Shown here: in pieces, positions 1-64,000 of the stretch
Layout: every line of letters starts with the position of its first letter
Position numbering within the stretch: position 1 is the first letter of the stretch
Assembly (NCBI GenBank): GCA_902492105.1
Contig: CABUKD010000002.1
Coordinates: 9,155 to 73,154 of the forward strand
Length of the DNA stretch: 64,000 bases
From: an uncultured Clostridium sp.
GTDB taxonomy: Bacteria; Bacillota; Clostridia; TANB77; CAG-508
Reading direction: 5' to 3'
Notes under the pieces: model-generated
Told to the model about the DNA's origin: nothing
The model's input: the letters and a program-made list of their open reading frames with translations, nothing else
Database searches by the model: none
Made by a program: the position numbers and the translations under genes

Positions 1-416
1 CCTAGCAATAATGTAACAATGGATAAAATAAGCATTATCCACCAGCCTTTCACATTTGCAAATTTTAGTCCCATTGCTAATTGAATAGTAATAATACTTT
101 GAATGATAATCCATATAGAAAACATAATAGGAAGAAATGCTATTAAAGCATTACTACTAATCATAATAATAAGTGCTGCTAATATGCTTAAAATTCCTTC
201 TGCTAATCCAAAATTCATCATTCGCATTTGTGCATCTGTTCTAAAATATTGAATTAGTTTAATAATTCCATTTACTAAAATAATAATGGCAAATAATATA
301 ATGAAAGTGCTAAGAGATTCTAACGGTCTAAAAATAAGAAAAATTGCTAATAAAAACATTAAAGCTGATACAATTAATGACCATTTTTGATATTTTTCAA
401 AAAATTGACTAAACAT
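1..416 (-). CDS. DUF308/HdeD-like small membrane protein (3' end lies beyond window edge)
   Basis: ATG at 416-414 sits 7 nt downstream of a GGAGG RBS (424-428, minus). The frame is open to position 1. The translation MFSQFFEKYQKWSLIVSALMFLLAIFLIF...GILSILAALIIMI... consists of consecutive hydrophobic helices typical of DUF308 repeats. It is absent from the ORF track because it is truncated. Confidence 0.5.
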   Translation of the reverse strand, partial: MFSQFFEKYQKWSLIVSALMFLLAIFLIFRPLESLSTFIILFAIIILVNGIIKLIQYFRTDAQMRMMNFGLAEGILSILAALIIMISSNALIAFLPIMFSIWIIIQSIITIQLAMGLKFANVKGWWIMLILSIVTLLL

Positions 417-526
417 AAAAATTCCTCCTTTTGCATTTGATTATATGCTAGATTTTTATTTTAGTCAATTCTAGAATTCAAGAAAAAATTCATTTTAATA
501 TACCATCTTTTATAATATTACTTATA

Positions 527-762
527 TTATGGATTAAAATTAGAGTTAAAATTTTGTTTTGTATGAAAGATAGAAATAACTTTTACTTTTTGCTCTTGAA
601 CTGTATAAAATATTATATGGTTCGATTAATATAACTTTCTCCAAACATATACTTTATCGCTTGTTCTTCATTATAGAACTCTACTTTATGTTCTTTTTCA
701 CCTTTTTCATATTCTGCTAGTTCCTTATCAATTCTTTTTTCTAGTTGTTTACTAATTTTCAT
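527..762 (-). pseudogene. Possible RelE/ParE-family toxin remnant (49-codon ORF 613-762 plus out-of-frame C-terminal fragment)
   Basis: The ORF MKISKQLEKRIDKELAEYEKGEKEHKVEFYNEEQAIKYMFGESYINRTI stops at 613. In another frame the sequence continues as IIFYTVQEQKVKVISIFHTKQNF, ending at 527. That resembles the conserved C-terminal strands of RelE/ParE toxins. No intact partner gene is present. Confidence 0.3.
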
Positions 763-913
763 GATTTATCACCTCTTTATTTTATTAAAACATATCTCTA
801 GTAGAAAATCAATATATTTCGTATGCTAAAATTCGACAAAAATTGATTGTAGATTATTCTCTATATAAAATATAGTAACTCCAAAATTTTTATTTTGAAG
901 TTACTATATCATT

Positions 914-2933
914 TTAATTTATTTTCTCAAACCCTATTGTTACCTTAAATAAATCTCCATCTAAATAAATATGAAATTTACCCTTTTGAAGTTCTGTTAA
1001 GCTAGATGCAATAGAAAGTCCGAAGACCGCTTCCTTCTGTATTTCTAGAGGCCTCTCCTCTTACAAATCTTTGCATTAACTCATCTGCTGTAATATTTAA
1101 TTTTTCTTGTGAAATATTTTTCATTTGAATGACTACACTTTTTTCTGTAGAAACCACATCTAAATAAACTCTTGAATTTTCTAAGGCATATTTGGCACAA
1201 TTAGAATATACATTTTCTAATACGCGGTATATATACCTTCCATCTGCCATAATAAAAATAGGTTCTTCTGGTAATGTCATAATCTCTTCTAATCCTCTTG
1301 TATGGAAGCGATCTTCGAATTCGCCAGAAACTTGTTTTACTAATTCTATTACATTAATTTTTTCCATTTGTAATTTAATGTTTCCAGAAGATGCTTTAGA
1401 TGCTTCTACTAAGTCTTCAGTTAGTCTTTTTAGTCTTTGTGATTTATTCTCCAAAATCATTAAATATTCGGTTGCTTTTTCATTTGGCATTTTCTCTTTT
1501 TTTAGTAAATCCACATAGTTAATAATGGAAGTAAGTGGTGTTTTAATATCATGTGATACATTTGTAATAAGTTCTGTTTTGAGTCTTTCACTTTTTAAAC
1601 TTTGTTCTACTGCATTAGAAAGTCCTCCTGCTATGTCTTCTACATAAATAGCTAGTCGTTTTAGAACTCCTTTCATTTCATTTGAATTTAGCTTGATGTT
1701 AGTATTTCCTTCATAGATATTTTTTAAAGCATTTTGAATGTTTTCAAATTCTTTTAATTTTTTAAATAAGTAGCAAAAAGTTAATATTCCTATGGTAGCT
1801 AATAAAACAAACCAAAATAAGGAAGAAGCTGAAGAATAGGAATTAAATAAACCTGCTGTAGCAATGACTCCTATTAAGCAAAAACCTCCATAAGCTAATA
1901 CTAATTTTGTAGTAATTTTTCGATTTACAATTAGTAATTTAATATAATGTCCGATAGCATAAAGAATTGTGGATTTCCATACTGTGTGAGTCTTAATTCG
2001 TTTTACTATTGTTTCTAACATTAGAATACAGCTTAAATACATAAAGCAAATTCCAACTGTTACTCCTGTTAGAATAATGGAACGAATATTAGAGTCAATA
2101 CTTGCAAAAAAAGCAACTCCTATTAAAAATATGCTAACTCCAATTAATATTACAATTTCTAATTTCCATTTATCAAACCAGTTTAGATAAATTCCTTCTT
2201 GTTTAGCAGTTTTTCCTATTCCATGAAAAATAACTAATGCTAATACAATTAATACAACAATGCTAATAGGAATTAATACTGGTGCCATATCATTTGCTTT
2301 CATGGCTAAGTCATAGCCTAATTTTGCCATAGCGTATTCATCATTATATGGCATACCATCTACCAAGGATGTATAAGTATCTAGATAAGAAGATTTTTTC
2401 ATCATAGATTCAAAAGTAGAATCATATCGAATATTTTCCATACTCAAGTTAGGAATACTTGTATTAATCTTTCCATTTTCATAATTCCAATAAATACTGT
2501 TTTTGCCTAACTCTTGTTTAATTTCTTCTATGGTATCTGTTTTCATAGTATGGTTTACATTTGTTCTGGCTATACCATGTTCTTCGTCAATCACCAAATA
2601 ACGAAAGTTTGGCGTGGATGTTGACTCATAGTAAATAAATCCTTGTTTTCCATTGATATCTACATTTTGTTGAACATCACTGCTTATATAATAGTCATAA
2701 TATAGTTCTTCACTGGCAACTTCATCACTAGTTACAATAGAATAAGTATGATAAGCATCCATAAAGTAATTGTTAGAAAATAAAGTAGTTTCATAATAGT
2801 TTGTCGTATTTTTTATTCCTATATTAGAATCTATAAGTAGAATTCCTGCAACAGAAGTAATTAATAAAAATAAAAATATAGGTACTAAAAAATAGGAAAT
2901 ATTTTTAGCAATTCTTGCCCAACATAATTTCAT
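914..2933 (-). pseudogene. Sensor histidine kinase, frameshifted in the G2 box near the 3' end
   Basis: The protein has two TM regions, an H-box (SHDIKTPLTSI) and an N/G1 region. The ORF track ends at 1002 with ...TEGSGLRTFYCI*. Removing one base at about 1021-1022 (GGTCTTCGGACTT instead of GGTCTTGGACTT) restores GSGLGLSIASSLTELQKGKFHIYLDGDLFKVTIGFEKIN*, with the stop at 914-916. Confidence 0.75.
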
Positions 2934-3099
2934 TTTTATTTTCTCCTTTCATTCTATTATTTTTTGTACTTTTCATTCTGATATTTATTTGATTTATCTA
3001 TTTTATCTGTCCATTTACCTATCTTTTCATTTGTATTTTTGCTTCTGTTATTAATTTTTTCTTGATGACAATGGCTTTTTTATTGTTCTTTACTGTATT

Positions 3100-3807
3100 T
3101 TAATCTAAATTTTCAATTTTATAGCCAATTCCCCAAATTACCTTTAAATATTTAGGCTCCTTTGGATTAATCTCTATTTTTTCTCTAATATGCCTTATAT
3201 GTACAGCTATAATATTTTCTGCTCCATAGCATTCTTCTTCCCATACATTTTCGTAAATCTGTTCAATAGAATAAACAATCCCTTTATTTTTCGTTAAAAA
3301 TTTTAGGATGTTATATTCTGTTGGAGTAAGTTTTACTTCTTTTCCTTCAACTTCTACTTGTTTGGTATTATCATTAATAATTAAATCCCCAGAACGATAA
3401 ATATTTTCGCCTTCTTGTACCTTATCTGCTATAGAACCTAAGGTTGTATATCTTCGTATTTGAGAATTTACCCTTGCAATTAATTCTAATGGATTAAAAG
3501 GTTTGGTAACATAGTCGTCTGCTCCATTATTTAATCCTGCAATTTTGTCATAATCTTCTGATTTTGCAGAAAGCATAATAATAGGAACTTTTTTGTCTTT
3601 ACGAATTAAATTGGCTGTACTAATTCCGTCCAATTTTGGCATCATGATATCTAAAATAACTAGGTGAATATCATCTCTTTCTTTCATAATTTTTAGAGCT
3701 TCCATTCCATTATAGGCTTTTAAAATATTATAACCTTCTTTGCTTAAATAAATTTCTATTGCATTTACAATTTCCTTATCATCATCTACTACTAAAATAT
3801 TATACAT
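3100..3807 (-). CDS. OmpR/PhoB-family response regulator
   Basis: The receiver domain (VVDDD...LDIMMPKLDG...SAK) is followed by a winged-helix C-terminus (LTPTEYNILKFL...IWGIGYK). It lies immediately upstream of the kinase on the same strand. Confidence 0.9.
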   Translation of the reverse strand: MYNILVVDDDKEIVNAIEIYLSKEGYNILKAYNGMEALKIMKERDDIHLVILDIMMPKLDGISTANLIRKDKKVPIIMLSAKSEDYDKIAGLNNGADDYVTKPFNPLELIARVNSQIRRYTTLGSIADKVQEGENIYRSGDLIINDNTKQVEVEGKEVKLTPTEYNILKFLTKNKGIVYSIEQIYENVWEEECYGAENIIAVHIRHIREKIEINPKEPKYLKVIWGIGYKIENLD

Positions 3808-3940
3808 CTCTTTATTTTCCTTCCTTGAAGTATCATTTTTAGTTATTATACCATAATTCGTCTATTTATGCTACATGTATAGTATAACATGAATTTATTA
3901 AGAAAAAAGAAGTTAAATTATTAAGATTTTATTAAATAGT

Positions 3941-4023
3941 GTCAATGGGGACGGAGAATTTTGACAACTTTTCGATTTAAAAGTTGTCAAAATTCTCCGT
4001 CCCCATTGACAGTCCCCATTGAC
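3941..4023. repeat. 32-bp perfect-stem hairpin plus tandem GTCCCCATTGAC copy; probable terminator of the permease gene and member of the GTCCC repeat family
   Basis: 3941-3972 (gtcaatggggacggagaattttgacaactttt) is the reverse complement of 3979-4010. GTCCCCATTGAC is repeated at 3999-4010 and 4012-4023. The hairpin lies directly 3' of the minus-strand gene that ends at 4031. Confidence 0.6.
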
Positions 4024-4030
4024 ATTAACA

Positions 4031-5188
4031 TTATTTTAGTGCTTGCTTATGCTCATTTTGATAATCTATATATTCTTCTATTAATAATTTAATAACCGTA
4101 AAAATTGGTACTGCTAAGAACATGCCCAATACTCCAAAATAGGCTCCTCCTACTGTCACTGCAAAAATAACCAATAAAGGACTGATAGATAAAGAGTTTC
4201 CAATAATTTTAGGGTTAATAATATTGGCATCAATTTGTTGCAGAATAATAACTATAATGGCCATAAGAACTGCCTGACCTAGTCCTCCTGTAAATAAAGT
4301 AATAATAATTGCAACAATGACAGCAATAATTGCTCCAAAATAAGGAATAAGGTTAAATAATCCTATCATAAAGCCTAATAATACTGCATATTTTACACCA
4401 AGAATTGACATCGCAACAGATGTTAAAATTCCTACTACTATTGCATCTAATACTTGCCCTGCCACAAATTTAAAAAATACTTCATTTGATTTATTAAAAT
4501 ACCTGCCTACTAATTGGTAAGTATCTTTGTTAAATAAAGCACTAGAAAGCCTTTTCAAAAAATTCAAAATTCTTTTTCTTTCTGCTAACAAATAAACCGA
4601 AACAATGAAAGACACAAAAATATCAAAAATGCTATTAACTACATTAATAGCTCCTTTTGCATATTGTGCTAATCTTTCTAAGTTAAAAAATTGTTTTAAA
4701 TCAATTTCACTAATATTCTGAACTAAATTTAAAATCACATCACTTTTCCAAAAGGAATCTTCTGGTAATTCCTGAATGGTTGCCATAGTATTATTATAAT
4801 AGTTCCCAAAATTATTTACAAAATCCACAATACTTCTACTAATAGTAGGAATCACAAAATTAAGAGCCAAAATTAATAACAAAATAGCAATAATATACAC
4901 TGTAATAATAGATAGTATCCTTGCTTTTTTTGAAATCCATTTTGGCTTTTTTACTTTTCGATAGATACTTTCTATTTTTTTGCAAGGAAGATAAAATAAA
5001 TATGCTATTAGTAAACCAATAATAAATGGCATTAAAATATCTAGCAAGTTATGAATCCAACTTGTAATTTGAGAAAAATTATCTAACAACTTATAAACTG
5101 TTATAATGGCTACACCTAGTAAAAAATAATAAATCCATTTTGTAAAACCTTTTTTCTTTTCCTCCATATTTTTCCTTTCTTCAGCCAT
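4031..5188 (-). CDS. AI-2E family transporter (PerM/YtvI-like permease)
   Basis: The protein is 385 aa with about 8 TM helices. Its C-terminal half (GLFNLIPYFGAIIA...NIINPKIIGNSLSISPLLVIFAV) matches the AI-2E/UPF0118 signature. Confidence 0.8.
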   Translation of the reverse strand: MAEERKNMEEKKKGFTKWIYYFLLGVAIITVYKLLDNFSQITSWIHNLLDILMPFIIGLLIAYLFYLPCKKIESIYRKVKKPKWISKKARILSIITVYIIAILLLILALNFVIPTISRSIVDFVNNFGNYYNNTMATIQELPEDSFWKSDVILNLVQNISEIDLKQFFNLERLAQYAKGAINVVNSIFDIFVSFIVSVYLLAERKRILNFLKRLSSALFNKDTYQLVGRYFNKSNEVFFKFVAGQVLDAIVVGILTSVAMSILGVKYAVLLGFMIGLFNLIPYFGAIIAVIVAIIITLFTGGLGQAVLMAIIVIILQQIDANIINPKIIGNSLSISPLLVIFAVTVGGAYFGVLGMFLAVPIFTVIKLLIEEYIDYQNEHKQALK

Positions 5189-5375
5189 TAGGGACGTTCC
5201 TTGTTGGCTGATTTTCAGCCAGAAGGGACACTCCTTGTCGGGCTAACTTATAGTCATAAGAAACATCATGATTTGCTAACTTTCAAACAGAAGAAGCAGT
5301 ATTGTTAAATCATTTTCAACTGAAGAGGACTGTCCCCAGTGGCTGATTTTCAACCAAAAAGGAACGTCCCTAATG
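5181..5375. repeat. Nested palindromic GGGACGTTCC / GGCTGA-TTT-TCAGCC repeat cluster (BIME- or MITE-like)
   Basis: 5188-5220 (ttagggacgttccttgttggctgattttcagcc) matches the reverse complement of 5341-5373 at 28 of 33 positions. A second degenerate unit lies inside each arm. The cluster ends overlap the permease start codon and the xth stop codon. Confidence 0.7.
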
Positions 5376-6137
5376 GTCGATTTCTAATCCAATAGGGCAA
5401 TGGTCACTTCCCAGAATATTCGAATAGATAATACTTGCTCTTATATTTTTTTCTATTGATTTTGATACAATAAAGTAGTCAATTCTCCAACCTACATTTT
5501 TTTCTCTTGCATGAAACATATAGGACCACCAAGTATAGGCATTTTCTTGATTTGGATATAGATAACGGAAGGAGTCTGTAAATCCTTCTGATAATAATTG
5601 TGTCATTTTTTCTCTTTCTTCGTCTGTAAAGCCTGCACTATGATGATTTGTTTTTGGATTTTTTAAGTCAATTTCTTCATGGGCCACATTAAAATCACCA
5701 CAATAAATAACTGGTTTTACGGTATCTAATTGTTTTAAATATTGTCTAATTTCGTCTTCCCATATCATGCGATAGGATAAACGTTCTAGTTCTCTTTTAG
5801 AGTTTGGTGTATAACAATTTACTAAGTAAAAAGTTTCAAATTCTAGAGTGATAATTCTTCCTTCTTGGTCATGCTCTTCTTTGCCAATTCCATAGGTAAC
5901 ATTTAATGGTTTTTGTTTTGTAAATACTGCTGTTCCAGAATATCCTTTTCTGATAGCACTATTCCAATAAGAATGATAGTTTTGAAACAGATTTTGTATA
6001 GATATATCGATTTGGTCTTCTTGCATTTTTGTTTCTTGAATACAAAAGATGTCAGCATCCGCTTGTTTAAAAAAATCACTAAATCCTTTTTGCATAGCTG
6101 CTCTTAATCCATTTACATTCCATGAAATTAATTTCAT
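5370..6137 (-). CDS. xth: Exodeoxyribonuclease III (AP endonuclease)
   Basis: MKLISWNVNGLRA...FCIQETK...GDFNVAH...WRIDYF...GSDHCPI are the canonical ExoIII/EEP family motifs. Confidence 0.92.
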   Translation of the reverse strand: MKLISWNVNGLRAAMQKGFSDFFKQADADIFCIQETKMQEDQIDISIQNLFQNYHSYWNSAIRKGYSGTAVFTKQKPLNVTYGIGKEEHDQEGRIITLEFETFYLVNCYTPNSKRELERLSYRMIWEDEIRQYLKQLDTVKPVIYCGDFNVAHEEIDLKNPKTNHHSAGFTDEEREKMTQLLSEGFTDSFRYLYPNQENAYTWWSYMFHAREKNVGWRIDYFIVSKSIEKNIRASIIYSNILGSDHCPIGLEIDH

Positions 6138-6202
6138 TTTTATTCTCCTATTTTTTTATTTTCGTATTCTATCATAACACATTATGTTGATTTTTTCAAG
6201 CA

Positions 6203-6340
6203 AGGAGTGTCCCTTTTGGTAAATTTTCAGCCACTAGGGACGTTCTTTTTTGGTTGAATTTCAGCCATTAAGGAACGTCCCTAGTGGTCGAAAATCGACC
6301 AAAAAGGAACGTCCCCAATGGCTGATTGAGGACGTTTCTT
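6203..6340. repeat. Array of about four ~33-nt units (GGRACGTYCC palindrome plus 6-bp-stem hairpin) in mixed orientation
   Basis: The units are ggagtgtccc..ggtaaattttcagcc, tagggacgttc..tggttgaatttcagcc, aaggaacgtccc..tggtcgaaaatcgacc and aaggaacgtcccc..tggctgattgagg. The array lies between the hydrolase stop and the xth start. Confidence 0.7.
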
Positions 6341-6352
6341 TTTTACATTTTA

Positions 6353-7357
6353 TTACATTGGGTTGAAATATACATTACCGCCGATATTTACACCGCTTGC
6401 ACAACCTGCTGCTCTAAATGATAAGTAATTGTGATTTCTTTTTCCGTTTAAAGCATCAATAACTGCTTGTTTTACATAGGATGGATAATTTCCATTTAAT
6501 CTTTTTCTCCAATGGTTATCAATTGTATAACAGAATTGATTTTTTGCTTTATATTGACTTAATGGGTCTGTTCCGTTATATCTCCATTTCCTACTTTCGG
6601 CTCTGTTACATGCAGTAGTAATAACTGCTAATGCACCATTATAACTTGAACCACATTCTTGTGCAGTAATAGCACATAAAAGGTCTAATTCAGAATCTGA
6701 ATAGCTCCATTTTCCTGCATATCTAACTTTTGTTCCACTTCTTGATGTAATTTGTTGCTTATTTCTAACTTCGACAATTTTGTCTACTGGTTTACGAATA
6801 ATTTTAGATGAGATTTCTTTTTTCTCAATTTCTTTTTCGTTTTGATATTTTACTTTATAAGTAACTTCTTTTAATCCATCTACACCATATTGTACAATTT
6901 TATCTTGTTTTTTACCAGAACCTTTTGCTACATTTTTAGTAATAGTTTCATATGGTATTTTTACTTTTTCTACCTCTATTTTTTCAATAATAGTGCCATA
7001 ACTATCTAGAATTTCTTCTGCTGTAACATTAGTAGAGGTTTCTACCACTTCTGGTGTTTCAATTTCTTCTTCTGTTTTTTTGGTAATTTTAATTGTGTTA
7101 TTATCAGATAGTTCTGAATCTAAATCTGGAACTACCTTTTCATCTTCTAGTAATATAATATGATTTTCGTCAAGAATCTCTGCTACAGTTTTCTTGCTAG
7201 TTAATACATTCATTTCATATCCACTTGCAAGACTAATTTTTACATTGTTTAATTTTACATTACCAGCAGTTACTGCCACTGCCATGATGAAAATAAATAA
7301 TATACTAATGCAAATAATTTTTTTCAGCGAGATTGATGCTTTATCATCATTTTTCAT
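6353..7357 (-). CDS. Membrane-anchored cell-wall hydrolase (DUF348 + G5 + SleB-type hydrolase domain)
   Basis: There is an N-terminal TM helix. The DUF348-like segment is TVAEILDENHIIL...TIKITK. The G5-like segment is IPYETITK...QYGVDGLKEVTYKVKYQNEKE. The C-terminus (LLCAITAQECGSS...QFCY) resembles SleB/CwlJ Hydrolase_2. Confidence 0.75.
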   Translation of the reverse strand: MKNDDKASISLKKIICISILFIFIMAVAVTAGNVKLNNVKISLASGYEMNVLTSKKTVAEILDENHIILLEDEKVVPDLDSELSDNNTIKITKKTEEEIETPEVVETSTNVTAEEILDSYGTIIEKIEVEKVKIPYETITKNVAKGSGKKQDKIVQYGVDGLKEVTYKVKYQNEKEIEKKEISSKIIRKPVDKIVEVRNKQQITSRSGTKVRYAGKWSYSDSELDLLCAITAQECGSSYNGALAVITTACNRAESRKWRYNGTDPLSQYKAKNQFCYTIDNHWRKRLNGNYPSYVKQAVIDALNGKRNHNYLSFRAAGCASGVNIGGNVYFNPM

Positions 7358-7609
7358 ACTAAATTTGTTCCCTCCTTTAAAAGCAACATCTATATTATAC
7401 CATTTTTGATAATGAATGTCAAATTTTGGTCTGTTTTGGAAAACAGTTGGTACAACTTTGTTTTATAAAATTATGCTGAAACTTTATTTTTGCAAACTCT
7501 TCTATTTACTATATTATATGTAAGCTTGTACAAAAATAGAACAATTTTTTAAATTTTTTTCATTTCCATTGTATTCTAGGTATAATTATGTTATGATTGG
7601 AGTAAATTA

Positions 7610-8191
7610 ATGAAAAGGAGTGAAATTTTTATGTGGTGGTTATGGATTATTTTAGCCATTGTAGTAATTCTTATTATTGCTGTTATTGCTATTTACAATA
7701 GTTTAGTAACATTAAGATTAAGAGTAAAAAATGCGTGGAGCCAAATTGATGTACAATTACAAAGAAGATTTGATTTAATTCCTAATTTAGTAGATACTGT
7801 AAAAGGTTATATGACTCATGAACAAGAAACTTTGACAAAAGTAACAGAACTTCGTTCTTCTTGGGCGCAAGCTGAAACAGTAGGACAAAAAGCTTTATTA
7901 GATAACCAATTATCAGAAGCTTTAAAATCTATTATGGCATTATCAGAAAATTATCCTGATTTAAAAGCGAGCCAAAACTTTTCTGAATTACAAGAAGAAT
8001 TAAGAAATACAGAAAATAAAATTTCTTATTCTAGACAATTCTATAATGATACAGTTACTAGATACAATACTAAATTGGAATTGTTCCCATCTAACTTTAT
8101 TGCATCTATGTTCCATTTTACAGCTGAAACTTTATTTGAAGCTGACAATGATGAAGCTAGAAAAAATGTAAAGGTTGATTTTAATAAATAA
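7610..8191 (+). CDS. lemA: LemA family protein
   Basis: An N-terminal TM helix is followed by [29 protein letters not shown]...YPDLKA...RYNT, the typical LemA signature. Confidence 0.9.
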
Positions 8192-8270
8192 TCGAAAAAT
8201 ATGCTTTTGTTAGAGGAATAAAATAACAAAAGCATTTTTATCTATATTAAGAAAAGGATGATTCAATAAC

Positions 8271-9167
8271 ATGTATGACGATATTAGAAAAAACAAATTA
8301 AAAACCGCACTAATTGTAGGTATTTTTATTTTAGTTATTACCTTAATTGTATATTACGTTTGTATGGCATTTGACTTAGGAGCATTTTCTATTGTCATTG
8401 CACTACTTGTTTCTATTTTATCTGCTTGGAGCTCTTATTATTATAGCGATAAAATTATTCTATCTTTAAATAAAGCTCGTCCTGCAACTCCGGAGGAGAA
8501 TTTGCAATTAGTGAATATTTTAGATGGACTAATGGTATCTTCTGGTTTGCAAGCAAGACCTAGATTATATGTAGTAGATGACCCTCAGCCTAATGCTTTT
8601 GCTACAGGTAGAAATCCAGAAAATGCTGTTATTTGTGTTACTTCTGGTCTTTTAGAAAAACTAGATTATTATGAATTAGAAGGTGTAGTAGCTCATGAAC
8701 TTGCCCATGTAAAAAATTATGATATTCGTTTATCTGCTATTGTTACTGTTATGGTAGGTTTAGTAGTAATGCTTTCTGATTTTGTTTCTAGAATGTTGTT
8801 CTGGGGACATGACCGAGATAATGACAGTGGAAAAGGAAATGCTATTTTAATGCTTCTTGGTTTAATTGCTGTTATTTTAGCACCTATCTTTGGTCAATTA
8901 ATGAAACTTGCCATTTCTAGAAAAAGAGAATATTTGGCAGATGCTACTGCTATAGAATTTACCAGAAATCCTGATGGATTAATTTCTGCACTAGAAAAAA
9001 TAGATGGCGACTCTAATCAATTAAAAACGGCTAATAAATCTACTGCACATATGTATTTTGCCAATCCTTTTAAAAGAGGACATAATAGTAAGAAAAAGGC
9101 TACCAATATTTGGTCTACACATCCTGCTACAGAAGATAGAATTGCAGCATTAAGAAATTTAAAATAA
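8271..9167 (+). CDS. htpX: HtpX-like M48 zinc metalloprotease
   Basis: It has four TM segments, the HELAHVKNYD (HExxH) motif, NAFATG and a C-terminal STHP. It is paired with lemA, a common arrangement. Confidence 0.9.
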   Translation: MYDDIRKNKLKTALIVGIFILVITLIVYYVCMAFDLGAFSIVIALLVSILSAWSSYYYSDKIILSLNKARPATPEENLQLVNILDGLMVSSGLQARPRLYVVDDPQPNAFATGRNPENAVICVTSGLLEKLDYYELEGVVAHELAHVKNYDIRLSAIVTVMVGLVVMLSDFVSRMLFWGHDRDNDSGKGNAILMLLGLIAVILAPIFGQLMKLAISRKREYLADATAIEFTRNPDGLISALEKIDGDSNQLKTANKSTAHMYFANPFKRGHNSKKKATNIWSTHPATEDRIAALRNLK

Positions 9168-9234
9168 AATAATAGATCTCAAAAAATATATTTTTATTAT
9201 AATTATTAATTCAAACAACATTAATCTTAGTATA

Positions 9235-9284
9235 CGAAAAAACGCAAAGCATATTTCCTACCAAATTTGGAAGATATGCTTTGC
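9235..9284 (-). terminator. Rho-independent terminator overlapping the tatD stop codon
   Basis: An 11-bp stem pairs gcaaagcatat (9244-9254) with atatgctttgc (9274-9284). On the minus strand the hairpin is followed by GTTTTTTCG. Confidence 0.6.
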
Positions 9285-10163
9285 ATTTTCATAAGTAGCT
9301 TTTGCTACTTCTTCTGTGGATATTTGTTTCACTTTTGCTATTTTTTCTGCCATATAGATGACATTGCTAGAATCATTTCTAGTACCACGTAATGGTTCTG
9401 GTGCTAAATATGGGCTATCTGTTTCGATTAAAATTTTATCCAACGGAACTACTTTTATTGCTTCTTCTGCATTTTTAGAGTTTTTAAAGGTAATTGGTCC
9501 TGCAAAAGATATATAAAATCCTAATTTTAACCCTTCTTTTATTAAATCTAAATTAAGTGGACAACAATGAAAAACTCCTTTTTTGTTAGGACAAATTTCT
9601 TGTTTTAAAATGGCTAATGTATCAAAAATAGCTTCTCTAGTATGAATAACAATTGGTAAATTCAGTTTATTGGCAAGTTCTATTTGTTTTATAAATGCTT
9701 CTTTTTGCTCTTCTTTGTTTTCTTGATTCCAATGATAATCTAATCCTATTTCTCCTATAGCAACCACTTTAGGCAAGTTTGCTAAAATTTCAATTTCTTT
9801 TAGCTGTTCTGCTAATTCTTTTTCAAAATTATCATTTTTTCGTATTTGCCCTTGTTCTAATCCTTCTATTCTAGTATTATCTGGTATTGCATAAAAACTT
9901 ACCTCTTTATTTTCTATGTTTTGTCTCTCTTCTGTATTTTGTAATTTACTTACTTGTGGAATATCATTTGGAGAAATTCCAACAGTAGCATATATGAAAT
10001 CGTGCTTTCGTGCAATTTCTACTGCTTTTTTAGAAGATGAAAGATGATATCCTGCACATACAAGCTTTGTTACTCCACTTCCATATACTTTTCTTAAAAT
10101 TTCTTCTCTATCTTGTTCAAATTTTTCATCATTATAATGAGCATGAGAATCAAATAACTCCAT
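9258..10163 (-). CDS. tatD: TatD family metal-dependent hydrolase (with an internal insertion of about 45 aa)
   Basis: MELFDSHAHYND..., GEIGLDYHW, PIVIHTREA, GVFHCC, ETDSPYLAP are the TatD motifs. At 301 aa it is longer than the usual ~255 aa. Confidence 0.88.
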   Translation of the reverse strand: MELFDSHAHYNDEKFEQDREEILRKVYGSGVTKLVCAGYHLSSSKKAVEIARKHDFIYATVGISPNDIPQVSKLQNTEERQNIENKEVSFYAIPDNTRIEGLEQGQIRKNDNFEKELAEQLKEIEILANLPKVVAIGEIGLDYHWNQENKEEQKEAFIKQIELANKLNLPIVIHTREAIFDTLAILKQEICPNKKGVFHCCPLNLDLIKEGLKLGFYISFAGPITFKNSKNAEEAIKVVPLDKILIETDSPYLAPEPLRGTRNDSSNVIYMAEKIAKVKQISTEEVAKATYENAKHIFQIW

Positions 10164-10177
10164 TTTTCTACCTTTCT

Positions 10178-10552
10178 TTATTTAAATAAAATGGTAAAAG
10201 AAGCTACTGCATAATCTTGTAAATGAGAAATACTTAAATCCATAGTTTCTATATTTTGTATTCCCAATTCTTTTATATTAACAATTGGCTTTCCATTTTC
10301 TTCTTTTAAGATTTCAATTTTTGTTAAAATATTGTCTTCTTTTTCTGAAATAGCAAAAGAAATGGCTTTATAAATAGCTTCTTTTGCAGCAAATCTTGCA
10401 GCATAATGTTGATATTTCATTTTGTTGGTTTTTTCACAATATTCTATTTCTTTTGGCGTATATACAGTTTGTAAAAAACGTTTTCCTTGCTTTTCTATAG
10501 CTTCTTCTATTCTTTTTACTTCTATGATATCTATTCCAGTTTGAATTTTCAT
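10178..10552 (-). CDS. acpS: Holo-[acyl-carrier-protein] synthase
   Basis: The 124-aa protein has GIDIIEVKRIE...FAAKEAIYKA...ISHLQDYAVA, the AcpS 4'-phosphopantetheinyl transferase pattern. Confidence 0.9.
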   Translation of the reverse strand: MKIQTGIDIIEVKRIEEAIEKQGKRFLQTVYTPKEIEYCEKTNKMKYQHYAARFAAKEAIYKAISFAISEKEDNILTKIEILKEENGKPIVNIKELGIQNIETMDLSISHLQDYAVASFTILFK

Positions 10553-10675
10553 TTTGCTCTCTTTCTATGGGTTTATTCTAACTTTCCCTATTCTGCTTAT
10601 CCTTTTTTATATTTATTACATTGTTTATTTTTTTATTATGGACATAGTTTTTTTGGCATTGAGCTCTATTTTTGG

Positions 10676-11911
10676 CTAATGATTTCCAAAAATAAAAACT
10701 AAATTAATAATATTTATAACAAGCATAATAGCAATAATAGCTATAATCCATTTATTGCTTTTATTTGTTTTCTTTATTTCATATTCTTTATATAGCAAGT
10801 CATATTCACTTTTTAGTTTTAGAAAAGTATCTTCCAAATTCTGCTCTTTGCGATAATACTTTTCTAAAATCATTCCTTTTGGATCTGTAGTTGCCTCGTA
10901 AATCCAATCTCTTTTTGCAAAACTTAGAAATTCTTCCTTGATATTTTCAAACTTTTTAGATTGTACAAATTCATAATTTAATTTTTTTAAATATAATTTT
11001 TGATAAAGGCGATATAAAGCATGATATAATTGCTCATTCTCATATTGAAATAATAGTTTTGTATAATTATTTACATTATTTTCTGTAGTTAAAAGGACCG
11101 TACTATTAGCAGAAAATCCATAATATATATATTTTTCTTGGTAGCAATTTTCTTTTTGTGAAATACTATCATTTATTTGTTCTCCTGCTGGCCTAATATA
11201 ACAATATTTCATAAACTCTTTTTCTAACATGGTAAGATCTGTATGTTCGTTCCAACTTGCCGCATCTAAACAAGTATAACTATAAGTAAAAAATCGATTT
11301 GTATCAATATTCATCTTATTGGCTAAAATGTTAGGACCTACTATTGCTTTTAAAAACTCCGAAAAATTTTGCATGTTATTTAGTTTATTCGTTTGTATTT
11401 TAATCATGTCATATTCTTTAGAATGTCCTGTTTTAGACTGAATGTCTCTAAATTTATAATTAAAATTTAAAACATCTTCGAAATTAGAATTTGCATTTAA
11501 AGCTGTTTTCATTAATAAAAAACAAATTCCTGTACGAAAACATACAATTTCTACTTTAGTAATGTCAAAAAAGATACCATTTTTTTCTCCTACCTTACCT
11601 GGAATATCTTTTTCCAAGGCATAATCAAAAATATTACATGCTTTTTGAGCTAAAAGAGTAGATTTCATTTTTAAATCTAATTTTTCATAGTCTCTAATTG
11701 CTTCTTTACTAAGATCTAATGACCAGAATATTTTTTCTTTTATTTCTGGCAAAAAGTAAGAGTCTATTTCAATATCTTTGTTTCTATCAAACCATTTTAA
11801 AGTACACTGTTTTTTTCTTAACAGTTGGTATAAATAACTTTGATAGTTTTTCTGCTCTATCACAAATGGATAGAGAAAATAAGTATATTGATATTTTGTC
11901 TTTAGTTCCAT
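10676..11911 (-). CDS. Hypothetical protein with C-terminal TM anchor
   Basis: This is a long ORF. The start is more likely MELKTKYQ at 11911 (GAAGGG 6 nt upstream) than the track start at 11968. It has a single C-terminal TM helix (WIIAIIAIMLVINIINLVFIF). I do not recognise a family with confidence. Confidence 0.6.
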   Translation of the reverse strand: MELKTKYQYTYFLYPFVIEQKNYQSYLYQLLRKKQCTLKWFDRNKDIEIDSYFLPEIKEKIFWSLDLSKEAIRDYEKLDLKMKSTLLAQKACNIFDYALEKDIPGKVGEKNGIFFDITKVEIVCFRTGICFLLMKTALNANSNFEDVLNFNYKFRDIQSKTGHSKEYDMIKIQTNKLNNMQNFSEFLKAIVGPNILANKMNIDTNRFFTYSYTCLDAASWNEHTDLTMLEKEFMKYCYIRPAGEQINDSISQKENCYQEKYIYYGFSANSTVLLTTENNVNNYTKLLFQYENEQLYHALYRLYQKLYLKKLNYEFVQSKKFENIKEEFLSFAKRDWIYEATTDPKGMILEKYYRKEQNLEDTFLKLKSEYDLLYKEYEIKKTNKSNKWIIAIIAIMLVINIINLVFIFGNH

Positions 11912-11999
11912 TGTTTTCCCTTCTTTTTTATGATGTTTTTCTCTATTTTGATTGTTTTTAGTGATCATTTAAGCCACGCACACTATATTCTTACTAATT

Positions 12000-13526
12000 T
12001 TATTGGTCTGTATAATAATCTAAATTTAAATCTTCTCCTCTATGCCATTTTCCAATAAATTCAATCATAGAATTATTTACTAATTGGTAAGCAGGTGCAA
12101 TTACTACTTTTCCTGTAGAATCAATGCATCCCCACATTCCATTTTGCTTTACACTACTATAACCAAATACATTTTGTTCTGTAGCATCATCATAAATATA
12201 ATCCACTACTACTATGCCATCTTTATTCACATAACCATATTTTCCATCTTTTTTGTCTAAGAAGAGAGTATTACCAGTTAATAATTCCCTATTTGTTTTT
12301 TCTTCAAAGCGGAAATTATAGTATTTGTATTCTCCATCTACTCTAATTTTCATATAGCCACTTTCTGTGTTTATCTCTGATAAAATACCAGATACTTTTA
12401 CTTGAAAATCATTTCCGATAAAGTCTGTATTAATAGCATCTTTTTTACTACCTTCTAAAAATCCTGCGTCTTTCCTATAAATTAAGCTTTCATATTCTGG
12501 TTTTAAAACAGTTTCTCCTGCTAAATTCATAACGCCATATTTCTTGTCCTTTTTAAAAATGTAGTTATCATTGAAGGTATAACTCATATCTTCATACTTT
12601 AATCCAATTCTAGTTTCTCCCTCCAAAGTCATTACTCCACATTTTTTATCTTTTTGAACAATAACATTGTTTCCATTAATAGAAAGTACTTTGTCGAATT
12701 TATCTTTTAAATATACATTGCCTTCAGTGTCCACAATTTGCCATTTACCATCTTCTTTTACCACATATTTGCCATCACCATAAAGTTGCTTAATATCTTG
12801 GTATTGTGGTTTTATTGCAATTGTTTTGTCATAATTAATAACTCCGGCTTTGTCTTTTGAATCTACTACAATGTATCCATTTTCGTTTTTATCAGAAATA
12901 GGTTTAATAGATTTATAATTAGTTTCTGCTATAAAAGCTCCAATATTATCTACTAATCCATATAGGTCTCCTTTTTTCGTTAAAATACTATTTTGTACGC
13001 CCTTCAAAGTTTCAATTTTGTCATATTCACATGGTAGAAGTTCTTTTCCATTAAAGTCCACTAAGCCATATTTTCCTTCTTTAGAAACTACTAATACATC
13101 ATCTTCATACCATAAATTGTTACTTTCATCATAATTTTCTAAAGCTTGTATGGTGTCATAACCTGTAATAATTTCTTCTGCTTTTTTATTAATTACTCTT
13201 GTTTTGTAAGTTCCATCCGCATAGTTTACGTCATAAGTGCACAAAAATACGTCTTTACTGTGGTCTGGAATAATAATAGTTTCCTCATAAGTTGGGTCTA
13301 TAACAGTTTCTCCTTTGGAATTAATAACTCCCCATTTGCCTCCTGTATATACTGCATAGTAGCTATTGGCAACGGTTCTTTCTTGTACTTTTCCTCCACC
13401 TTGTGCAAGTTTGGTAATTCCTATTACTACCATAATAATAACTGCAAGAGCAATAATCACTGCAATTACTTTTTTAACATTTAGCTTTGGTGTTCCGCCT
13501 TCGTATCTACGACCTTTATTTGCCAT
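12000..13526 (-). CDS. WG-repeat (KWG) protein with N-terminal membrane anchor
   Basis: The GKWGVINSKGETVIDPTYE / GKYGLVDFNGKELLPCEYD / GKYGYVNKDGIVVVDYIYD units are repeated. The start is probably MANKGRRY at 13526, with GGAGG 7 nt upstream. Confidence 0.8.
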   Translation of the reverse strand: MANKGRRYEGGTPKLNVKKVIAVIIALAVIIMVVIGITKLAQGGGKVQERTVANSYYAVYTGGKWGVINSKGETVIDPTYEETIIIPDHSKDVFLCTYDVNYADGTYKTRVINKKAEEIITGYDTIQALENYDESNNLWYEDDVLVVSKEGKYGLVDFNGKELLPCEYDKIETLKGVQNSILTKKGDLYGLVDNIGAFIAETNYKSIKPISDKNENGYIVVDSKDKAGVINYDKTIAIKPQYQDIKQLYGDGKYVVKEDGKWQIVDTEGNVYLKDKFDKVLSINGNNVIVQKDKKCGVMTLEGETRIGLKYEDMSYTFNDNYIFKKDKKYGVMNLAGETVLKPEYESLIYRKDAGFLEGSKKDAINTDFIGNDFQVKVSGILSEINTESGYMKIRVDGEYKYYNFRFEEKTNRELLTGNTLFLDKKDGKYGYVNKDGIVVVDYIYDDATEQNVFGYSSVKQNGMWGCIDSTGKVVIAPAYQLVNNSMIEFIGKWHRGEDLNLDYYTDQ

Positions 13527-13579
13527 ATGTTTTACCTCCAATTGGTATCTATAAAATTTACTTTATTATATAAATAAAT

Positions 13580-13609
13580 ATAGTATAGCCTATTTTATAG
13601 CTATACTAT
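13580..13609 (-). terminator. Putative terminator hairpin after the 721-aa pilin-like gene
   Basis: A 10-bp perfect stem pairs atagtatagc (13580-13589) with gctatactat (13600-13609). The trailing sequence on the minus strand is AT-rich. Confidence 0.4.
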
Positions 13610-13665
13610 ATCATATTTGTGTACATAATTACAAGGTATTTAATTAAGTTTTATGAGATTTTGTA

Positions 13666-15831
13666 CTAGGTACCTAATGTGTATGGATCATCTGATGTTC
13701 CACTTCCCCCTGTTACTTTGATTCCAGTTTTTAGTGTAAATATTGGACGAATGCCATAAGTAGCACTAATTGAACTAATACCACCTGCTTTCACAGTGCA
13801 CAAGTCGCTAGCATTGCTTATACTGCCACTACCGCTTGCATATATTATACCAAAATAGCAACCATATGAGCTTGCATCTATAGTACGCGATGCTACCCAG
13901 TAAGTATCACCTATACCATATATTCCTAGTGCTCTCATTTGATTCCAATCTATTTGATGTTTATTATCTGCATTTTTAAACTTTCCGTTATAATTTTTCA
14001 TAAAACTTTCACTACTTGTAAACATTCCGGCTCCATCATAATTTGGATCATTTGGAACACTTCCTACACTTCTTACCTTATCTGCATAAGTTGTATTTAT
14101 ATATTTAGTTCCTGCATTATTTAGTATCGTTATTGCATTATTATATGAATTCATTGCTGTATTAAAATCACTACTTCCTAAAGTTACATCTCCTAACGTT
14201 TCCATTGTAATTATTTGTATTCCATAACTTGAATAATTTGCATTTTCTGGTCCATATAATACTACACATTTTATTGTTTGACCTGTTCCATCCTCATAAT
14301 ATACATATTTTCCTTCCTTTAATACTTCATTTATACTTGGAAGCGCAGGATTTACTGTTACACTACATGTTGCTTGCATGTTGCTTCCGTCATTTGCTTT
14401 TACTGTTATTGTTGTTGTTCCTTCTGTTTTGGCTGTTACTAAGCCTGTATTACTTACTGTTGCAATATTATTATTGTTACTACTCCAAGTTACTGATTTA
14501 TTATTTGCATTATTTGGTGTTATTGTTACGCTTAATTGTTTTGTTTGTCCTTCTTCTAATATCACACTAGTTGGACTTACTGTTATTCCTGTTACTAATT
14601 GTGTTACGCTTATTCCTTGTGATATGCTTTCTATTTTATTTCCTGCTTTGTCTACTGTTAATACATGTAAATAGTAAGTTCCTGGCGTACTTGCATTTAA
14701 TGTAATTGGCTGATCATTGCTAAATGCATTGGTATAACTACTTTCTTCTGTTCCTATTGGATTTTGGTTCATGTTATATATCCATTTACATTTTGTAAGT
14801 TCTACTCCACTTTCATTATCTGTATGAGTTACTGTAGCTGTTATACTTCCTGTTGTTGTAACACTTGTTCCACTTAATTCTATTTTTGCTTGTTGCGGTT
14901 TTTGGTTATCTAAAATATTTATACTTGTATACTCTGTTATATTTGTTCCATCACTTAATACCGCATATACCACATCTCCATATTTCAAGCCTGTTATTCC
15001 CTGTGTATCATCATAAGGAAGGTATGTTCCCTCTATATTATTTATTTGATATAAAATATTTACATTTTGCACTTGTGTTTCTAAATGGATAGTTGCTGTT
15101 CTATTATTCCATTGTGTTTCTCCTTTTTGAGTAATAATTCCTTTTAATTCTCCTATTAGCACTTCTGTTACTTTTTCTGTTGTTCCATTTTCGTTGGTTG
15201 CTTCCACTTTTATTTCATATGTTGTTTTATCTGTTAGTCCTGTTATACTTACTGTTAAGTCTGTTGTGTCTCCTTTTACTAGTTGATAGTTTTCGCTTGG
15301 TTCATCTTTTTGTTTATAATAATAGCTTAATGTCCCTCCATTTAATCTACTTACACTTACTTGTAATTCTACGCTATTTGTTGTTTGGCTTATTACTGTT
15401 ATTTCTTTAATATATGGTAATAAATTATCTTCTTTTCCTATGTAGTCTACCTCTACATCATCATATTCATTGATATGAATGTGAAATTTATATCCTTCTG
15501 GTACAGTAATGATATAATTTCCATTATCATCCATTTTTTCTACATCTTTATCTTTGTTTTCTATAATTCCTGCATTTTGCATATCTTGCCATAGATCATC
15601 TACTGTTACTGTATCATCTAATTGCCTCTTTAATGACCAATTGATTCCTACAATTCCTATTCTATCTTTGTAGCTTGCTATCAGTTGCTCTTCTTTAGAT
15701 TGTTTTGCTAAGTCTATAATTCCACCATCTCCAATGGCAGTTTGAATAGTTATTCCTGCTAAAATTAGCAAAATTACAATAGTTACTACTAGTGCAATTA
15801 GTGTAATTCCCTTTTCTTGTATTTTTTTCAT
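13666..15831 (-). CDS. Surface protein with prepilin-like N-terminus (no Glu+5), FN3-like and Big_2 domains, and a WxASR...GxRPxFTLK C-terminal module
   Basis: MKKIQEKG|ITLIALVVTIVILLILAGITI resembles a class III signal, but position +5 is Ala. The Big_2 segment is VTGITVSPTSVILEEGQTKQL...TITVKANDGS. The RBS GGGGG lies 8 nt upstream. It is a paralog of 16278..18473. Confidence 0.85.
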   Translation of the reverse strand: MKKIQEKGITLIALVVTIVILLILAGITIQTAIGDGGIIDLAKQSKEEQLIASYKDRIGIVGINWSLKRQLDDTVTVDDLWQDMQNAGIIENKDKDVEKMDDNGNYIITVPEGYKFHIHINEYDDVEVDYIGKEDNLLPYIKEITVISQTTNSVELQVSVSRLNGGTLSYYYKQKDEPSENYQLVKGDTTDLTVSITGLTDKTTYEIKVEATNENGTTEKVTEVLIGELKGIITQKGETQWNNRTATIHLETQVQNVNILYQINNIEGTYLPYDDTQGITGLKYGDVVYAVLSDGTNITEYTSINILDNQKPQQAKIELSGTSVTTTGSITATVTHTDNESGVELTKCKWIYNMNQNPIGTEESSYTNAFSNDQPITLNASTPGTYYLHVLTVDKAGNKIESISQGISVTQLVTGITVSPTSVILEEGQTKQLSVTITPNNANNKSVTWSSNNNNIATVSNTGLVTAKTEGTTTITVKANDGSNMQATCSVTVNPALPSINEVLKEGKYVYYEDGTGQTIKCVVLYGPENANYSSYGIQIITMETLGDVTLGSSDFNTAMNSYNNAITILNNAGTKYINTTYADKVRSVGSVPNDPNYDGAGMFTSSESFMKNYNGKFKNADNKHQIDWNQMRALGIYGIGDTYWVASRTIDASSYGCYFGIIYASGSGSISNASDLCTVKAGGISSISATYGIRPIFTLKTGIKVTGGSGTSDDPYTLGT

Positions 15832-15954
15832 TTCTTGTTCCCCCTAAGCTTTAGTTATTTTTAGCATTTTTCTATTTTTTATTCTTTTGATTAGTTGATT
15901 TATAAATTTTCGTTTGTATTTTTTATTTCATTATACTATTCTTTTATTTCTATG

Positions 15955-16196
15955 TAAAGAAAAAAGAAGATGAATTATGTATTTTTCCTACATAACCCAT
16001 CTTTTAAATTCTGATATTTTATATATAATTTTGGTACAACAAATAAAACTAAATATTCTTCAGTTGTTGGTTTAAAAGTTAACTCTCTCTCTCTCTCTCT
16101 CTTACTGTTTCAATACCTTCAAGCATTTTTGTTTTTTCTCCTTCGCTCTTTTCTTTTTTCTACCTCCATTATACCAATATGCATTTTATTTTTCAA
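15955..16196 (-). promoter_or_regulatory. Leader module copy 1: sigmaA promoter, leader ORF with (AG)10, intrinsic terminator
   Basis: The promoter reads, on the minus strand, TTGAAA (16196-16191), N17, TGgTATAAT (-10 at 16173-16168). The RBS GGAG (16141-16138) precedes ATG 16126-16124. The terminator pairs 16003-15989 with 15981-15967 and is followed by CUUUUUUCUUU. Positions 7 and 8 of the stem are G-U pairs only in the minus-strand RNA. Confidence 0.7.
16083..16102. repeat. (CT)10 / (AG)10 dinucleotide microsatellite
   Basis: Counted directly: 10 CT units between gttaa and tactg. Confidence 0.97.
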
Positions 16197-16277
16197 GTAA
16201 TTTTTTATGTTCCTTATGCTGATTAAAAACCTATATTACTTATGAAAATTTAATATATTCTCCCAATATATTGTTAA

Positions 16278-18473
16278 CTATATTCCCAATGTGTATGGAT
16301 CATCTGATGTTCCACTTCCCCCTGTTACTTTGATTCCAGGTTTTAGTGTAAAAACAGGTCTTAGCCCATGAGTAAAGCTATTTGAGCTAAAAGTTCCCGT
16401 ATCATAGATATAACATAAATTTTCATTTGTTAAATTACCAGTAGTACCCATATAGTATATATCAAAATAAACATCTTCCTTGTGTGAAGTTACATGACGA
16501 GAAGCTAACCAATAATTCTGATCGGAAGCTGCTATTCCTAATTTTGTCATCTGTTCGCGATCTGTTAAGTAGTTATTATCTCCTTTTAAAAATGAACCAC
16601 TATATTTTTGTGAAAATGATATATATTGGTATTCAGTAGCTTGGGAATTTTTATTATTTGGTACACTTCCGACACTCCTTACATCATTTGCATAAGTTGT
16701 ATTTAAGTATGTTTCTGCTTTTTTATTTAGTATATAAATTATTGCGGTATTATATGAATTCATTGCTGTATTAAAATAAGTTTCATCTTTATATTGATCA
16801 CTGCCTGTTCCATTTCCCAACTCTACATCTTCAACTGTATCTTTTGTAATAATTTGCACTCCATAACTTGAATAATTTGAATTTTCTGGTCCATATAATA
16901 CAATACATTTTCTAGTTACTCCTGTTCCGTCTACATATTGCACATAGTTTCCTTCTTTTAAAGTATTTTCTACTAAGAGTGGTTTTTTTATAGTTACTGT
17001 ACATGTTGCTTGCATGTTGCTTCCATCATTTGCTTTTACTGTTATTGTTGCTGTTCCTTCTGTTTTGGCCGTTACTAAGCCTGTACTACTTACTGTGGCT
17101 ATATTTGTATTATTACTACTCCAACTTACTGCTTTGTTACTTGCATTGTCTGGTGTTATGCTTGCTGTTAATTGCTGTGTTTGTCCTTCTTCTAAAGTTA
17201 AACTTGTTGGACTTACTGTTATTCCCGTTACTAATTGTGTTACTGTTACCCCTTGTGATATACTTTCTAATTTATTTCCTACTTTATCTGCTGTTAATAC
17301 ATGTAAATAATAGGTTCCTACTGTACTTGCACTTAATGTTATTTTTTCTCCATCACTACTAAAACTATTTGTATAATTACTTGCTTCTGTTCCTATTGGG
17401 TTTGAATTTGTGTTATATTCCCATTTACAATTTCCAATATCTACTCCAGTTTCATTATCTATATGCGTTACCGTTGCTATGATACTTCCTGTTGTATTCG
17501 TAGTATTTCCACTTAATTCTATTTGTGCATTTTGTGGATTTATTTGGTCTAAAATATCAATACTAGTATATCCACTTTGATTGATTCCATCTGTTATTAG
17601 TGCATATACAGTTTGACCATGATTTAGTCCTGTAATTGGTCCTTTATAATCTAGCCATTGTCCTTCTGTTCCTCCTACTTGATATTGAATAGTTACTCCT
17701 GTTTCTGTTGTTTCTAATTCTATTGTTGCTGTTCCATTACTCCATACTGTTTCTCCTTTTTGGTTAACTGCTCCTGTTAATTCACCTGTTGTTACATTGA
17801 TTACTTTTTCAGCTGTTCCGTTTTCATCTTCTACTACTACTTTTATATTATACACTTTTTGTTGTTCTAAGCCTGTAAAATCTGCTGTTAAGTCTTTTAC
17901 TCCTTCTTTGGATGCTACATAACTACTATCTGGTTCTCCATCTTTTTTATAATAATAGCTTAAACTTACTTCTCCTTCTGATCTTGTAATTTCTACTTCT
18001 ATATGAATACTATTACTTCCACTAGTTGAAGTAATTTCTCCTATTTTTGGTGGCAAACTATCTCCTTTTACCACATCTCCTATACTAACATTTCCATCTG
18101 GACTCACAATAATTTCTACAATATATCCTTCATTTGTTGTTAATTCGTATCTATCATTTTCTCCATCTTTTTCTGGTCCTGCTACATCTTCATCTGGATT
18201 ATCGATTATATCTGCATCTACCATTTTGTCCCATAAATCATCTACTGTTACAGTTGGATCTACTGCTCTTCCTATACTCCAATCTGCTATTACATTATTG
18301 ATTCTATCTTTCAATGCCCCTATTTCATGTTCTATTTTTGCTTGATTTGCTATGTCAAAAATGCCTCCATTGCTAAATAGTAGATTGATGGTTATTCCTG
18401 CTAATATGAGTAATACTACTATAGTTACTACTAGTGCTATTAAAGTGATACCTTTCTCATTTTTTTCTTTCAT
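16278..18473 (-). CDS. Surface protein with prepilin-like N-terminus, FN3-like and Big_2 domains (paralog of 13666..15831)
   Basis: The N-terminus is MKEKNEKG|ITLIALVVTIVVLLILAGITI. The Big_2 segment is VTGITVSPTSLTLEEGQTQQL... The C-terminus LRPVFTLKPGIKVTGGSGTSDDPYTLG is almost identical to its paralog's. Confidence 0.85.
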   Translation of the reverse strand: MKEKNEKGITLIALVVTIVVLLILAGITINLLFSNGGIFDIANQAKIEHEIGALKDRINNVIADWSIGRAVDPTVTVDDLWDKMVDADIIDNPDEDVAGPEKDGENDRYELTTNEGYIVEIIVSPDGNVSIGDVVKGDSLPPKIGEITSTSGSNSIHIEVEITRSEGEVSLSYYYKKDGEPDSSYVASKEGVKDLTADFTGLEQQKVYNIKVVVEDENGTAEKVINVTTGELTGAVNQKGETVWSNGTATIELETTETGVTIQYQVGGTEGQWLDYKGPITGLNHGQTVYALITDGINQSGYTSIDILDQINPQNAQIELSGNTTNTTGSIIATVTHIDNETGVDIGNCKWEYNTNSNPIGTEASNYTNSFSSDGEKITLSASTVGTYYLHVLTADKVGNKLESISQGVTVTQLVTGITVSPTSLTLEEGQTQQLTASITPDNASNKAVSWSSNNTNIATVSSTGLVTAKTEGTATITVKANDGSNMQATCTVTIKKPLLVENTLKEGNYVQYVDGTGVTRKCIVLYGPENSNYSSYGVQIITKDTVEDVELGNGTGSDQYKDETYFNTAMNSYNTAIIYILNKKAETYLNTTYANDVRSVGSVPNNKNSQATEYQYISFSQKYSGSFLKGDNNYLTDREQMTKLGIAASDQNYWLASRHVTSHKEDVYFDIYYMGTTGNLTNENLCYIYDTGTFSSNSFTHGLRPVFTLKPGIKVTGGSGTSDDPYTLGI

Positions 18474-18547
18474 CTGTTGTTCCTCCCATAATTTTTTACT
18501 TATCTTTTCCTTTTCTGCCTATTTTTATTCTTGTTTTTTCTATTTCA

Positions 18548-18699
18548 AATTGCTAAGATATATTTTCGCATTTTTCATAATTGAGGACCATTTGTTTAAT
18601 AGATATTTTGATTTTTGTATTCGTTTTAAAGAAAGTGTGTTGTTATTCACAAGCCTATGGGACGAGCTTATGAAAAAAAGAAAATATATCTTAGCAATT
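18548..18699 (-). repeat. Family-1 hairpin-bounded element, copy B (inverted relative to A and C; inserted in the leader of 16278..18473)
   Basis: A 20-bp perfect terminal inverted repeat pairs aattgctaagatatattttc (18548-18567) with gaaaatatatcttagcaatt (18680-18699). The interior contains the reverse complements of TCGTCCCATAGGCTTGTGAAT and ACAAATGGTCCTCAA. The paralogous leader of 13666..15831 lacks this element. Confidence 0.75.
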
Positions 18700-18749
18700 A
18701 GGTTATTAAAGCATTTTTATTTCATTATACTATTCTTTTATTTCTATGT

Positions 18750-18982
18750 AAAAAAAAAAGAAGATGAATTATGTATTTTTTACATAACTCATCTTTTATG
18801 TTTTTATTCTTAATATATAATTTTGGTACAACAAATAAAACTAAAATTTTTTTAGTTGTTGGTTTAAATGTTAACTCTCTCTCTCTCTCTCTCTCTTAGT
18901 GTTTCAATGTTTTTCAATTTTATCCTCTTTTCTTTTACTTTTTTACTATTTTTAGTATAATATAACTTTATTTTATTTGCAA
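18750..18982 (-). promoter_or_regulatory. Leader module copy 2: promoter, (AG)11, intrinsic terminator
   Basis: On the minus strand the promoter is TTGCAA (18982-18977), N17, TATACT (18959-18954). The terminator arms are 18795-18781 and 18775-18761, followed by a run of nine U residues. The leader ORF here has only a TTG start (18917-18915). Confidence 0.65.
18875..18896. repeat. (CT)11 / (AG)11 microsatellite
   Basis: Counted directly: 11 CT units between gttaa and tagtg. Confidence 0.97.
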
Positions 18983-19080
18983 TAGTTTTACTATTTTTTC
19001 CTTATTATAATTAATATGACATTTAGTGTCAATACAAAATTATGACAATCTATGACATAATTTTAGTGGTGATAATATAT

Positions 19081-19290
19081 ATGATAAGTGAGAAAAGAAA
19101 GCAACTAGGTTATACACAAGAAAAAATGGCTTTATTGCTGAATATTAGCTTAAGGCAATATGTTAGAATAGATAAAGAAATTTGTTTTCCACGAGTCGAT
19201 ATATTAGAAAAGTTAATTCATACATTAAGTTTAATCAATGAAGAAATAGGACAATATGTTCATGAATTTATACAAAAAAAGTCAGGCTAG
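19081..19290 (+). CDS. Small XRE-family helix-turn-helix protein
   Basis: SEKRKQLGYTQEKMALLLNISLRQYVRIDKE is a typical HTH_3 motif. The track start is 19042, but the internal Met at 19081 gives the usual N-terminal spacing. The 3' end overlaps the spoIIE stop convergently. Confidence 0.65.
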   Translation: MISEKRKQLGYTQEKMALLLNISLRQYVRIDKEICFPRVDILEKLIHTLSLINEEIGQYVHEFIQKKSG

Positions 19291-21794
19291 GCTGACTTTT
19301 TCTTATTTACTTTTGCTACAATTACGGTCATGTCGTCTTTTTGCATTCCAAATTGATGGTCTACTGCTTCATTTACAATCATGTTTGCAATTTGTTGTGC
19401 ATCATCAGTTTGTATGTCTTCTAACAAATATTTTACCCATAATTCTTTGTTAATGTATTCTTGATTGGCATCTATAATGCCATCTGTACACATTACTATA
19501 ATATCTCCATCTTCTAAATCATAGTCATAAACAACTAAGTCATTTTGCTCTAAAATGCCTGTTGGAAGTGTTACAGATTTTAGTAATTGTACTTCTTTAT
19601 TTCGTTTAATAAAGGTAGGACATGCCCCATTTTTAATAAATTCCATATTACCTGCATATAGGTCTAGAATTTGTAAGTCTAGTGTAGCATACATGTCTTC
19701 TTTGGAATTTGCTACTAAGGTAGAGTTGATTAGTTTTAAGGATACTTCTTTATCAAATCCTGCTTTTAATAGTCTTTCTAGCATCTTTAATGCTATTTTG
19801 CTACTTTTCATAGCTTCTGGTCCTGATCCCATTCCATCACTTAGTGCTAATAAATATTTGCCATCTTCTAGCTTTGTTTCTACATGGCTATCTCCAGAAA
19901 CAGGTGAGCCCACTTTAGTAGTTGTTGCTACTCCTACTTGTAATTTGTATTTATCTTCTGAATAATAAGTAAATTTACAAGATGTTTTTTGTTCTCTTAA
20001 TCCACATTCTTGTCCTTGTATACTAAATTTATCTTGTAATACTTTTTCCAAAATTCTAGCAATTTTCTTAATAGCACATTGTTTTCCTTCTATATCATCA
20101 CAAAGAGAAGTATATACTTCTACAAAATATCTGCCTGAAGAGTTTTGTTTTATTTTTATTTGCTCAATATTTTCAATTTCTTTTTGTTTTAGTAAATTTA
20201 AAATTTCTTGCTTTTGCATCGCAAATGGGTCTTTTTCTTCTTGTTTCATCTCTTCTACCATTTGTGAAATAGCTTCTGATACACCTTCTAGTTGAGAAGA
20301 TACATTCTTTTTGTTTTCTTCTAATTTTCTTTTCCAAATAAAGTTTACTTTGCTAATACGATAAGAATAGTTAATTGCTTTTATCATTTGAGAAACATCT
20401 TCCATGGCCTGTCCATTTTTTTCTTCTAGTCCCATAATGTATTGGTTATGATGTTCTAAAATAGCTACTAATTCTTTTTCTGTAATTATTTCATTTTTTA
20501 ATAAATGGTGGAAAATTTCATCTATAATACCATCTTCATTTTCTGCAATTGGTTCATACACTAAATTATTTTCCAATGCTTCTAGATTTAATTCTAGTTC
20601 TTGTTTAAAAATTTCTTCATTAGAAGTTTCTTGTTGCTGAATATCTTTTTCTTCTAACACTGTGCTTGCTGCTTCTTCATAGCTTTTTGCCAAATCACTA
20701 ATGGTTTCTGACATACTATTTAGTTTGAAAATAGTATCTTGATTTTCTGTTAATCTTCTCTCTGTAGTTTCTGGAAGTAATTTATGTTTTCCATATAAGT
20801 CTTCAATATTAATTTCAAATCTTTTTGGTACTGCTAAAAGTCCTAAAGAAGCAATTAAAATTTCTTGGATTAAAATAACAGGTACCGTATTGCCATTTGC
20901 TACATAAGTTAGAATAATATTTCCTAAAATAAAACCTGCTATAACCCCAATTCTTCCTAAACGATAAAATACCCCTGCAATAAGTCCAGAAATAGCATAA
21001 GAAGCTACCATAATAGGTTCTCCATTTCCAATAATACCAAGTACTACACCAATGGTAATTCCTCCCGTTGCTCCCACTAACATACCGTTTTTCCAGCCTA
21101 AAATTAGGACAAGTAAAATACTTAAAATATTACGCAAACTATAACCAAAAATAGTAAAATCTCCTAAAGCGCATAAACTAATGGTAAGAAGTAAACTAGT
21201 TCCCATTACTTCTTCTATAGAAAATACCTTTTTGTTTCCAAATTCTCTTATCATTAAAATGGAATTACTAAAAATTTTGTAAAATACATAACTTGCAATA
21301 GAAAGAGCAATACTAGTTAAAAAGTCATACATATAAAAGGTGCTAAAAAACATTGGCACAATTTGTACCATAAGTACAGCTAACAATAAGTGAATACCTA
21401 GTCTTCTTTCTTCGTTTACCCCTTCTTGTTCTTTTGGTCTTTTTAGTAAAATAAAAACGAAAAATACTAGAGTAGTTAAAAAATAAATTAATAAGCTATT
21501 GGTGCCAAAAGAAATAAAAGTACCTATTAAAGTTAATATATATACAATTCCTATAGGCATACGGTTACTAAGCATAGCTGCTAAAAAGCTAATAGCAAAT
21601 GGGCTAATACTTAAAATAAAGTTTTGACTACGAAAGCCAACCATAGAAATCATAAATGCTATTACATAAATAGCAATATTTTGGAAGCTAAATAAATCCT
21701 TTAAAATTGTTTTTATATTCTTTTTATTTATTTTTCTTTGTTCTTCGTTTTGTTCTTGTTCTACATTAAAATCTTTTTGTATATTTTGAAACAC
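19287..21794 (-). CDS. spoIIE: Stage II sporulation protein E (membrane PP2C phosphatase)
   Basis: The 835-aa protein has about 10 N-terminal TM helices, a central region and a C-terminal PP2C domain (GDSHVE...LALSDGMGSG...CTDGI...DDMTVIVAKV). Confidence 0.9.
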   Translation of the reverse strand: MFQNIQKDFNVEQEQNEEQRKINKKNIKTILKDLFSFQNIAIYVIAFMISMVGFRSQNFILSISPFAISFLAAMLSNRMPIGIVYILTLIGTFISFGTNSLLIYFLTTLVFFVFILLKRPKEQEGVNEERRLGIHLLLAVLMVQIVPMFFSTFYMYDFLTSIALSIASYVFYKIFSNSILMIREFGNKKVFSIEEVMGTSLLLTISLCALGDFTIFGYSLRNILSILLVLILGWKNGMLVGATGGITIGVVLGIIGNGEPIMVASYAISGLIAGVFYRLGRIGVIAGFILGNIILTYVANGNTVPVILIQEILIASLGLLAVPKRFEINIEDLYGKHKLLPETTERRLTENQDTIFKLNSMSETISDLAKSYEEAASTVLEEKDIQQQETSNEEIFKQELELNLEALENNLVYEPIAENEDGIIDEIFHHLLKNEIITEKELVAILEHHNQYIMGLEEKNGQAMEDVSQMIKAINYSYRISKVNFIWKRKLEENKKNVSSQLEGVSEAISQMVEEMKQEEKDPFAMQKQEILNLLKQKEIENIEQIKIKQNSSGRYFVEVYTSLCDDIEGKQCAIKKIARILEKVLQDKFSIQGQECGLREQKTSCKFTYYSEDKYKLQVGVATTTKVGSPVSGDSHVETKLEDGKYLLALSDGMGSGPEAMKSSKIALKMLERLLKAGFDKEVSLKLINSTLVANSKEDMYATLDLQILDLYAGNMEFIKNGACPTFIKRNKEVQLLKSVTLPTGILEQNDLVVYDYDLEDGDIIVMCTDGIIDANQEYINKELWVKYLLEDIQTDDAQQIANMIVNEAVDHQFGMQKDDMTVIVAKVNKKKSA

Positions 21795-21999
21795 TTTCCC
21801 ATCACCCCTACTTTTTTAATTTGTATCTCTATTGTAGTACAAGCTATTTAAATTTTTTGTCGTTTTGGATACTAAAATTAAAAAAGTTTTCTCTCTTTTT
21901 TGCCATCTTTTGTGTTCTTTTTTCTTTTTTAAACTTTTTCTTTCTACTATTTTATCGTAAATTGTGGGAAAATACAATATTTTTATGAATTAAATAAAT

Positions 22000-22581
22000 C
22001 TATATTTTTTTTGCAATAACATCGTATATATGCCAATGTTTTTCTTCTCCTGATACTATCTTTACATCTTTTTCAATTTCATTAAATTGAATTAATTCAA
22101 AATCAGTAAATAAATCTTTTACTTCATTTTCAGATAAAAATATTAAATATTTCTTCTGTTTTACCCATGAATCCTTTTTGCCAAAAAAATTCCCAACAAA
22201 ATATCCTCCTTTTAATAAAGAGTTATTAATCTTATTCCAAATAAAATTGAAATATTCTTTTTTTGAAAAGGGTAAACTAAAATTAGCTACAATTAAATTT
22301 GCTTTTGGTAAATTCATTTTTCCAAACACAGATTTCAAAAATTTAAATCTTCGTTGTTCTTCTTTGGTTAGTTGTTCCTTAATTATAGCTTCAGTATCTT
22401 CTTTATCAATAGCTAAAACGTTCCAATTATATTTTAACAAAGCTATAGTATCTCGACCAGCGCCACAGCCTAAATCTATAGCTGTCGTTGGATCTATATT
22501 TAATTTTAAAAAATTTACTACATTTGCATGTGGTCTTGAATTTTTTGTAATATTATAATATTTTTCTATGCTATTCTCCAT
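22000..22581 (-). CDS. Class I SAM-dependent methyltransferase
   Basis: Motif I is AIDLGCGAGRDT. It has a small Rossmann-type fold at 193 aa. The RBS AAAGGAGGA lies upstream. Confidence 0.8.
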   Translation of the reverse strand: MENSIEKYYNITKNSRPHANVVNFLKLNIDPTTAIDLGCGAGRDTIALLKYNWNVLAIDKEDTEAIIKEQLTKEEQRRFKFLKSVFGKMNLPKANLIVANFSLPFSKKEYFNFIWNKINNSLLKGGYFVGNFFGKKDSWVKQKKYLIFLSENEVKDLFTDFELIQFNEIEKDVKIVSGEEKHWHIYDVIAKKI

Positions 22582-22602
22582 AGATTTTCCTCCTTTAATA
22601 AA

Positions 22603-22734
22603 TTACTGAATTTTTAGTTCAAATCTTAAATTTTTGATACTCATACCCAAATTTTTATAAAATTTTATAGCATTTTCATTAAATCCCCATACCACAAGTT
22701 CTATATTATCAATATTTTTTTCTTTTTCATCCAT
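22603..22734 (-). pseudogene. GNAT acetyltransferase C-terminal remnant (43 codons)
   Basis: MDEKEKNIDNIELVVWGFNENAIKFYKNLGMSIKNLRFELKIQ contains only the last GNAT motif (N..A..FY..LGF). No N-terminal acetyl-CoA-binding part is present. Confidence 0.4.
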
Positions 22735-22942
22735 TTCTATTTCTCCAATCTATTTCTTATTTTGATATTATAATTGTTTATTATTCTCAATCCAATTACA
22801 AAAATCTTCTTTTGTTATTTTAGTATCTCTATACAATTTCAATTGGTCTCTTACTTTGTCTTTCCATATTTTAAATTCTTTTTTATGTTTAATATTTTTC
22901 TAATATTATAGCATTTTTTCAACTATTTTTCATTATAAATTG

Positions 22943-22990
22943 AAAAAAAGATGAATTGTAATTTTATTATTTACAATTCATCTTTTTTAC
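22943..22990 (-). terminator. Rho-independent (bidirectional) terminator after the 1729-aa gene
   Basis: A 14-bp perfect stem pairs aagatgaattgtaa (22948-22961) with ttacaattcatctt (22971-22984), flanked by A and T runs. The stem base AAGATGAATT is shared with the four leader terminators. Confidence 0.8.
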
Positions 22991-23016
22991 AATTAGCTTC
23001 AATTACTTTTTCAAAA

Positions 23017-26000
23017 CTACTTCTTTTTCATAACCTTTTTCTTAATAACCACAATTCCAGCAACAAGAAGTATTCCTACTAAAATTCCAATTCCATAATA
23101 TAAGTATGCTTGTCCAAATGGTGGTAATATCACTACCTTTTCTGCTCTACTACTATCTACTTCTGTTGGAGTTTTGGTTGGATCTTGATTTCCTACTACA
23201 GAATATGCCATTCTTCTTCCTGCAGTATTAGAAGTTTGTACAATTTCGGCAATATTTTCATAGGTTTTATCATCTTGGCTGTCGCTAGTAGTAATTAATT
23301 GTGTAAGGATTAATTGTTTGCTTACTTTTTCTCCTGGTTTTAAACTATTAGATAATTGTTCTGTTTGTAAAATAGTATTATAAGAACCAATTTGTTCTGT
23401 TAAACTATTATTTACTAATCTGTCATTAATATGTGCATTATCATTATTGGTTAAGTCATTTGTATTAACTACTTTCCATCCTTCATTGTCCGTTTCTCTA
23501 TATTGTAAATTATTTGCTACATAGTCTAATACTAAGTTTGCAGTTGTAGTTACTTTACTTTCTTCAGATGCACCTGTTGCTTTGTAGTAGAAGTCTTTGC
23601 CTGTATAATCTGTTTCGCCAGCATTGGTTACTGTTAATTCATATGTAATTTGAATCGTTGCACCATGCATTAGTTCTACATCTAGTATTGGTTGGATTAA
23701 TCCGTTTTGCCCACCTTGGTATAAACTTGCAATTAATTTATCAATTTCGGTTCTGTATGAATAACGGTTGTAGTTTACATCTTCCTTACTTTCCTCATAA
23801 TATGCTTCATATTGATCTTTGTCCATTTTACTACTTAAGTCATAAGGCTTGCCAGATACCCAAATTAAGTTTGGAACTGACTTACTTGCATCAAATGCAA
23901 TGTTTCCATTAGCTAAAGTGATTTTTACATTACTTACTTTTTTGTCTAAAGTAAGCTGTGCTTTTGGTCTTTCGGTAAGTCCAAAGTCTACACAATTTAA
24001 TGTATAATTTCCATTTTTGTCATTATTGTATAAGTATTTATCTGTTCCATTACTTTGGCTATTTAAACCATCTGTATTGGTTCTGTTATATTCTCCTTCT
24101 ATTACAATAATAGCAGTTTGCGCAGTCATATGTGTATTTTGCATTAATTCTTGTACCAAGCTATTATCAATAGAAGCCATATATGGTGATGCTAAAACTT
24201 CTGCTTTATGGTTATTTACATTAGAAGTACTATAAGCATTTACATTGGTTCTACCTTGATATGTTTCGTTTTGGTAGTTAGTTTTACTATTCTGTGTTCT
24301 TCCAGTATTGATGGTTTGATTTTCCCATAAATCTTTTGCATCTGATAAGTCTGTTTTTCCATTTGCGCTTAGTTCGTCTGCTTTTTGAATATTGTAATAT
24401 TCATCTGTATAGTTTGCAATAGATTGGTTATTTTTTAGGTCTTGTTGATATACAGTTGATTTAAAGTCTTGACCATTGTAGGATACTGCATTTTTGCCAC
24501 CATTGTTAGCAGTTAAAACGGTTTCTTGGTTATTTCCATATTGAAATCTTACCACATAGTTACCTGGTATAAAGTCACTAAATTCATAATATCCCTTTTC
24601 ATTTGTCGTCGTTGTTTGCCATACATATTCTTTACCATCTTTCATGATCTCTACTAGTTCTACAGTAACTCCTGCAATTCCAATTTCGTCTTTTTGTCTA
24701 ATACCATCTCCTAAAACGGATTTGCTTATAGATTGTGTTCTTTCATCTTCCCAAGCAGTACCATTTATTTTACGAATAGCACTTTGCTCTAAGTATACTT
24801 TAATGCTTTTTGCTCTATCAGTATCATCTTCAAAGTTCTTTTCGTATTTTTCACCTTCTAAATCATCTAAGCTTAAGTTTCCTGGTGTTGAGTTATTATC
24901 GATAATTCCTGCAGGTGTTTTATTATTTTTGATTGTTTGTTTATTTGGAAGTTTTTCTCCTTCTGCATAATAGTTTTCGTAGCCATTAATTTCTGCATAA
25001 TTTTCTTTTAAACTTTGGTCGTTATCTATAATAACTGGTCCTTGATTATCTGAATTTACTTTAAATGTTAAGTAAATATAAGCATTTTCTCCTGTTGCTA
25101 GTTTTTTACCATCTAATCCACGAACATAAACTGAGTTTAGTTCTTCTTCTATATCTTGTTTAGAATCTTCTCCATAAATACTATCTCCACAGTAGTTTCC
25201 ATTTCTGTCTTCACTAATTCCATAACTACTGTTAATGTTTCTAGCATAGGCAATTTGGCTTAAATCTAAGTTATGTATCATATTATAGTAGGCTTCATCT
25301 GTAATTGCTACTTTTTCGTTGCCATCTCTATTACTATCTTTATACATTACCCAAGATAAGTCTGGCATATAGGTATAATCTTTATCATAGTAGTCTACTA
25401 CTTCTGTAATTTCATTTAGAATATTTTGTGAAGAGTTTCTAATGGTAATTTTATAAGTTACATATAATTCTAAATTACTTCCATAAAGGTTGGTATCTTC
25501 TGCTCTATATTCATAATCTGCTGGGTATAATTCTCTATTATAGTTTGTTCCATAATAGTTGTAGTAGTCTTGCATTCTGATTTGAATTTCCCAATATTTA
25601 TCATCTTCTGAACGTTTATCATATTCATATACTTCTGTTTTTCCATTAATTTTGGTTGCTGCACGATAAATATCTTTTCTTAAAGATAAATTATTTTCTT
25701 GTCTTCTCCATAAGCCGGCATTTACATAGTATTGACCATCATAAATTGGTGGTTTTGTACCTACTCCTGGAATTACCATTTTTTTATTGCCAATTACAAA
25801 GTCATCATATACAGGGTATAGGTCTATTTCTCCATCTTCAAAAGGAGAACCAGTATAAGCTTGCATTTTACAATCTTCTATAAATTGTAGTTTTTTCCAA
25901 AGTTCTTCTTTTTGCTTTGCTGTTCTTGCAAAATCATTTACAATATCTTCATAGATGTCAAGCATTGCTCTTTCATCTGGATATTCTAAATAGCGATCCA

Positions 26001-28206
26001 TATATCTTTGGATTTTTTTACTAATTTCGCCTTCTTGAATTTTGTCTGTTTCTACAATGTTGCCTTTTCTGTCGATTTTGTAAAATCCATCTATTAGTTG
26101 TACATCAGTCTGTTCATATTCTCCATCTTCGTTTAGGGTAAATCCCATTAAATCATTAATAGAAAATGTTTCATTATAGTAGTTTCTACCATCTTTTAAT
26201 AACTCTCCGCTTCTTAAAGAATTGCTAGAAATATAGTTTTTTGGTGCTGAACCAATTTCTTCAAATTGTTCATTATATTCTTCCCTTGTCATTTCTAGTT
26301 TTGTATCATTTTCCCCACCATCTTGTAATTCAGTTACTTTAGAGGTAGCTTCCCAAATTTCGGTATTATATAGTTTGGCATTATATACCATGTCTGTTAC
26401 AGAATCTTGGTGTACTAGGTTTCCATTCTTTTTTTGGTCAGTTACTAAATATTCTGTTGGTAAATAAATTTGGCCATTATATTCAAATGTGACATAATAT
26501 TTGCTTTCAGAATTTAATCCATCAAATTCATAATATCCATTTTCGTCTGTTAAGGTTGGGTTCATTCTATAAGCAATTTCTCTATCTGTTAAACTTTCTT
26601 TATCTGCTTCAGATAATAGGTCTGCTACATAACTTACTAATTTGCCATTTCTATATTGTAAATTTCCATTTTCATCTAATGGACATTCATATAAAGTAAC
26701 TTTTACATTTGGAAGTACTCTATCATTTGCCTCTCCATTATATAAATCAGAGTGAATACCATCTGCTATATTTTGTTTGGTATCTTTTACATCTTCCCAT
26801 ACATAACCACCTAAATTCATGGTGATATCTAATTTTTGGTCTCCTCCACCAGTTAAATTAATAGTTAGTTTGTATAGGTTTCTTTCTCCCCAAGCATCCA
26901 TCATAAATTGTTGTGGTACAGGATATTCTGTTACTTTCCAACGATAGTTTACGCTACAAGAAGTTAAATCTCCGTCTTTGTTATAACTATCGTGGTGTCC
27001 TGTTTCAATTGGTGTTGCTACTAATTGGTGTCCTTCTAATTCACAAGCAATAGCATAAGTAGTCATATAGGAATACTCTACACTAATGTCTATATATCTT
27101 ACTGCATCATTGCTGTCTAATACTCCTTGGTTTGGATTTTCTATTTTTAAGTAAAATTCTTGTCCACTTACTGGGTAAGATTGCTCTGTTCTATCTACAT
27201 ATCCTTCTTCTTCTAATGGTGTAAAAAAGTCTAATTTCTTTTCTTCTCCATTTTGGATATAGCTTATAATGTTAGCATCTTTAATATATTGCGTTTTATC
27301 TTTATCATTGTAACCTTTTACTGTCATGTTAGAAATTCCTGCAAATTTAGCAGTAGCAGAATTTCCTTCTACATAATCCATTTTATATGGTCCAATAATT
27401 AAGTATTGTTCTTCTTGATTTACATTGATTTGTACCTTTTCTGTTGTGGTTTCTTTAATTGGATTATCTACATTATTTTTTAGTTCTTCTTCATAATCTC
27501 TATAATCCATAGATTCTTCTTTTAATTGTTCTGCCATATCTAGATAAGTAAATTTTGCTCCACTTGCTTCAAAAGATTCTCCTCTATTTACTTCCATATT
27601 AAGCCAAATAGCTACTTGTTTTACTTCTTGGCTAATGTTTTCTCCCTTTTTAAAATAAGTAGTAGATTTTCCATATACATAGCTTCCATCTGTTGGTGCA
27701 ATAAAGTTATTTGGTGCAGTTACTGTATAAGCACCTGATGGTACTAGTTCTGTGTGATTATTGACACAAATATAATAGGTATTGGAATAACGTTTTGCAG
27801 GTAAGGAAGCTTTGTGAGAACCTGAACTTACACTACCTGTTGTTCCATCTAGTGCTTTAATAGTAGCTACTAGATTTTCGTTCATTTCTACTGATACTCC
27901 TTTTTGGATACAGTAAAGCTGAATATCTCCAATGGAAGGACAAAATACTTTATTTACTTGGCTTGGTAATGCTTCATAATAGAAACTTCCATTTTGATAA
28001 AAAGCTGGGCTATCGTGAGCACCTTGTGTAACTAGAGTTCCATCTGCTACAGAGCCATTTACTGCTAAAGCTTCTTTAGTAAGTTTTGCAACTTGTTGTA
28101 TTGGGCTTTCTTCATATTTTATCAAAGAAGAAATAGTAACAACTAATGCGACAAATAAAAGTATAAGACCCAATACGAAAAGTGTAATTTTTCTTTTACC
28201 TTTCAT
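23017..28206 (-). CDS. Giant surface adhesin, module 1 gene B: N-terminal anchor/signal, thioester-domain signature, SdrD-B/Cna-B-like and isopeptide-type domains, C-terminal sorting-like signal
   Basis: LYCIQKG (Cys99, nt 27910-27912) and VKQVAIW (Gln197, nt 27616-27618) match the YCxE/TQxA(I/V)W thioester pattern. GGYVWEDVKD...TDENGYYEFDGL and GTAWEDERT...NEKGYYEFSDFIPGNYVVRF are SdrD-B-like. The C-terminus is VVILPPFG, then a hydrophobic helix, then KKKVMKKK. Confidence 0.85.
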   Translation of the reverse strand: MKGKRKITLFVLGLILLFVALVVTISSLIKYEESPIQQVAKLTKEALAVNGSVADGTLVTQGAHDSPAFYQNGSFYYEALPSQVNKVFCPSIGDIQLYCIQKGVSVEMNENLVATIKALDGTTGSVSSGSHKASLPAKRYSNTYYICVNNHTELVPSGAYTVTAPNNFIAPTDGSYVYGKSTTYFKKGENISQEVKQVAIWLNMEVNRGESFEASGAKFTYLDMAEQLKEESMDYRDYEEELKNNVDNPIKETTTEKVQINVNQEEQYLIIGPYKMDYVEGNSATAKFAGISNMTVKGYNDKDKTQYIKDANIISYIQNGEEKKLDFFTPLEEEGYVDRTEQSYPVSGQEFYLKIENPNQGVLDSNDAVRYIDISVEYSYMTTYAIACELEGHQLVATPIETGHHDSYNKDGDLTSCSVNYRWKVTEYPVPQQFMMDAWGERNLYKLTINLTGGGDQKLDITMNLGGYVWEDVKDTKQNIADGIHSDLYNGEANDRVLPNVKVTLYECPLDENGNLQYRNGKLVSYVADLLSEADKESLTDREIAYRMNPTLTDENGYYEFDGLNSESKYYVTFEYNGQIYLPTEYLVTDQKKNGNLVHQDSVTDMVYNAKLYNTEIWEATSKVTELQDGGENDTKLEMTREEYNEQFEEIGSAPKNYISSNSLRSGELLKDGRNYYNETFSINDLMGFTLNEDGEYEQTDVQLIDGFYKIDRKGNIVETDKIQEGEISKKIQRYMDRYLEYPDERAMLDIYEDIVNDFARTAKQKEELWKKLQFIEDCKMQAYTGSPFEDGEIDLYPVYDDFVIGNKKMVIPGVGTKPPIYDGQYYVNAGLWRRQENNLSLRKDIYRAATKINGKTEVYEYDKRSEDDKYWEIQIRMQDYYNYYGTNYNRELYPADYEYRAEDTNLYGSNLELYVTYKITIRNSSQNILNEITEVVDYYDKDYTYMPDLSWVMYKDSNRDGNEKVAITDEAYYNMIHNLDLSQIAYARNINSSYGISEDRNGNYCGDSIYGEDSKQDIEEELNSVYVRGLDGKKLATGENAYIYLTFKVNSDNQGPVIIDNDQSLKENYAEINGYENYYAEGEKLPNKQTIKNNKTPAGIIDNNSTPGNLSLDDLEGEKYEKNFEDDTDRAKSIKVYLEQSAIRKINGTAWEDERTQSISKSVLGDGIRQKDEIGIAGVTVELVEIMKDGKEYVWQTTTTNEKGYYEFSDFIPGNYVVRFQYGNNQETVLTANNGGKNAVSYNGQDFKSTVYQQDLKNNQSIANYTDEYYNIQKADELSANGKTDLSDAKDLWENQTINTGRTQNSKTNYQNETYQGRTNVNAYSTSNVNNHKAEVLASPYMASIDNSLVQELMQNTHMTAQTAIIVIEGEYNRTNTDGLNSQSNGTDKYLYNNDKNGNYTLNCVDFGLTERPKAQLTLDKKVSNVKITLANGNIAFDASKSVPNLIWVSGKPYDLSSKMDKDQYEAYYEESKEDVNYNRYSYRTEIDKLIASLYQGGQNGLIQPILDVELMHGATIQITYELTVTNAGETDYTGKDFYYKATGASEESKVTTTANLVLDYVANNLQYRETDNEGWKVVNTNDLTNNDNAHINDRLVNNSLTEQIGSYNTILQTEQLSNSLKPGEKVSKQLILTQLITTSDSQDDKTYENIAEIVQTSNTAGRRMAYSVVGNQDPTKTPTEVDSSRAEKVVILPPFGQAYLYYGIGILVGILLVAGIVVIKKKVMKKK

Positions 28207-28242
28207 TTTTAATCATATTCCTTTCTTAAGGTTCAATCTTGA

Positions 28243-28272
28243 TTGAAAAAGAATTTTGTAATTCTTTTTCAA
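28243..28272 (-). promoter_or_regulatory. Intercistronic stem-loop between module 1 genes A and B
   Basis: A 12-bp perfect stem pairs ttgaaaaagaat (28243-28254) with attctttttcaa (28261-28272). No U tract follows on the minus strand. The equivalent junction of module 2 (42194-42215) has no hairpin. Confidence 0.45.
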
Positions 28273-28287
28273 CCTCTCCCTCTCCTT

Positions 28288-31200
28288 TTAATTTTCTCTC
28301 TTTTTACTTAACACATTTCTTTTAATTACTATAATTCCAATTATTAGTAAGAATAAAATTGCTAATGTTAAGCTTACATAAAGTACAATTTTTCCTGTTA
28401 CTACGGATAATACAATATCTGCTGTTGACATATCATCTTCATTTTGTGCGCTATTTGCTTCTTGAGAGTCAATATCTGTTAACCCTTGTTCGTTATAGAT
28501 TTCATAAATTTCTGCATTGTTATTTACTACAGTACCAATATTTTCATCTGTAATGGTAACACTTAAAATTAAGCTTACTTCTTTGCTTTCTCCTGGCTGA
28601 AGTTCTACATTTTCTAGGCTAGTATTATAAACACGGTCATTTTCGTCTGATAAGTACCAATCTTCGTTTAGTTCTGAACTAAATTTAGCACCTTCTGGTA
28701 AGTAATCTACTATTTTCTTTACATAGCCTGGTACTTGTCCTTCATTGGTAACTACCATTTTGTATTCTACTACAATGCTACTTTTACCAATATTTTGAGA
28801 TAGAACTTCTATTTTTTGAAGTTTTTCGTTGTTATAGTTATATACTTTTGTGCCAATGGTTGGAGTAGTTAAAGTAATTTTACTAATATATTTATCTAAT
28901 TTTAAATCAAAGTTTTGAGATTCAATTAGTCCAATGTCAATATCTCTTACATTTCCGTCTGTTACAGAAATAGTATCTGTTACACCTGCATAAGTTTGTT
29001 TTCCATTTAACATAATTTTCATTGCATATACATCTGAGTTATAACTTTGGCTAATACCTTGTTTTTGATATTCTGTTACGGTGTAACTACCTGCATCATA
29101 TAGGAAAATAACTAAATATTCATCTGGTTGTAAGCCCGTAAATTCATAACTTCCATTATCTGCTGTTGTTACTATTTTTTGACTGCCATTTTCATCTATT
29201 ACAATTTCATTATTGGATTTTTTAAGTAACATAACTTGAATACCAGATAATACTTGTTCGGTTTCCTCTCTTTGTCCATTTTTGTTACTGTCTAGCCATG
29301 CAGTACCTGTAATTTTATAAGTTCCTGATGGGGTATTTGTATTATCTCCATCATTTCCAGATTCTCCTTCATATAGTTTAGGATTGTATTCAATAATAGT
29401 ATTAATTGCGTTAGATTCTTGTTTTTGAGTTCCTTGTGCTTCTATGCTTCCTACATTAGTTACTGTTTTGTCTTGTTTATCTTCTGGTAAAAGATCTGCT
29501 TTTGCTATTACTTTTACAGTAGCTTCTGCCCCTTTTTCAAAATTAGTCCATCTTACTTTTGCAGTATTATTAAGGGTAGAGGTAACTACTTCTGTTTGTC
29601 CTTGATAGGTATATTCTAATTTTTGGAAGGTAAGTCCTTCTGGTAATACATCTTCAAAAACAACATCATTTGCGTCTGCATCCCCTGTATTTTTAATGGT
29701 AAATTCATAAGTGATTTGTTCTGCTTCTTTGATATATCTTTCAGAAGTAGTAGTTTGTGTAATTTCAAAACTTGGATTTCCTACATGATAAATTAGTTGA
29801 TTAGAATAATGTGTTTCCATTCCACTTGCTTCTGCTTTTGCTTGATATTGGAAATCTCCTTTAAAGTCTTGTATTTGAAGCTGTAGACTAATACTTTCTA
29901 AGTAACCTGCTTGTAATTGTGGGATTGTTACAATTACTTGGTTATTTTGTATTTGTATATAGTTTTGTTCTTGTCCATTACTATCTTTGTAAGTAGTGCC
30001 ATTAATTTGAATCCCTGCTGGTATGTCGATGGTTACTTTAACATTATTTAGAGTTTCTTTGCTTTCTAATAAAATAGTACTATATAGAATATCTCCTTTG
30101 TGAAGAGATGTTTCTAAATCTCTTGGAACTAATAATGTTAAATTCATTTTTGCTGCTACTTTGTTTAAAACATATTCATTAGAAGCTACACCTGTGGTAA
30201 AATCTTCTGCTGCTACTCTTACTTGATGTTTTATTTCTCCTAATGTGCCTTGATTCATTTTTAGTTCATAAGTAGCATTTGCAGTTTCTCCTACTGCTAA
30301 ATTTCCTAAAGCAATTAGTGGTTTTTCTTCGTTACTATCTACATAAGCTTGATTTGCAGAATCATATTGTGTATAAATAGTTCCTTCTGGCACAGGAACA
30401 TTAATTGTTACACTTTTTGCTTCTTCATTTCCTACATTTTTTACTTGTACAAAAAATCTAACAATTTGTCCTTCTGTTACATTACTGTTTTGTTCCATAT
30501 TGGAACTTAAGGTCACTTCTAATTCTGATCCTTGTCCTGTGGTTAAACCTAATATTGCTGATGTTTTAGTTTCTCCAATAGTTGCTGTTTGTGTTTTATT
30601 ATCATAAGATACTTGGTACATTTGGTAACAGCTGTTGTTATGTGCTAAGTTTCCTGGTAATTCTACTTTATAGCTAAACTGTAATTTTGCACCAGAGTTT
30701 ACTTCTCCAGTTACTACAATTAAATAGCTTTTCATACTAGTAAGATCTTGAGGATTTTCTTGCCATCCATTTGCTGTATTCATTAAGTCTTTATTTGCTT
30801 TTGCATTACTGCTATAATAAATCTTTATTTTGCTAGCATCTATACCAGAAGTAGTTATTTTTTCTTTTAAAAGCATAGCAAAGTTACTTCCTAGGCTTTC
30901 TTCTGTTTCAATATTGGTATTATCGGCAAATGGTAATCTTCCTAAAATCATAACATTTTCAATTGGATTACTATAATTATTTGTGATAATTCCTGTTATT
31001 GTTACTTCTTGTTTACTGCTATGAGTTGGAATGATTGCTTCTTGTTTTTGGTTGCTTATGCTAGTTAATTCAGAAGGTGTTCCGTTGTATCCTGTCATGC
31101 TGTTAGAAGCAATTACCCCTGTTGGTGCTACTAAATTAAGTTCTGTAGTAGCTACTCCTTTTTCTGCTTTAGCTTGTACTGCTCTTGCTTTACTTTGTCC

Positions 31201-33288
31201 TCCGGTATATGGGTTTTCGTAAAGATTGGTATTTTCGTTAGTGTAATACATAATAAGTTGCTCTGTTGCGGTTGTTGCAAGGTCATTTAGAGTAATATCT
31301 GTATTTAAAATAATATTAGCACCTTTTGTAATAACATTTTTTTGGGTTGTTTTTCTTATTTGTTCATCTAAGTATTTGGTTTGTGTCCCTTCTAATGTAA
31401 TTTGAATGACTTTTTTACCATTTTTTGTTACTACTTTTGCTTCTTTTAATGTTAGCTCTTTTTCTAAGAAAAGATTAACATCTTTAATTTCAATATTTTC
31501 TACTTGTTCTGGTAATTCAATTTCAAAAGTAGGATTTTTGTACAAAGCATTTTCTGTACTAGAAGTATCTAGTACAATTCTAATTTGTACATCTTTATTT
31601 TCTACTACTGTGGATAAATTTTCTTTGCCTTCTATAATAGCAATTTCTGCTTTACTAACAGGTTCTGTTAAAGAAATGCTAGTTTTTTCTGTAATTTCGG
31701 CATTTCCTGTACTTTGCATATTCTGTGCAGCTTGTGTAATCTTGTTTTGATTAGTTACTCCTAGCGTTATTTTTGAGAAAGATTCTAATTGTTCTTTTTC
31801 ATAATTTTGTATTGTTAATACCTTTTCCATGGTAATTGGTAAAATACCTTCTGTAATAGGTTTTGTAGTTGTTAGCATAACTGTATTTACTTCTGAATTT
31901 GAAAGATCTAGTGTATAGTTTTCATTTTCCTTACTAGATTCTTTATTGATGGTTCCAAGTGTAGTACCATCTTCTGAAGCAATTTGAATACTTCCGTCTT
32001 GTCCTAATAATTTTTCAAAAGCTAAAACAGGTATGGTTATATTTTTTATTTTTTCTTGGTTTCCAATTGTATATTCTTTATTATTTTCATCTACAAAAAC
32101 AGATGGCATCGTTTGCAATTGGATTTTTTCTGTTAAAGAACTATCATTTACTTGTGCATAATAGGTAGTAGTATAAGGTGTTTCTTGTTTTGTATAAAGA
32201 GTTCCTTTGCTTAAAGTTGCATTACTATTTAGGTCTATTTGTGTTAGAGTATCTTGCTTGGTTGCATTTTCTTCTATATTACTATTGGCTTCTAAAACAG
32301 TAGCATTGGTATCTGGAAGGATTGCTTTTCCATTTATGTTCATACTAACTGGAACACTATTTTCTAATGCCCATTGATAACTTTCTTCTCCTACATAAAA
32401 TAGGTTAATTACATATTGGTCTTGTCCATTTTCATTCCATGCTATCATATCATTTTCTAAATTTTGAGTACGAATGGTTAGGCTTCCACTTTCTTGGTTA
32501 TATTCATAATTTGCACTAGTAAAAGAAACACCAGTGTTATTGTTTCCAGTAGCTGTTATTTGCTTTGCAACAACAGTTACTCTTTGTGGTGCTTGTCCAT
32601 TTACTTGTGGTACTTGCATGGTAAGTTCTGTTTCAGAAATAGGCATAAGTGCTTTTGCTAGTTTACTAGTAAGGGTAGTTTGCACCATAACGCCATATTC
32701 TCCGTTTTGTATATATGGTACATAAGTTACCCCTTGTTTTGACAAAACAAGTTCATCTTCTACTTGCCAAATTACTTGATTATTCATAGTTTTACTAATT
32801 TCTTTTTCGTTTCCGTTTCCATCCACATAAGTTGCCTCAAATTCTACAGTAGATGTTTTAGAAAAATAATCAGTAGAAATAGTTTCTTGTTTTTTTATTT
32901 GAATTGGAACTTCTAATACCACTTCTTCATTTTGTTTAATTTGTTTTAAGGAAATGCTATTTTCCGTAGCACTTTGTACCTTTTCTGATTCTAATTTTTC
33001 TGTAGCAATTTCATAATTTGCATCAGAAATACGGACTATTCCCTCTTTTAAATAGCCTGCATTTTTTATTTTTAAATTGATATATAAAGTTGCTCCTTGT
33101 TCTATATTAAAATTTTTGGTATAGGTATTTCCTTCGAAATAACTATCAAATTCTACATTTTGATTGTTCGTCTTACTGTTTTGGCTTGTTAAATTTGCCG
33201 CAATTACTTGGTTCCCTAAGGTGATAAGGTTCATCCCTATGAGCATAATTATCATTAGTACAGCTAAGATTTTCTCTTTTATTTTCAT
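28288..33288 (-). CDS. Giant surface protein, module 1 gene A: signal peptide, many DUF11-like repeats, SdrD-B-like domain, isopeptide-type C-terminal domain, sorting-like signal
   Basis: The signal peptide is MKIKEKILAVLMIIMLIGMNLITLGNQVIAA. DUF11-like segments include ITYEFTIKNTGDADANDVVFEDVLPEGLTF. TGTAWLDSNKNGQRE...ADNGSYEFTGLQPDEYLV is SdrD-B-like. The C-terminus is ADIVLSVVTGK, then a TM helix, then KRNVLSKKREN. Confidence 0.85.
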   Translation of the reverse strand: MKIKEKILAVLMIIMLIGMNLITLGNQVIAANLTSQNSKTNNQNVEFDSYFEGNTYTKNFNIEQGATLYINLKIKNAGYLKEGIVRISDANYEIATEKLESEKVQSATENSISLKQIKQNEEVVLEVPIQIKKQETISTDYFSKTSTVEFEATYVDGNGNEKEISKTMNNQVIWQVEDELVLSKQGVTYVPYIQNGEYGVMVQTTLTSKLAKALMPISETELTMQVPQVNGQAPQRVTVVAKQITATGNNNTGVSFTSANYEYNQESGSLTIRTQNLENDMIAWNENGQDQYVINLFYVGEESYQWALENSVPVSMNINGKAILPDTNATVLEANSNIEENATKQDTLTQIDLNSNATLSKGTLYTKQETPYTTTYYAQVNDSSLTEKIQLQTMPSVFVDENNKEYTIGNQEKIKNITIPVLAFEKLLGQDGSIQIASEDGTTLGTINKESSKENENYTLDLSNSEVNTVMLTTTKPITEGILPITMEKVLTIQNYEKEQLESFSKITLGVTNQNKITQAAQNMQSTGNAEITEKTSISLTEPVSKAEIAIIEGKENLSTVVENKDVQIRIVLDTSSTENALYKNPTFEIELPEQVENIEIKDVNLFLEKELTLKEAKVVTKNGKKVIQITLEGTQTKYLDEQIRKTTQKNVITKGANIILNTDITLNDLATTATEQLIMYYTNENTNLYENPYTGGQSKARAVQAKAEKGVATTELNLVAPTGVIASNSMTGYNGTPSELTSISNQKQEAIIPTHSSKQEVTITGIITNNYSNPIENVMILGRLPFADNTNIETEESLGSNFAMLLKEKITTSGIDASKIKIYYSSNAKANKDLMNTANGWQENPQDLTSMKSYLIVVTGEVNSGAKLQFSYKVELPGNLAHNNSCYQMYQVSYDNKTQTATIGETKTSAILGLTTGQGSELEVTLSSNMEQNSNVTEGQIVRFFVQVKNVGNEEAKSVTINVPVPEGTIYTQYDSANQAYVDSNEEKPLIALGNLAVGETANATYELKMNQGTLGEIKHQVRVAAEDFTTGVASNEYVLNKVAAKMNLTLLVPRDLETSLHKGDILYSTILLESKETLNNVKVTIDIPAGIQINGTTYKDSNGQEQNYIQIQNNQVIVTIPQLQAGYLESISLQLQIQDFKGDFQYQAKAEASGMETHYSNQLIYHVGNPSFEITQTTTSERYIKEAEQITYEFTIKNTGDADANDVVFEDVLPEGLTFQKLEYTYQGQTEVVTSTLNNTAKVRWTNFEKGAEATVKVIAKADLLPEDKQDKTVTNVGSIEAQGTQKQESNAINTIIEYNPKLYEGESGNDGDNTNTPSGTYKITGTAWLDSNKNGQREETEQVLSGIQVMLLKKSNNEIVIDENGSQKIVTTADNGSYEFTGLQPDEYLVIFLYDAGSYTVTEYQKQGISQSYNSDVYAMKIMLNGKQTYAGVTDTISVTDGNVRDIDIGLIESQNFDLKLDKYISKITLTTPTIGTKVYNYNNEKLQKIEVLSQNIGKSSIVVEYKMVVTNEGQVPGYVKKIVDYLPEGAKFSSELNEDWYLSDENDRVYNTSLENVELQPGESKEVSLILSVTITDENIGTVVNNNAEIYEIYNEQGLTDIDSQEANSAQNEDDMSTADIVLSVVTGKIVLYVSLTLAILFLLIIGIIVIKRNVLSKKREN

Positions 33289-33320
33289 AGAAACCTCCTA
33301 AATTTTATTCCTACATCTCT

Positions 33321-33349
33321 ATTATACGACGTTTTTCCACAATTTTCAA
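33321..33349 (-). promoter_or_regulatory. sigmaA-type promoter of giant module 1
   Basis: On the minus strand it reads TTGAAA (33349-33344), N17, TATAAT (33326-33321), about 35 nt upstream of the AGGAGG RBS and the ATG at 33288. Confidence 0.65.
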
Positions 33350-33643
33350 TGGATTTTGAAAGATTTTTCCATTTTATGTGAATTTTGTAAATTTTAGGTC
33401 TATCTATTATGTGAATTAAAATGAAAAATATAATAATAATTTGGACCTTTTTGTTACATTTATTTTTATGATAAAAGTATTTTAATTGTGAATTATACCA
33501 TTTTACCAAATTTTGTAAATTTTTTAAAATCTATTGATTTGTATTAACTTTTGTGTTAGAATATAATTAATTAAGATAAAATTTAATTTTATTTTAATTA
33601 TTGCATATAATATAAATAATATTAGTAGTCATCTATTAATATA

Positions 33644-33740
33644 GAAAGTTTACCACTGACCGATATGTGGTATATAAATGGTCGGGTTGAAAGTTTTCCG
33701 CTGACCAATATGCGGTATATAAATGGTTGGGTTGAAAGTG
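33644..33740 (+). ncRNA. Type III antitoxin RNA: 2 tandem 45-nt repeats plus a 7-nt partial third (ToxI/CptI-like)
   Basis: Repeat 1 (33644-33688) and repeat 2 (33689-33733) are identical at 40 of 45 positions. The changes at positions 12 and 25 are compensatory (ccAc...gTgg versus ccGc...gCgg). The repeats lie directly upstream of a terminator and a ToxN/AbiQ-like ORF. Confidence 0.8.
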
Positions 33741-33775
33741 GTTCTTCATCAGCATATGATGAAGAACTATCCATT
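33741..33775 (+). terminator. Rho-independent terminator between antitoxin repeats and toxin gene
   Basis: A 10-bp perfect stem pairs gttcttcatc (33741-33750) with gatgaagaac (33758-33767). The loop is 7 nt and is followed by tatccatttta. This is the canonical type III TA layout. Confidence 0.75.
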
Positions 33776-33825
33776 TTATAGCAAAACAATATATAATTAC
33801 TTTTATCATAAAGGAAGTATGTAAG

Positions 33826-34308
33826 TTGATTGAAAGAGGATTTTATATCATAAAAGATAAGTTTTTTCAAGAAATGCAAGATCCATATCTAAAAGGTAAT
33901 AAAGAAGCTAATAGACCACATTATTATTGTTTTAGAGAAGAAAAAACTGGTTTATTTTGGATGATTCCATTAAGTAGTAAAATAGATAAATATAAGAAAA
34001 TAATGAACCAAAAATTAAAAAGTGGAAAATCTTGTGATATTTTACATATTATAAGACTAGATAATGGAAAAGAAAGCGTTTTTTTAATACAGGATATGTT
34101 TCCAATTACTGAAGAATACATAGAAAGAAAATATACAATAGGTCATAATCACTTAATATTAACTAGTGAACATTCTGCAATAGAAATTGAGAAAAAAGCA
34201 AAAAAAGTAATGAATATGTTAAAAAAGGGAATTAAATTTACACCAACACAACCAGATGTCAAAAAAATAATTAGTAAACTAATAAAAAACTCAATTAATC
34301 TATTTTAA
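33826..34308 (+). CDS. Type III toxin-antitoxin system toxin, ToxN/AbiQ/CptN-like endoribonuclease
   Basis: The 160-aa ORF has a TTG start 8 nt after AAGGAAG. The N-terminus GFYIIKDKFFQEMQDPYL...WMIPLSSKIDKYKK resembles ToxN/AbiQ-family toxins. The genomic context (repeats plus terminator) is diagnostic. Confidence 0.75.
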   Translation: MIERGFYIIKDKFFQEMQDPYLKGNKEANRPHYYCFREEKTGLFWMIPLSSKIDKYKKIMNQKLKSGKSCDILHIIRLDNGKESVFLIQDMFPITEEYIERKYTIGHNHLILTSEHSAIEIEKKAKKVMNMLKKGIKFTPTQPDVKKIISKLIKNSINLF

Positions 34309-34374
34309 TCTTTGCAATTAATTTACATTCTAGATTAATTGAGTTTTATAGTTTATTTTTTATTTTAACAGATA

Positions 34375-36186
34375 TTAGCCAACAACTTTCTTAAGTTCTG
34401 TTTGGTCAATATAATTATCTCTTTGTGCTTCTCTTAGCTTTTTCATAAATGGTAAATAGTAAGAATCATCATAGTCTACATAGTCATCTTTGGTAATACC
34501 GTAATGGTTACTAATAATAGAATTTTGGTCTTTAAAGCTTTGGTCTATGGCATTTGCAATTTCTTCATCAAATAAAATAGAAATATAATACATTGCTTTT
34601 GCATGGTCATTTAATTTATCCATAGCACAAGCATAATAGTATACTGCTTTTACCATGATTTTTTCTAGTGGATTGGATAGCATTTGTTCTGTTAAAAAGT
34701 TTAAATTTTCTAATGTTTTAGCGGCTTTGTAATATTCTTTATTTGCAATATAGCAAATAGCTAAGAAATATTTTGCTCCCATTCCCATACTTTCACAAGG
34801 AAGGATAGAAGTATCTTTTAAACTAATAAGAAGAGATAATTTTTCATATCCTACTGTATTTACAATTGTTTCCATCATTTTAGTTACTTGTGCTATATTT
34901 TGTGAATTGATATTTTCTAAATCCATTAATAGTTTTTGCATCGTAATAAAAAGAGAAAAATAAGTTGCATTAGGATCAAAAGTAGCTTCACTCATTCCAG
35001 GTACTGCAATACTGTAAGATGGAAAACCTAATATGGATACATCTCTTACTAGAATATCTTTTCCTTCTTTTAAAATGGTTTGAATAAGCTGTGTTAAAAT
35101 CGTTTTATTATCTTCATTTGATACATCTTTTATTGGAGTAAAGCTATATTGTGGTTTTTCTCCTATTACTTCATAAGGAGCTGCTGATAAATCGGTAAAT
35201 AAAAATTCTACTAGATTTTTATGAGTGTTTTGTTCTTCTCCTGCATAAAAATCAAATAAGCATCTTTGTGCATATTCGTAAATATCTCTTCCCTGGGATG
35301 CTTCTGTAAAACATCTTTCCATAGCAATTCCATAGTCTGGATGTGCTCCTAATTTGAATCCGAACTTTCCTGTATTTTTTTCTATCATATATAATCCTGC
35401 TACTGGATATTTTCCGCCTAAAGAACAATCTACTAGTCTATACCAATAGGTTGGATTTTGTTTTAACATATCTACCATTTTTTGTACTTTTGGAAATTTT
35501 GCTATATATTCTTCTGGTATTTCTGGTAAGGTAATTTTCTTTTTTAAAATTTGAAAACCTACATATCTTTCTAAAATCTCCGATAAGCCTTCTATTAAAG
35601 CTTCTTCTGGGGAGTTTCCTGCACACATTCCATTGGTGTCATAAAGATAACTAAATAGGCGGTCCGGAACATAGGTAATTTGATTGTGTTTTACACTATA
35701 ATAAGGAAGGCATGCAAATTTTTCTTTATCCACTAAAGTGGATTTTTCATTCAAAACTTCTTGAATGTAGGCTAATTGTTCTTCTTTACTACTATTTTGC
35801 TTTCCATTTGCTTCTAAAATATGTTCAAAAAAACTGTTAGGTGTTTTCATCAATTCTTCTGCATTCATATATTTTTCATCTGGAGAGTTGCTAAATGGAA
35901 TTTCTTTGGTTGGTTTTTCCATGCGAAAACGGAACATTCCATTTTGAAATCTTTCAAAAAATTCGGCATAAGCACTTGCCATAGCAAATTCTTTGGTCAT
36001 TCCTTTTCCATTTTGACCAATATCGGTTCCTTTAATACGTAAACGTAAAGAATAGGTGCCTACACTACTTGGTTTTCTCCAATCTTCTTCTACTTGAATG
36101 TCTGCTTTTTTTAATAGTTCTTTTAATTTTTTTACTGTTTCTTCTGGGGTTACTTCTTTATATCTTCTCTCTTGTAATTTACTCAT
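34375..36186 (-). CDS. YcaO-domain protein with C-terminal TPR-like region (orphan)
   Basis: GKGMTKEFAMASAYAEFFERFQN and NGMCAGNSPEEALIEGLSEILERYV are canonical YcaO ATP/Mg-binding motifs. The C-terminal ~170 aa is helical-repeat-like. The likely start is ATG 36186, with GAGGA 8 nt upstream; the track start is a GTG at 36210. Confidence 0.85.
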   Translation of the reverse strand: MSKLQERRYKEVTPEETVKKLKELLKKADIQVEEDWRKPSSVGTYSLRLRIKGTDIGQNGKGMTKEFAMASAYAEFFERFQNGMFRFRMEKPTKEIPFSNSPDEKYMNAEELMKTPNSFFEHILEANGKQNSSKEEQLAYIQEVLNEKSTLVDKEKFACLPYYSVKHNQITYVPDRLFSYLYDTNGMCAGNSPEEALIEGLSEILERYVGFQILKKKITLPEIPEEYIAKFPKVQKMVDMLKQNPTYWYRLVDCSLGGKYPVAGLYMIEKNTGKFGFKLGAHPDYGIAMERCFTEASQGRDIYEYAQRCLFDFYAGEEQNTHKNLVEFLFTDLSAAPYEVIGEKPQYSFTPIKDVSNEDNKTILTQLIQTILKEGKDILVRDVSILGFPSYSIAVPGMSEATFDPNATYFSLFITMQKLLMDLENINSQNIAQVTKMMETIVNTVGYEKLSLLISLKDTSILPCESMGMGAKYFLAICYIANKEYYKAAKTLENLNFLTEQMLSNPLEKIMVKAVYYYACAMDKLNDHAKAMYYISILFDEEIANAIDQSFKDQNSIISNHYGITKDDYVDYDDSYYLPFMKKLREAQRDNYIDQTELKKVVG

Positions 36187-36381
36187 TTGCTTATTCCTCA
36201 CTTTCTCCACTTTTATTACAAATTTATTAAATAGACAAAAATTTTCTATCTAATATAAAATATCATTTTTCGACAAAATTCACTAGAGTATTTTACAAAA
36301 AATGCTTTTTTTATTATAAACTATTTTTGTTAAATTTTTATATCGTTTTTTTATAGTTTTCTAAATTTAAATTTTTATTTT

Positions 36382-36540
36382 ATAGCTTTCCAGTATATAT
36401 TTTCTTTTTTTCATTGGTTCGTCCCATAGGCTTGTGAATTACAGCACACTTTCTCTTGTATAAATTTCAATGTTCTGACTATGTACTAAACAAATGGTCC
36501 TCAACAACTCAAAATGCGAAAATATATACCGGAAAGCTAT
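36382..36540 (+). repeat. Family-1 hairpin-bounded element, copy A
   Basis: The terminal stem pairs atagctttccagtatatattttc (36382-36404) with gaaaatatataccggaaagctat (36518-36540) with 1 mismatch. The interior has TCGTCCCATAGGCTTGTGAAT, CACACTTTCT and ACAAATGGTCCTCAA. The inner helix P2 is disrupted in this copy. Confidence 0.7.
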
Positions 36541-36597
36541 TGTATCAATAAAAATGATAAATGAATAATAGAAATAAAAATAATAAAAAAATTCAAG

Positions 36598-36641
36598 AAA
36601 AAAACAGCTCTTTAAGTTTTTTTCTTAAAAAGCTGTTTTTA
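36598..36641 (-). terminator. Bidirectional Rho-independent terminator after the 1824-aa gene
   Basis: A 17-bp stem (aaaaacagctctttaag / cttaaaaagctgttttt, 1 mismatch) has a T7 loop and flanking A and T runs. Confidence 0.75.
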
Positions 36642-36718
36642 TTTTTCATTTCTTATCTTTTATATTTTATCTTTTGTTTTTTATCTCTTATGCTTTATCC
36701 TTTGTTACTTTAGTATTT

Positions 36719-39700
36719 TTAGAATCTTCCCTTATTGAGTACCGTTTTCTTAATAACTACAATACTAATTCCTAACATTGCTGCGATTAACACTGCTAAA
36801 CCAATATATAGGTAAGTTGCACCAAATGGTGGTAAAATTACTACTCTTTCTGCCATACTACTGTCTGGTTCTGTTGGTGCATCTTTAGGGTTTTGGTTAC
36901 CTTGTACAGAGTATGCCATTCTTCTACCTACATCATTTGAAATTTTTACAATTTCTCCAATGTTATCATAGGTTAAATCGTCATCCTCATTTTGAGAAGT
37001 AATTAATTGTGTTAAAATTAATTGAACCTCATCTTGTGTTTCTGCACTATCTTTTGTACTTTCTGTTAATGGGATTAATTTTTCATTTAATGCTTCGGTA
37101 GTAATAATTGTGTTATAATCTTTTAATACTCCTTGTACTTCTGTATTTACATAGTTATTATTTTGAATTTCTTGTTCTGTAATAGTACTCCAATCCCATG
37201 CGTCTTGGTTACTTTGTGTTCTAAATTGTAAGTTATTTGCTACATAATCCATTACAACATCTGCTGAAGTTCTTACAATAGTTTCTGGATTATTTACTTT
37301 ACCAATGTAATAGAATTGTGTTTCGTTATAGTCTACTTCACCCATGTTAGTTACTGTTACATCATAAGTAATTTGAATAGTTGCACCATGCATTAATTCT
37401 TGGTCCATTGTAGGTTGAATTAATCCTTTTTCTTTTGTTACCAATGTATGAATTCTATCTAGTACTTTATTTCTAAACTCGTTGTAATCTTGTACTCTGT
37501 TTTCTTGATCCTTATTCGTATCTATGTCTTTATATCCTGCATAATCACTGTAAACATTTTGTCCACCATTGCGGTTTCCTTCTTGTTTATCTATATCAGT
37601 ATTAGTTTTCATTTCATTAATGTTATATGGTGTTTTTGGTTGCCATGTTAAGTTATTTACAGTTTGATTTGCATCAAATAATACAGTTTGGTTAGCTAAA
37701 GTAATTCTTACATTGTGAACTTGTTTATTTAATTCTAATCCTGCTTTTGGTCTTTCTTCTAATCCAAAGTCTACGTCTTGTAAGTAGTAATTTTGGTTGG
37801 TATTATCTTTATAGTCAATAACATTTCTATCACCTTCTGGACGGTAACCATCGTTGTTATAAGTATTATTACCAGTTGCAGCTTGTCTGTTATATTCAAA
37901 TTCCATACGGATGGCACCTGTTTCTGCTACCATTTGGGTACTACTATTTGGTGTAGTATTTTGGTTTAATGTATTTGCTTTATCATAGGTTACACCAGAA
38001 TAATTGTTACTACTGTAATTATTTACATTTTCTCTGTTTTGAGAAATTTGTTCACTACTGTAAATATCTTTTGCATCTGATACATTTATTTTGTTTCCTT
38101 TTTCATCTACAAATTCATCTGATTTAAAGATATTATATCCAAAGGTTGCTGTATCATTTTGTTTTTCATAATCTGTATAGCCGTTGTATCCAAAGTGATC
38201 TTTTCCGCTGACATCTGTTCTACCATTTTGGTCAATTGCTGTATTATTTATATGGTTGTATTGATAACTGGTTGATTTATAGTCTTGTCCATTATAGTAA
38301 GCATTACAGTCATAGGTTTGTCCATTATAGGTGTAGCTTTCGTCTCCACCATAGATAAATCTTACTACATAATCTCCTGGAATATATCCTTCAAAGTAAT
38401 AATATCCTTTTTCGTCTGTTACTGTTGCTGCATCTATCCAAGTATTAGTGTCTTTATTCCATACTTTTGCAATATTTTCTTGTGTTACACCATCTATTAC
38501 TTCATGTAATTCTACTCGAACACCGGAGATGGTTACTTCATTATCTTCTCTTACACCGTTGCCCACTAAGGCATCTGTAGTACTATTTCCGTTCATGGTA
38601 GGCGCTTGATAGTTTCTCTTATCTTCCCATACAGTACCATCTAGTTGTCTTACTAAAGAAGCATCTACATATACATTAATTCCTCTTGCTCTATCTGCAT
38701 CATCTTCGAAGTTTTGCTCGTAACGTGTAGTTCCTGCTGTATTATTTAAAGCATCTCTATCAAAGTTACCTGGGTTAGAGTCTTGGTCAATTAATCCTGC
38801 TACATCATTAGAATTTTTTCTAATGCCGTTTGGTAATTCAGTGCCATCTGCATAGTATGTCATATAACCATTAATTTCTGCTATGTTTTGTTTTCCTGGT
38901 CCGGTATTATCGTTTTCTATTACTAAATTTGAACCAACACCATTAATTTTGAAAGTTAAGTATAAGTATGCTGTTTCTCCAGTTTCTAGTTTATGGTCAC
39001 TTAAACCATTTACATATAAAGTTTTATACTCACTGCCTAAACTAAATTGTGTATTTTCTGCATACATACCTGTTGTAGTATTATATCGATTACCAAGTGT
39101 TACATCTCTATACTTTTCTTGTCCTGTTGTATCTTTGCTACCTTCATGCATAATATCGTAATATTCTTGATCTGTTACTTGTACATCTCTATTACTTACA
39201 TGATCTCCTCTGTACATTGCCCAAGATAAGTTTGGTTCAAAGGTGTAATCTGAGTCATAGTAATCTACTACTTCCTGAATTTGAGCTAAAATACTTTGAG
39301 ATTGGTTTCTAATGGTAATTTTATAGGTTATATAAGCTTCTAATTGGTTTGTTCCTGTATAATTTCTTTCTGATGGATAAATTTCTCTTGAATAGGTTTC
39401 TCCATAATAGCTTGCATAGTTTGGTCCTATAATTCTTGCTTGAATATCCCAGAATTTGTTTTCTAATTCTAATTGATAATTCAAGTATTCTACACTATCT
39501 CTACCATATTCTTTTTCTAGTCTTTTTAATTCTGCTCTTTCTTCATCTGTAATAATTTCTCTTTCGTTATATTCATAAATTTCGGTTTTGCCATTGATTT
39601 TTAAGGTTGCTTTAAATACATCTTTCTTTAGAGATACATCATATTCTTGTCTTCTCCATAGCCCTTGATTAATCATTAATTGTCCAGCATAAACATTTTT

Positions 39701-42193
39701 ATATACGACATTAATGTCACTTTGCATATAGTTATGGTAAATATAATGTGGATTTCCAATAACATTATGCCAAATTCTGTATTGTAACATGTTTCTGTTA
39801 CCAGTTGCTTTCATTACAGTGTCTGCATAAGTACTTGCTTTATCATTATAAGTTCCGCGTTCATAGCTATTATTTGGATATAAATTTCCACTTGCTACAA
39901 ATGTTGTAAATTGATTATACACAGGATATAAATCATATTCTTTTTCGCGGTCTGCATCTTGATTTTTGGTATAAGATTGTATTTTACAATCTTCTATAAA
40001 TTGTAGTTTTTTCCAAGTTTCATCATTATTTCTTGCAATATCTTCATAAATTTGTGTTTTTAAATTAGTTGGATATTTTCTATTTCTTTTAATATAATCT
40101 CTAATTTTTTCACTAATAATTCCTTCTGTTAATTCTGGATGGTTAGTTTCTGCAGTATTAATTACATATCCATTTTCTACTTTGTAGTAACTGTCTATTA
40201 ATTGTTCTCTAGGATTATATTCATATTCACCTTGTGGATTTAAGCTAATTCCTGATAAAGTATAAATAGAAAATGTTTCGTTATAATAGTCTCCGTCTAC
40301 TCTTTCTAAAGCTCCTGATCTTAAAGAATTATCGGAAATATAGTTATTTGGTGATGAACCAATTTCTGCAAAAGACTCATCATAAGCGTCTCTTTCATCT
40401 GTAAGTTCGGTACCTTTTGATGTTTCTTGCCAATCTCTATTTCTGGTAGCTCCATCATAATCTCCTTTGTCTACCATTTCTTTGACATCATCTGCTTTAG
40501 TATCGCTTAAGTATTCTGTTGCTGTATAGGTTTGACCATTATAGGTAAATTGTACATAATATTTTTTCTCTCTACTTACTCCTCTAAATTCGTAATATCC
40601 ATTTTCATCTGTTAAAGTAGGGTTAATTCTTCTACCATAATCATCTAAGTCATTAATTTCTCCACTACTTGCATTTGGGTTTTCTTCTTGTAAAGTAGTT
40701 AAATGTGCAAGTTTTCCTGTTTCTGCATCATATAAAGCAACTTCGATATTTTTTAAGTTAATATCATTTTCATCTTTTCTACCATTTGCAATATCTTCTT
40801 TGGTTTGTGGAATGTCTTCAAAAACAAATCCACCAACTTTCATTCTTGCAGACATATATGGGTTTCCGAAAATTTCAATTTCAAGGCTTTCTTGAATTAG
40901 TCTTCTGTCTGCTCTTACAATATATACACCATTTTGCATGTGGTCAATTACTACTTTTGAAGTTCTTCTACAGTCAGTACATGGTACTGGGAATCCCATT
41001 ACTGTCTTCATATGAGTTGTATGTGTATGTGAATATTCACTTACTCTTTTACTTTTACCTTCACGAATACAAATTTCTGTTGTACATTCTAAATATTGGA
41101 AGTCAACATGTAATTTTAGAGAACCAACATCTTCTCCTAAGTAATCTATTTCTACATAGAATTCTTCTCCTGGGTTTGGATAATATTTTGTCCAATCCCA
41201 ATAATCTACACAGTTAGGGTTGTAAATTTGGTAACCTTCATCATAATTGCTAAAGAATCTTGGACTACTTAAATCATAATTAACTGGATAATTTTGATTA
41301 GTTGTTTGTGGTTGTCTGTTTGGCATTACAAAGTTGACAATATCAATTCTATTTCCGTTATTATCTATTAAGTACATATCGGAAATTCCACCAAATGCTT
41401 TTCCTTGAGAATATTTTCCATTCACATAATTTAATTTAAAAGGTCCTATTGTATGAAGCTGAGTTTCTTGGTTGGTATTCCATTTTACTTCATTAGAATT
41501 TGTCAAGTTTTGAGGCTTCATTCCCTTTTCACCTTCCATGATTTTTTCATAGAAGTCTTGATATTCTAAAGATTGATTTCTTAGATTTTCTCCTTCTGCT
41601 CTTGCAGAACCTCTACCTGGATCACCTTTTTGAGATAATGGTGACATCCAAATAGCTTGTTGTTTAGAATCTGCCCAAGTTTCGTAACTTTCTGAACCAG
41701 ATATTGAGTCTTGACCTGGTTGTGGATAGAAAGAAGTTATATAAGCTACATCATATAGGTTATCTACCCTTTTTCCGTAAAGACGAGTACTACTTTCTGT
41801 ATAATGTTCATTTTGGCATTCATAATAGGTAGTACTATATAATCCATATCCTGGAGGTGATCCCGCACAAGCAGGGCAAGATTTACCTGTTCTTCTTCCT
41901 TCATATTGTTGAATGTCTTCTGGAGTATATTCACTAATTCTTACTGGAGAACCTGGCTCCACACAATAAATATCATCATGTCCACTAGTAGATATTGGCC
42001 TCCATAAATCTGATCCTACTTTTCTTTCTTCTTTAATTAAAATTCTTTGACATCCCGAAAAAGCCAGTGTTGAATTACCATTTTTCTCTAGATTAGCCAT
42101 TGGTAAATTAATGGCGATGGCTGTTGCAATTGCTGCAGTAATACCTGTGGTGCCTATTGTAATTCCTAATACCTTTAGTATTTTCTTTATCAT
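36719..42193 (-). CDS. Giant surface adhesin, module 2 gene B (paralog of 23017..28206) with thioester-domain signature
   Basis: IYCVEPG (Cys77, nt 41963-41965) and SKQQAIW (Gln178, nt 41660-41662) give the thioester signature. SdrD-B-like segments include GGFVFEDIPQ...TDENGYYEFRGV. The C-terminus is VVILPPFG, then a TM helix, then KKTVLNKGRF. Confidence 0.85.
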   Translation of the reverse strand: MIKKILKVLGITIGTTGITAAIATAIAINLPMANLEKNGNSTLAFSGCQRILIKEERKVGSDLWRPISTSGHDDIYCVEPGSPVRISEYTPEDIQQYEGRRTGKSCPACAGSPPGYGLYSTTYYECQNEHYTESSTRLYGKRVDNLYDVAYITSFYPQPGQDSISGSESYETWADSKQQAIWMSPLSQKGDPGRGSARAEGENLRNQSLEYQDFYEKIMEGEKGMKPQNLTNSNEVKWNTNQETQLHTIGPFKLNYVNGKYSQGKAFGGISDMYLIDNNGNRIDIVNFVMPNRQPQTTNQNYPVNYDLSSPRFFSNYDEGYQIYNPNCVDYWDWTKYYPNPGEEFYVEIDYLGEDVGSLKLHVDFQYLECTTEICIREGKSKRVSEYSHTHTTHMKTVMGFPVPCTDCRRTSKVVIDHMQNGVYIVRADRRLIQESLEIEIFGNPYMSARMKVGGFVFEDIPQTKEDIANGRKDENDINLKNIEVALYDAETGKLAHLTTLQEENPNASSGEINDLDDYGRRINPTLTDENGYYEFRGVSREKKYYVQFTYNGQTYTATEYLSDTKADDVKEMVDKGDYDGATRNRDWQETSKGTELTDERDAYDESFAEIGSSPNNYISDNSLRSGALERVDGDYYNETFSIYTLSGISLNPQGEYEYNPREQLIDSYYKVENGYVINTAETNHPELTEGIISEKIRDYIKRNRKYPTNLKTQIYEDIARNNDETWKKLQFIEDCKIQSYTKNQDADREKEYDLYPVYNQFTTFVASGNLYPNNSYERGTYNDKASTYADTVMKATGNRNMLQYRIWHNVIGNPHYIYHNYMQSDINVVYKNVYAGQLMINQGLWRRQEYDVSLKKDVFKATLKINGKTEIYEYNEREIITDEERAELKRLEKEYGRDSVEYLNYQLELENKFWDIQARIIGPNYASYYGETYSREIYPSERNYTGTNQLEAYITYKITIRNQSQSILAQIQEVVDYYDSDYTFEPNLSWAMYRGDHVSNRDVQVTDQEYYDIMHEGSKDTTGQEKYRDVTLGNRYNTTTGMYAENTQFSLGSEYKTLYVNGLSDHKLETGETAYLYLTFKINGVGSNLVIENDNTGPGKQNIAEINGYMTYYADGTELPNGIRKNSNDVAGLIDQDSNPGNFDRDALNNTAGTTRYEQNFEDDADRARGINVYVDASLVRQLDGTVWEDKRNYQAPTMNGNSTTDALVGNGVREDNEVTISGVRVELHEVIDGVTQENIAKVWNKDTNTWIDAATVTDEKGYYYFEGYIPGDYVVRFIYGGDESYTYNGQTYDCNAYYNGQDYKSTSYQYNHINNTAIDQNGRTDVSGKDHFGYNGYTDYEKQNDTATFGYNIFKSDEFVDEKGNKINVSDAKDIYSSEQISQNRENVNNYSSNNYSGVTYDKANTLNQNTTPNSSTQMVAETGAIRMEFEYNRQAATGNNTYNNDGYRPEGDRNVIDYKDNTNQNYYLQDVDFGLEERPKAGLELNKQVHNVRITLANQTVLFDANQTVNNLTWQPKTPYNINEMKTNTDIDKQEGNRNGGQNVYSDYAGYKDIDTNKDQENRVQDYNEFRNKVLDRIHTLVTKEKGLIQPTMDQELMHGATIQITYDVTVTNMGEVDYNETQFYYIGKVNNPETIVRTSADVVMDYVANNLQFRTQSNQDAWDWSTITEQEIQNNNYVNTEVQGVLKDYNTIITTEALNEKLIPLTESTKDSAETQDEVQLILTQLITSQNEDDDLTYDNIGEIVKISNDVGRRMAYSVQGNQNPKDAPTEPDSSMAERVVILPPFGATYLYIGLAVLIAAMLGISIVVIKKTVLNKGRF

Positions 42194-42215
42194 CTGTTAT
42201 TTGCCCTCCTTTCTT

Positions 42216-45200
42216 CTATTGTTTCTTTTTAAAAACTTTTTTCTGGATGAATATAATTCCTGTAATTAGCATTGCTAAAATTACAATTCCTAAAATAGAG
42301 TACATCACAATCTTACCTGTTACAACAGAAAGTACAATATCTGCTTTAGACATATCGTCTTCTTGTTCTGCTTGATTTGCTTCTGTTGAGTCTATATCTG
42401 TTAATCCTTGTTCATTATATGTTTCATAAATTTCAGCATTGTTGTTTACAATATTTCCTATGTTTTCGTCTGTAATAGTTAAGCTTAATACTAATTCTAC
42501 TTCTTTGCTTTCTCCTGGATTAATTTTGGTATTTTCTAGGCTAGTATTAAACACAGTTCTATTATTATCGGAAATATACCAGTCTTGATTAATTTCGGAA
42601 TTAAAACTTGTTCCTTCTGGTAAATAATCAATAATTTTCTTTACATATCCAGGAACTTGTCCTTCGTTAGTAACTACTATTTTATATTTAATAATAATGT
42701 TACTTTTATTAACATTTTGTGCTAAAATTTCTACTCTTTCTAGTTGAGAATCTCTATAAGTATAAGTATGGGTTCCAATAGTTGGAGTTGTTAAAGTAAT
42801 TTCTGTTACATATTTATCTAACCTCATATCAAATTTTTCTGCTGTGTATAATCCAATGTCAATATTTCTTTGATTTTGGTTGGTAACTCTTATGGTGTCT
42901 GTTACACCAGCATTTCTTTGTTCTCCATTTAATATGACTTTCATACTAATAGCATCATTATTAAAATTATCATTTACATCTTGTTTTTGATATTCTGTAA
43001 TCGTGTATTTTCCAGAGTCATATAAAAATACTACTAAATACTCGTCTGAAATTAAATTACTAAATTCATAATAGCCATTTTCATTGGTTGTAGTTGTTTT
43101 ATTTTGTTTTGTGTCTACATCTTGTACAATTTGACTAGTTTGTTTGTCTAATAGCAATACTTCTATTCCAGAAAGTAAAGTTTCATTTTCTTCTCTTTGT
43201 CCGTTTTGATTGCTATCTAGCCATGCAGTACCTGTTATTTTGTAACGATTGTTTCCTGGTGTTTCTGGTTCTTGCTCATCCGAGTCATGTACATCATTAT
43301 TATAATGTAAGTACATAGTAACATCATTTAATTTTACTTGTTCAATGGCATCTGCATACATAATTGCACTATTTACAATTTGCTTTTCTGTTTCTCCACT
43401 TTGAAGTCTTCCTTTTACTTTAAATTTTACGTTAATAGTAGTGTTTGGAGCGATACTTTCCATTTTAAATGTAAGAATATTATCTTTTACTGTAGTAGCT
43501 GAAGCTCCATTATACATTCCTTCTGGTATTTCTACAATTTCTACTGTAGTATCTACATATTGAATTTCTTGTGGTAATGTATCTTCTAATACAAATCCAG
43601 TAACTCTTCCTTCTCCTTTTGTACTAATCGTAAACTGATATTCAAATTCTTCTCCTTCATCAACATCTAATTTACTTGGTTCTATTTGTTTTCCCGAAAT
43701 ACTAGAAGTTGCTACTAAATATACAAATCTTTCATTAGAATAATAGGTTTCATTCTCATTTGCAGTTGCTGTTATTCTAGTAGAAAAACTATCTACTGTT
43801 TTTTCTCCTAATTCAAACTGTACTACTAAAATTTTATCTTCTCCATAAGCCACTATATTTCCCATATGAGCAACTACTTGGTTTTCTTGTGTTTCTATTT
43901 GTGCTTCTATTTTATTATTGTTGATATCCATAACATAAGCTTCCTGTATAGTTGCATTTTTAGGAATTGGTACATTGGCAATAATATTGTTGATATCTGC
44001 ATGCCCCAAATTGCTAAAATAAATTTTATAAGTAATAACATCTCCTTGTGTATAAATTAATTGTTCTACACTAGAAGATCTATTTAGAATAGATAATCCT
44101 CCATTTGCAAGTTGCATATGATATTGATTAGAAGTTACATTGGTATTCAACTTATCTGCAGTTACAGTTACTTGTTGGTCAAAAGAAAGTGTTTCTTCTT
44201 CATTAGCTGATTTAACATACATTTCATAATCAATTGTTTCTGTTTCTCCTGCTTTTACTGTTGGAATAGTAAGTGTTAATTCTTCTCCTTCTACAGGAGT
44301 GTAGTTATTATTGTATTCTTCATATTCTACAAATTGTAGGTTAGAGTATTTTGATACTCCATCTTCTTGTTGAATTTCTTCCATAGGTAATTTTGCAGTT
44401 ACTTTTACATTTTGTGCATCTGCTTTTCCTTTATTTGTAACTTCTACATAATAACGAATATATTGTCCTGGTCTTACTACTGTATTTTCTGGGATACTTG
44501 CGGAAAGTTTTACTTCTAATTCTGGTCCTTCTCCTGTAGTTAAACCAATTACTCCTGCTTTTTTGGTTTCTCCTATTGTTGCCCCTGGTGCCTTATTATC
44601 ATAATAAACTTTGTAGTTGGCATAACTACTTTGATTAAAGCTTAAGTTTGCAGGTAAGCTTACTTTATAAGAGAATGACATTTGTGTATTTGCTGTTACT
44701 TCTCCTGAAATAACAATTAAGTAACTTTTTACTTTGCTTAAATCACTTGGATTTTCTGTCCATCCATTATTACTATCTATTAAGTCTCTAGTAGCTTCGC
44801 CATTTTCACTATAATAAATTTTTATATTACCACTATCAATTCCGCTTGTTGTAATTGTACTTGTCATTGGCATATCAAAGGTGCTTCCCAATTCTTCTGT
44901 TTCATCAATTGCTTTATTGCCTGTAAAAGGCACTCTTCCTAATACCATTACATTATCAATGGCATTGGTATAGTTATTTGTCATAATTCCTTCTACAGTA
45001 ACTTCTCTTTGGCTACCATAAGTTTCAACAGTAGCTGTTTGTGTTTCATCTCCTATGTTCATAAGTTCGGAGCCTTTTGCATCATATCCAGTCATACTAT
45101 TTGCTGTTACTACCCCTGTTGGTGCTACTAAGTTAATTGTTGTGCTAGCCATTCCCTTTTTTTGTGTGCTAGCTCTTGCTTTTTGCTGATATGTTTTTTC

Positions 45201-47339
45201 ATAAAGATCTGTGTTCTCATTTGTATAATATAGGTTAATGTTTTCTGTTGTACTTGGCGCTAATTGGTTTAAGGTAAGATCTGTTTTAATAATTAGATTT
45301 GCACCTTTTGTAATAACATTATTTTGTTCATCACTTTGTTCTTGATAATTTGTATACTTTGTTTGTGTTCCTTGTAAAGTAACAATAATTACTTTTTTAC
45401 CATTTCTATTTTCTACTTTTGCTTCTTTTACTTTTAATTCATCTTCTAGTAAAAGGTTGATATCTTTTACTTCTACTTTTTCAATTTGACTTGGTAATTC
45501 TATTTCAAAAGTAGGATTTTTAAATAATGCATTATAAGTACTAGAAGTATCTAATACGATTCTAATATCTACATCCTTGTTTACTATCATAGTAGATAAA
45601 TTTTGTTTATCTTCTTCTATGCTAATTTCTGCTTTGCTTACAGGTTCTTGCATTGCAATTTCTGCTTGAGCTGTTTTAGTTTCATTATTTGTTTTTGCAG
45701 TTACTCCTAGCGTAATTTTTGAAAAAGATTTCATTTTGTCTAAAGAATAGCTTTGTTCCGTTACTAATGCTTTTTCTACTCCAATTTCTAATTTTCCTTC
45801 CATAATTGGAGTAGAAGTTTTAATAACAATTTGATTTACTTTTGCTTCTTCTATGTTTAACACATAATTTCCTTGTGCATCTAGTGTAGTATCTTTAGTA
45901 ATTTCTCCCAATAGAGTTCCCTCTGAAGTTAATACTTGAATTTTACCTTCTTCTCCTAATATTTTTTGGAAAATTGTTTGCGCTATTTTTATTTGTTTGG
46001 TAATTGCATTTTTTCCTATTTCGTACTCATTTTCACCTGCTATATAATTTTGTTTATCTTCTTTAAATTGTATTTCTTTATTAATTCCTGCATCATAAAC
46101 GAAAGTAGCATAATTTAAAGTAAAAGTAGTTTCTTCTTTTTCTGTAGCTGTTTTTTCATAATTTGCATAAAGATATCCTTTACTTATTTTTTCACTTGCT
46201 ACTAAATCTATATCTGTTAAACTTCCTTTGAGATCTTCTATTGTATATGGTAAGCTACCATTAAAAGTAATATTTGTTTCTTCTCCATTATATAGGTTAA
46301 TATTTGCAACTACTTGAATATCCCCAGTAATAGCATTTTCGTTTCTCATTCCTGCTTCTTTTTGCTCTTTCGTTAACATAGTTTGTTTTGCTTTTTCTAA
46401 TTGTGCTACTGTAGAATCATAAGCTTCTTTTCCTACAAATACATAATTAATAAAATATTCATCATTTGCTTTTTCCCAGGCAATTTTTCCTTGCTCATTT
46501 GCTTGGTTTTGCGTTTGAATCGTAACTTTTCCTGTTTCTTTATTGTATTGATAATTTTTAGTTGTAAATGCATTGCCATTATCTACTCCATTGGTTCCTT
46601 TTGTAGAATTTGCAATTACAGTTACTCTTTCTGGATTTGCCCCATTAATTTGTGGTACACTAATTTCTAAATTAGTAGTTTGTATTGGTAAAACATAGTC
46701 TTTTACTCCACTATTAATTTTAGCTTGTACGAAAACACCATATTCTTCTCCTTGATGATAAGGAATATATTTTGTAATTTCTCCTGTTATTTTAGCACTT
46801 GCTTCTTTTTTCCAAGTAATTTGATTACTAATTTCTTTTTTTATTTCTACTTCTTTTCCATTTGCATTTACATAAGTTCCTTTTAATACTGCTTTAGAAA
46901 TTTTACTAAAGTTGTCTTGTGTAATTTGGTTTTGTTCTGTCATACGAATTGGAACTTCTATTGTTATTTCTTGGTTACTATTAATTTGTTTTAGTTGAAG
47001 TTTATTTTCTTCTACTTTTTGAATAGATTCTCCGCTAATTTTATTTGTTTCTACTTGATAATTGGCATCAACAAATTCGACTATTCCATTCTTTAAATAG
47101 CCGTTTTCTTTTACATGTAAATAAAGATATAATTTTGCTTCTTCTTTTTCAGAAAAAGTTTTATTATGTACTTCTCCTTCTAAATAACTATTAAATTCTA
47201 CATTTGCATGATTTGTTTGTTTGTTTTGCTTTTCTAATTCAGGGGCTGCTGCTATTACTTGTGCTCCTAAATTTAGTAAATTAGTGCCAACCAGAATGGT
47301 TGTCATCATAACTGCCATTATCTTTTGTCTTATTTTCAT
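42216..47339 (-). CDS. Giant surface protein, module 2 gene A (paralog of 28288..33288)
   Basis: It has a signal peptide (...LGAQVIAAAP), DUF11-like repeats, and the SdrD-B-like segment TGTAWLDSNQNGQRE...NENGYYEFSNLISDEYLV. The C-terminus is ADIVLSVVTGK, then a TM helix, then QKKVFKKKQ. Confidence 0.85.
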   Translation of the reverse strand: MKIRQKIMAVMMTTILVGTNLLNLGAQVIAAAPELEKQNKQTNHANVEFNSYLEGEVHNKTFSEKEEAKLYLYLHVKENGYLKNGIVEFVDANYQVETNKISGESIQKVEENKLQLKQINSNQEITIEVPIRMTEQNQITQDNFSKISKAVLKGTYVNANGKEVEIKKEISNQITWKKEASAKITGEITKYIPYHQGEEYGVFVQAKINSGVKDYVLPIQTTNLEISVPQINGANPERVTVIANSTKGTNGVDNGNAFTTKNYQYNKETGKVTIQTQNQANEQGKIAWEKANDEYFINYVFVGKEAYDSTVAQLEKAKQTMLTKEQKEAGMRNENAITGDIQVVANINLYNGEETNITFNGSLPYTIEDLKGSLTDIDLVASEKISKGYLYANYEKTATEKEETTFTLNYATFVYDAGINKEIQFKEDKQNYIAGENEYEIGKNAITKQIKIAQTIFQKILGEEGKIQVLTSEGTLLGEITKDTTLDAQGNYVLNIEEAKVNQIVIKTSTPIMEGKLEIGVEKALVTEQSYSLDKMKSFSKITLGVTAKTNNETKTAQAEIAMQEPVSKAEISIEEDKQNLSTMIVNKDVDIRIVLDTSSTYNALFKNPTFEIELPSQIEKVEVKDINLLLEDELKVKEAKVENRNGKKVIIVTLQGTQTKYTNYQEQSDEQNNVITKGANLIIKTDLTLNQLAPSTTENINLYYTNENTDLYEKTYQQKARASTQKKGMASTTINLVAPTGVVTANSMTGYDAKGSELMNIGDETQTATVETYGSQREVTVEGIMTNNYTNAIDNVMVLGRVPFTGNKAIDETEELGSTFDMPMTSTITTSGIDSGNIKIYYSENGEATRDLIDSNNGWTENPSDLSKVKSYLIVISGEVTANTQMSFSYKVSLPANLSFNQSSYANYKVYYDNKAPGATIGETKKAGVIGLTTGEGPELEVKLSASIPENTVVRPGQYIRYYVEVTNKGKADAQNVKVTAKLPMEEIQQEDGVSKYSNLQFVEYEEYNNNYTPVEGEELTLTIPTVKAGETETIDYEMYVKSANEEETLSFDQQVTVTADKLNTNVTSNQYHMQLANGGLSILNRSSSVEQLIYTQGDVITYKIYFSNLGHADINNIIANVPIPKNATIQEAYVMDINNNKIEAQIETQENQVVAHMGNIVAYGEDKILVVQFELGEKTVDSFSTRITATANENETYYSNERFVYLVATSSISGKQIEPSKLDVDEGEEFEYQFTISTKGEGRVTGFVLEDTLPQEIQYVDTTVEIVEIPEGMYNGASATTVKDNILTFKMESIAPNTTINVKFKVKGRLQSGETEKQIVNSAIMYADAIEQVKLNDVTMYLHYNNDVHDSDEQEPETPGNNRYKITGTAWLDSNQNGQREENETLLSGIEVLLLDKQTSQIVQDVDTKQNKTTTTNENGYYEFSNLISDEYLVVFLYDSGKYTITEYQKQDVNDNFNNDAISMKVILNGEQRNAGVTDTIRVTNQNQRNIDIGLYTAEKFDMRLDKYVTEITLTTPTIGTHTYTYRDSQLERVEILAQNVNKSNIIIKYKIVVTNEGQVPGYVKKIIDYLPEGTSFNSEINQDWYISDNNRTVFNTSLENTKINPGESKEVELVLSLTITDENIGNIVNNNAEIYETYNEQGLTDIDSTEANQAEQEDDMSKADIVLSVVTGKIVMYSILGIVILAMLITGIIFIQKKVFKKKQ

Positions 47340-47388
47340 AGTAACCTCCTAAAATTCTTCTTTTAGATACAAGTACTCTATATTATCA

Positions 47389-47416
47389 ATTGTAGCATTT
47401 TTACGAGATTTTTCAA
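47389..47416 (-). promoter_or_regulatory. sigmaA-type promoter of giant module 2
   Basis: On the minus strand it reads TTGAAA (47416-47411), N16, TGcTACAAT (-10 at 47394-47389). The position is homologous to the module 1 promoter. Confidence 0.6.
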
Positions 47417-47640
47417 TGGTAAGTTCTTTCCAAAAATGTCGAAAAATGGAAAATCCGTTACGGAAGTTGTTTTTTTGGGCGAAATATTAAATTTATATTA
47501 CAAAATAGGGCTTTTTTGTCATTTTTCTGTTAGTTTTGTTTTTAGTCTACATAATATTTTTATTTGTAATTATTTTTCATCGAATTTTATAATATTTAGT
47601 TCTTATTTTTCCTTATCTATTTACTTTTTTCTTATTTAAA

Positions 47641-47793
47641 CGGTAGAATACTATATTTTCTTTTTTGCATTGGTTCGTCCCATAGGCTTGTGAATTACGA
47701 CACACTTTCTTTTATATAAAATAGTAAGTTCTAAATGTGTACTGGACAAATGGTCCTCAACAATGCAAAATGCAAAAATATAGTATTCTACCG
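47641..47793 (+). repeat. Family-1 hairpin-bounded element, copy C
   Basis: A 19-bp perfect terminal stem pairs cggtagaatactatatttt (47641-47659) with aaaatatagtattctaccg (47775-47793). The 10-bp inner helix is ttttgcattg / caatgcaaaa. The conserved interior blocks are the same as in copies A and B. TTTTT follows on the plus strand. Confidence 0.75.
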
Positions 47794-47909
47794 TTTTTAG
47801 ATATAATTAATAATTAATATAAAATTTCTTTTCTTGTTTTAGTCACATTTTTTTCAAAAGTAGAATATATATAATTTAGAATTGTATTAAAGTATTGAGG
47901 TGAAAAAAT

Positions 47910-48080
47910 ATGGCAGAACAAAATAATATGGACATGATGAAATTAATGTCTATGCTTTCTAAAATGGATAAAACTCAGTTAGAGCAAGGTTTAGCAAAAG
48001 TAAATCAAATGCTTAGTTCAGAAGATAAAGAAAAATTAATGAATACTTTAAAACAAAATATGAATAACAACAAGCAATAA
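47910..48080 (+). CDS. Small hypothetical protein (56 aa)
   Basis: ATG lies 6 nt after GAGGTGA. The product is MAEQNNMDMMKLMSMLSKMDKTQLEQGLAKVNQMLSSEDKEKLMNTLKQNMNNNKQ. It falls below the ORF-track length cutoff. Its N-terminus is similar in style to the next gene's. Confidence 0.5.
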   Translation: MAEQNNMDMMKLMSMLSKMDKTQLEQGLAKVNQMLSSEDKEKLMNTLKQNMNNNKQ

Positions 48081-48132
48081 AAAATTAAAGTTAGATTTAG
48101 AAACAAAATTAATAAAGAAAAGAGGGCAATAT

Positions 48133-48573
48133 ATGGCTGAAGATATGTCTGATATTTTTCAAAAAATGAATGATATGTTAAAAAATAATCAAATACCAGA
48201 AGATGTGAAAAACATGTTAAATCAGTTTACTTCTGGCTCTTCTAATAATTCTTCTTCAGATGCTTCTACTAAAAATGACACATCTTCTTCCAATGAACCT
48301 GAAAGTTCTACTAGGGAAACAAGCTCTACAGACGATAATCAGACAGAAATTCCTAATTTTGATATTGGTACTATGTTAAAAATGAAATCTATTATTGATA
48401 GTATGAATAAACAACAAAACGATCCTAGAGCTAATTTACTAAGATCTTTAAAACCATATTTAAAAAATAGTAGAAAAGAAAAAGTAGATCAATATATTAA
48501 ATTATTTAGCATGGGAAAAGTATTTGAAATGATAAATCCTCTTGGAGGAGGGGACAAGAAAAATGATGTATAG
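48133..48573 (+). CDS. Hypothetical protein with Ser/Asn-rich linker
   Basis: The 146-aa ORF has an RBS (AGAGGG). The conserved-looking C-terminus is DPRANLLRSLKPYLKNSRKEKVDQYIKLFSMGKVFEM. I do not recognise a family with confidence. Confidence 0.6.
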   Translation: MAEDMSDIFQKMNDMLKNNQIPEDVKNMLNQFTSGSSNNSSSDASTKNDTSSSNEPESSTRETSSTDDNQTEIPNFDIGTMLKMKSIIDSMNKQQNDPRANLLRSLKPYLKNSRKEKVDQYIKLFSMGKVFEMINPLGGGDKKNDV

Positions 48574-48961
48574 TTATCCTTTTTTTAGCTTTCCACGTTT
48601 TAGAAGATATCCGGCTTCAACTACTCCTCCTGCACATGTTCCATATTCTAGCTATGTACCTCAACCTTCTTATGGAAATGTTTCTGCAAGTAATAGACCT
48701 TTTGTTCCTAGTTCTACTCCTTATGCACGTTCTAAGCCTAATTCTCCTACTTCTTCCAAATCAAAGAACGAAGAACGAGAAAATAGAGAAAAATCCGCTT
48801 ATAAAACGGATTTGAAAGAGGAAAATGTCTTATTTGAAATATTTGGAATAAAGTTATACTATGATGACATTTTGCTTATTTGCCTAATTTTCTTTTTATA
48901 TCAAGAAGAAGTAAATGATCCTTATTTATTTATTGCCTTAATTTTATTGTTGCTTAGCTAA
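48563..48961 (+). CDS. Hypothetical Pro/Ser-rich protein with C-terminal hydrophobic tail
   Basis: The likely start is ATG 48563, downstream of GGAGGAGGGG and overlapping the previous stop. The C-terminus is LFEIFGIKLYYDDILLICLIFFLYQEEVNDPYLFIALILLLLS. Confidence 0.55.
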   Translation: MMYSYPFFSFPRFRRYPASTTPPAHVPYSSYVPQPSYGNVSASNRPFVPSSTPYARSKPNSPTSSKSKNEERENREKSAYKTDLKEENVLFEIFGIKLYYDDILLICLIFFLYQEEVNDPYLFIALILLLLS

Positions 48962-49027
48962 AATGGTAATACATGCTAACACATATTACCATTTTAAAAA
49001 TTGTTTTTAATTTATTTGTTTTTTCTT

Positions 49028-50413
49028 CTATAAATTACTTGGTTTAGGTGTTGTTGTATTTGTACCACAATTTTCAAACATATAATTTGTGTTTTCTACA
49101 TTTGTTAAATCCCAATTATCTCCTACATAAATAGTAGTTAAATTTGTACAACTAGCAAACATAGCCTCCATTTCTTGCATACTACTTGTATCCAAACTAC
49201 TCAAATCCAAATTTGTTAAGCTAGAACAACTCAAGAACATCCAACCCGTACTTATAACATTACTTGTATCAAAACCGCTTAAATCTAAATTTGTTAGATT
49301 TGTGCAACCATTGAACATATGTTGCATATCTGTTGTTTTACTTGTATCAAAATTGCTTAAATCTAAGCTTGTTAAACCACTACAATTTTGAAACATAAAA
49401 TACATAACTACAACATTACTTGTATCAAAACCACTTAAATTCAAACTTGTTAAGCTAGAACAATTTGCAAACATAGCTGCCATATTTTCAACATTATTTG
49501 TATTAAAACTACTTAAATTCAAACTTGTTAAATTTGTGCAACTATTAAATATATTTTGCATATCTACAACATTGCTTGTATCAAAACCACTTAAATTCAA
49601 ACTTGTTAAGCTACTACAAGCATAAAACATTGATGCCATATCTTCTACTTTACCTGTATTAAAGTTTTCTAAGCCTAAAATCTCAGTTAAATTACCACAA
49701 TGTGCAAACATTGCTGCCATGTTTGTTACATTACTTGTATTAAAACTACTTAGGTCTAAAGTTGCTAAACTGCTACATGTATCAAACATACTCAACATGC
49801 TTTTAACTTCACTTGTATCTATCTTCTCAATATTTTCAAATTCAGTTAAGTTTATGCAACTGTCAAACCAACTAGACATTGATATTGGGACTATTTCATC
49901 TACTATACTTGCTTTTGTTATTAGTGATGCTTCGTTAAACCATGGGGTATCACTCATTCTGTTGTTAGCTGCATTTTCGTCTGTCCAACTCTTATATTCT
50001 TGTCCTTTTATATTTCCATACTGTTTTACTATTGTTTTTCCTTCTATAGGTTCACTTTGTGTTCCAAATGTTAATGTTCCATCATCATATAAAAATACAT
50101 ATATATCGGTTGCTCTTGAATTCTTTCCTAATTCTTCATTTAATTCATTTAATAAACTATTTAAACTTTCTTGTTCATTTGCTACTGCATTTTCCCATGT
50201 GTTTTTTGCTTCTTGGGCTGTTCTGATAATTCCATTTTCTCCTAATAACATATTAATTGTAATACCTGCTAAAATAAGTAGTATAATAATTGTTACTACT
50301 AGTGCTATTAATGTAATTCCTTTTTCTGCATATTTTTTTAAATTATTTTTTTCTTTTTTGCATAGCACAGTTCCTTGCTTTCCATTTTTTACTTTTTCTT
50401 GTGTTCCTTGCAT
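49028..50413 (-). CDS. Prepilin-like N-terminus fused to DUF285/BspA-type leucine-rich repeats
   Basis: The N-terminus ...KKYAEKG|ITLIALVVTIIILLILAGITINMLLGENGII has a 31-aa leader and Ala at +5. About 10 repeats follow the pattern L(D/N)LS.F(D/N)TSNV..M..MF..C..LT. The RBS is AGGAGGA. Confidence 0.85.
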   Translation of the reverse strand: MQGTQEKVKNGKQGTVLCKKEKNNLKKYAEKGITLIALVVTIIILLILAGITINMLLGENGIIRTAQEAKNTWENAVANEQESLNSLLNELNEELGKNSRATDIYVFLYDDGTLTFGTQSEPIEGKTIVKQYGNIKGQEYKSWTDENAANNRMSDTPWFNEASLITKASIVDEIVPISMSSWFDSCINLTEFENIEKIDTSEVKSMLSMFDTCSSLATLDLSSFNTSNVTNMAAMFAHCGNLTEILGLENFNTGKVEDMASMFYACSSLTSLNLSGFDTSNVVDMQNIFNSCTNLTSLNLSSFNTNNVENMAAMFANCSSLTSLNLSGFDTSNVVVMYFMFQNCSGLTSLDLSNFDTSKTTDMQHMFNGCTNLTNLDLSGFDTSNVISTGWMFLSCSSLTNLDLSSLDTSSMQEMEAMFASCTNLTTIYVGDNWDLTNVENTNYMFENCGTNTTTPKPSNL

Positions 50414-50624
50414 TCTTTATTCCTCCTACTTACTTCTTTATATAATTTTAATATTTAAACTAATAAAAATTGCAGTATTACCTTTATTTTTTCCATCTTT
50501 TTACTTTTTATTCTTATTCTATTAGTTTTGTATTCTTTTCTTTATTTATGTTCCTTGTTAATTGCTTTATTATTTAAAAGTTTGTTCTTAGTTTATTTCA
50601 TTATACTATTCTTTTATTTCTATG

Positions 50625-50867
50625 TAAAGAAAAAGAAGATGAATTATGTATTTTTTACATAATCCATCTTTTAAATTTTCATACTTGATATATAATCTGG
50701 GTACAACAAATAAAACTAAATTTACTTTAGTTGTTGGCTTAAATTGTAACTCTCTCTCTCTCTCTCTCTCTTACTATTTCAGTACTTTCAAGCATTTTAG
50801 CTATTTCTCCTTCGCTTTTTCTTCTTTTTTCTGTTCACATTATACCAATATCTCTTTTACTTTGCAA
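50625..50867 (-). promoter_or_regulatory. Leader module copy 3: promoter, leader ORF with (AG)11, intrinsic terminator
   Basis: On the minus strand the promoter is TTGCAA (50867-50862), N17, TATAAT (50844-50839). GGAG (50810-50807) lies 11 nt before ATG 50795-50793. The terminator arms are 50670-50656 and 50650-50636, followed by CUUUUUCUUU. Confidence 0.7.
50750..50771. repeat. (CT)11 / (AG)11 microsatellite
   Basis: Counted directly: 11 CT units between ttgtaa and tactat. Confidence 0.97.
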
Positions 50868-51078
50868 GTACTTTTTTCTCTTTTATTTTTCTTCTGTTTT
50901 TTCTCTTTTTATCTTCATTTTTTGTTGATATTTATGAATCCTCTAAACATGGTCAACAGCCTTATTTTCGTTCTGATTTATTAAAGCTTCATCTCTATGG
51001 CTATATCTCTGCTATTCGTTCTTCTCGTAAACTTTCTGCTGCTTGTCATTTTAAAAATTGTTTTTATTTTTTCTTCTA

Positions 51079-52371
51079 TCAATTACTTGGTTTAGGTGTT
51101 GTTGTATTTACACCACAATTTGCAAACATATTACTTGTATTTTCTACATTCGTTAAGTCCCAATTATCTCCTACATAAATTACAGTTAAATTTTCACAAC
51201 CTGCAAATATATGATTCATATCTGACACCCTACTCGTATCAAAAGTACTTACGTCTAGACTTGTTAAAGTTCTACAATTAAAAAACATATCTCCCATATT
51301 TGTAACTTTGCTTGTATTAAAACTACTTAGGTTTAAATTTTGCAAATTATTACATTCATAAAACATTGCTCTCATATCTGTAACGTTGCTTGTATCAAAT
51401 TTTTCTAGACCAGTAATTTCTGTTAAATTAATACAGTGGTCAAACATTCCATTCATACTTTTCACACTGCTTGTATCAAAATTACTTAAATCTAAATTTG
51501 TTAAACTAATACCAGCAAACATTGCTTTCATACTTTCTACATTACTTGTGTTAAAATTATTGAGATTTAGATTAGTTAAACTACCACAATTAGCAAACAT
51601 TATTTCCATATCTATTACATTACTTGTATCAAATTTTTCTAGACCAATAATCTCTATCAAGTTATCACAGTGGTTAAACATCCCATTCATATTTGTCACA
51701 TTACTTGTATCAAAACTACTTAAGTCTAAAGTTGCTAAACTACTACATGTATCGAACATCCCGCTCATACTTTTCACTTCACTTGTATCTATCTTCTCAA
51801 TATTTTCAAATTCAGTTAAGTTTATGCAACTATCAAACCAACTAGACATTGATGTTGGTACTATTTCATCTATTATACTTACTTTAGTTATTAGTGATGT
51901 TTCGTTAAACCATGGAGTATCACTCACTATATTGTTATCTTCATCTGCCCAACTCTTATATTCCTGTCCTTTTATATTTCCATATTCTTTTACTACTGTT
52001 TTTCCTTCTATTGGTTCACTTGCATTGCTAAATGCTAATGTTCCATCATCATATAAGTAAACATAGATATCTTTACTTTTATCTGTTAATATTTCATCTA
52101 ATTCGGCTATTAAACTGTTTAAATTCTCTTGGTCATTAATAATGGCATTCTCCCATGTGTTTTTTGCTTCTTGGGCTGTTCTGATAATTCCATTTTCTCC
52201 TAATAACATATTAATTGTAATACCTGCTAAAATAAGTAGTATTATAATTGTTACTACTAGTGCTATTAATGTAATTCCTTTTTCTGTATATTTTTTTGAA
52301 TTATTTTTTTCTTCTTTGCATAGCACAGTTCCTTGCTTTCCATTCTTTACTTTTTCTTGTGTTCCTTGCAT
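51079..52371 (-). CDS. Prepilin-like N-terminus fused to DUF285/BspA-type leucine-rich repeats (paralog of 49028..50413)
   Basis: The first ~130 aa and the last ~40 aa are nearly identical to the neighbouring paralog. The LRR units follow the same consensus. Confidence 0.85.
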   Translation of the reverse strand: MQGTQEKVKNGKQGTVLCKEEKNNSKKYTEKGITLIALVVTIIILLILAGITINMLLGENGIIRTAQEAKNTWENAIINDQENLNSLIAELDEILTDKSKDIYVYLYDDGTLAFSNASEPIEGKTVVKEYGNIKGQEYKSWADEDNNIVSDTPWFNETSLITKVSIIDEIVPTSMSSWFDSCINLTEFENIEKIDTSEVKSMSGMFDTCSSLATLDLSSFDTSNVTNMNGMFNHCDNLIEIIGLEKFDTSNVIDMEIMFANCGSLTNLNLNNFNTSNVESMKAMFAGISLTNLDLSNFDTSSVKSMNGMFDHCINLTEITGLEKFDTSNVTDMRAMFYECNNLQNLNLSSFNTSKVTNMGDMFFNCRTLTSLDVSTFDTSRVSDMNHIFAGCENLTVIYVGDNWDLTNVENTSNMFANCGVNTTTPKPSN

Positions 52372-52474
52372 TTTTTATTCCTCCTATTCGCTCTTTTATA
52401 TAATTTTAATATTTAAATTAATTCTTATTTTATTTCATTATCCTATTTTTTTATTTCTTCATAAACAAAAATTT

Positions 52475-52703
52475 AAGATGAATTATGTATTTTTTTACAT
52501 AACCCATCTTTTACATTTTGATATTTTATATATAATTTTGCTACAACAAATAAAACTAAATTTACTTTAGTTGTTGGTTTAAATTGTAACTCTCTCTCTC
52601 TCTCTCTCTCTTACTGTTTCAGGCATTTTGTGCATTATTCTACTTTCTCCTTTGCTTTTTTATTTTCTATATTCATTATAACAATATTTTTTTCAGTTTT
52701 CAA
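52475..52703 (-). promoter_or_regulatory. Leader module copy 4: promoter, leader ORF with (AG)11, hairpin
   Basis: On the minus strand the promoter is TTGAAA (52703-52698), N17, TATAAT (52680-52675). GGAG (52650-52647) lies 11 nt before ATG 52635-52633. The hairpin arms are 52510-52496 and 52489-52475. The U tract (AAAUUUUUG) is weaker than in the other copies. Confidence 0.65.
52590..52611. repeat. (CT)11 / (AG)11 microsatellite
   Basis: Counted directly: 11 CT units between ttgtaa and tactg. Confidence 0.97.
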
Positions 52704-52746
52704 TCATTTTTTCTTCTTTTATTTTTTATTTTGATAAAATAAAAAT

Positions 52747-53361
52747 TTATTCCAAAACAACCTCATCATTCTCGTTCACATATGCGCAGGTTTTTAAATT
52801 GCCTTCTATTTCTTCTTTTTCTATTTCTTTTACAATGTTAGCAATACGAACTTGTGGAGATTCTATAGAGGCTGCTGCAATAATTGCCTCTTTATTTCCT
52901 TTTGCTCCTGCATGAGCCATGCCTCTTAGAATACCAAGCACTACAATGTTTTCACCTGCTAGTACTTCAGCTCCTCCATTAACATCTCCTAAAATAACAA
53001 GACTTCCTTCAAATTCAATTTTTTGACCTGAACGTAGGGATCCTCTATGAAATTTAGTTTCTGATGTGGCAATTTCTTTGCTAAAACTTTTTTTGATTCC
53101 ATGCAATCCTAAGATTTTTGGACTATCAAATTCTATTTCTACAGGTATTACTTTTTGAATGATATCTTGAATTTGTTCCATTTCTGCATTTTTAAATACT
53201 TTTCCAGTTACTAAAATTGGTGTAGTATCTTCTTGATATAGTTTTTTTAGTTCTGGTAATTTTTTCTTTAAATCAGATAAAATTTGCTTTTGTTCTGCTT
53301 CTTCTTCAATTTTTAATACTACTTTGTCTTTTTTGGTTTGAATACTAATACAATTCTTCAT
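52747..53361 (-). CDS. minC: Septum site-determining protein MinC
   Basis: The C-terminal beta-helix motif is LRSGQKIEFEGSLVILGDVNGGAEVLAGENIVVLGILRGMAHAG. It follows the mre/PBP2 genes, as is usual in Clostridia. Confidence 0.88.
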   Translation of the reverse strand: MKNCISIQTKKDKVVLKIEEEAEQKQILSDLKKKLPELKKLYQEDTTPILVTGKVFKNAEMEQIQDIIQKVIPVEIEFDSPKILGLHGIKKSFSKEIATSETKFHRGSLRSGQKIEFEGSLVILGDVNGGAEVLAGENIVVLGILRGMAHAGAKGNKEAIIAAASIESPQVRIANIVKEIEKEEIEGNLKTCAYVNENDEVVLE

Positions 53362-53395
53362 TTTTTCGTCTCCATTCTTTTTATTTTTTTACTGC

Positions 53396-55495
53396 TTACC
53401 TTGCTGTTTGTGTACTTGGAATTGCTGTTACATCTTCTGTTACTTTTTTGGCATTCATGCCAAAATACGCTTGCATAATTTCTTTTGCAGTAGGTGCTGT
53501 ATTTCCACCAGATCCTGCATTTTCTATTAATACTACTACTGCTATTTCTGGATCATCATATGGTGCAAAACCAGTAAACCATCCATTAACTTTATTATCT
53601 TGTCCCGTTTCTGCAGAACCTGTTTTACCTGCTATGTCCATACCAAAATCTGAAAAAATATAGTAAGCTGTTCCTCCATATTCACTAGTAACACCTTTCA
53701 TTCCTTTACGGATAGTTGCCAATGTTTCTTCTTTTACATCTAAGCTTTTTACTGTAGTACTATTATCAATTCCTAATTTGCTATTGACAGTTTGTTCAAT
53801 TTTTTCTTTAGAAATTTGATTTCCTTCCGAATCCGTAATAGCTTTAATAAGTGTAACATCTATTTGTTTTCCTCCATTTGCTATCATACTAATATATCTT
53901 GCCATTTGGATTGGAGTATAAGAGTTATAGCTTTGTCCAATAACAGCAGATAATGTATCTCCAAATTGCCAGTCTACACCTGTAACGTCTTTGCAATAAT
54001 CTTTTAATTCTACAATACCGTCTTCTTCTCCTGAAAGTTCAATTCCTGTTTTATTACCTAGTCCAAATTTTTTAGCATATTCAATAACAGGATCTATTCC
54101 CATACGATAACCTAGTTCATAGAAGAAGTAATTGCAAGATTTTTGGATTGCTTGTTTAATATTTAAATAACCATGTCCATAATGATATTGGGTATAATAC
54201 CAACATGCTGGATGATAGCCCCTTGGATAAAGTCCTGTATCATTAATTTGTGTTTTGGTAGTAATGGTTCCTGTTTCTAGTGCTGCTGTTGCTACCACCA
54301 TTTTAAAAGTAGAACCCGGTGCATAAGTACCTGAAATTGCTCTATTGTATAAATTCTTACCTTTGTTATATTCTGCTAATTTTTTTTCACTAATACCATT
54401 AATAAAAAGTTCTGGCTCGTAATCTGGGTAACTTGCCAATGCTAAAATTTCTCCTGTTTTTACATTCATAACAATAGCAGCCCCTGCATTTGCATCATAC
54501 TTTTCCCCATATTTTCCACTTGCTAGTTTGTGAATATTATCTTTTAGAATTTTTTCTGTTTCCTTTTGCAAATTAGCATCAATGGTTAACGTAACATTGT
54601 TACCTGCAACCGCTTCTTTGGTAATATATTCTCCTGTAATAGTTCCATCTACAGACATATCTATTTGTCTAACACCATCTTGTCCTTTTAGATAATCCTC
54701 TAAAGTATACTGTATTCCTGTTTTTCCTATTATGTCGTTCATTTGGTAAGTTTCTTTTCTAGTTTCATATTCTTCTGCCGAAATGGCACTTACATATCCT
54801 AAAATATGAGAAGCTAGTGTTCCATATGGATATGTTACAATTGGTTCTGTAATAACTGCTGTTCCTGGGAAACGGTTACTTTGTTCTTTTATTTGGCTTA
54901 CACTAGTACTACTAATATCTTTTGCTATTGTAACAGGTTTAATATTACTAAATCCATTTTTCGTAATTTCATAACGAACTACCATAATTTTTCTAGCTTT
55001 TTTGGCATCATCTTCTTGTATTTCGTATTTTTCTTTCAATTTTTGAAAGGCTTCTTCTGCACTTGCATTTTCGTCTATTTCGTTTTCTCTTTTCCATTGT
55101 TTTTGAGTTTCTTCGTTTTTACTGGTAAAGGCATATGGTTCTACGGTAATTGGTAAATTATCTATGTAATTATCTTCATTTTTTTCTAATAATTCTATTA
55201 AGTTTAATATTGCAGTATTAAAAGTTTGATTATCTACTTTTGTTTTATATAATTCCAAACTAAATCCCGTTTTGGTTGTTACCAATTTATTTCCTAAAGC
55301 GTCTGTAATGTCACCTCTTGCTGCCTTTAAAGTGGATTCTCTAGATAATCTTGTATTGGAAGTTTCTCTATATTCTTCTCCATGCACCACTTGTAAATTA
55401 AAAAGTTGGATTAATAAAATGACTCCAACTATATATATGATAATGGTAATAATATTATATCGCAATTTTTCACTTCTGGTATTTTTATCTTCCAA
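53396..55495 (-). CDS. mrdA: Penicillin-binding protein 2 (class B transpeptidase, MrdA/SpoVD-like)
   Basis: It has an N-terminal TM helix, a PBP dimerisation region, and the motifs STFK (GSTFKMV), SCN and KTGSAE. Confidence 0.9.
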   Translation of the reverse strand: MEDKNTRSEKLRYNIITIIIYIVGVILLIQLFNLQVVHGEEYRETSNTRLSRESTLKAARGDITDALGNKLVTTKTGFSLELYKTKVDNQTFNTAILNLIELLEKNEDNYIDNLPITVEPYAFTSKNEETQKQWKRENEIDENASAEEAFQKLKEKYEIQEDDAKKARKIMVVRYEITKNGFSNIKPVTIAKDISSTSVSQIKEQSNRFPGTAVITEPIVTYPYGTLASHILGYVSAISAEEYETRKETYQMNDIIGKTGIQYTLEDYLKGQDGVRQIDMSVDGTITGEYITKEAVAGNNVTLTIDANLQKETEKILKDNIHKLASGKYGEKYDANAGAAIVMNVKTGEILALASYPDYEPELFINGISEKKLAEYNKGKNLYNRAISGTYAPGSTFKMVVATAALETGTITTKTQINDTGLYPRGYHPACWYYTQYHYGHGYLNIKQAIQKSCNYFFYELGYRMGIDPVIEYAKKFGLGNKTGIELSGEEDGIVELKDYCKDVTGVDWQFGDTLSAVIGQSYNSYTPIQMARYISMIANGGKQIDVTLIKAITDSEGNQISKEKIEQTVNSKLGIDNSTTVKSLDVKEETLATIRKGMKGVTSEYGGTAYYIFSDFGMDIAGKTGSAETGQDNKVNGWFTGFAPYDDPEIAVVVLIENAGSGGNTAPTAKEIMQAYFGMNAKKVTEDVTAIPSTQTAR

Positions 55496-55555
55496 CTTTT
55501 CACCTTCTTTTATGACTTATTTTTGATTTTTATATTTAATTTGCTTTAATTTTTA

Positions 55556-56089
55556 TTAAAAATATCTTGTGAGTACATTTTTGTTTTTAAAAATTCCTTC
55601 TACCATATATCCTACTTTTTGTAAAAGTGGATATATGATAATTACTAATATAACATTAAATAATGTTTCTATTGCTAATATTTTTATAAATGGTAATATT
55701 TCAATTGGTACTGACCATCTTATCATTTGGAAAATATAATATCCTATTTCATAAAATAGAGTACTTGCTATTACCATTAGCATCATAGTTATACGGCTAT
55801 CTTTTGAAAAATTTTTATCTACATATTCTGCTAAAAGTCCTATGATGCCTAGCATAAGCCCTGATATTCCAATTGATTTTCCTACCAAAAAATCTAAATA
55901 AATGCCAAAGATAATCCCAAAGATAAGTCCCATTTTTTTCCCAATAAATAAGCCTATAAATAAAATAAATATAACAAATAAGTTTGGCATTACTCCACTA
56001 ATTGTAAACCAGGTGAAAAAATTAGCTTGCAGAAAATAGAGAATAAAAAAAGTAAAAATAATGCCTAATACTACTAAAAATTTCTTCAC
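55556..56089 (-). CDS. mreD: Rod shape-determining protein MreD
   Basis: The 177-aa polytopic membrane protein lies immediately after mreC. Confidence 0.85.
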   Translation of the reverse strand: MKKFLVVLGIIFTFFILYFLQANFFTWFTISGVMPNLFVIFILFIGLFIGKKMGLIFGIIFGIYLDFLVGKSIGISGLMLGIIGLLAEYVDKNFSKDSRITMMLMVIASTLFYEIGYYIFQMIRWSVPIEILPFIKILAIETLFNVILVIIIYPLLQKVGYMVEGIFKNKNVLTRYF

Positions 56090-56109
56090 CAGTTCACCTA
56101 CTTTCTTTT

Positions 56110-56928
56110 TTAGTGATTTGTAATAACTAATACTGTTTCTAATTTTTCAAAATCTACTGCTGTTTCTATATAAGCATAACGATCAATTACATTTTTGGTA
56201 TTTACAATTTGTTTAATGGTTCCTATGTGAATACCTTTTGGATAAATTCCTCCAATACCAGATGTTTCTACACTATCGTTTTCTAATAAGGTAGCATCTG
56301 TTGGAATATAAGTAGCTTTTAAGGTATTGTTATTTTCTAAAGTACCATTTACAATAATGGTATCTCTAGAAGTGTTAATAATGCTACTTACAGAAGTGGA
56401 AGTATCAATAATTGTTTGTACTTTTGCCGTATTTTTGGTAGTAGAAAGTACATATCCTACTAGTCCTTTATCTGCAATTACTGTCATATTAGGTTTAATT
56501 CCGTCTTCCTCTCCTACATTAATTACAATGGTTTTGGTATAATTACTGATATCTCTATTAATAATGTAAGCTGGTATTGTTTCATATTCTGGATATTTAT
56601 CTTTTAAATTGACATATTCTTTTAATGTTTCATTTTCTGATTGAATAATTTCTAGTTCTCTTAGAGATTGCTCTAATTCACTGTTTTTTTGTTTTAAACT
56701 TTCATTTTCAGCTTTTAAAGTCTCCATATCTATAAAAAAATTTTCATTTCCAGCAATTTTATTTTTTAAATAAGTAAGACCACTTTGAATTGGCATTACA
56801 ATACTATTAAATATATTTTCTAAATAAGAAATTTTTTGAATATCGGTATTAGATAAAATAACTACTAAAATTAAAATAATTATTGTAATAATAATGCCAA
56901 TCATTCCAGTTTTCTTATTTTTATACAT
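56110..56928 (-). CDS. mreC: Rod shape-determining protein MreC
   Basis: It has an N-terminal TM helix, a coiled coil (LKAENESLKQKNSELEQSLRELE) and a C-terminal beta domain (VIADKGLVGYV...TSGIGGIYPKGIHIGTI). Confidence 0.9.
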   Translation of the reverse strand: MYKNKKTGMIGIIITIIILILVVILSNTDIQKISYLENIFNSIVMPIQSGLTYLKNKIAGNENFFIDMETLKAENESLKQKNSELEQSLRELEIIQSENETLKEYVNLKDKYPEYETIPAYIINRDISNYTKTIVINVGEEDGIKPNMTVIADKGLVGYVLSTTKNTAKVQTIIDTSTSVSSIINTSRDTIIVNGTLENNNTLKATYIPTDATLLENDSVETSGIGGIYPKGIHIGTIKQIVNTKNVIDRYAYIETAVDFEKLETVLVITNH

Positions 56929-56940
56929 AGTTTCTAGCTC

Positions 56941-57972
56941 CTATCTTCTTCTTCTTGAATTCATAAGTACAGTTCTTAGTTTTTCTAAGTCTTCTAATGT
57001 TTTTTCTGCTCCTCTTGCTACACATTCTAAAGGATTTTCTGCAATATATACAGGCATTTCTGTTTTTTCTGCTAATAATTGCTCTAAATTTTGGATGAGT
57101 GCTCCTCCACCTGCTAATACAATTCCTCTTTCCATAATGTCAGAAGCAAGTTCTGGTGGTGTTTTTTCTAAAGTTTGTTTTACAACATCTACAATTTTAT
57201 TAATGGATTCTTGCATTGCTTCTTGTACTTGTACAGAAGAAATTTTTAACGTTTGTGGTAGACCTGTAATTAAGTCTCTACCTCTAATTTCCATAATGCT
57301 TTCTGTCATTAATGGTTGTGCACATCCTATTGTTTTTTTCACTTGTTCTGCTGTTGTTTCTCCTATAGCTAAATTCATTTCTTTTTTAACATAATTAATA
57401 ATATCTTGGTCTAATTCGTCTCCTGCAATTCTTAAAGAATTGCTAATAACAATGCCACCTAAAGAAATAACTGCTACTTCTGTGGTTCCTCCACCAATAT
57501 CTACAATAATATTTCCTGTAGGTTCAGATACTTCTAAATTAGCACCAATGGCAGCAGCCATAGGTTCTTCTATTAGATAAACTTCTTTGGCACCTGCTTG
57601 TAAAATAGATTCTTCTACAGCTCTTTCTTCTACTTCTGTAATACCAGAAGGTACCCCTACTACTACTCTTGGTTTTCCTACATTATATCTTTGGCAAACT
57701 TTTTGAAGCATACTTTTTAGCATTAATTCTGTGGCGGAAAAATCTGCAATTACCCCGTCTTGCATTGGCCTAATTGCTAAAATATCTCCTGGTGTTCTTC
57801 CTAACATTTCTTTTGCTTCATTACCAGTACCCAAAATAGCTCCTGTCCTTCTTTCTATTGCTACTACTGATGGCTCATTTAATACAATTCCTTTTCCTTT
57901 TAATGTAATAATAATATTTGCAGTTCCTAAATCTATTCCAATATCTTTTGTTGTCCATCCTGTCAATTTCAT
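56941..57972 (-). CDS. mreB: Rod shape-determining protein MreB
   Basis: DIGIDLGTANIII...EPSVVA...VVGVPSGITEVEERA...DIGGGTTEVAVISLGGIV are the actin-like ATPase motifs. Confidence 0.95.
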   Translation of the reverse strand: MKLTGWTTKDIGIDLGTANIIITLKGKGIVLNEPSVVAIERRTGAILGTGNEAKEMLGRTPGDILAIRPMQDGVIADFSATELMLKSMLQKVCQRYNVGKPRVVVGVPSGITEVEERAVEESILQAGAKEVYLIEEPMAAAIGANLEVSEPTGNIIVDIGGGTTEVAVISLGGIVISNSLRIAGDELDQDIINYVKKEMNLAIGETTAEQVKKTIGCAQPLMTESIMEIRGRDLITGLPQTLKISSVQVQEAMQESINKIVDVVKQTLEKTPPELASDIMERGIVLAGGGALIQNLEQLLAEKTEMPVYIAENPLECVARGAEKTLEDLEKLRTVLMNSRRRR

Positions 57973-57973
57973 G

Positions 57974-58690
57974 TTATTCTTTCCTTCCTTTCTCTAACAA
58001 ATAAGCTTTAATGCTTGTATATTCATTATCTCCAATTACAATATGGTCTAACATTTGAATACCTAATAATTGTGAAGCTTCTTCCATTTTTCTGGTAAAT
58101 TCACAATCTTTTATACTTGGAGTAGAATCACCGCTTGGGTGATTATGTACTAAAATAATTTTAGGTGCCCCTCTTTTGATTGCTTCTATAAACACATCTT
58201 TTGGATCCACATGTGCGGAATTGGTAGATCCAAATGCAATGTTTTGTACTTTTATTACTACATTTTGGGAATTTAATATTACTACTTTCACTATTTCTCT
58301 TTTCTCTCTTTGTAATTCAGCCATTACTATATTTGCTGCGTCTTGGGGACATTTTACTTTTATTTTTAATGCTTCAATTGGCCTTGCCATTCGTCTAGTA
58401 AGTTCACAAACTGCTTTTAATTGAATAGCTTTTACTTTACCTATACCATGAATTTGCATTAATTCTTGTATCGATAATTCTTGTAAAAAATTCAAATTAT
58501 CTTGTTTACAATTTTTTTGTTTTCCTAGTGAAAGTATTTTTTGTGCTAGCGTTACTGAACTTTCTTCTTTTGTTCCACTTTTGATAATTATCGCTAGTAA
58601 TTCTGCATTAGATAATGTATTTTCTCCATACATTTCTAGTTTTTCATAAGGTCTTTCTGAAATTGGGAGCTCTTTCATTTTTATTGCCAT
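57974..58690 (-). CDS. radC: RadC-family JAB-domain protein
   Basis: It has an HhH region (IHGIGKVKAIQL) and the JAB/MPN motif ILVHNHPSGDSTPS. Confidence 0.9.
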   Translation of the reverse strand: MAIKMKELPISERPYEKLEMYGENTLSNAELLAIIIKSGTKEESSVTLAQKILSLGKQKNCKQDNLNFLQELSIQELMQIHGIGKVKAIQLKAVCELTRRMARPIEALKIKVKCPQDAANIVMAELQREKREIVKVVILNSQNVVIKVQNIAFGSTNSAHVDPKDVFIEAIKRGAPKIILVHNHPSGDSTPSIKDCEFTRKMEEASQLLGIQMLDHIVIGDNEYTSIKAYLLEKGRKE

Positions 58691-58902
58691 AGCATAACAT
58701 CCTTTCTTTTTTGGTAGTGCTCCCTTTAAATATTTTTTGAATAAAATAGATAAATTTAATCTTATTAAATAACAAAATTTTTAATTTTTTTATATATACA
58801 TTTACTTAACAATACTTCTAAATATATATATATTCAATTTTATTATTTTTTAAAATAGATTATAAATAAAGTATTTTCCCCTTTTTTCTTTTTATTCACT
58901 AT

Positions 58903-59160
58903 TTATATTTTTTTATAAATAAAAATAGCTAATACAATACCAATAATACTTGCTATATTAATTTTAAACATAAGTCCAAATGTTAGTGTAATTACATTTA
59001 AGTCTAATTGAATTGGGGTAGCTAGTCCAAATTCTTCTCCATAAGATAACCATGACAAAAAGCTAACATTAGAAGCAAGTTCTCCTAATAAACCTCCAAC
59101 TACAATTCCACTTAAAATAAATAAAATTAAAATCCATATATTTTTTTCTCTAGTAGCCAT
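58903..59160 (-). CDS. DUF4321-like small membrane protein
   Basis: The 85-aa protein has two TM helices and the segment GGLLGELASNVSFLSWLSYG. It has the typical location next to the radC/mre cluster. Confidence 0.7.
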   Translation of the reverse strand: MATREKNIWILILFILSGIVVGGLLGELASNVSFLSWLSYGEEFGLATPIQLDLNVITLTFGLMFKINIASIIGIVLAIFIYKKI

Positions 59161-59389
59161 GTTTTCCTCCTTAGTAGTTATTGTTTATTTTTTTACATGA
59201 TAGTATTATATATGCAAATTACATTTTTTTCAAGATGAATGCTATATTTTTCATAAAATATATTCCCTTTTCTATTTTTTTATGTTATATTAATTGGTAC
59301 TAAAAAAATTTTCCATAAATTGTTGGTTTCATTTATGAAACATTAGTAGTATAATAATAATAAATTGAAATGTATTTGGAGGCTTATGA

Positions 59390-60049
59390 ATGAAATTTGA
59401 AAAAATTAGTGAGAATAAAATTAGAATTACCTTAACTATCCAAGATTTAGCAGAAAAAGAAATAGATTTTCAGGTATTTATGTCTAATTCTATTGAATCA
59501 CAAGATATTTTGCTTTCTATGTTGGAAGAAGCAAAAAAGGAAACAGGTTTTGATCCAGGAGATTATAATTTAAAAGTAGAAGCTCTAGCGTTGGCAGATA
59601 CTAATTTTATTTTTACTATTACTAAAATAGTGCCAGAATTGGAGCAAAGAAAAGATGCAGAAAAAATAAAAGCTCCAAAAAGAAAATTTACGGTAAAGAG
59701 AAAAAGCTTTAATCCTACTAACACGGCGAATACCCAAATCGTTTATTCTTTTGCATGTTTTGAGGATTTTTGCCATTTTCTAGAATTTTTAGAAGAAAGT
59801 AACTTATTTTCTTCTACCAAGGAAATTGCAAAATCTATTTCACTTTATTGTTATAGAGAAAAATACTATTTATTAATGAATAAAGTAAACCCTGAAGCAG
59901 CTAAGAAAATGCAATTTTATACTAATATTACAGAATTTGCAAAGTATGTTACAAATTCTAAAGTTTTTGCTAGTAAGTTAGTAGAATGTGGAAATTTAAT
60001 TATGAAGGATAATGCCTTAGAAATTGGTTTCGAACATTTTGTGAAATGA
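59390..60049 (+). CDS. mecA: Adaptor protein MecA
   Basis: MKFEKISENKIRITLTIQDLAEKEIDF... is the characteristic MecA N-terminus. The protein is 219 aa. Confidence 0.85.
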   Translation: MKFEKISENKIRITLTIQDLAEKEIDFQVFMSNSIESQDILLSMLEEAKKETGFDPGDYNLKVEALALADTNFIFTITKIVPELEQRKDAEKIKAPKRKFTVKRKSFNPTNTANTQIVYSFACFEDFCHFLEFLEESNLFSSTKEIAKSISLYCYREKYYLLMNKVNPEAAKKMQFYTNITEFAKYVTNSKVFASKLVECGNLIMKDNALEIGFEHFVK

Positions 60050-60095
60050 AAATTAAAAAAGAATTTAGCTTAATACATAACAAAATTTATTTTTA

Positions 60096-60240
60096 TAAAG
60101 TATTAGAATTGTCTTTTTCAATTTTTAAAACCTTTCCCCTTTTGGACATCTGTAACTTAAGCATAAATGCCTTGAACAGCTGTCACAATGGTCACCCACG
60201 CAAGGTCTTAAAAATTTCAAAAGACAATTCTAATGCTTTA
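60096..60240 (+). repeat. Family-2 hairpin-bounded ~145-bp element, copy D1
   Basis: The ~33-bp imperfect terminal inverted repeat pairs aaagtattagaattgtctttttcaatttttaa with ttaaaaatttcaaaagacaattctaatgcttt. The interior is ...ggacatctgtaacttaagcataaatgccttgaacagctgtcacaatggtcacccacgcaagg. It overlaps the spurious ORF 60046..60300. Confidence 0.75.
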
Positions 60241-60273
60241 AAACTTTTTTATCATATTTTTCTTTTTATTTTT

Positions 60274-61269
60274 TTAATATACATAATTTTGTGGATTTAA
60301 AATAGTTCCATTTTTTCTTACTTCTAAATGTAAGTGTGGACCTGTAGAATTTCCTGTAGAACCTACTTTTGCTATTACTTGCCCTTGTGATACTTTTTGT
60401 CCCTGTGTTGCAATAAGTTGGCTACAATGAGCATATAAAGTTTCTACTCCATTTCCATGAGATATTTTTATCATGTATCCATAAGAGCCATTATAACCTG
60501 CAACAGTTACAGTTCCTGCTGCTGCTGCTTTTATTGGGGTACCAGTTGATGCTGCAATATCTAATCCTCTATGAGCAGAACTACGGATACTTTCTCTACT
60601 TCCAAATCTAGACATAATAATTCCTGAAATTGGTCTTATTAGTGTAATACCAATATCTACTTTTGCGCTGGATACACCAGATACTGTTCCAGATGAAGCA
60701 TAGGTATATGTAACTTTTGGTTTTGGTGCTTCATACAATTTAGAAACACATTTTTCTACAGAAGTAAATTCTTTTGTGGCAGTATCGTATTTTTCTACAA
60801 TACCAATATCATCTTCGTTTTGACTATTTTTATCTTTTAATTTTTCTATAACTTCTTCTGCTTCTTCAAAAGTAGCTACATATACTTTTTCTTCTTTATC
60901 GTCTGTAATTGCATAATATTTATAATATTGTGTTCCATTTTCTGTTACTTTGCTATAAATTTCATCATCATTAGTGATAATGTCTTTTTTAAGCAAACAT
61001 AATGTATATTCTGGTACAGAATCTATTTGTCTAAAAGCAATTCCTTCTTCTGTATTACCTTCCATGTATTGGTTAATTTTATTTTGTAACTCACTTTTAT
61101 TTTCAGTATAGCCTATTAATTCACCATTTAAAGATACTGCATATGTTGGTTTATAAAAAAATGCAATTGCCCCTATGATAAGAAATACAGATACGATTGT
61201 TAGTACAATTATTTTAATAGATGTTCGAAAGAACATGGCAAATTTTTTTAAACTACTAATGTTAAACAC
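60274..61269 (-). CDS. M23 family metallopeptidase with N-terminal membrane anchor
   Basis: The C-terminus HRGLDIAASTGTPIKAAAAGTV...YAHCS...GSTGNSTGPHLHLEV is the LytM/M23 signature. Confidence 0.9.
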   Translation of the reverse strand: MFNISSLKKFAMFFRTSIKIIVLTIVSVFLIIGAIAFFYKPTYAVSLNGELIGYTENKSELQNKINQYMEGNTEEGIAFRQIDSVPEYTLCLLKKDIITNDDEIYSKVTENGTQYYKYYAITDDKEEKVYVATFEEAEEVIEKLKDKNSQNEDDIGIVEKYDTATKEFTSVEKCVSKLYEAPKPKVTYTYASSGTVSGVSSAKVDIGITLIRPISGIIMSRFGSRESIRSSAHRGLDIAASTGTPIKAAAAGTVTVAGYNGSYGYMIKISHGNGVETLYAHCSQLIATQGQKVSQGQVIAKVGSTGNSTGPHLHLEVRKNGTILNPQNYVY

Positions 61270-61628
61270 TCCTATCTCTTTTTTTATTTCTTATCTATTT
61301 TATCTTAAATTTATTTTTTTGACAAGATATTTTTATATTTATTTTCTTCGTTTTTTCTTATTTCCGTAAGTAAATCTCTTGTTTTCTCACTTTTTTGCTT
61401 ATTTTTATCTTTTTCTTTTTTATTTTTCATAGTTGCATAGTTGCTTTTTCTATTCACTTTATTTATAAAGTATTTATGGTTCCTTTCTTTTTTATTTTTT
61501 CATTTTTCTTATTCATCAATAAAAAAATACCCTTACTATAATTTGTAAGGATATTTATTTTTCTATTTATAAAATTTATTCAATTTGTAGTAAAAACTTA
61601 TAATACACTTAGCATGTACTAAATACTT

Positions 61629-61874
61629 TTATTGTTCTAGTTGTGTTTTAACTGTTTGAATTTCAGTAACAGTTGCTTTTTGTGCAGGTTGATAGTATCC
61701 TTTGGTTTGTGCTACTTTGAACAATTCATATTGAAAACTTTCATCATTGTTTCTAATTTGTTGCAAGGTTTGTCTTAATTGCATATTTTCTGCTTCTGTA
61801 ATAGCTGTTTGGTAAGCTGTTAAATCTGATTTCACTCCTGCTAAAATATCATTTACCATTGTTTTTTCATCCAT
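61629..61874 (-). CDS. CotF-like spore coat protein
   Basis: The 81-aa protein has DILAGVKSDLTAYQTAITEAENMQLRQTLQQIRNNDESFQYELFKVA, typical of Coat F domain proteins. Confidence 0.75.
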   Translation of the reverse strand: MDEKTMVNDILAGVKSDLTAYQTAITEAENMQLRQTLQQIRNNDESFQYELFKVAQTKGYYQPAQKATVTEIQTVKTQLEQ

Positions 61875-61946
61875 GTTTTTATTTCCTCCTTATTTGTTTT
61901 ACAATATCGTCATTACACAATTTTTATTATCTTTTTGATTATTAAA

Positions 61947-62135
61947 TTAATTATTTAAAAATGATAATAATTTTTGTTTTGTATTTAAAGCATCTTGTGC
62001 AGATTTTGCAAACATTTGCTTAATTTGTGGATCTACTGCTTGTGATGAAAAAGTATTTAATTTTTGATAAGCAGTCTCATGAGCTCCTATTAAATGTCTT
62101 AAATGTTGTAATTCTAATTGATTTAAATTTGGCAT
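61947..62135 (-). CDS. Small helical protein, probable coat-protein partner
   Basis: The likely start is MPNLNQ at 62135, after AAGGAAGGA. The segment LELQHLRHLIGAHETAYQKLNTFSSQAVDPQIKQMF resembles the short proteins encoded next to CotF-like genes. Confidence 0.6.
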   Translation of the reverse strand: MPNLNQLELQHLRHLIGAHETAYQKLNTFSSQAVDPQIKQMFAKSAQDALNTKQKLLSFLNN

Positions 62136-62269
62136 AATTATCCTTCCTTTCTTAATCAATAATCTATTTATATTATGGAGCTTTTTGCTTGTTTTTATAC
62201 AATTTTTTTAAAATTTGAATAACAGAATAAAAAAAAGAAACTGTACTAAAAATATTGTAATGTATCATA

Positions 62270-62410
62270 AAAGTATTAGGATTGTCTTTTGAAATTTTTA
62301 AGCCTTGCGTGGGCAACCATTGTGACAGCTGTTCGAAGCATTTATGCCGAGTTACAGATGTCCAAAAGGGGAAAGGCTTTAAAAATTGAAAAAGACAATC
62401 CTAATACTTT
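62270..62410 (-). repeat. Family-2 hairpin-bounded element, copy D2 (inverted relative to D1)
   Basis: It is the reverse complement of D1 at roughly 90% identity. Both arms carry AGG/CCT where D1 carries AGA/TCT, which is a compensatory change. Confidence 0.75.
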
Positions 62411-62448
62411 ATTATATATTCTTATGTTTTAAGATATTTTCCTACTAG

Positions 62449-64000
62449 TTATAAAATTTCTAATACTACAAATTTTGCCATTAACCTTTTATGTCCAGAT
62501 TTATCAAACTGGATATCTAATTTATAGTCATCACCTTCTGGTTCTATTTTTTGAATCGTTCCTTCACCAAATTTTTTGTGATATACTCTTTGTCCTTCTT
62601 TATATTTGCTAATATCAAACTCTGTTTGGTTTTGTTTTTGATTTAAAGAATTTAAGAAGCTTTCTGCTGTTCTAAATTGGTAAGTAGTTTGCGTTTTTGG
62701 TTTTATGTTTACTGGTTCTTTTGCTGTATTGATGGAATAAGTAGTTACTTTACCTGCAGTTTGATAATTTTGTCCAAATGGGTTTGATTTTTTACTAAAG
62801 GAATTGCCATATTCCCATTGATATCCCATGTCATTAAATTTTTCTTCTTCATCATTATTAACAATTCCGTCTAATAAATTATCTGGAATTTCTTTTACAA
62901 AACGGGAAATAGCATTATAACTGGTAGAACCAAAAATAGTTCTATGTTTGCTACAAGTTAAATATAAAAATTGTTTTGCTCTTGTAATACCTACATAAAA
63001 TAAACGTCTTTCTTCTTCTAATTCTCTTGGTTCTCCCATGGATTGGTAACCAGGGAAAATACCTTCTTCCATTCCCACTAAGAAAACTACTGGAAACTCT
63101 AGCCCTTTTGCACTATGTAAGGTCATTAGTGTAACACTATTTTCACTATCTTCCATACCATCAATATCACTTGTTAAAGTAATACTTTCTAGAAATTCTG
63201 CTAAAGTATTATCTGCAGATTCTTCTTCAAATTCTATGGCGACAGTTAAAAATTCTTCTAAGTTTTGTAGTCTTGTTTCTGCCTCTACTGTATTTTCTAA
63301 TTCCAAGGCTTTTGTATAGCCTGATTTTTTTAATACTTGTTTAATTAATTCAGAAATACTAAGTTCTTCTCTTTTAACTCTTAGTTCTTCTATAAGTTCA
63401 ATAAATTCTTGTGCATTTGCTTTAATTCTGTTAAAACCAAACTCGTCTGCGTGTTTAATAATTTCATACATGGAAACCCCTTTTTCGTCAGATACTTGCT
63501 GAATATTATCTAAACTGGTTTTTCCTATGCCACGTTTTGGTTCATTAATAATTCTTTTTAGCGATAAATTATCAGATGGATTATGAATTAACCTTAAATA
63601 AGCAATAACATCCTTAATTTCTTTTCTTTCGTAGAATTTTACACCACCTACTACTTTATAGGGAATATTTTCTCTTCTTAAAATATCTTCTATTGCTCTA
63701 GACTGTGCATTCATACGATACAAAATAACAAAATCGGATGGTTTTAAATATTCTTCTGTTTTTAGGTGATTAATTTGCTGTACAATATAATTTGCTTCGT
63801 CATACTCATCTTCTGCTTGATATAAGCAAGGAAGGCTTCCTTCCTCGTTTTCAGTCCATAATTTCTTTTCATATTTATTTTCATTATGCTTAATAACAGC
63901 ATTTGCTGCTTTTAAAATATTACCGGTACAACGATAATTTTGCTCTAGCTTAATAATTTTAGTACCTGGAAAATCTTTTTCAAAATTTAAAATGTTAGTA
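62449..64000 (-). CDS. pcrA: ATP-dependent DNA helicase PcrA/UvrD (5' end beyond window)
   Basis: The frame stays open from 63723 to 64000 (...LEQNYRCTGNILKAANAVI..., motif IV). Motifs V and VI are VTLMTLHSAKGLEFPVVF and RRLFYVGITRAK. The C-terminus is a PcrA Tudor-like tail. Confidence 0.9.
   Translation of the reverse strand, partial: TNILNFEKDFPGTKIIKLEQNYRCTGNILKAANAVIKHNENKYEKKLWTENEEGSLPCLYQAEDEYDEANYIVQQINHLKTEEYLKPSDFVILYRMNAQSRAIEDILRRENIPYKVVGGVKFYERKEIKDVIAYLRLIHNPSDNLSLKRIINEPKRGIGKTSLDNIQQVSDEKGVSMYEIIKHADEFGFNRIKANAQEFIELIEELRVKREELSISELIKQVLKKSGYTKALELENTVEAETRLQNLEEFLTVAIEFEEESADNTLAEFLESITLTSDIDGMEDSENSVTLMTLHSAKGLEFPVVFLVGMEEGIFPGYQSMGEPRELEEERRLFYVGITRAKQFLYLTCSKHRTIFGSTSYNAISRFVKEIPDNLLDGIVNNDEEEKFNDMGYQWEYGNSFSKKSNPFGQNYQTAGKVTTYSINTAKEPVNIKPKTQTTYQFRTAESFLNSLNQKQNQTEFDISKYKEGQRVYHKKFGEGTIQKIEPEGDDYKLDIQFDKSGHKRLMAKFVVLEIL

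Follow-up and report, generated by a model that had tools for sequence, protein, structure and literature searches.

The closest described system to the elements analysed here is the set of RecV-dependent C. difficile switches (cwpV/Cdi1, flgB/Cdi4, Cdi2, Cdi5 and others), with which we compared them by layout. C. difficile has several invertible switches and a recombinase, RecV, encoded away from the sites, and its near-identical Cdi2 and Cdi5 carry the same arms (PMC5903667). The inverted repeats of these switches are typically 10-20 nt long, and invertases encoded in trans are common (PMC5903667). Some of the switches act after transcription initiation, within the leader (PMC5903667, PMC5386303 and PMC7446863). 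Gut invertons share inverted-repeat motifs and often have a strongly biased orientation (PMC11892184). Our literature search found no mention of invertons in Intestinibacter.

We studied a stretch of 64,000 nucleotides (hereafter, the window), which has 29% G+C and contains spoIIE and mreBCD-minC genes. According to the label that one source gives to a neighbouring protein, the organism was taken as an uncultured Intestinibacter sp. (Peptostreptococcaceae). Three elements, named A, B and C, lie in the window. Like the C. difficile switches, they are short intergenic or 5′-leader segments with inverted repeats of comparable length, placed at several loci beside surface or signalling genes, and under the Intestinibacter assignment both organisms belong to the same bacterial family. 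Unlike the C. difficile switches, A, B and C have a conserved core and an inner arm motif in common while their outer arms are locus-specific, and no RecV-type gene was present among the window ORFs scanned. In cwpV and flgB, the OFF orientation forms a terminator (intrinsic in cwpV, Rho-dependent in flgB), whereas no intrinsic terminator was found in A, B or C. A promoter outside the segment, as in cwpV and flgB, has an 11/12 candidate only at B, about 25 nt upstream; A and C have weak matches.

The elements also resemble the invertons of Bacteroides and other gut bacteria (Mpi-type invertase, PhaseFinder surveys), which form motif-sharing families upstream of surface-structure operons and have their recombinase in trans. 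Those invertons carry the promoter inside the segment, whereas A, B and C have no evident conserved internal promoter and the candidate of B lies outside; Bacteroides further differs in phylum and in arm motif. In the Rci/sfx shufflon, each site has one conserved and one non-conserved arm, which limits the pairs that can recombine. The division of the A, B and C arms into a possibly recognised part and a free part would be shufflon-like by analogy. Shufflons invert coding segments among many sites, unlike A, B and C, each of which has the layout of a simple two-site switch.

Layout of the three paralogous elements

A preliminary description of the window had reported three copies of about 155 bp that share exact sequence blocks, are closed by outer stems differing between copies yet complementary within each, and lie beside surface-protein or YcaO genes. 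We recovered all three copies (Table 1), and all are intergenic beside such genes. Among the blocks, TCGTCCCATAGGCTTGTGAAT and ACAAATGGTCCTCAA each have exactly three matches in the window, against shuffled expectations of 0.00 and 0.15, respectively, and CACACTTTCT was found in A, B and C. The outer stems are inverted-repeat arms of 20-23 bp, namely ATAGCTTTCC(A/G)GTATATATTTTC in A (23 bp, one mismatch), AATTGCTAAGATATATTTTC in B (20 bp, perfect) and AAACGGTAGAATACTATATTTT(C) in C (22-23 bp, perfect). The only arm part common to the three copies is the inner (A)TATATTTTC of 9-10 bp; each locus has its own outer 10-13 bp. The anatomy of an inverton, an intergenic core of about 115 bp between inverted repeats of 20-23 bp, is present at 3 of 3 loci.

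Table 1. Positions of the elements, their parts and the adjacent features in the window
Feature	Position	Strand	Remarks
Element A	36382..36540	+	Arms 36382-36404 and 36518-36540, 23 bp, 1 mismatch
Element B	18548..18699	-	Arms 18548-18567 and 18680-18699, 20 bp, perfect
Element C	47638..47796	+	Left arm, ~115-bp invertible core and right arm; subject of the preliminary description
C left inverted-repeat arm, AAACGGTAGAATACTATATTTT	47638..47659	.	100% complementary to 47775-47796
C right inverted-repeat arm, AAAATATAGTATTCTACCGTTT	47775..47796	.	Pairs with left arm
21-nt block, TCGTCCCATAGGCTTGTGAAT	47675..47695	+	Invariant across all copies and lineages seen
Conserved block, ACAAATGGTCCTCAA	47746..47760	+	Exactly three matches in the window
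Dyad TGTGA-N6-(N)CACA	47689-47704		Overlaps block TCGTCCCATAGGCTTGTGAAT; variation confined to 6-nt spacer
Gene of 731-aa protein, Big_2 domain	16278..18473	-	Pfam; candidate regulated gene of B
Near-consensus sigma-A-type promoter, TTTACA-17-TATAAT	18724..18752	-	11/12 consensus, ~25 nt upstream of B
YcaO-domain gene	34375..36210	-	Downstream of A
Genes of two giant surface proteins, 1707 and 1824 aa, with DUF11 and SdrD_B domains	36719..47339	-	Candidate regulated operon, downstream of C
Candidate outward promoter at C core right end, TCAACA-16-TATAGT	47757..47784	+	9/12 consensus match only; -10 overlaps arm
56-aa gene, first of conserved three-gene cluster	47910..48080	+	114 nt right of C; alternative target of C

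The central ~45 nt of the A, B and C cores are strongly diverged. On the forward strand of the core, C is only mildly in excess of G. The TGTGA-N6-CACA dyad may be a protein-binding site. Taken together, the conserved core, the constant inner arm, the locus-specific outer arm and the mirrored arm evolution described below make a somewhat unusual inverton architecture.

The preliminary description had also pointed to a second 10-bp helix with compensatory pairs between B and C. This helix reads TTTTTCATAA/TTATGAAAAA in B and TTTTGCATTG/CAATGCAAAA in C, and the three positions that differ are all compensated; it is broken in A, as had been noted. Only B and the C copy of the window lineage have this helix without mismatches; in C of two other lineages it has 2-3.

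Inversion of the B and C cores between related lineages

Using exact-protein look-ups of the neighbouring genes, we collected about 60 related contigs and grouped them into lineages W (that of the window), X, Y and Z. Across these lineages, the core of B and the core of C have each inverted between their arms. The B core of lineage Y matches window B at 96.7% as the reverse complement versus 55.7% in the colinear alignment. For C, the corresponding values are 91.3% versus 58.3% in lineage X, and 83.5% versus 57.5% in lineage Y. In all three comparisons, the 250-bp flanks on both sides are colinear at 82-94%. Inverted C was found in about 10 contigs of lineage X (L003, L020, L036-L041, L043 and L044) and in L045 and L047 of lineage Y, and inverted B in L004, L068 and L069 of lineage Y. 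Some of the X-lineage contigs have names that resemble the output of long-read assemblers, judging from the names. The contigs L027, L034, L043 and L063 break inside the element; since the repeated core accounts for such breaks, they were not counted as evidence. Asymmetric bases just inside the arms move with the core, indicating that the breakpoints fall within the arms.

Within a lineage, the orientation was constant, for C in about 20 W and about 10 X contigs, for B in 12 W contigs and for A in seven. The data therefore document at least two past inversions and not a continuing switching. No inverted A was found, as 7 of 7 other assemblies have the window orientation. The preliminary description had offered an invertible switch as one possibility, arguing from the opposite strand of one copy in the window. 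The possibility gained from the cores flipped between colinear flanks, but its argument did not stand: B simply faces another gene, and the evidence comes from orthologous loci. In the lineages compared, the core blocks remain unchanged whichever orientation the core takes. This persistence speaks for a function of both states and makes the blocks putative protein-binding sites.

The sole discordance within a lineage is L011, a 1.2-kb contig that may be an assembly chimera. In this contig (OIEG01018493.1, 1193 bp), the left arm and left core from the gene side of B are fused to the right core of Y-lineage C, followed by its flank and the 56-aa gene, and the crossover point lies within the invariant 21-nt block. 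The Y-lineage C right junction here has the orientation opposite to that in L045 and L047. L011 reflects either a deletion of the ~29-kb surface-protein cluster through B x C recombination in direct orientation or an assembly chimera.

Several contigs carry altered elements. Compared with L045, L046 (1080-1130) has lost C entirely, between TAG microhomologies, and keeps AAAGGTAG from the left arm. In lineage Z (L070-L073), upstream of a 718-aa gene, AATTGCT is joined to TATGAAAAATGCGAAAATATATCTTAGCAATT and most of B is deleted; this internal deletion spares the promoter and the gene. In L020, L036 and L045 (lineages X and Y), an extra partial core right end with its arm, e.g. CAATTGAAAGCGAAAAATAAATTATTCTACC, lies about 15 nt past the C right arm, and it is missing from the window lineage. 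By its sequence, this extra end is a putative duplicated or relic recombination site. The right arm of L039 is hybrid and degenerate.

Arm evolution, gene context and distribution

We compared the arms of orthologous C elements, which read AAACGGTAGAATACTATATTTTC in lineage W, as in X, and AAAAGGTAGCATAATATATTTTC in lineage Y. The two versions differ by three substitutions; the partner arm mirrors 3/3 of them, so that each version forms a perfect repeat of 23 bp. When eight distinct copies were aligned, 97% of the cells paired and both sides changed in 13 pairs, which gave 37 doubly changed cells versus one G-U cell. This covariation is confined to the two arm helices, and the inner predicted helices are invariant. 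Watson-Crick mirroring that passes through no wobble intermediates is the pattern expected from a constraint on double-stranded DNA rather than on an RNA helix. Partner recombination sites require identity between them, and template-switch repair corrects quasi-palindromes; the mirrored arms could arise in either way. Single-strand folds of the three copies gave z-scores of -6.75, -4.80 and -6.81 against shuffles, a trivial consequence of the inverted repeats. An intergenic hairpin whose "covariation" is perfect and free of G-U pairs may mark the DNA inverted repeats of a recombination site, which calls for caution in RNA calls.

B sits in the leader of the 731-aa gene, whose start codon follows the gene-proximal end of B by 75 nt. 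The N-terminus of the 731-aa protein looks like a prepilin-type leader in its sequence. The TTTACA-17-TATAAT promoter is part of a ~260-bp module that is common to three other surface-protein genes, none of which has the element, and this promoter near B is conserved in the four paralogous modules. Given the module promoter about 25 nt upstream and the three element-free modules, B appears to be an insertion in the 5′ leader.

The module constitutes a second repeat family, found upstream of four surface-protein genes (15832-16200, 18700-19050, 50414-50860 and 52372-52746, all on the minus strand). A promoter comes first, then an ORF of 15-18 codons and a hairpin, and after these an intrinsic terminator (18795-18761) and another promoter; the first promoter matches the consensus at 12/12 positions in the copy upstream of B. 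The small ORF, e.g. MLESTEIVRERERERVTI, contains an (AG)10-11 tract at 16083-16102, 18875-18896, 50750-50771 and 52590-52611. One copy is shorter by one AG unit, which alters the end of the small ORF, and the AG stretch in lineage Z (L070) is GTAAGAGAGTT, with three AG units counted by eye. The module may be an attenuator or a leader subject to slipped-strand phase variation. In L025 (ERZ918203 k127_33648), spoIIIAH takes the place of spoIIE ahead of the module, B and the 731-aa gene.

C is located between the 1707-aa gene (-) and the 56-aa gene (+). The end of C with the candidate promoter faces the small genes in lineage W and the surface-protein operon in lineages X and Y. The counterpart of this candidate is TCGACA-16-TATATT in lineage Y, and it is weak in A (TATATA) and in B (TCAATT...TATATC). 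To the right of C, two DUF285 genes (window 49028-52371) are missing from lineage X (L003:3945-3967), where minC directly follows the small-gene cluster.

A has the terminator of the 1824-aa gene on one side and the YcaO gene on the other. The distance from A is 172 nt to the YcaO ORF start at 36210, and 196 nt to the start at 36186 of the 603-aa version called in other assemblies. A YcaO homologue of 90% identity (L065) has a gene context different from that of A. At the loci of the 73% YcaO homologues (L066 and L067), the core block was not found with up to 4 mismatches allowed, and the listed upstream genes differ from those of A. A 45-bp tandem repeat of 2.1 copies (window 33644-33739) directly precedes a 160-aa ORF (33826-34308, +), for which PADLOC gave a weak AbiQ match (E = 2e-5) and Pfam none. 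The repeat and the ORF sit between the YcaO gene and a 1666-aa surface-protein gene and are missing from L065; their arrangement resembles that of a type III toxin-antitoxin locus or an abortive-infection locus.

Consensus scans found no promoter conserved in all three cores, and gave only weak matches at A and C; in such AT-rich sequence, promoter scans return many spurious matches. Terminator scans revealed no orientation-specific intrinsic terminator in either orientation of A, B or C. Pfam scans of the ~35 window ORFs identified no tyrosine or serine recombinase gene.

We also searched for the element beyond these contigs, scanning 596 Gb of genomes (one per species) and JGI metagenomes with core 18-19-mers. 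The genome collection yielded three real loci in two species-level uncultured Clostridia/Bacillota MAGs plus one chance match, and the JGI collection one real locus plus six chance matches. The two species-representative genomes with the element have B-like and C-like copies only. Within the reach of the core 18-19-mer scan, the element family is therefore confined to this species complex. Rfam 15 gave no match at the gathering threshold over the whole window, and at a relaxed E-value only chance plant-miRNA matches in the B and C regions (E = 0.4-0.8), consistent with the earlier remark that no known RNA family fits.

Two other groups of repeats occur in the window. A two-copy family (60093-60243 and 62270-62410) has arms of 32-42 bp (AAAGTATTAGRATTGTCTTTT...) that are 88-94% complementary and 67-77 nt apart; on these features it could be a further inverton or a MITE-like element. 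Long imperfect palindromes at 3907-4092, 5185-5376 and 6210-6308 have common GGGACGTTCC...GGCTGATTTTCAGCC motifs and are a REP- or MITE-like intergenic family unrelated to A, B and C.

Competing explanations and the proposed switch

We consider A, B and C to be probably paralogous invertible DNA switches (invertons) that are served by a recombinase in trans and regulate the adjacent surface-protein operons. The main rival, on account of the uniform orientation within lineages and the existence of deletion derivatives, is a quasi-palindromic cis element, forming a cruciform or a protein platform, which has no dedicated recombinase, inverts by rare accident and keeps its arms through template-switch correction rather than selection. 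We regard this as unlikely. It would agree with the orientation fixed in each lineage, with the ~35 window ORFs containing no recombinase gene, with the strictly Watson-Crick arm changes, and with the deletions in L046 and L070-L073, which end at or near the palindrome base as those of unstable palindromes would. Accidental inversion sits poorly, however, with independent inversions at two paralogous loci in close lineages and with the L011 junction, and the inner arm motif common to all loci resembles a recognition site. In addition, the core blocks are invariant after inversion, and the Y-lineage B core is 96.7% identical against 82-89% in its flanks, suggesting that both orientations are functional.

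The leading suggestion of the preliminary description had been a structured ncRNA under selection. Such an RNA would be an sRNA or a leader regulating in cis, with a closing stem kept by compensatory evolution. The suggestion did not hold up, as covariation occurs only in the arms, the core flips strand between lineages and Rfam has no match, and we now find it improbable. The strongly negative fold z-scores and the two covarying helices are what such an RNA would give, and B is certainly in a leader transcript provided that the upstream promoter is real. But the inner helices never vary, one G-U cell stands against 37 double changes, and the same locus presents opposite core strands in different lineages with its blocks still conserved. 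The orientations of A, B and C are also inconsistent relative to their neighbour genes, and no conserved pair of promoter and terminator was found. A MITE-like non-autonomous mobile element inserted at three sites seems very improbable to us, in line with the earlier judgement that this is not a young MITE. Three dispersed copies with a common core and the short terminal inverted repeat TATATTTTC would suit it, and so would L046, which precisely lacks C, the paralogous upstream modules that lack B, and the B outer arm if it comes from the local flank; yet microhomology deletions explain the "empty" sites equally well. No direct repeats that could be target-site duplications flank A, B or C, no transposase is nearby, and collecting further copies from the 596 Gb of genomes and the JGI metagenomes gave 2-3 copies per genome in this species complex only. 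The paralogous cores are moreover old, as their strongly diverged centres indicate. Membership of a MITE family was accordingly rejected: the ends have no direct repeats, only 9-10 bp of the arms are common, and there are 2-3 copies per genome. Most likely, the elements are of a kind well known from bacteria and do not represent a new RNA.

Recombination between the two arms flips the core. In the inverton reading, a site-specific recombinase encoded elsewhere in the genome would recognise the shared inner motif. Strand exchange would need identity between the partner arms, which would account for the arm co-evolution, and the locus-specific outer arms would disfavour recombination between different loci. 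Flipping of the core would then alter the expression of the adjacent surface-protein operon. Of these steps, the inversion is read directly from the orthologous loci; the recombinase and the regulatory output are proposed. B, with its promoter outside and the element in the 5′ leader, would act in the cwpV/flgB mode, while C perhaps carries an outward-facing promoter at one core end and A appears to be locked or to switch only rarely. The core blocks that stay invariant, among them the dyad, may bind the recombinase, an accessory factor or a regulator.

The inverton reading can be extended to an address-coded family of switches, a speculative proposal that we hold to be distinctly unlikely. 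One recombinase would read the inner motif, and the outer arm would serve as a locus key that has to match its partner, which would account for the perfectly mirrored substitutions; the key would also stop the three switches from recombining with one another and deleting or inverting the 29-kb surface-protein cluster. The outer arms might even arise from adjacent flank sequence, through inverted duplication or extension of the palindrome. Two observations hint at such an origin: AGCAATT, native to the paralogous leader, recurs as the B arm, and AAAGGTAG persists at the element-free C site of L046. In that case, new phase-variable loci could originate from a conserved invertible cassette.

If the inverton reading is confirmed, a widespread human-gut Intestinibacter phase-varies large surface proteins (the Big_2 protein and the DUF11/SdrD_B giants) through related switches, which would bear on colonisation, immune evasion and phage evasion. 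It would also extend the multi-switch system of the C. difficile type to a commensal relative.
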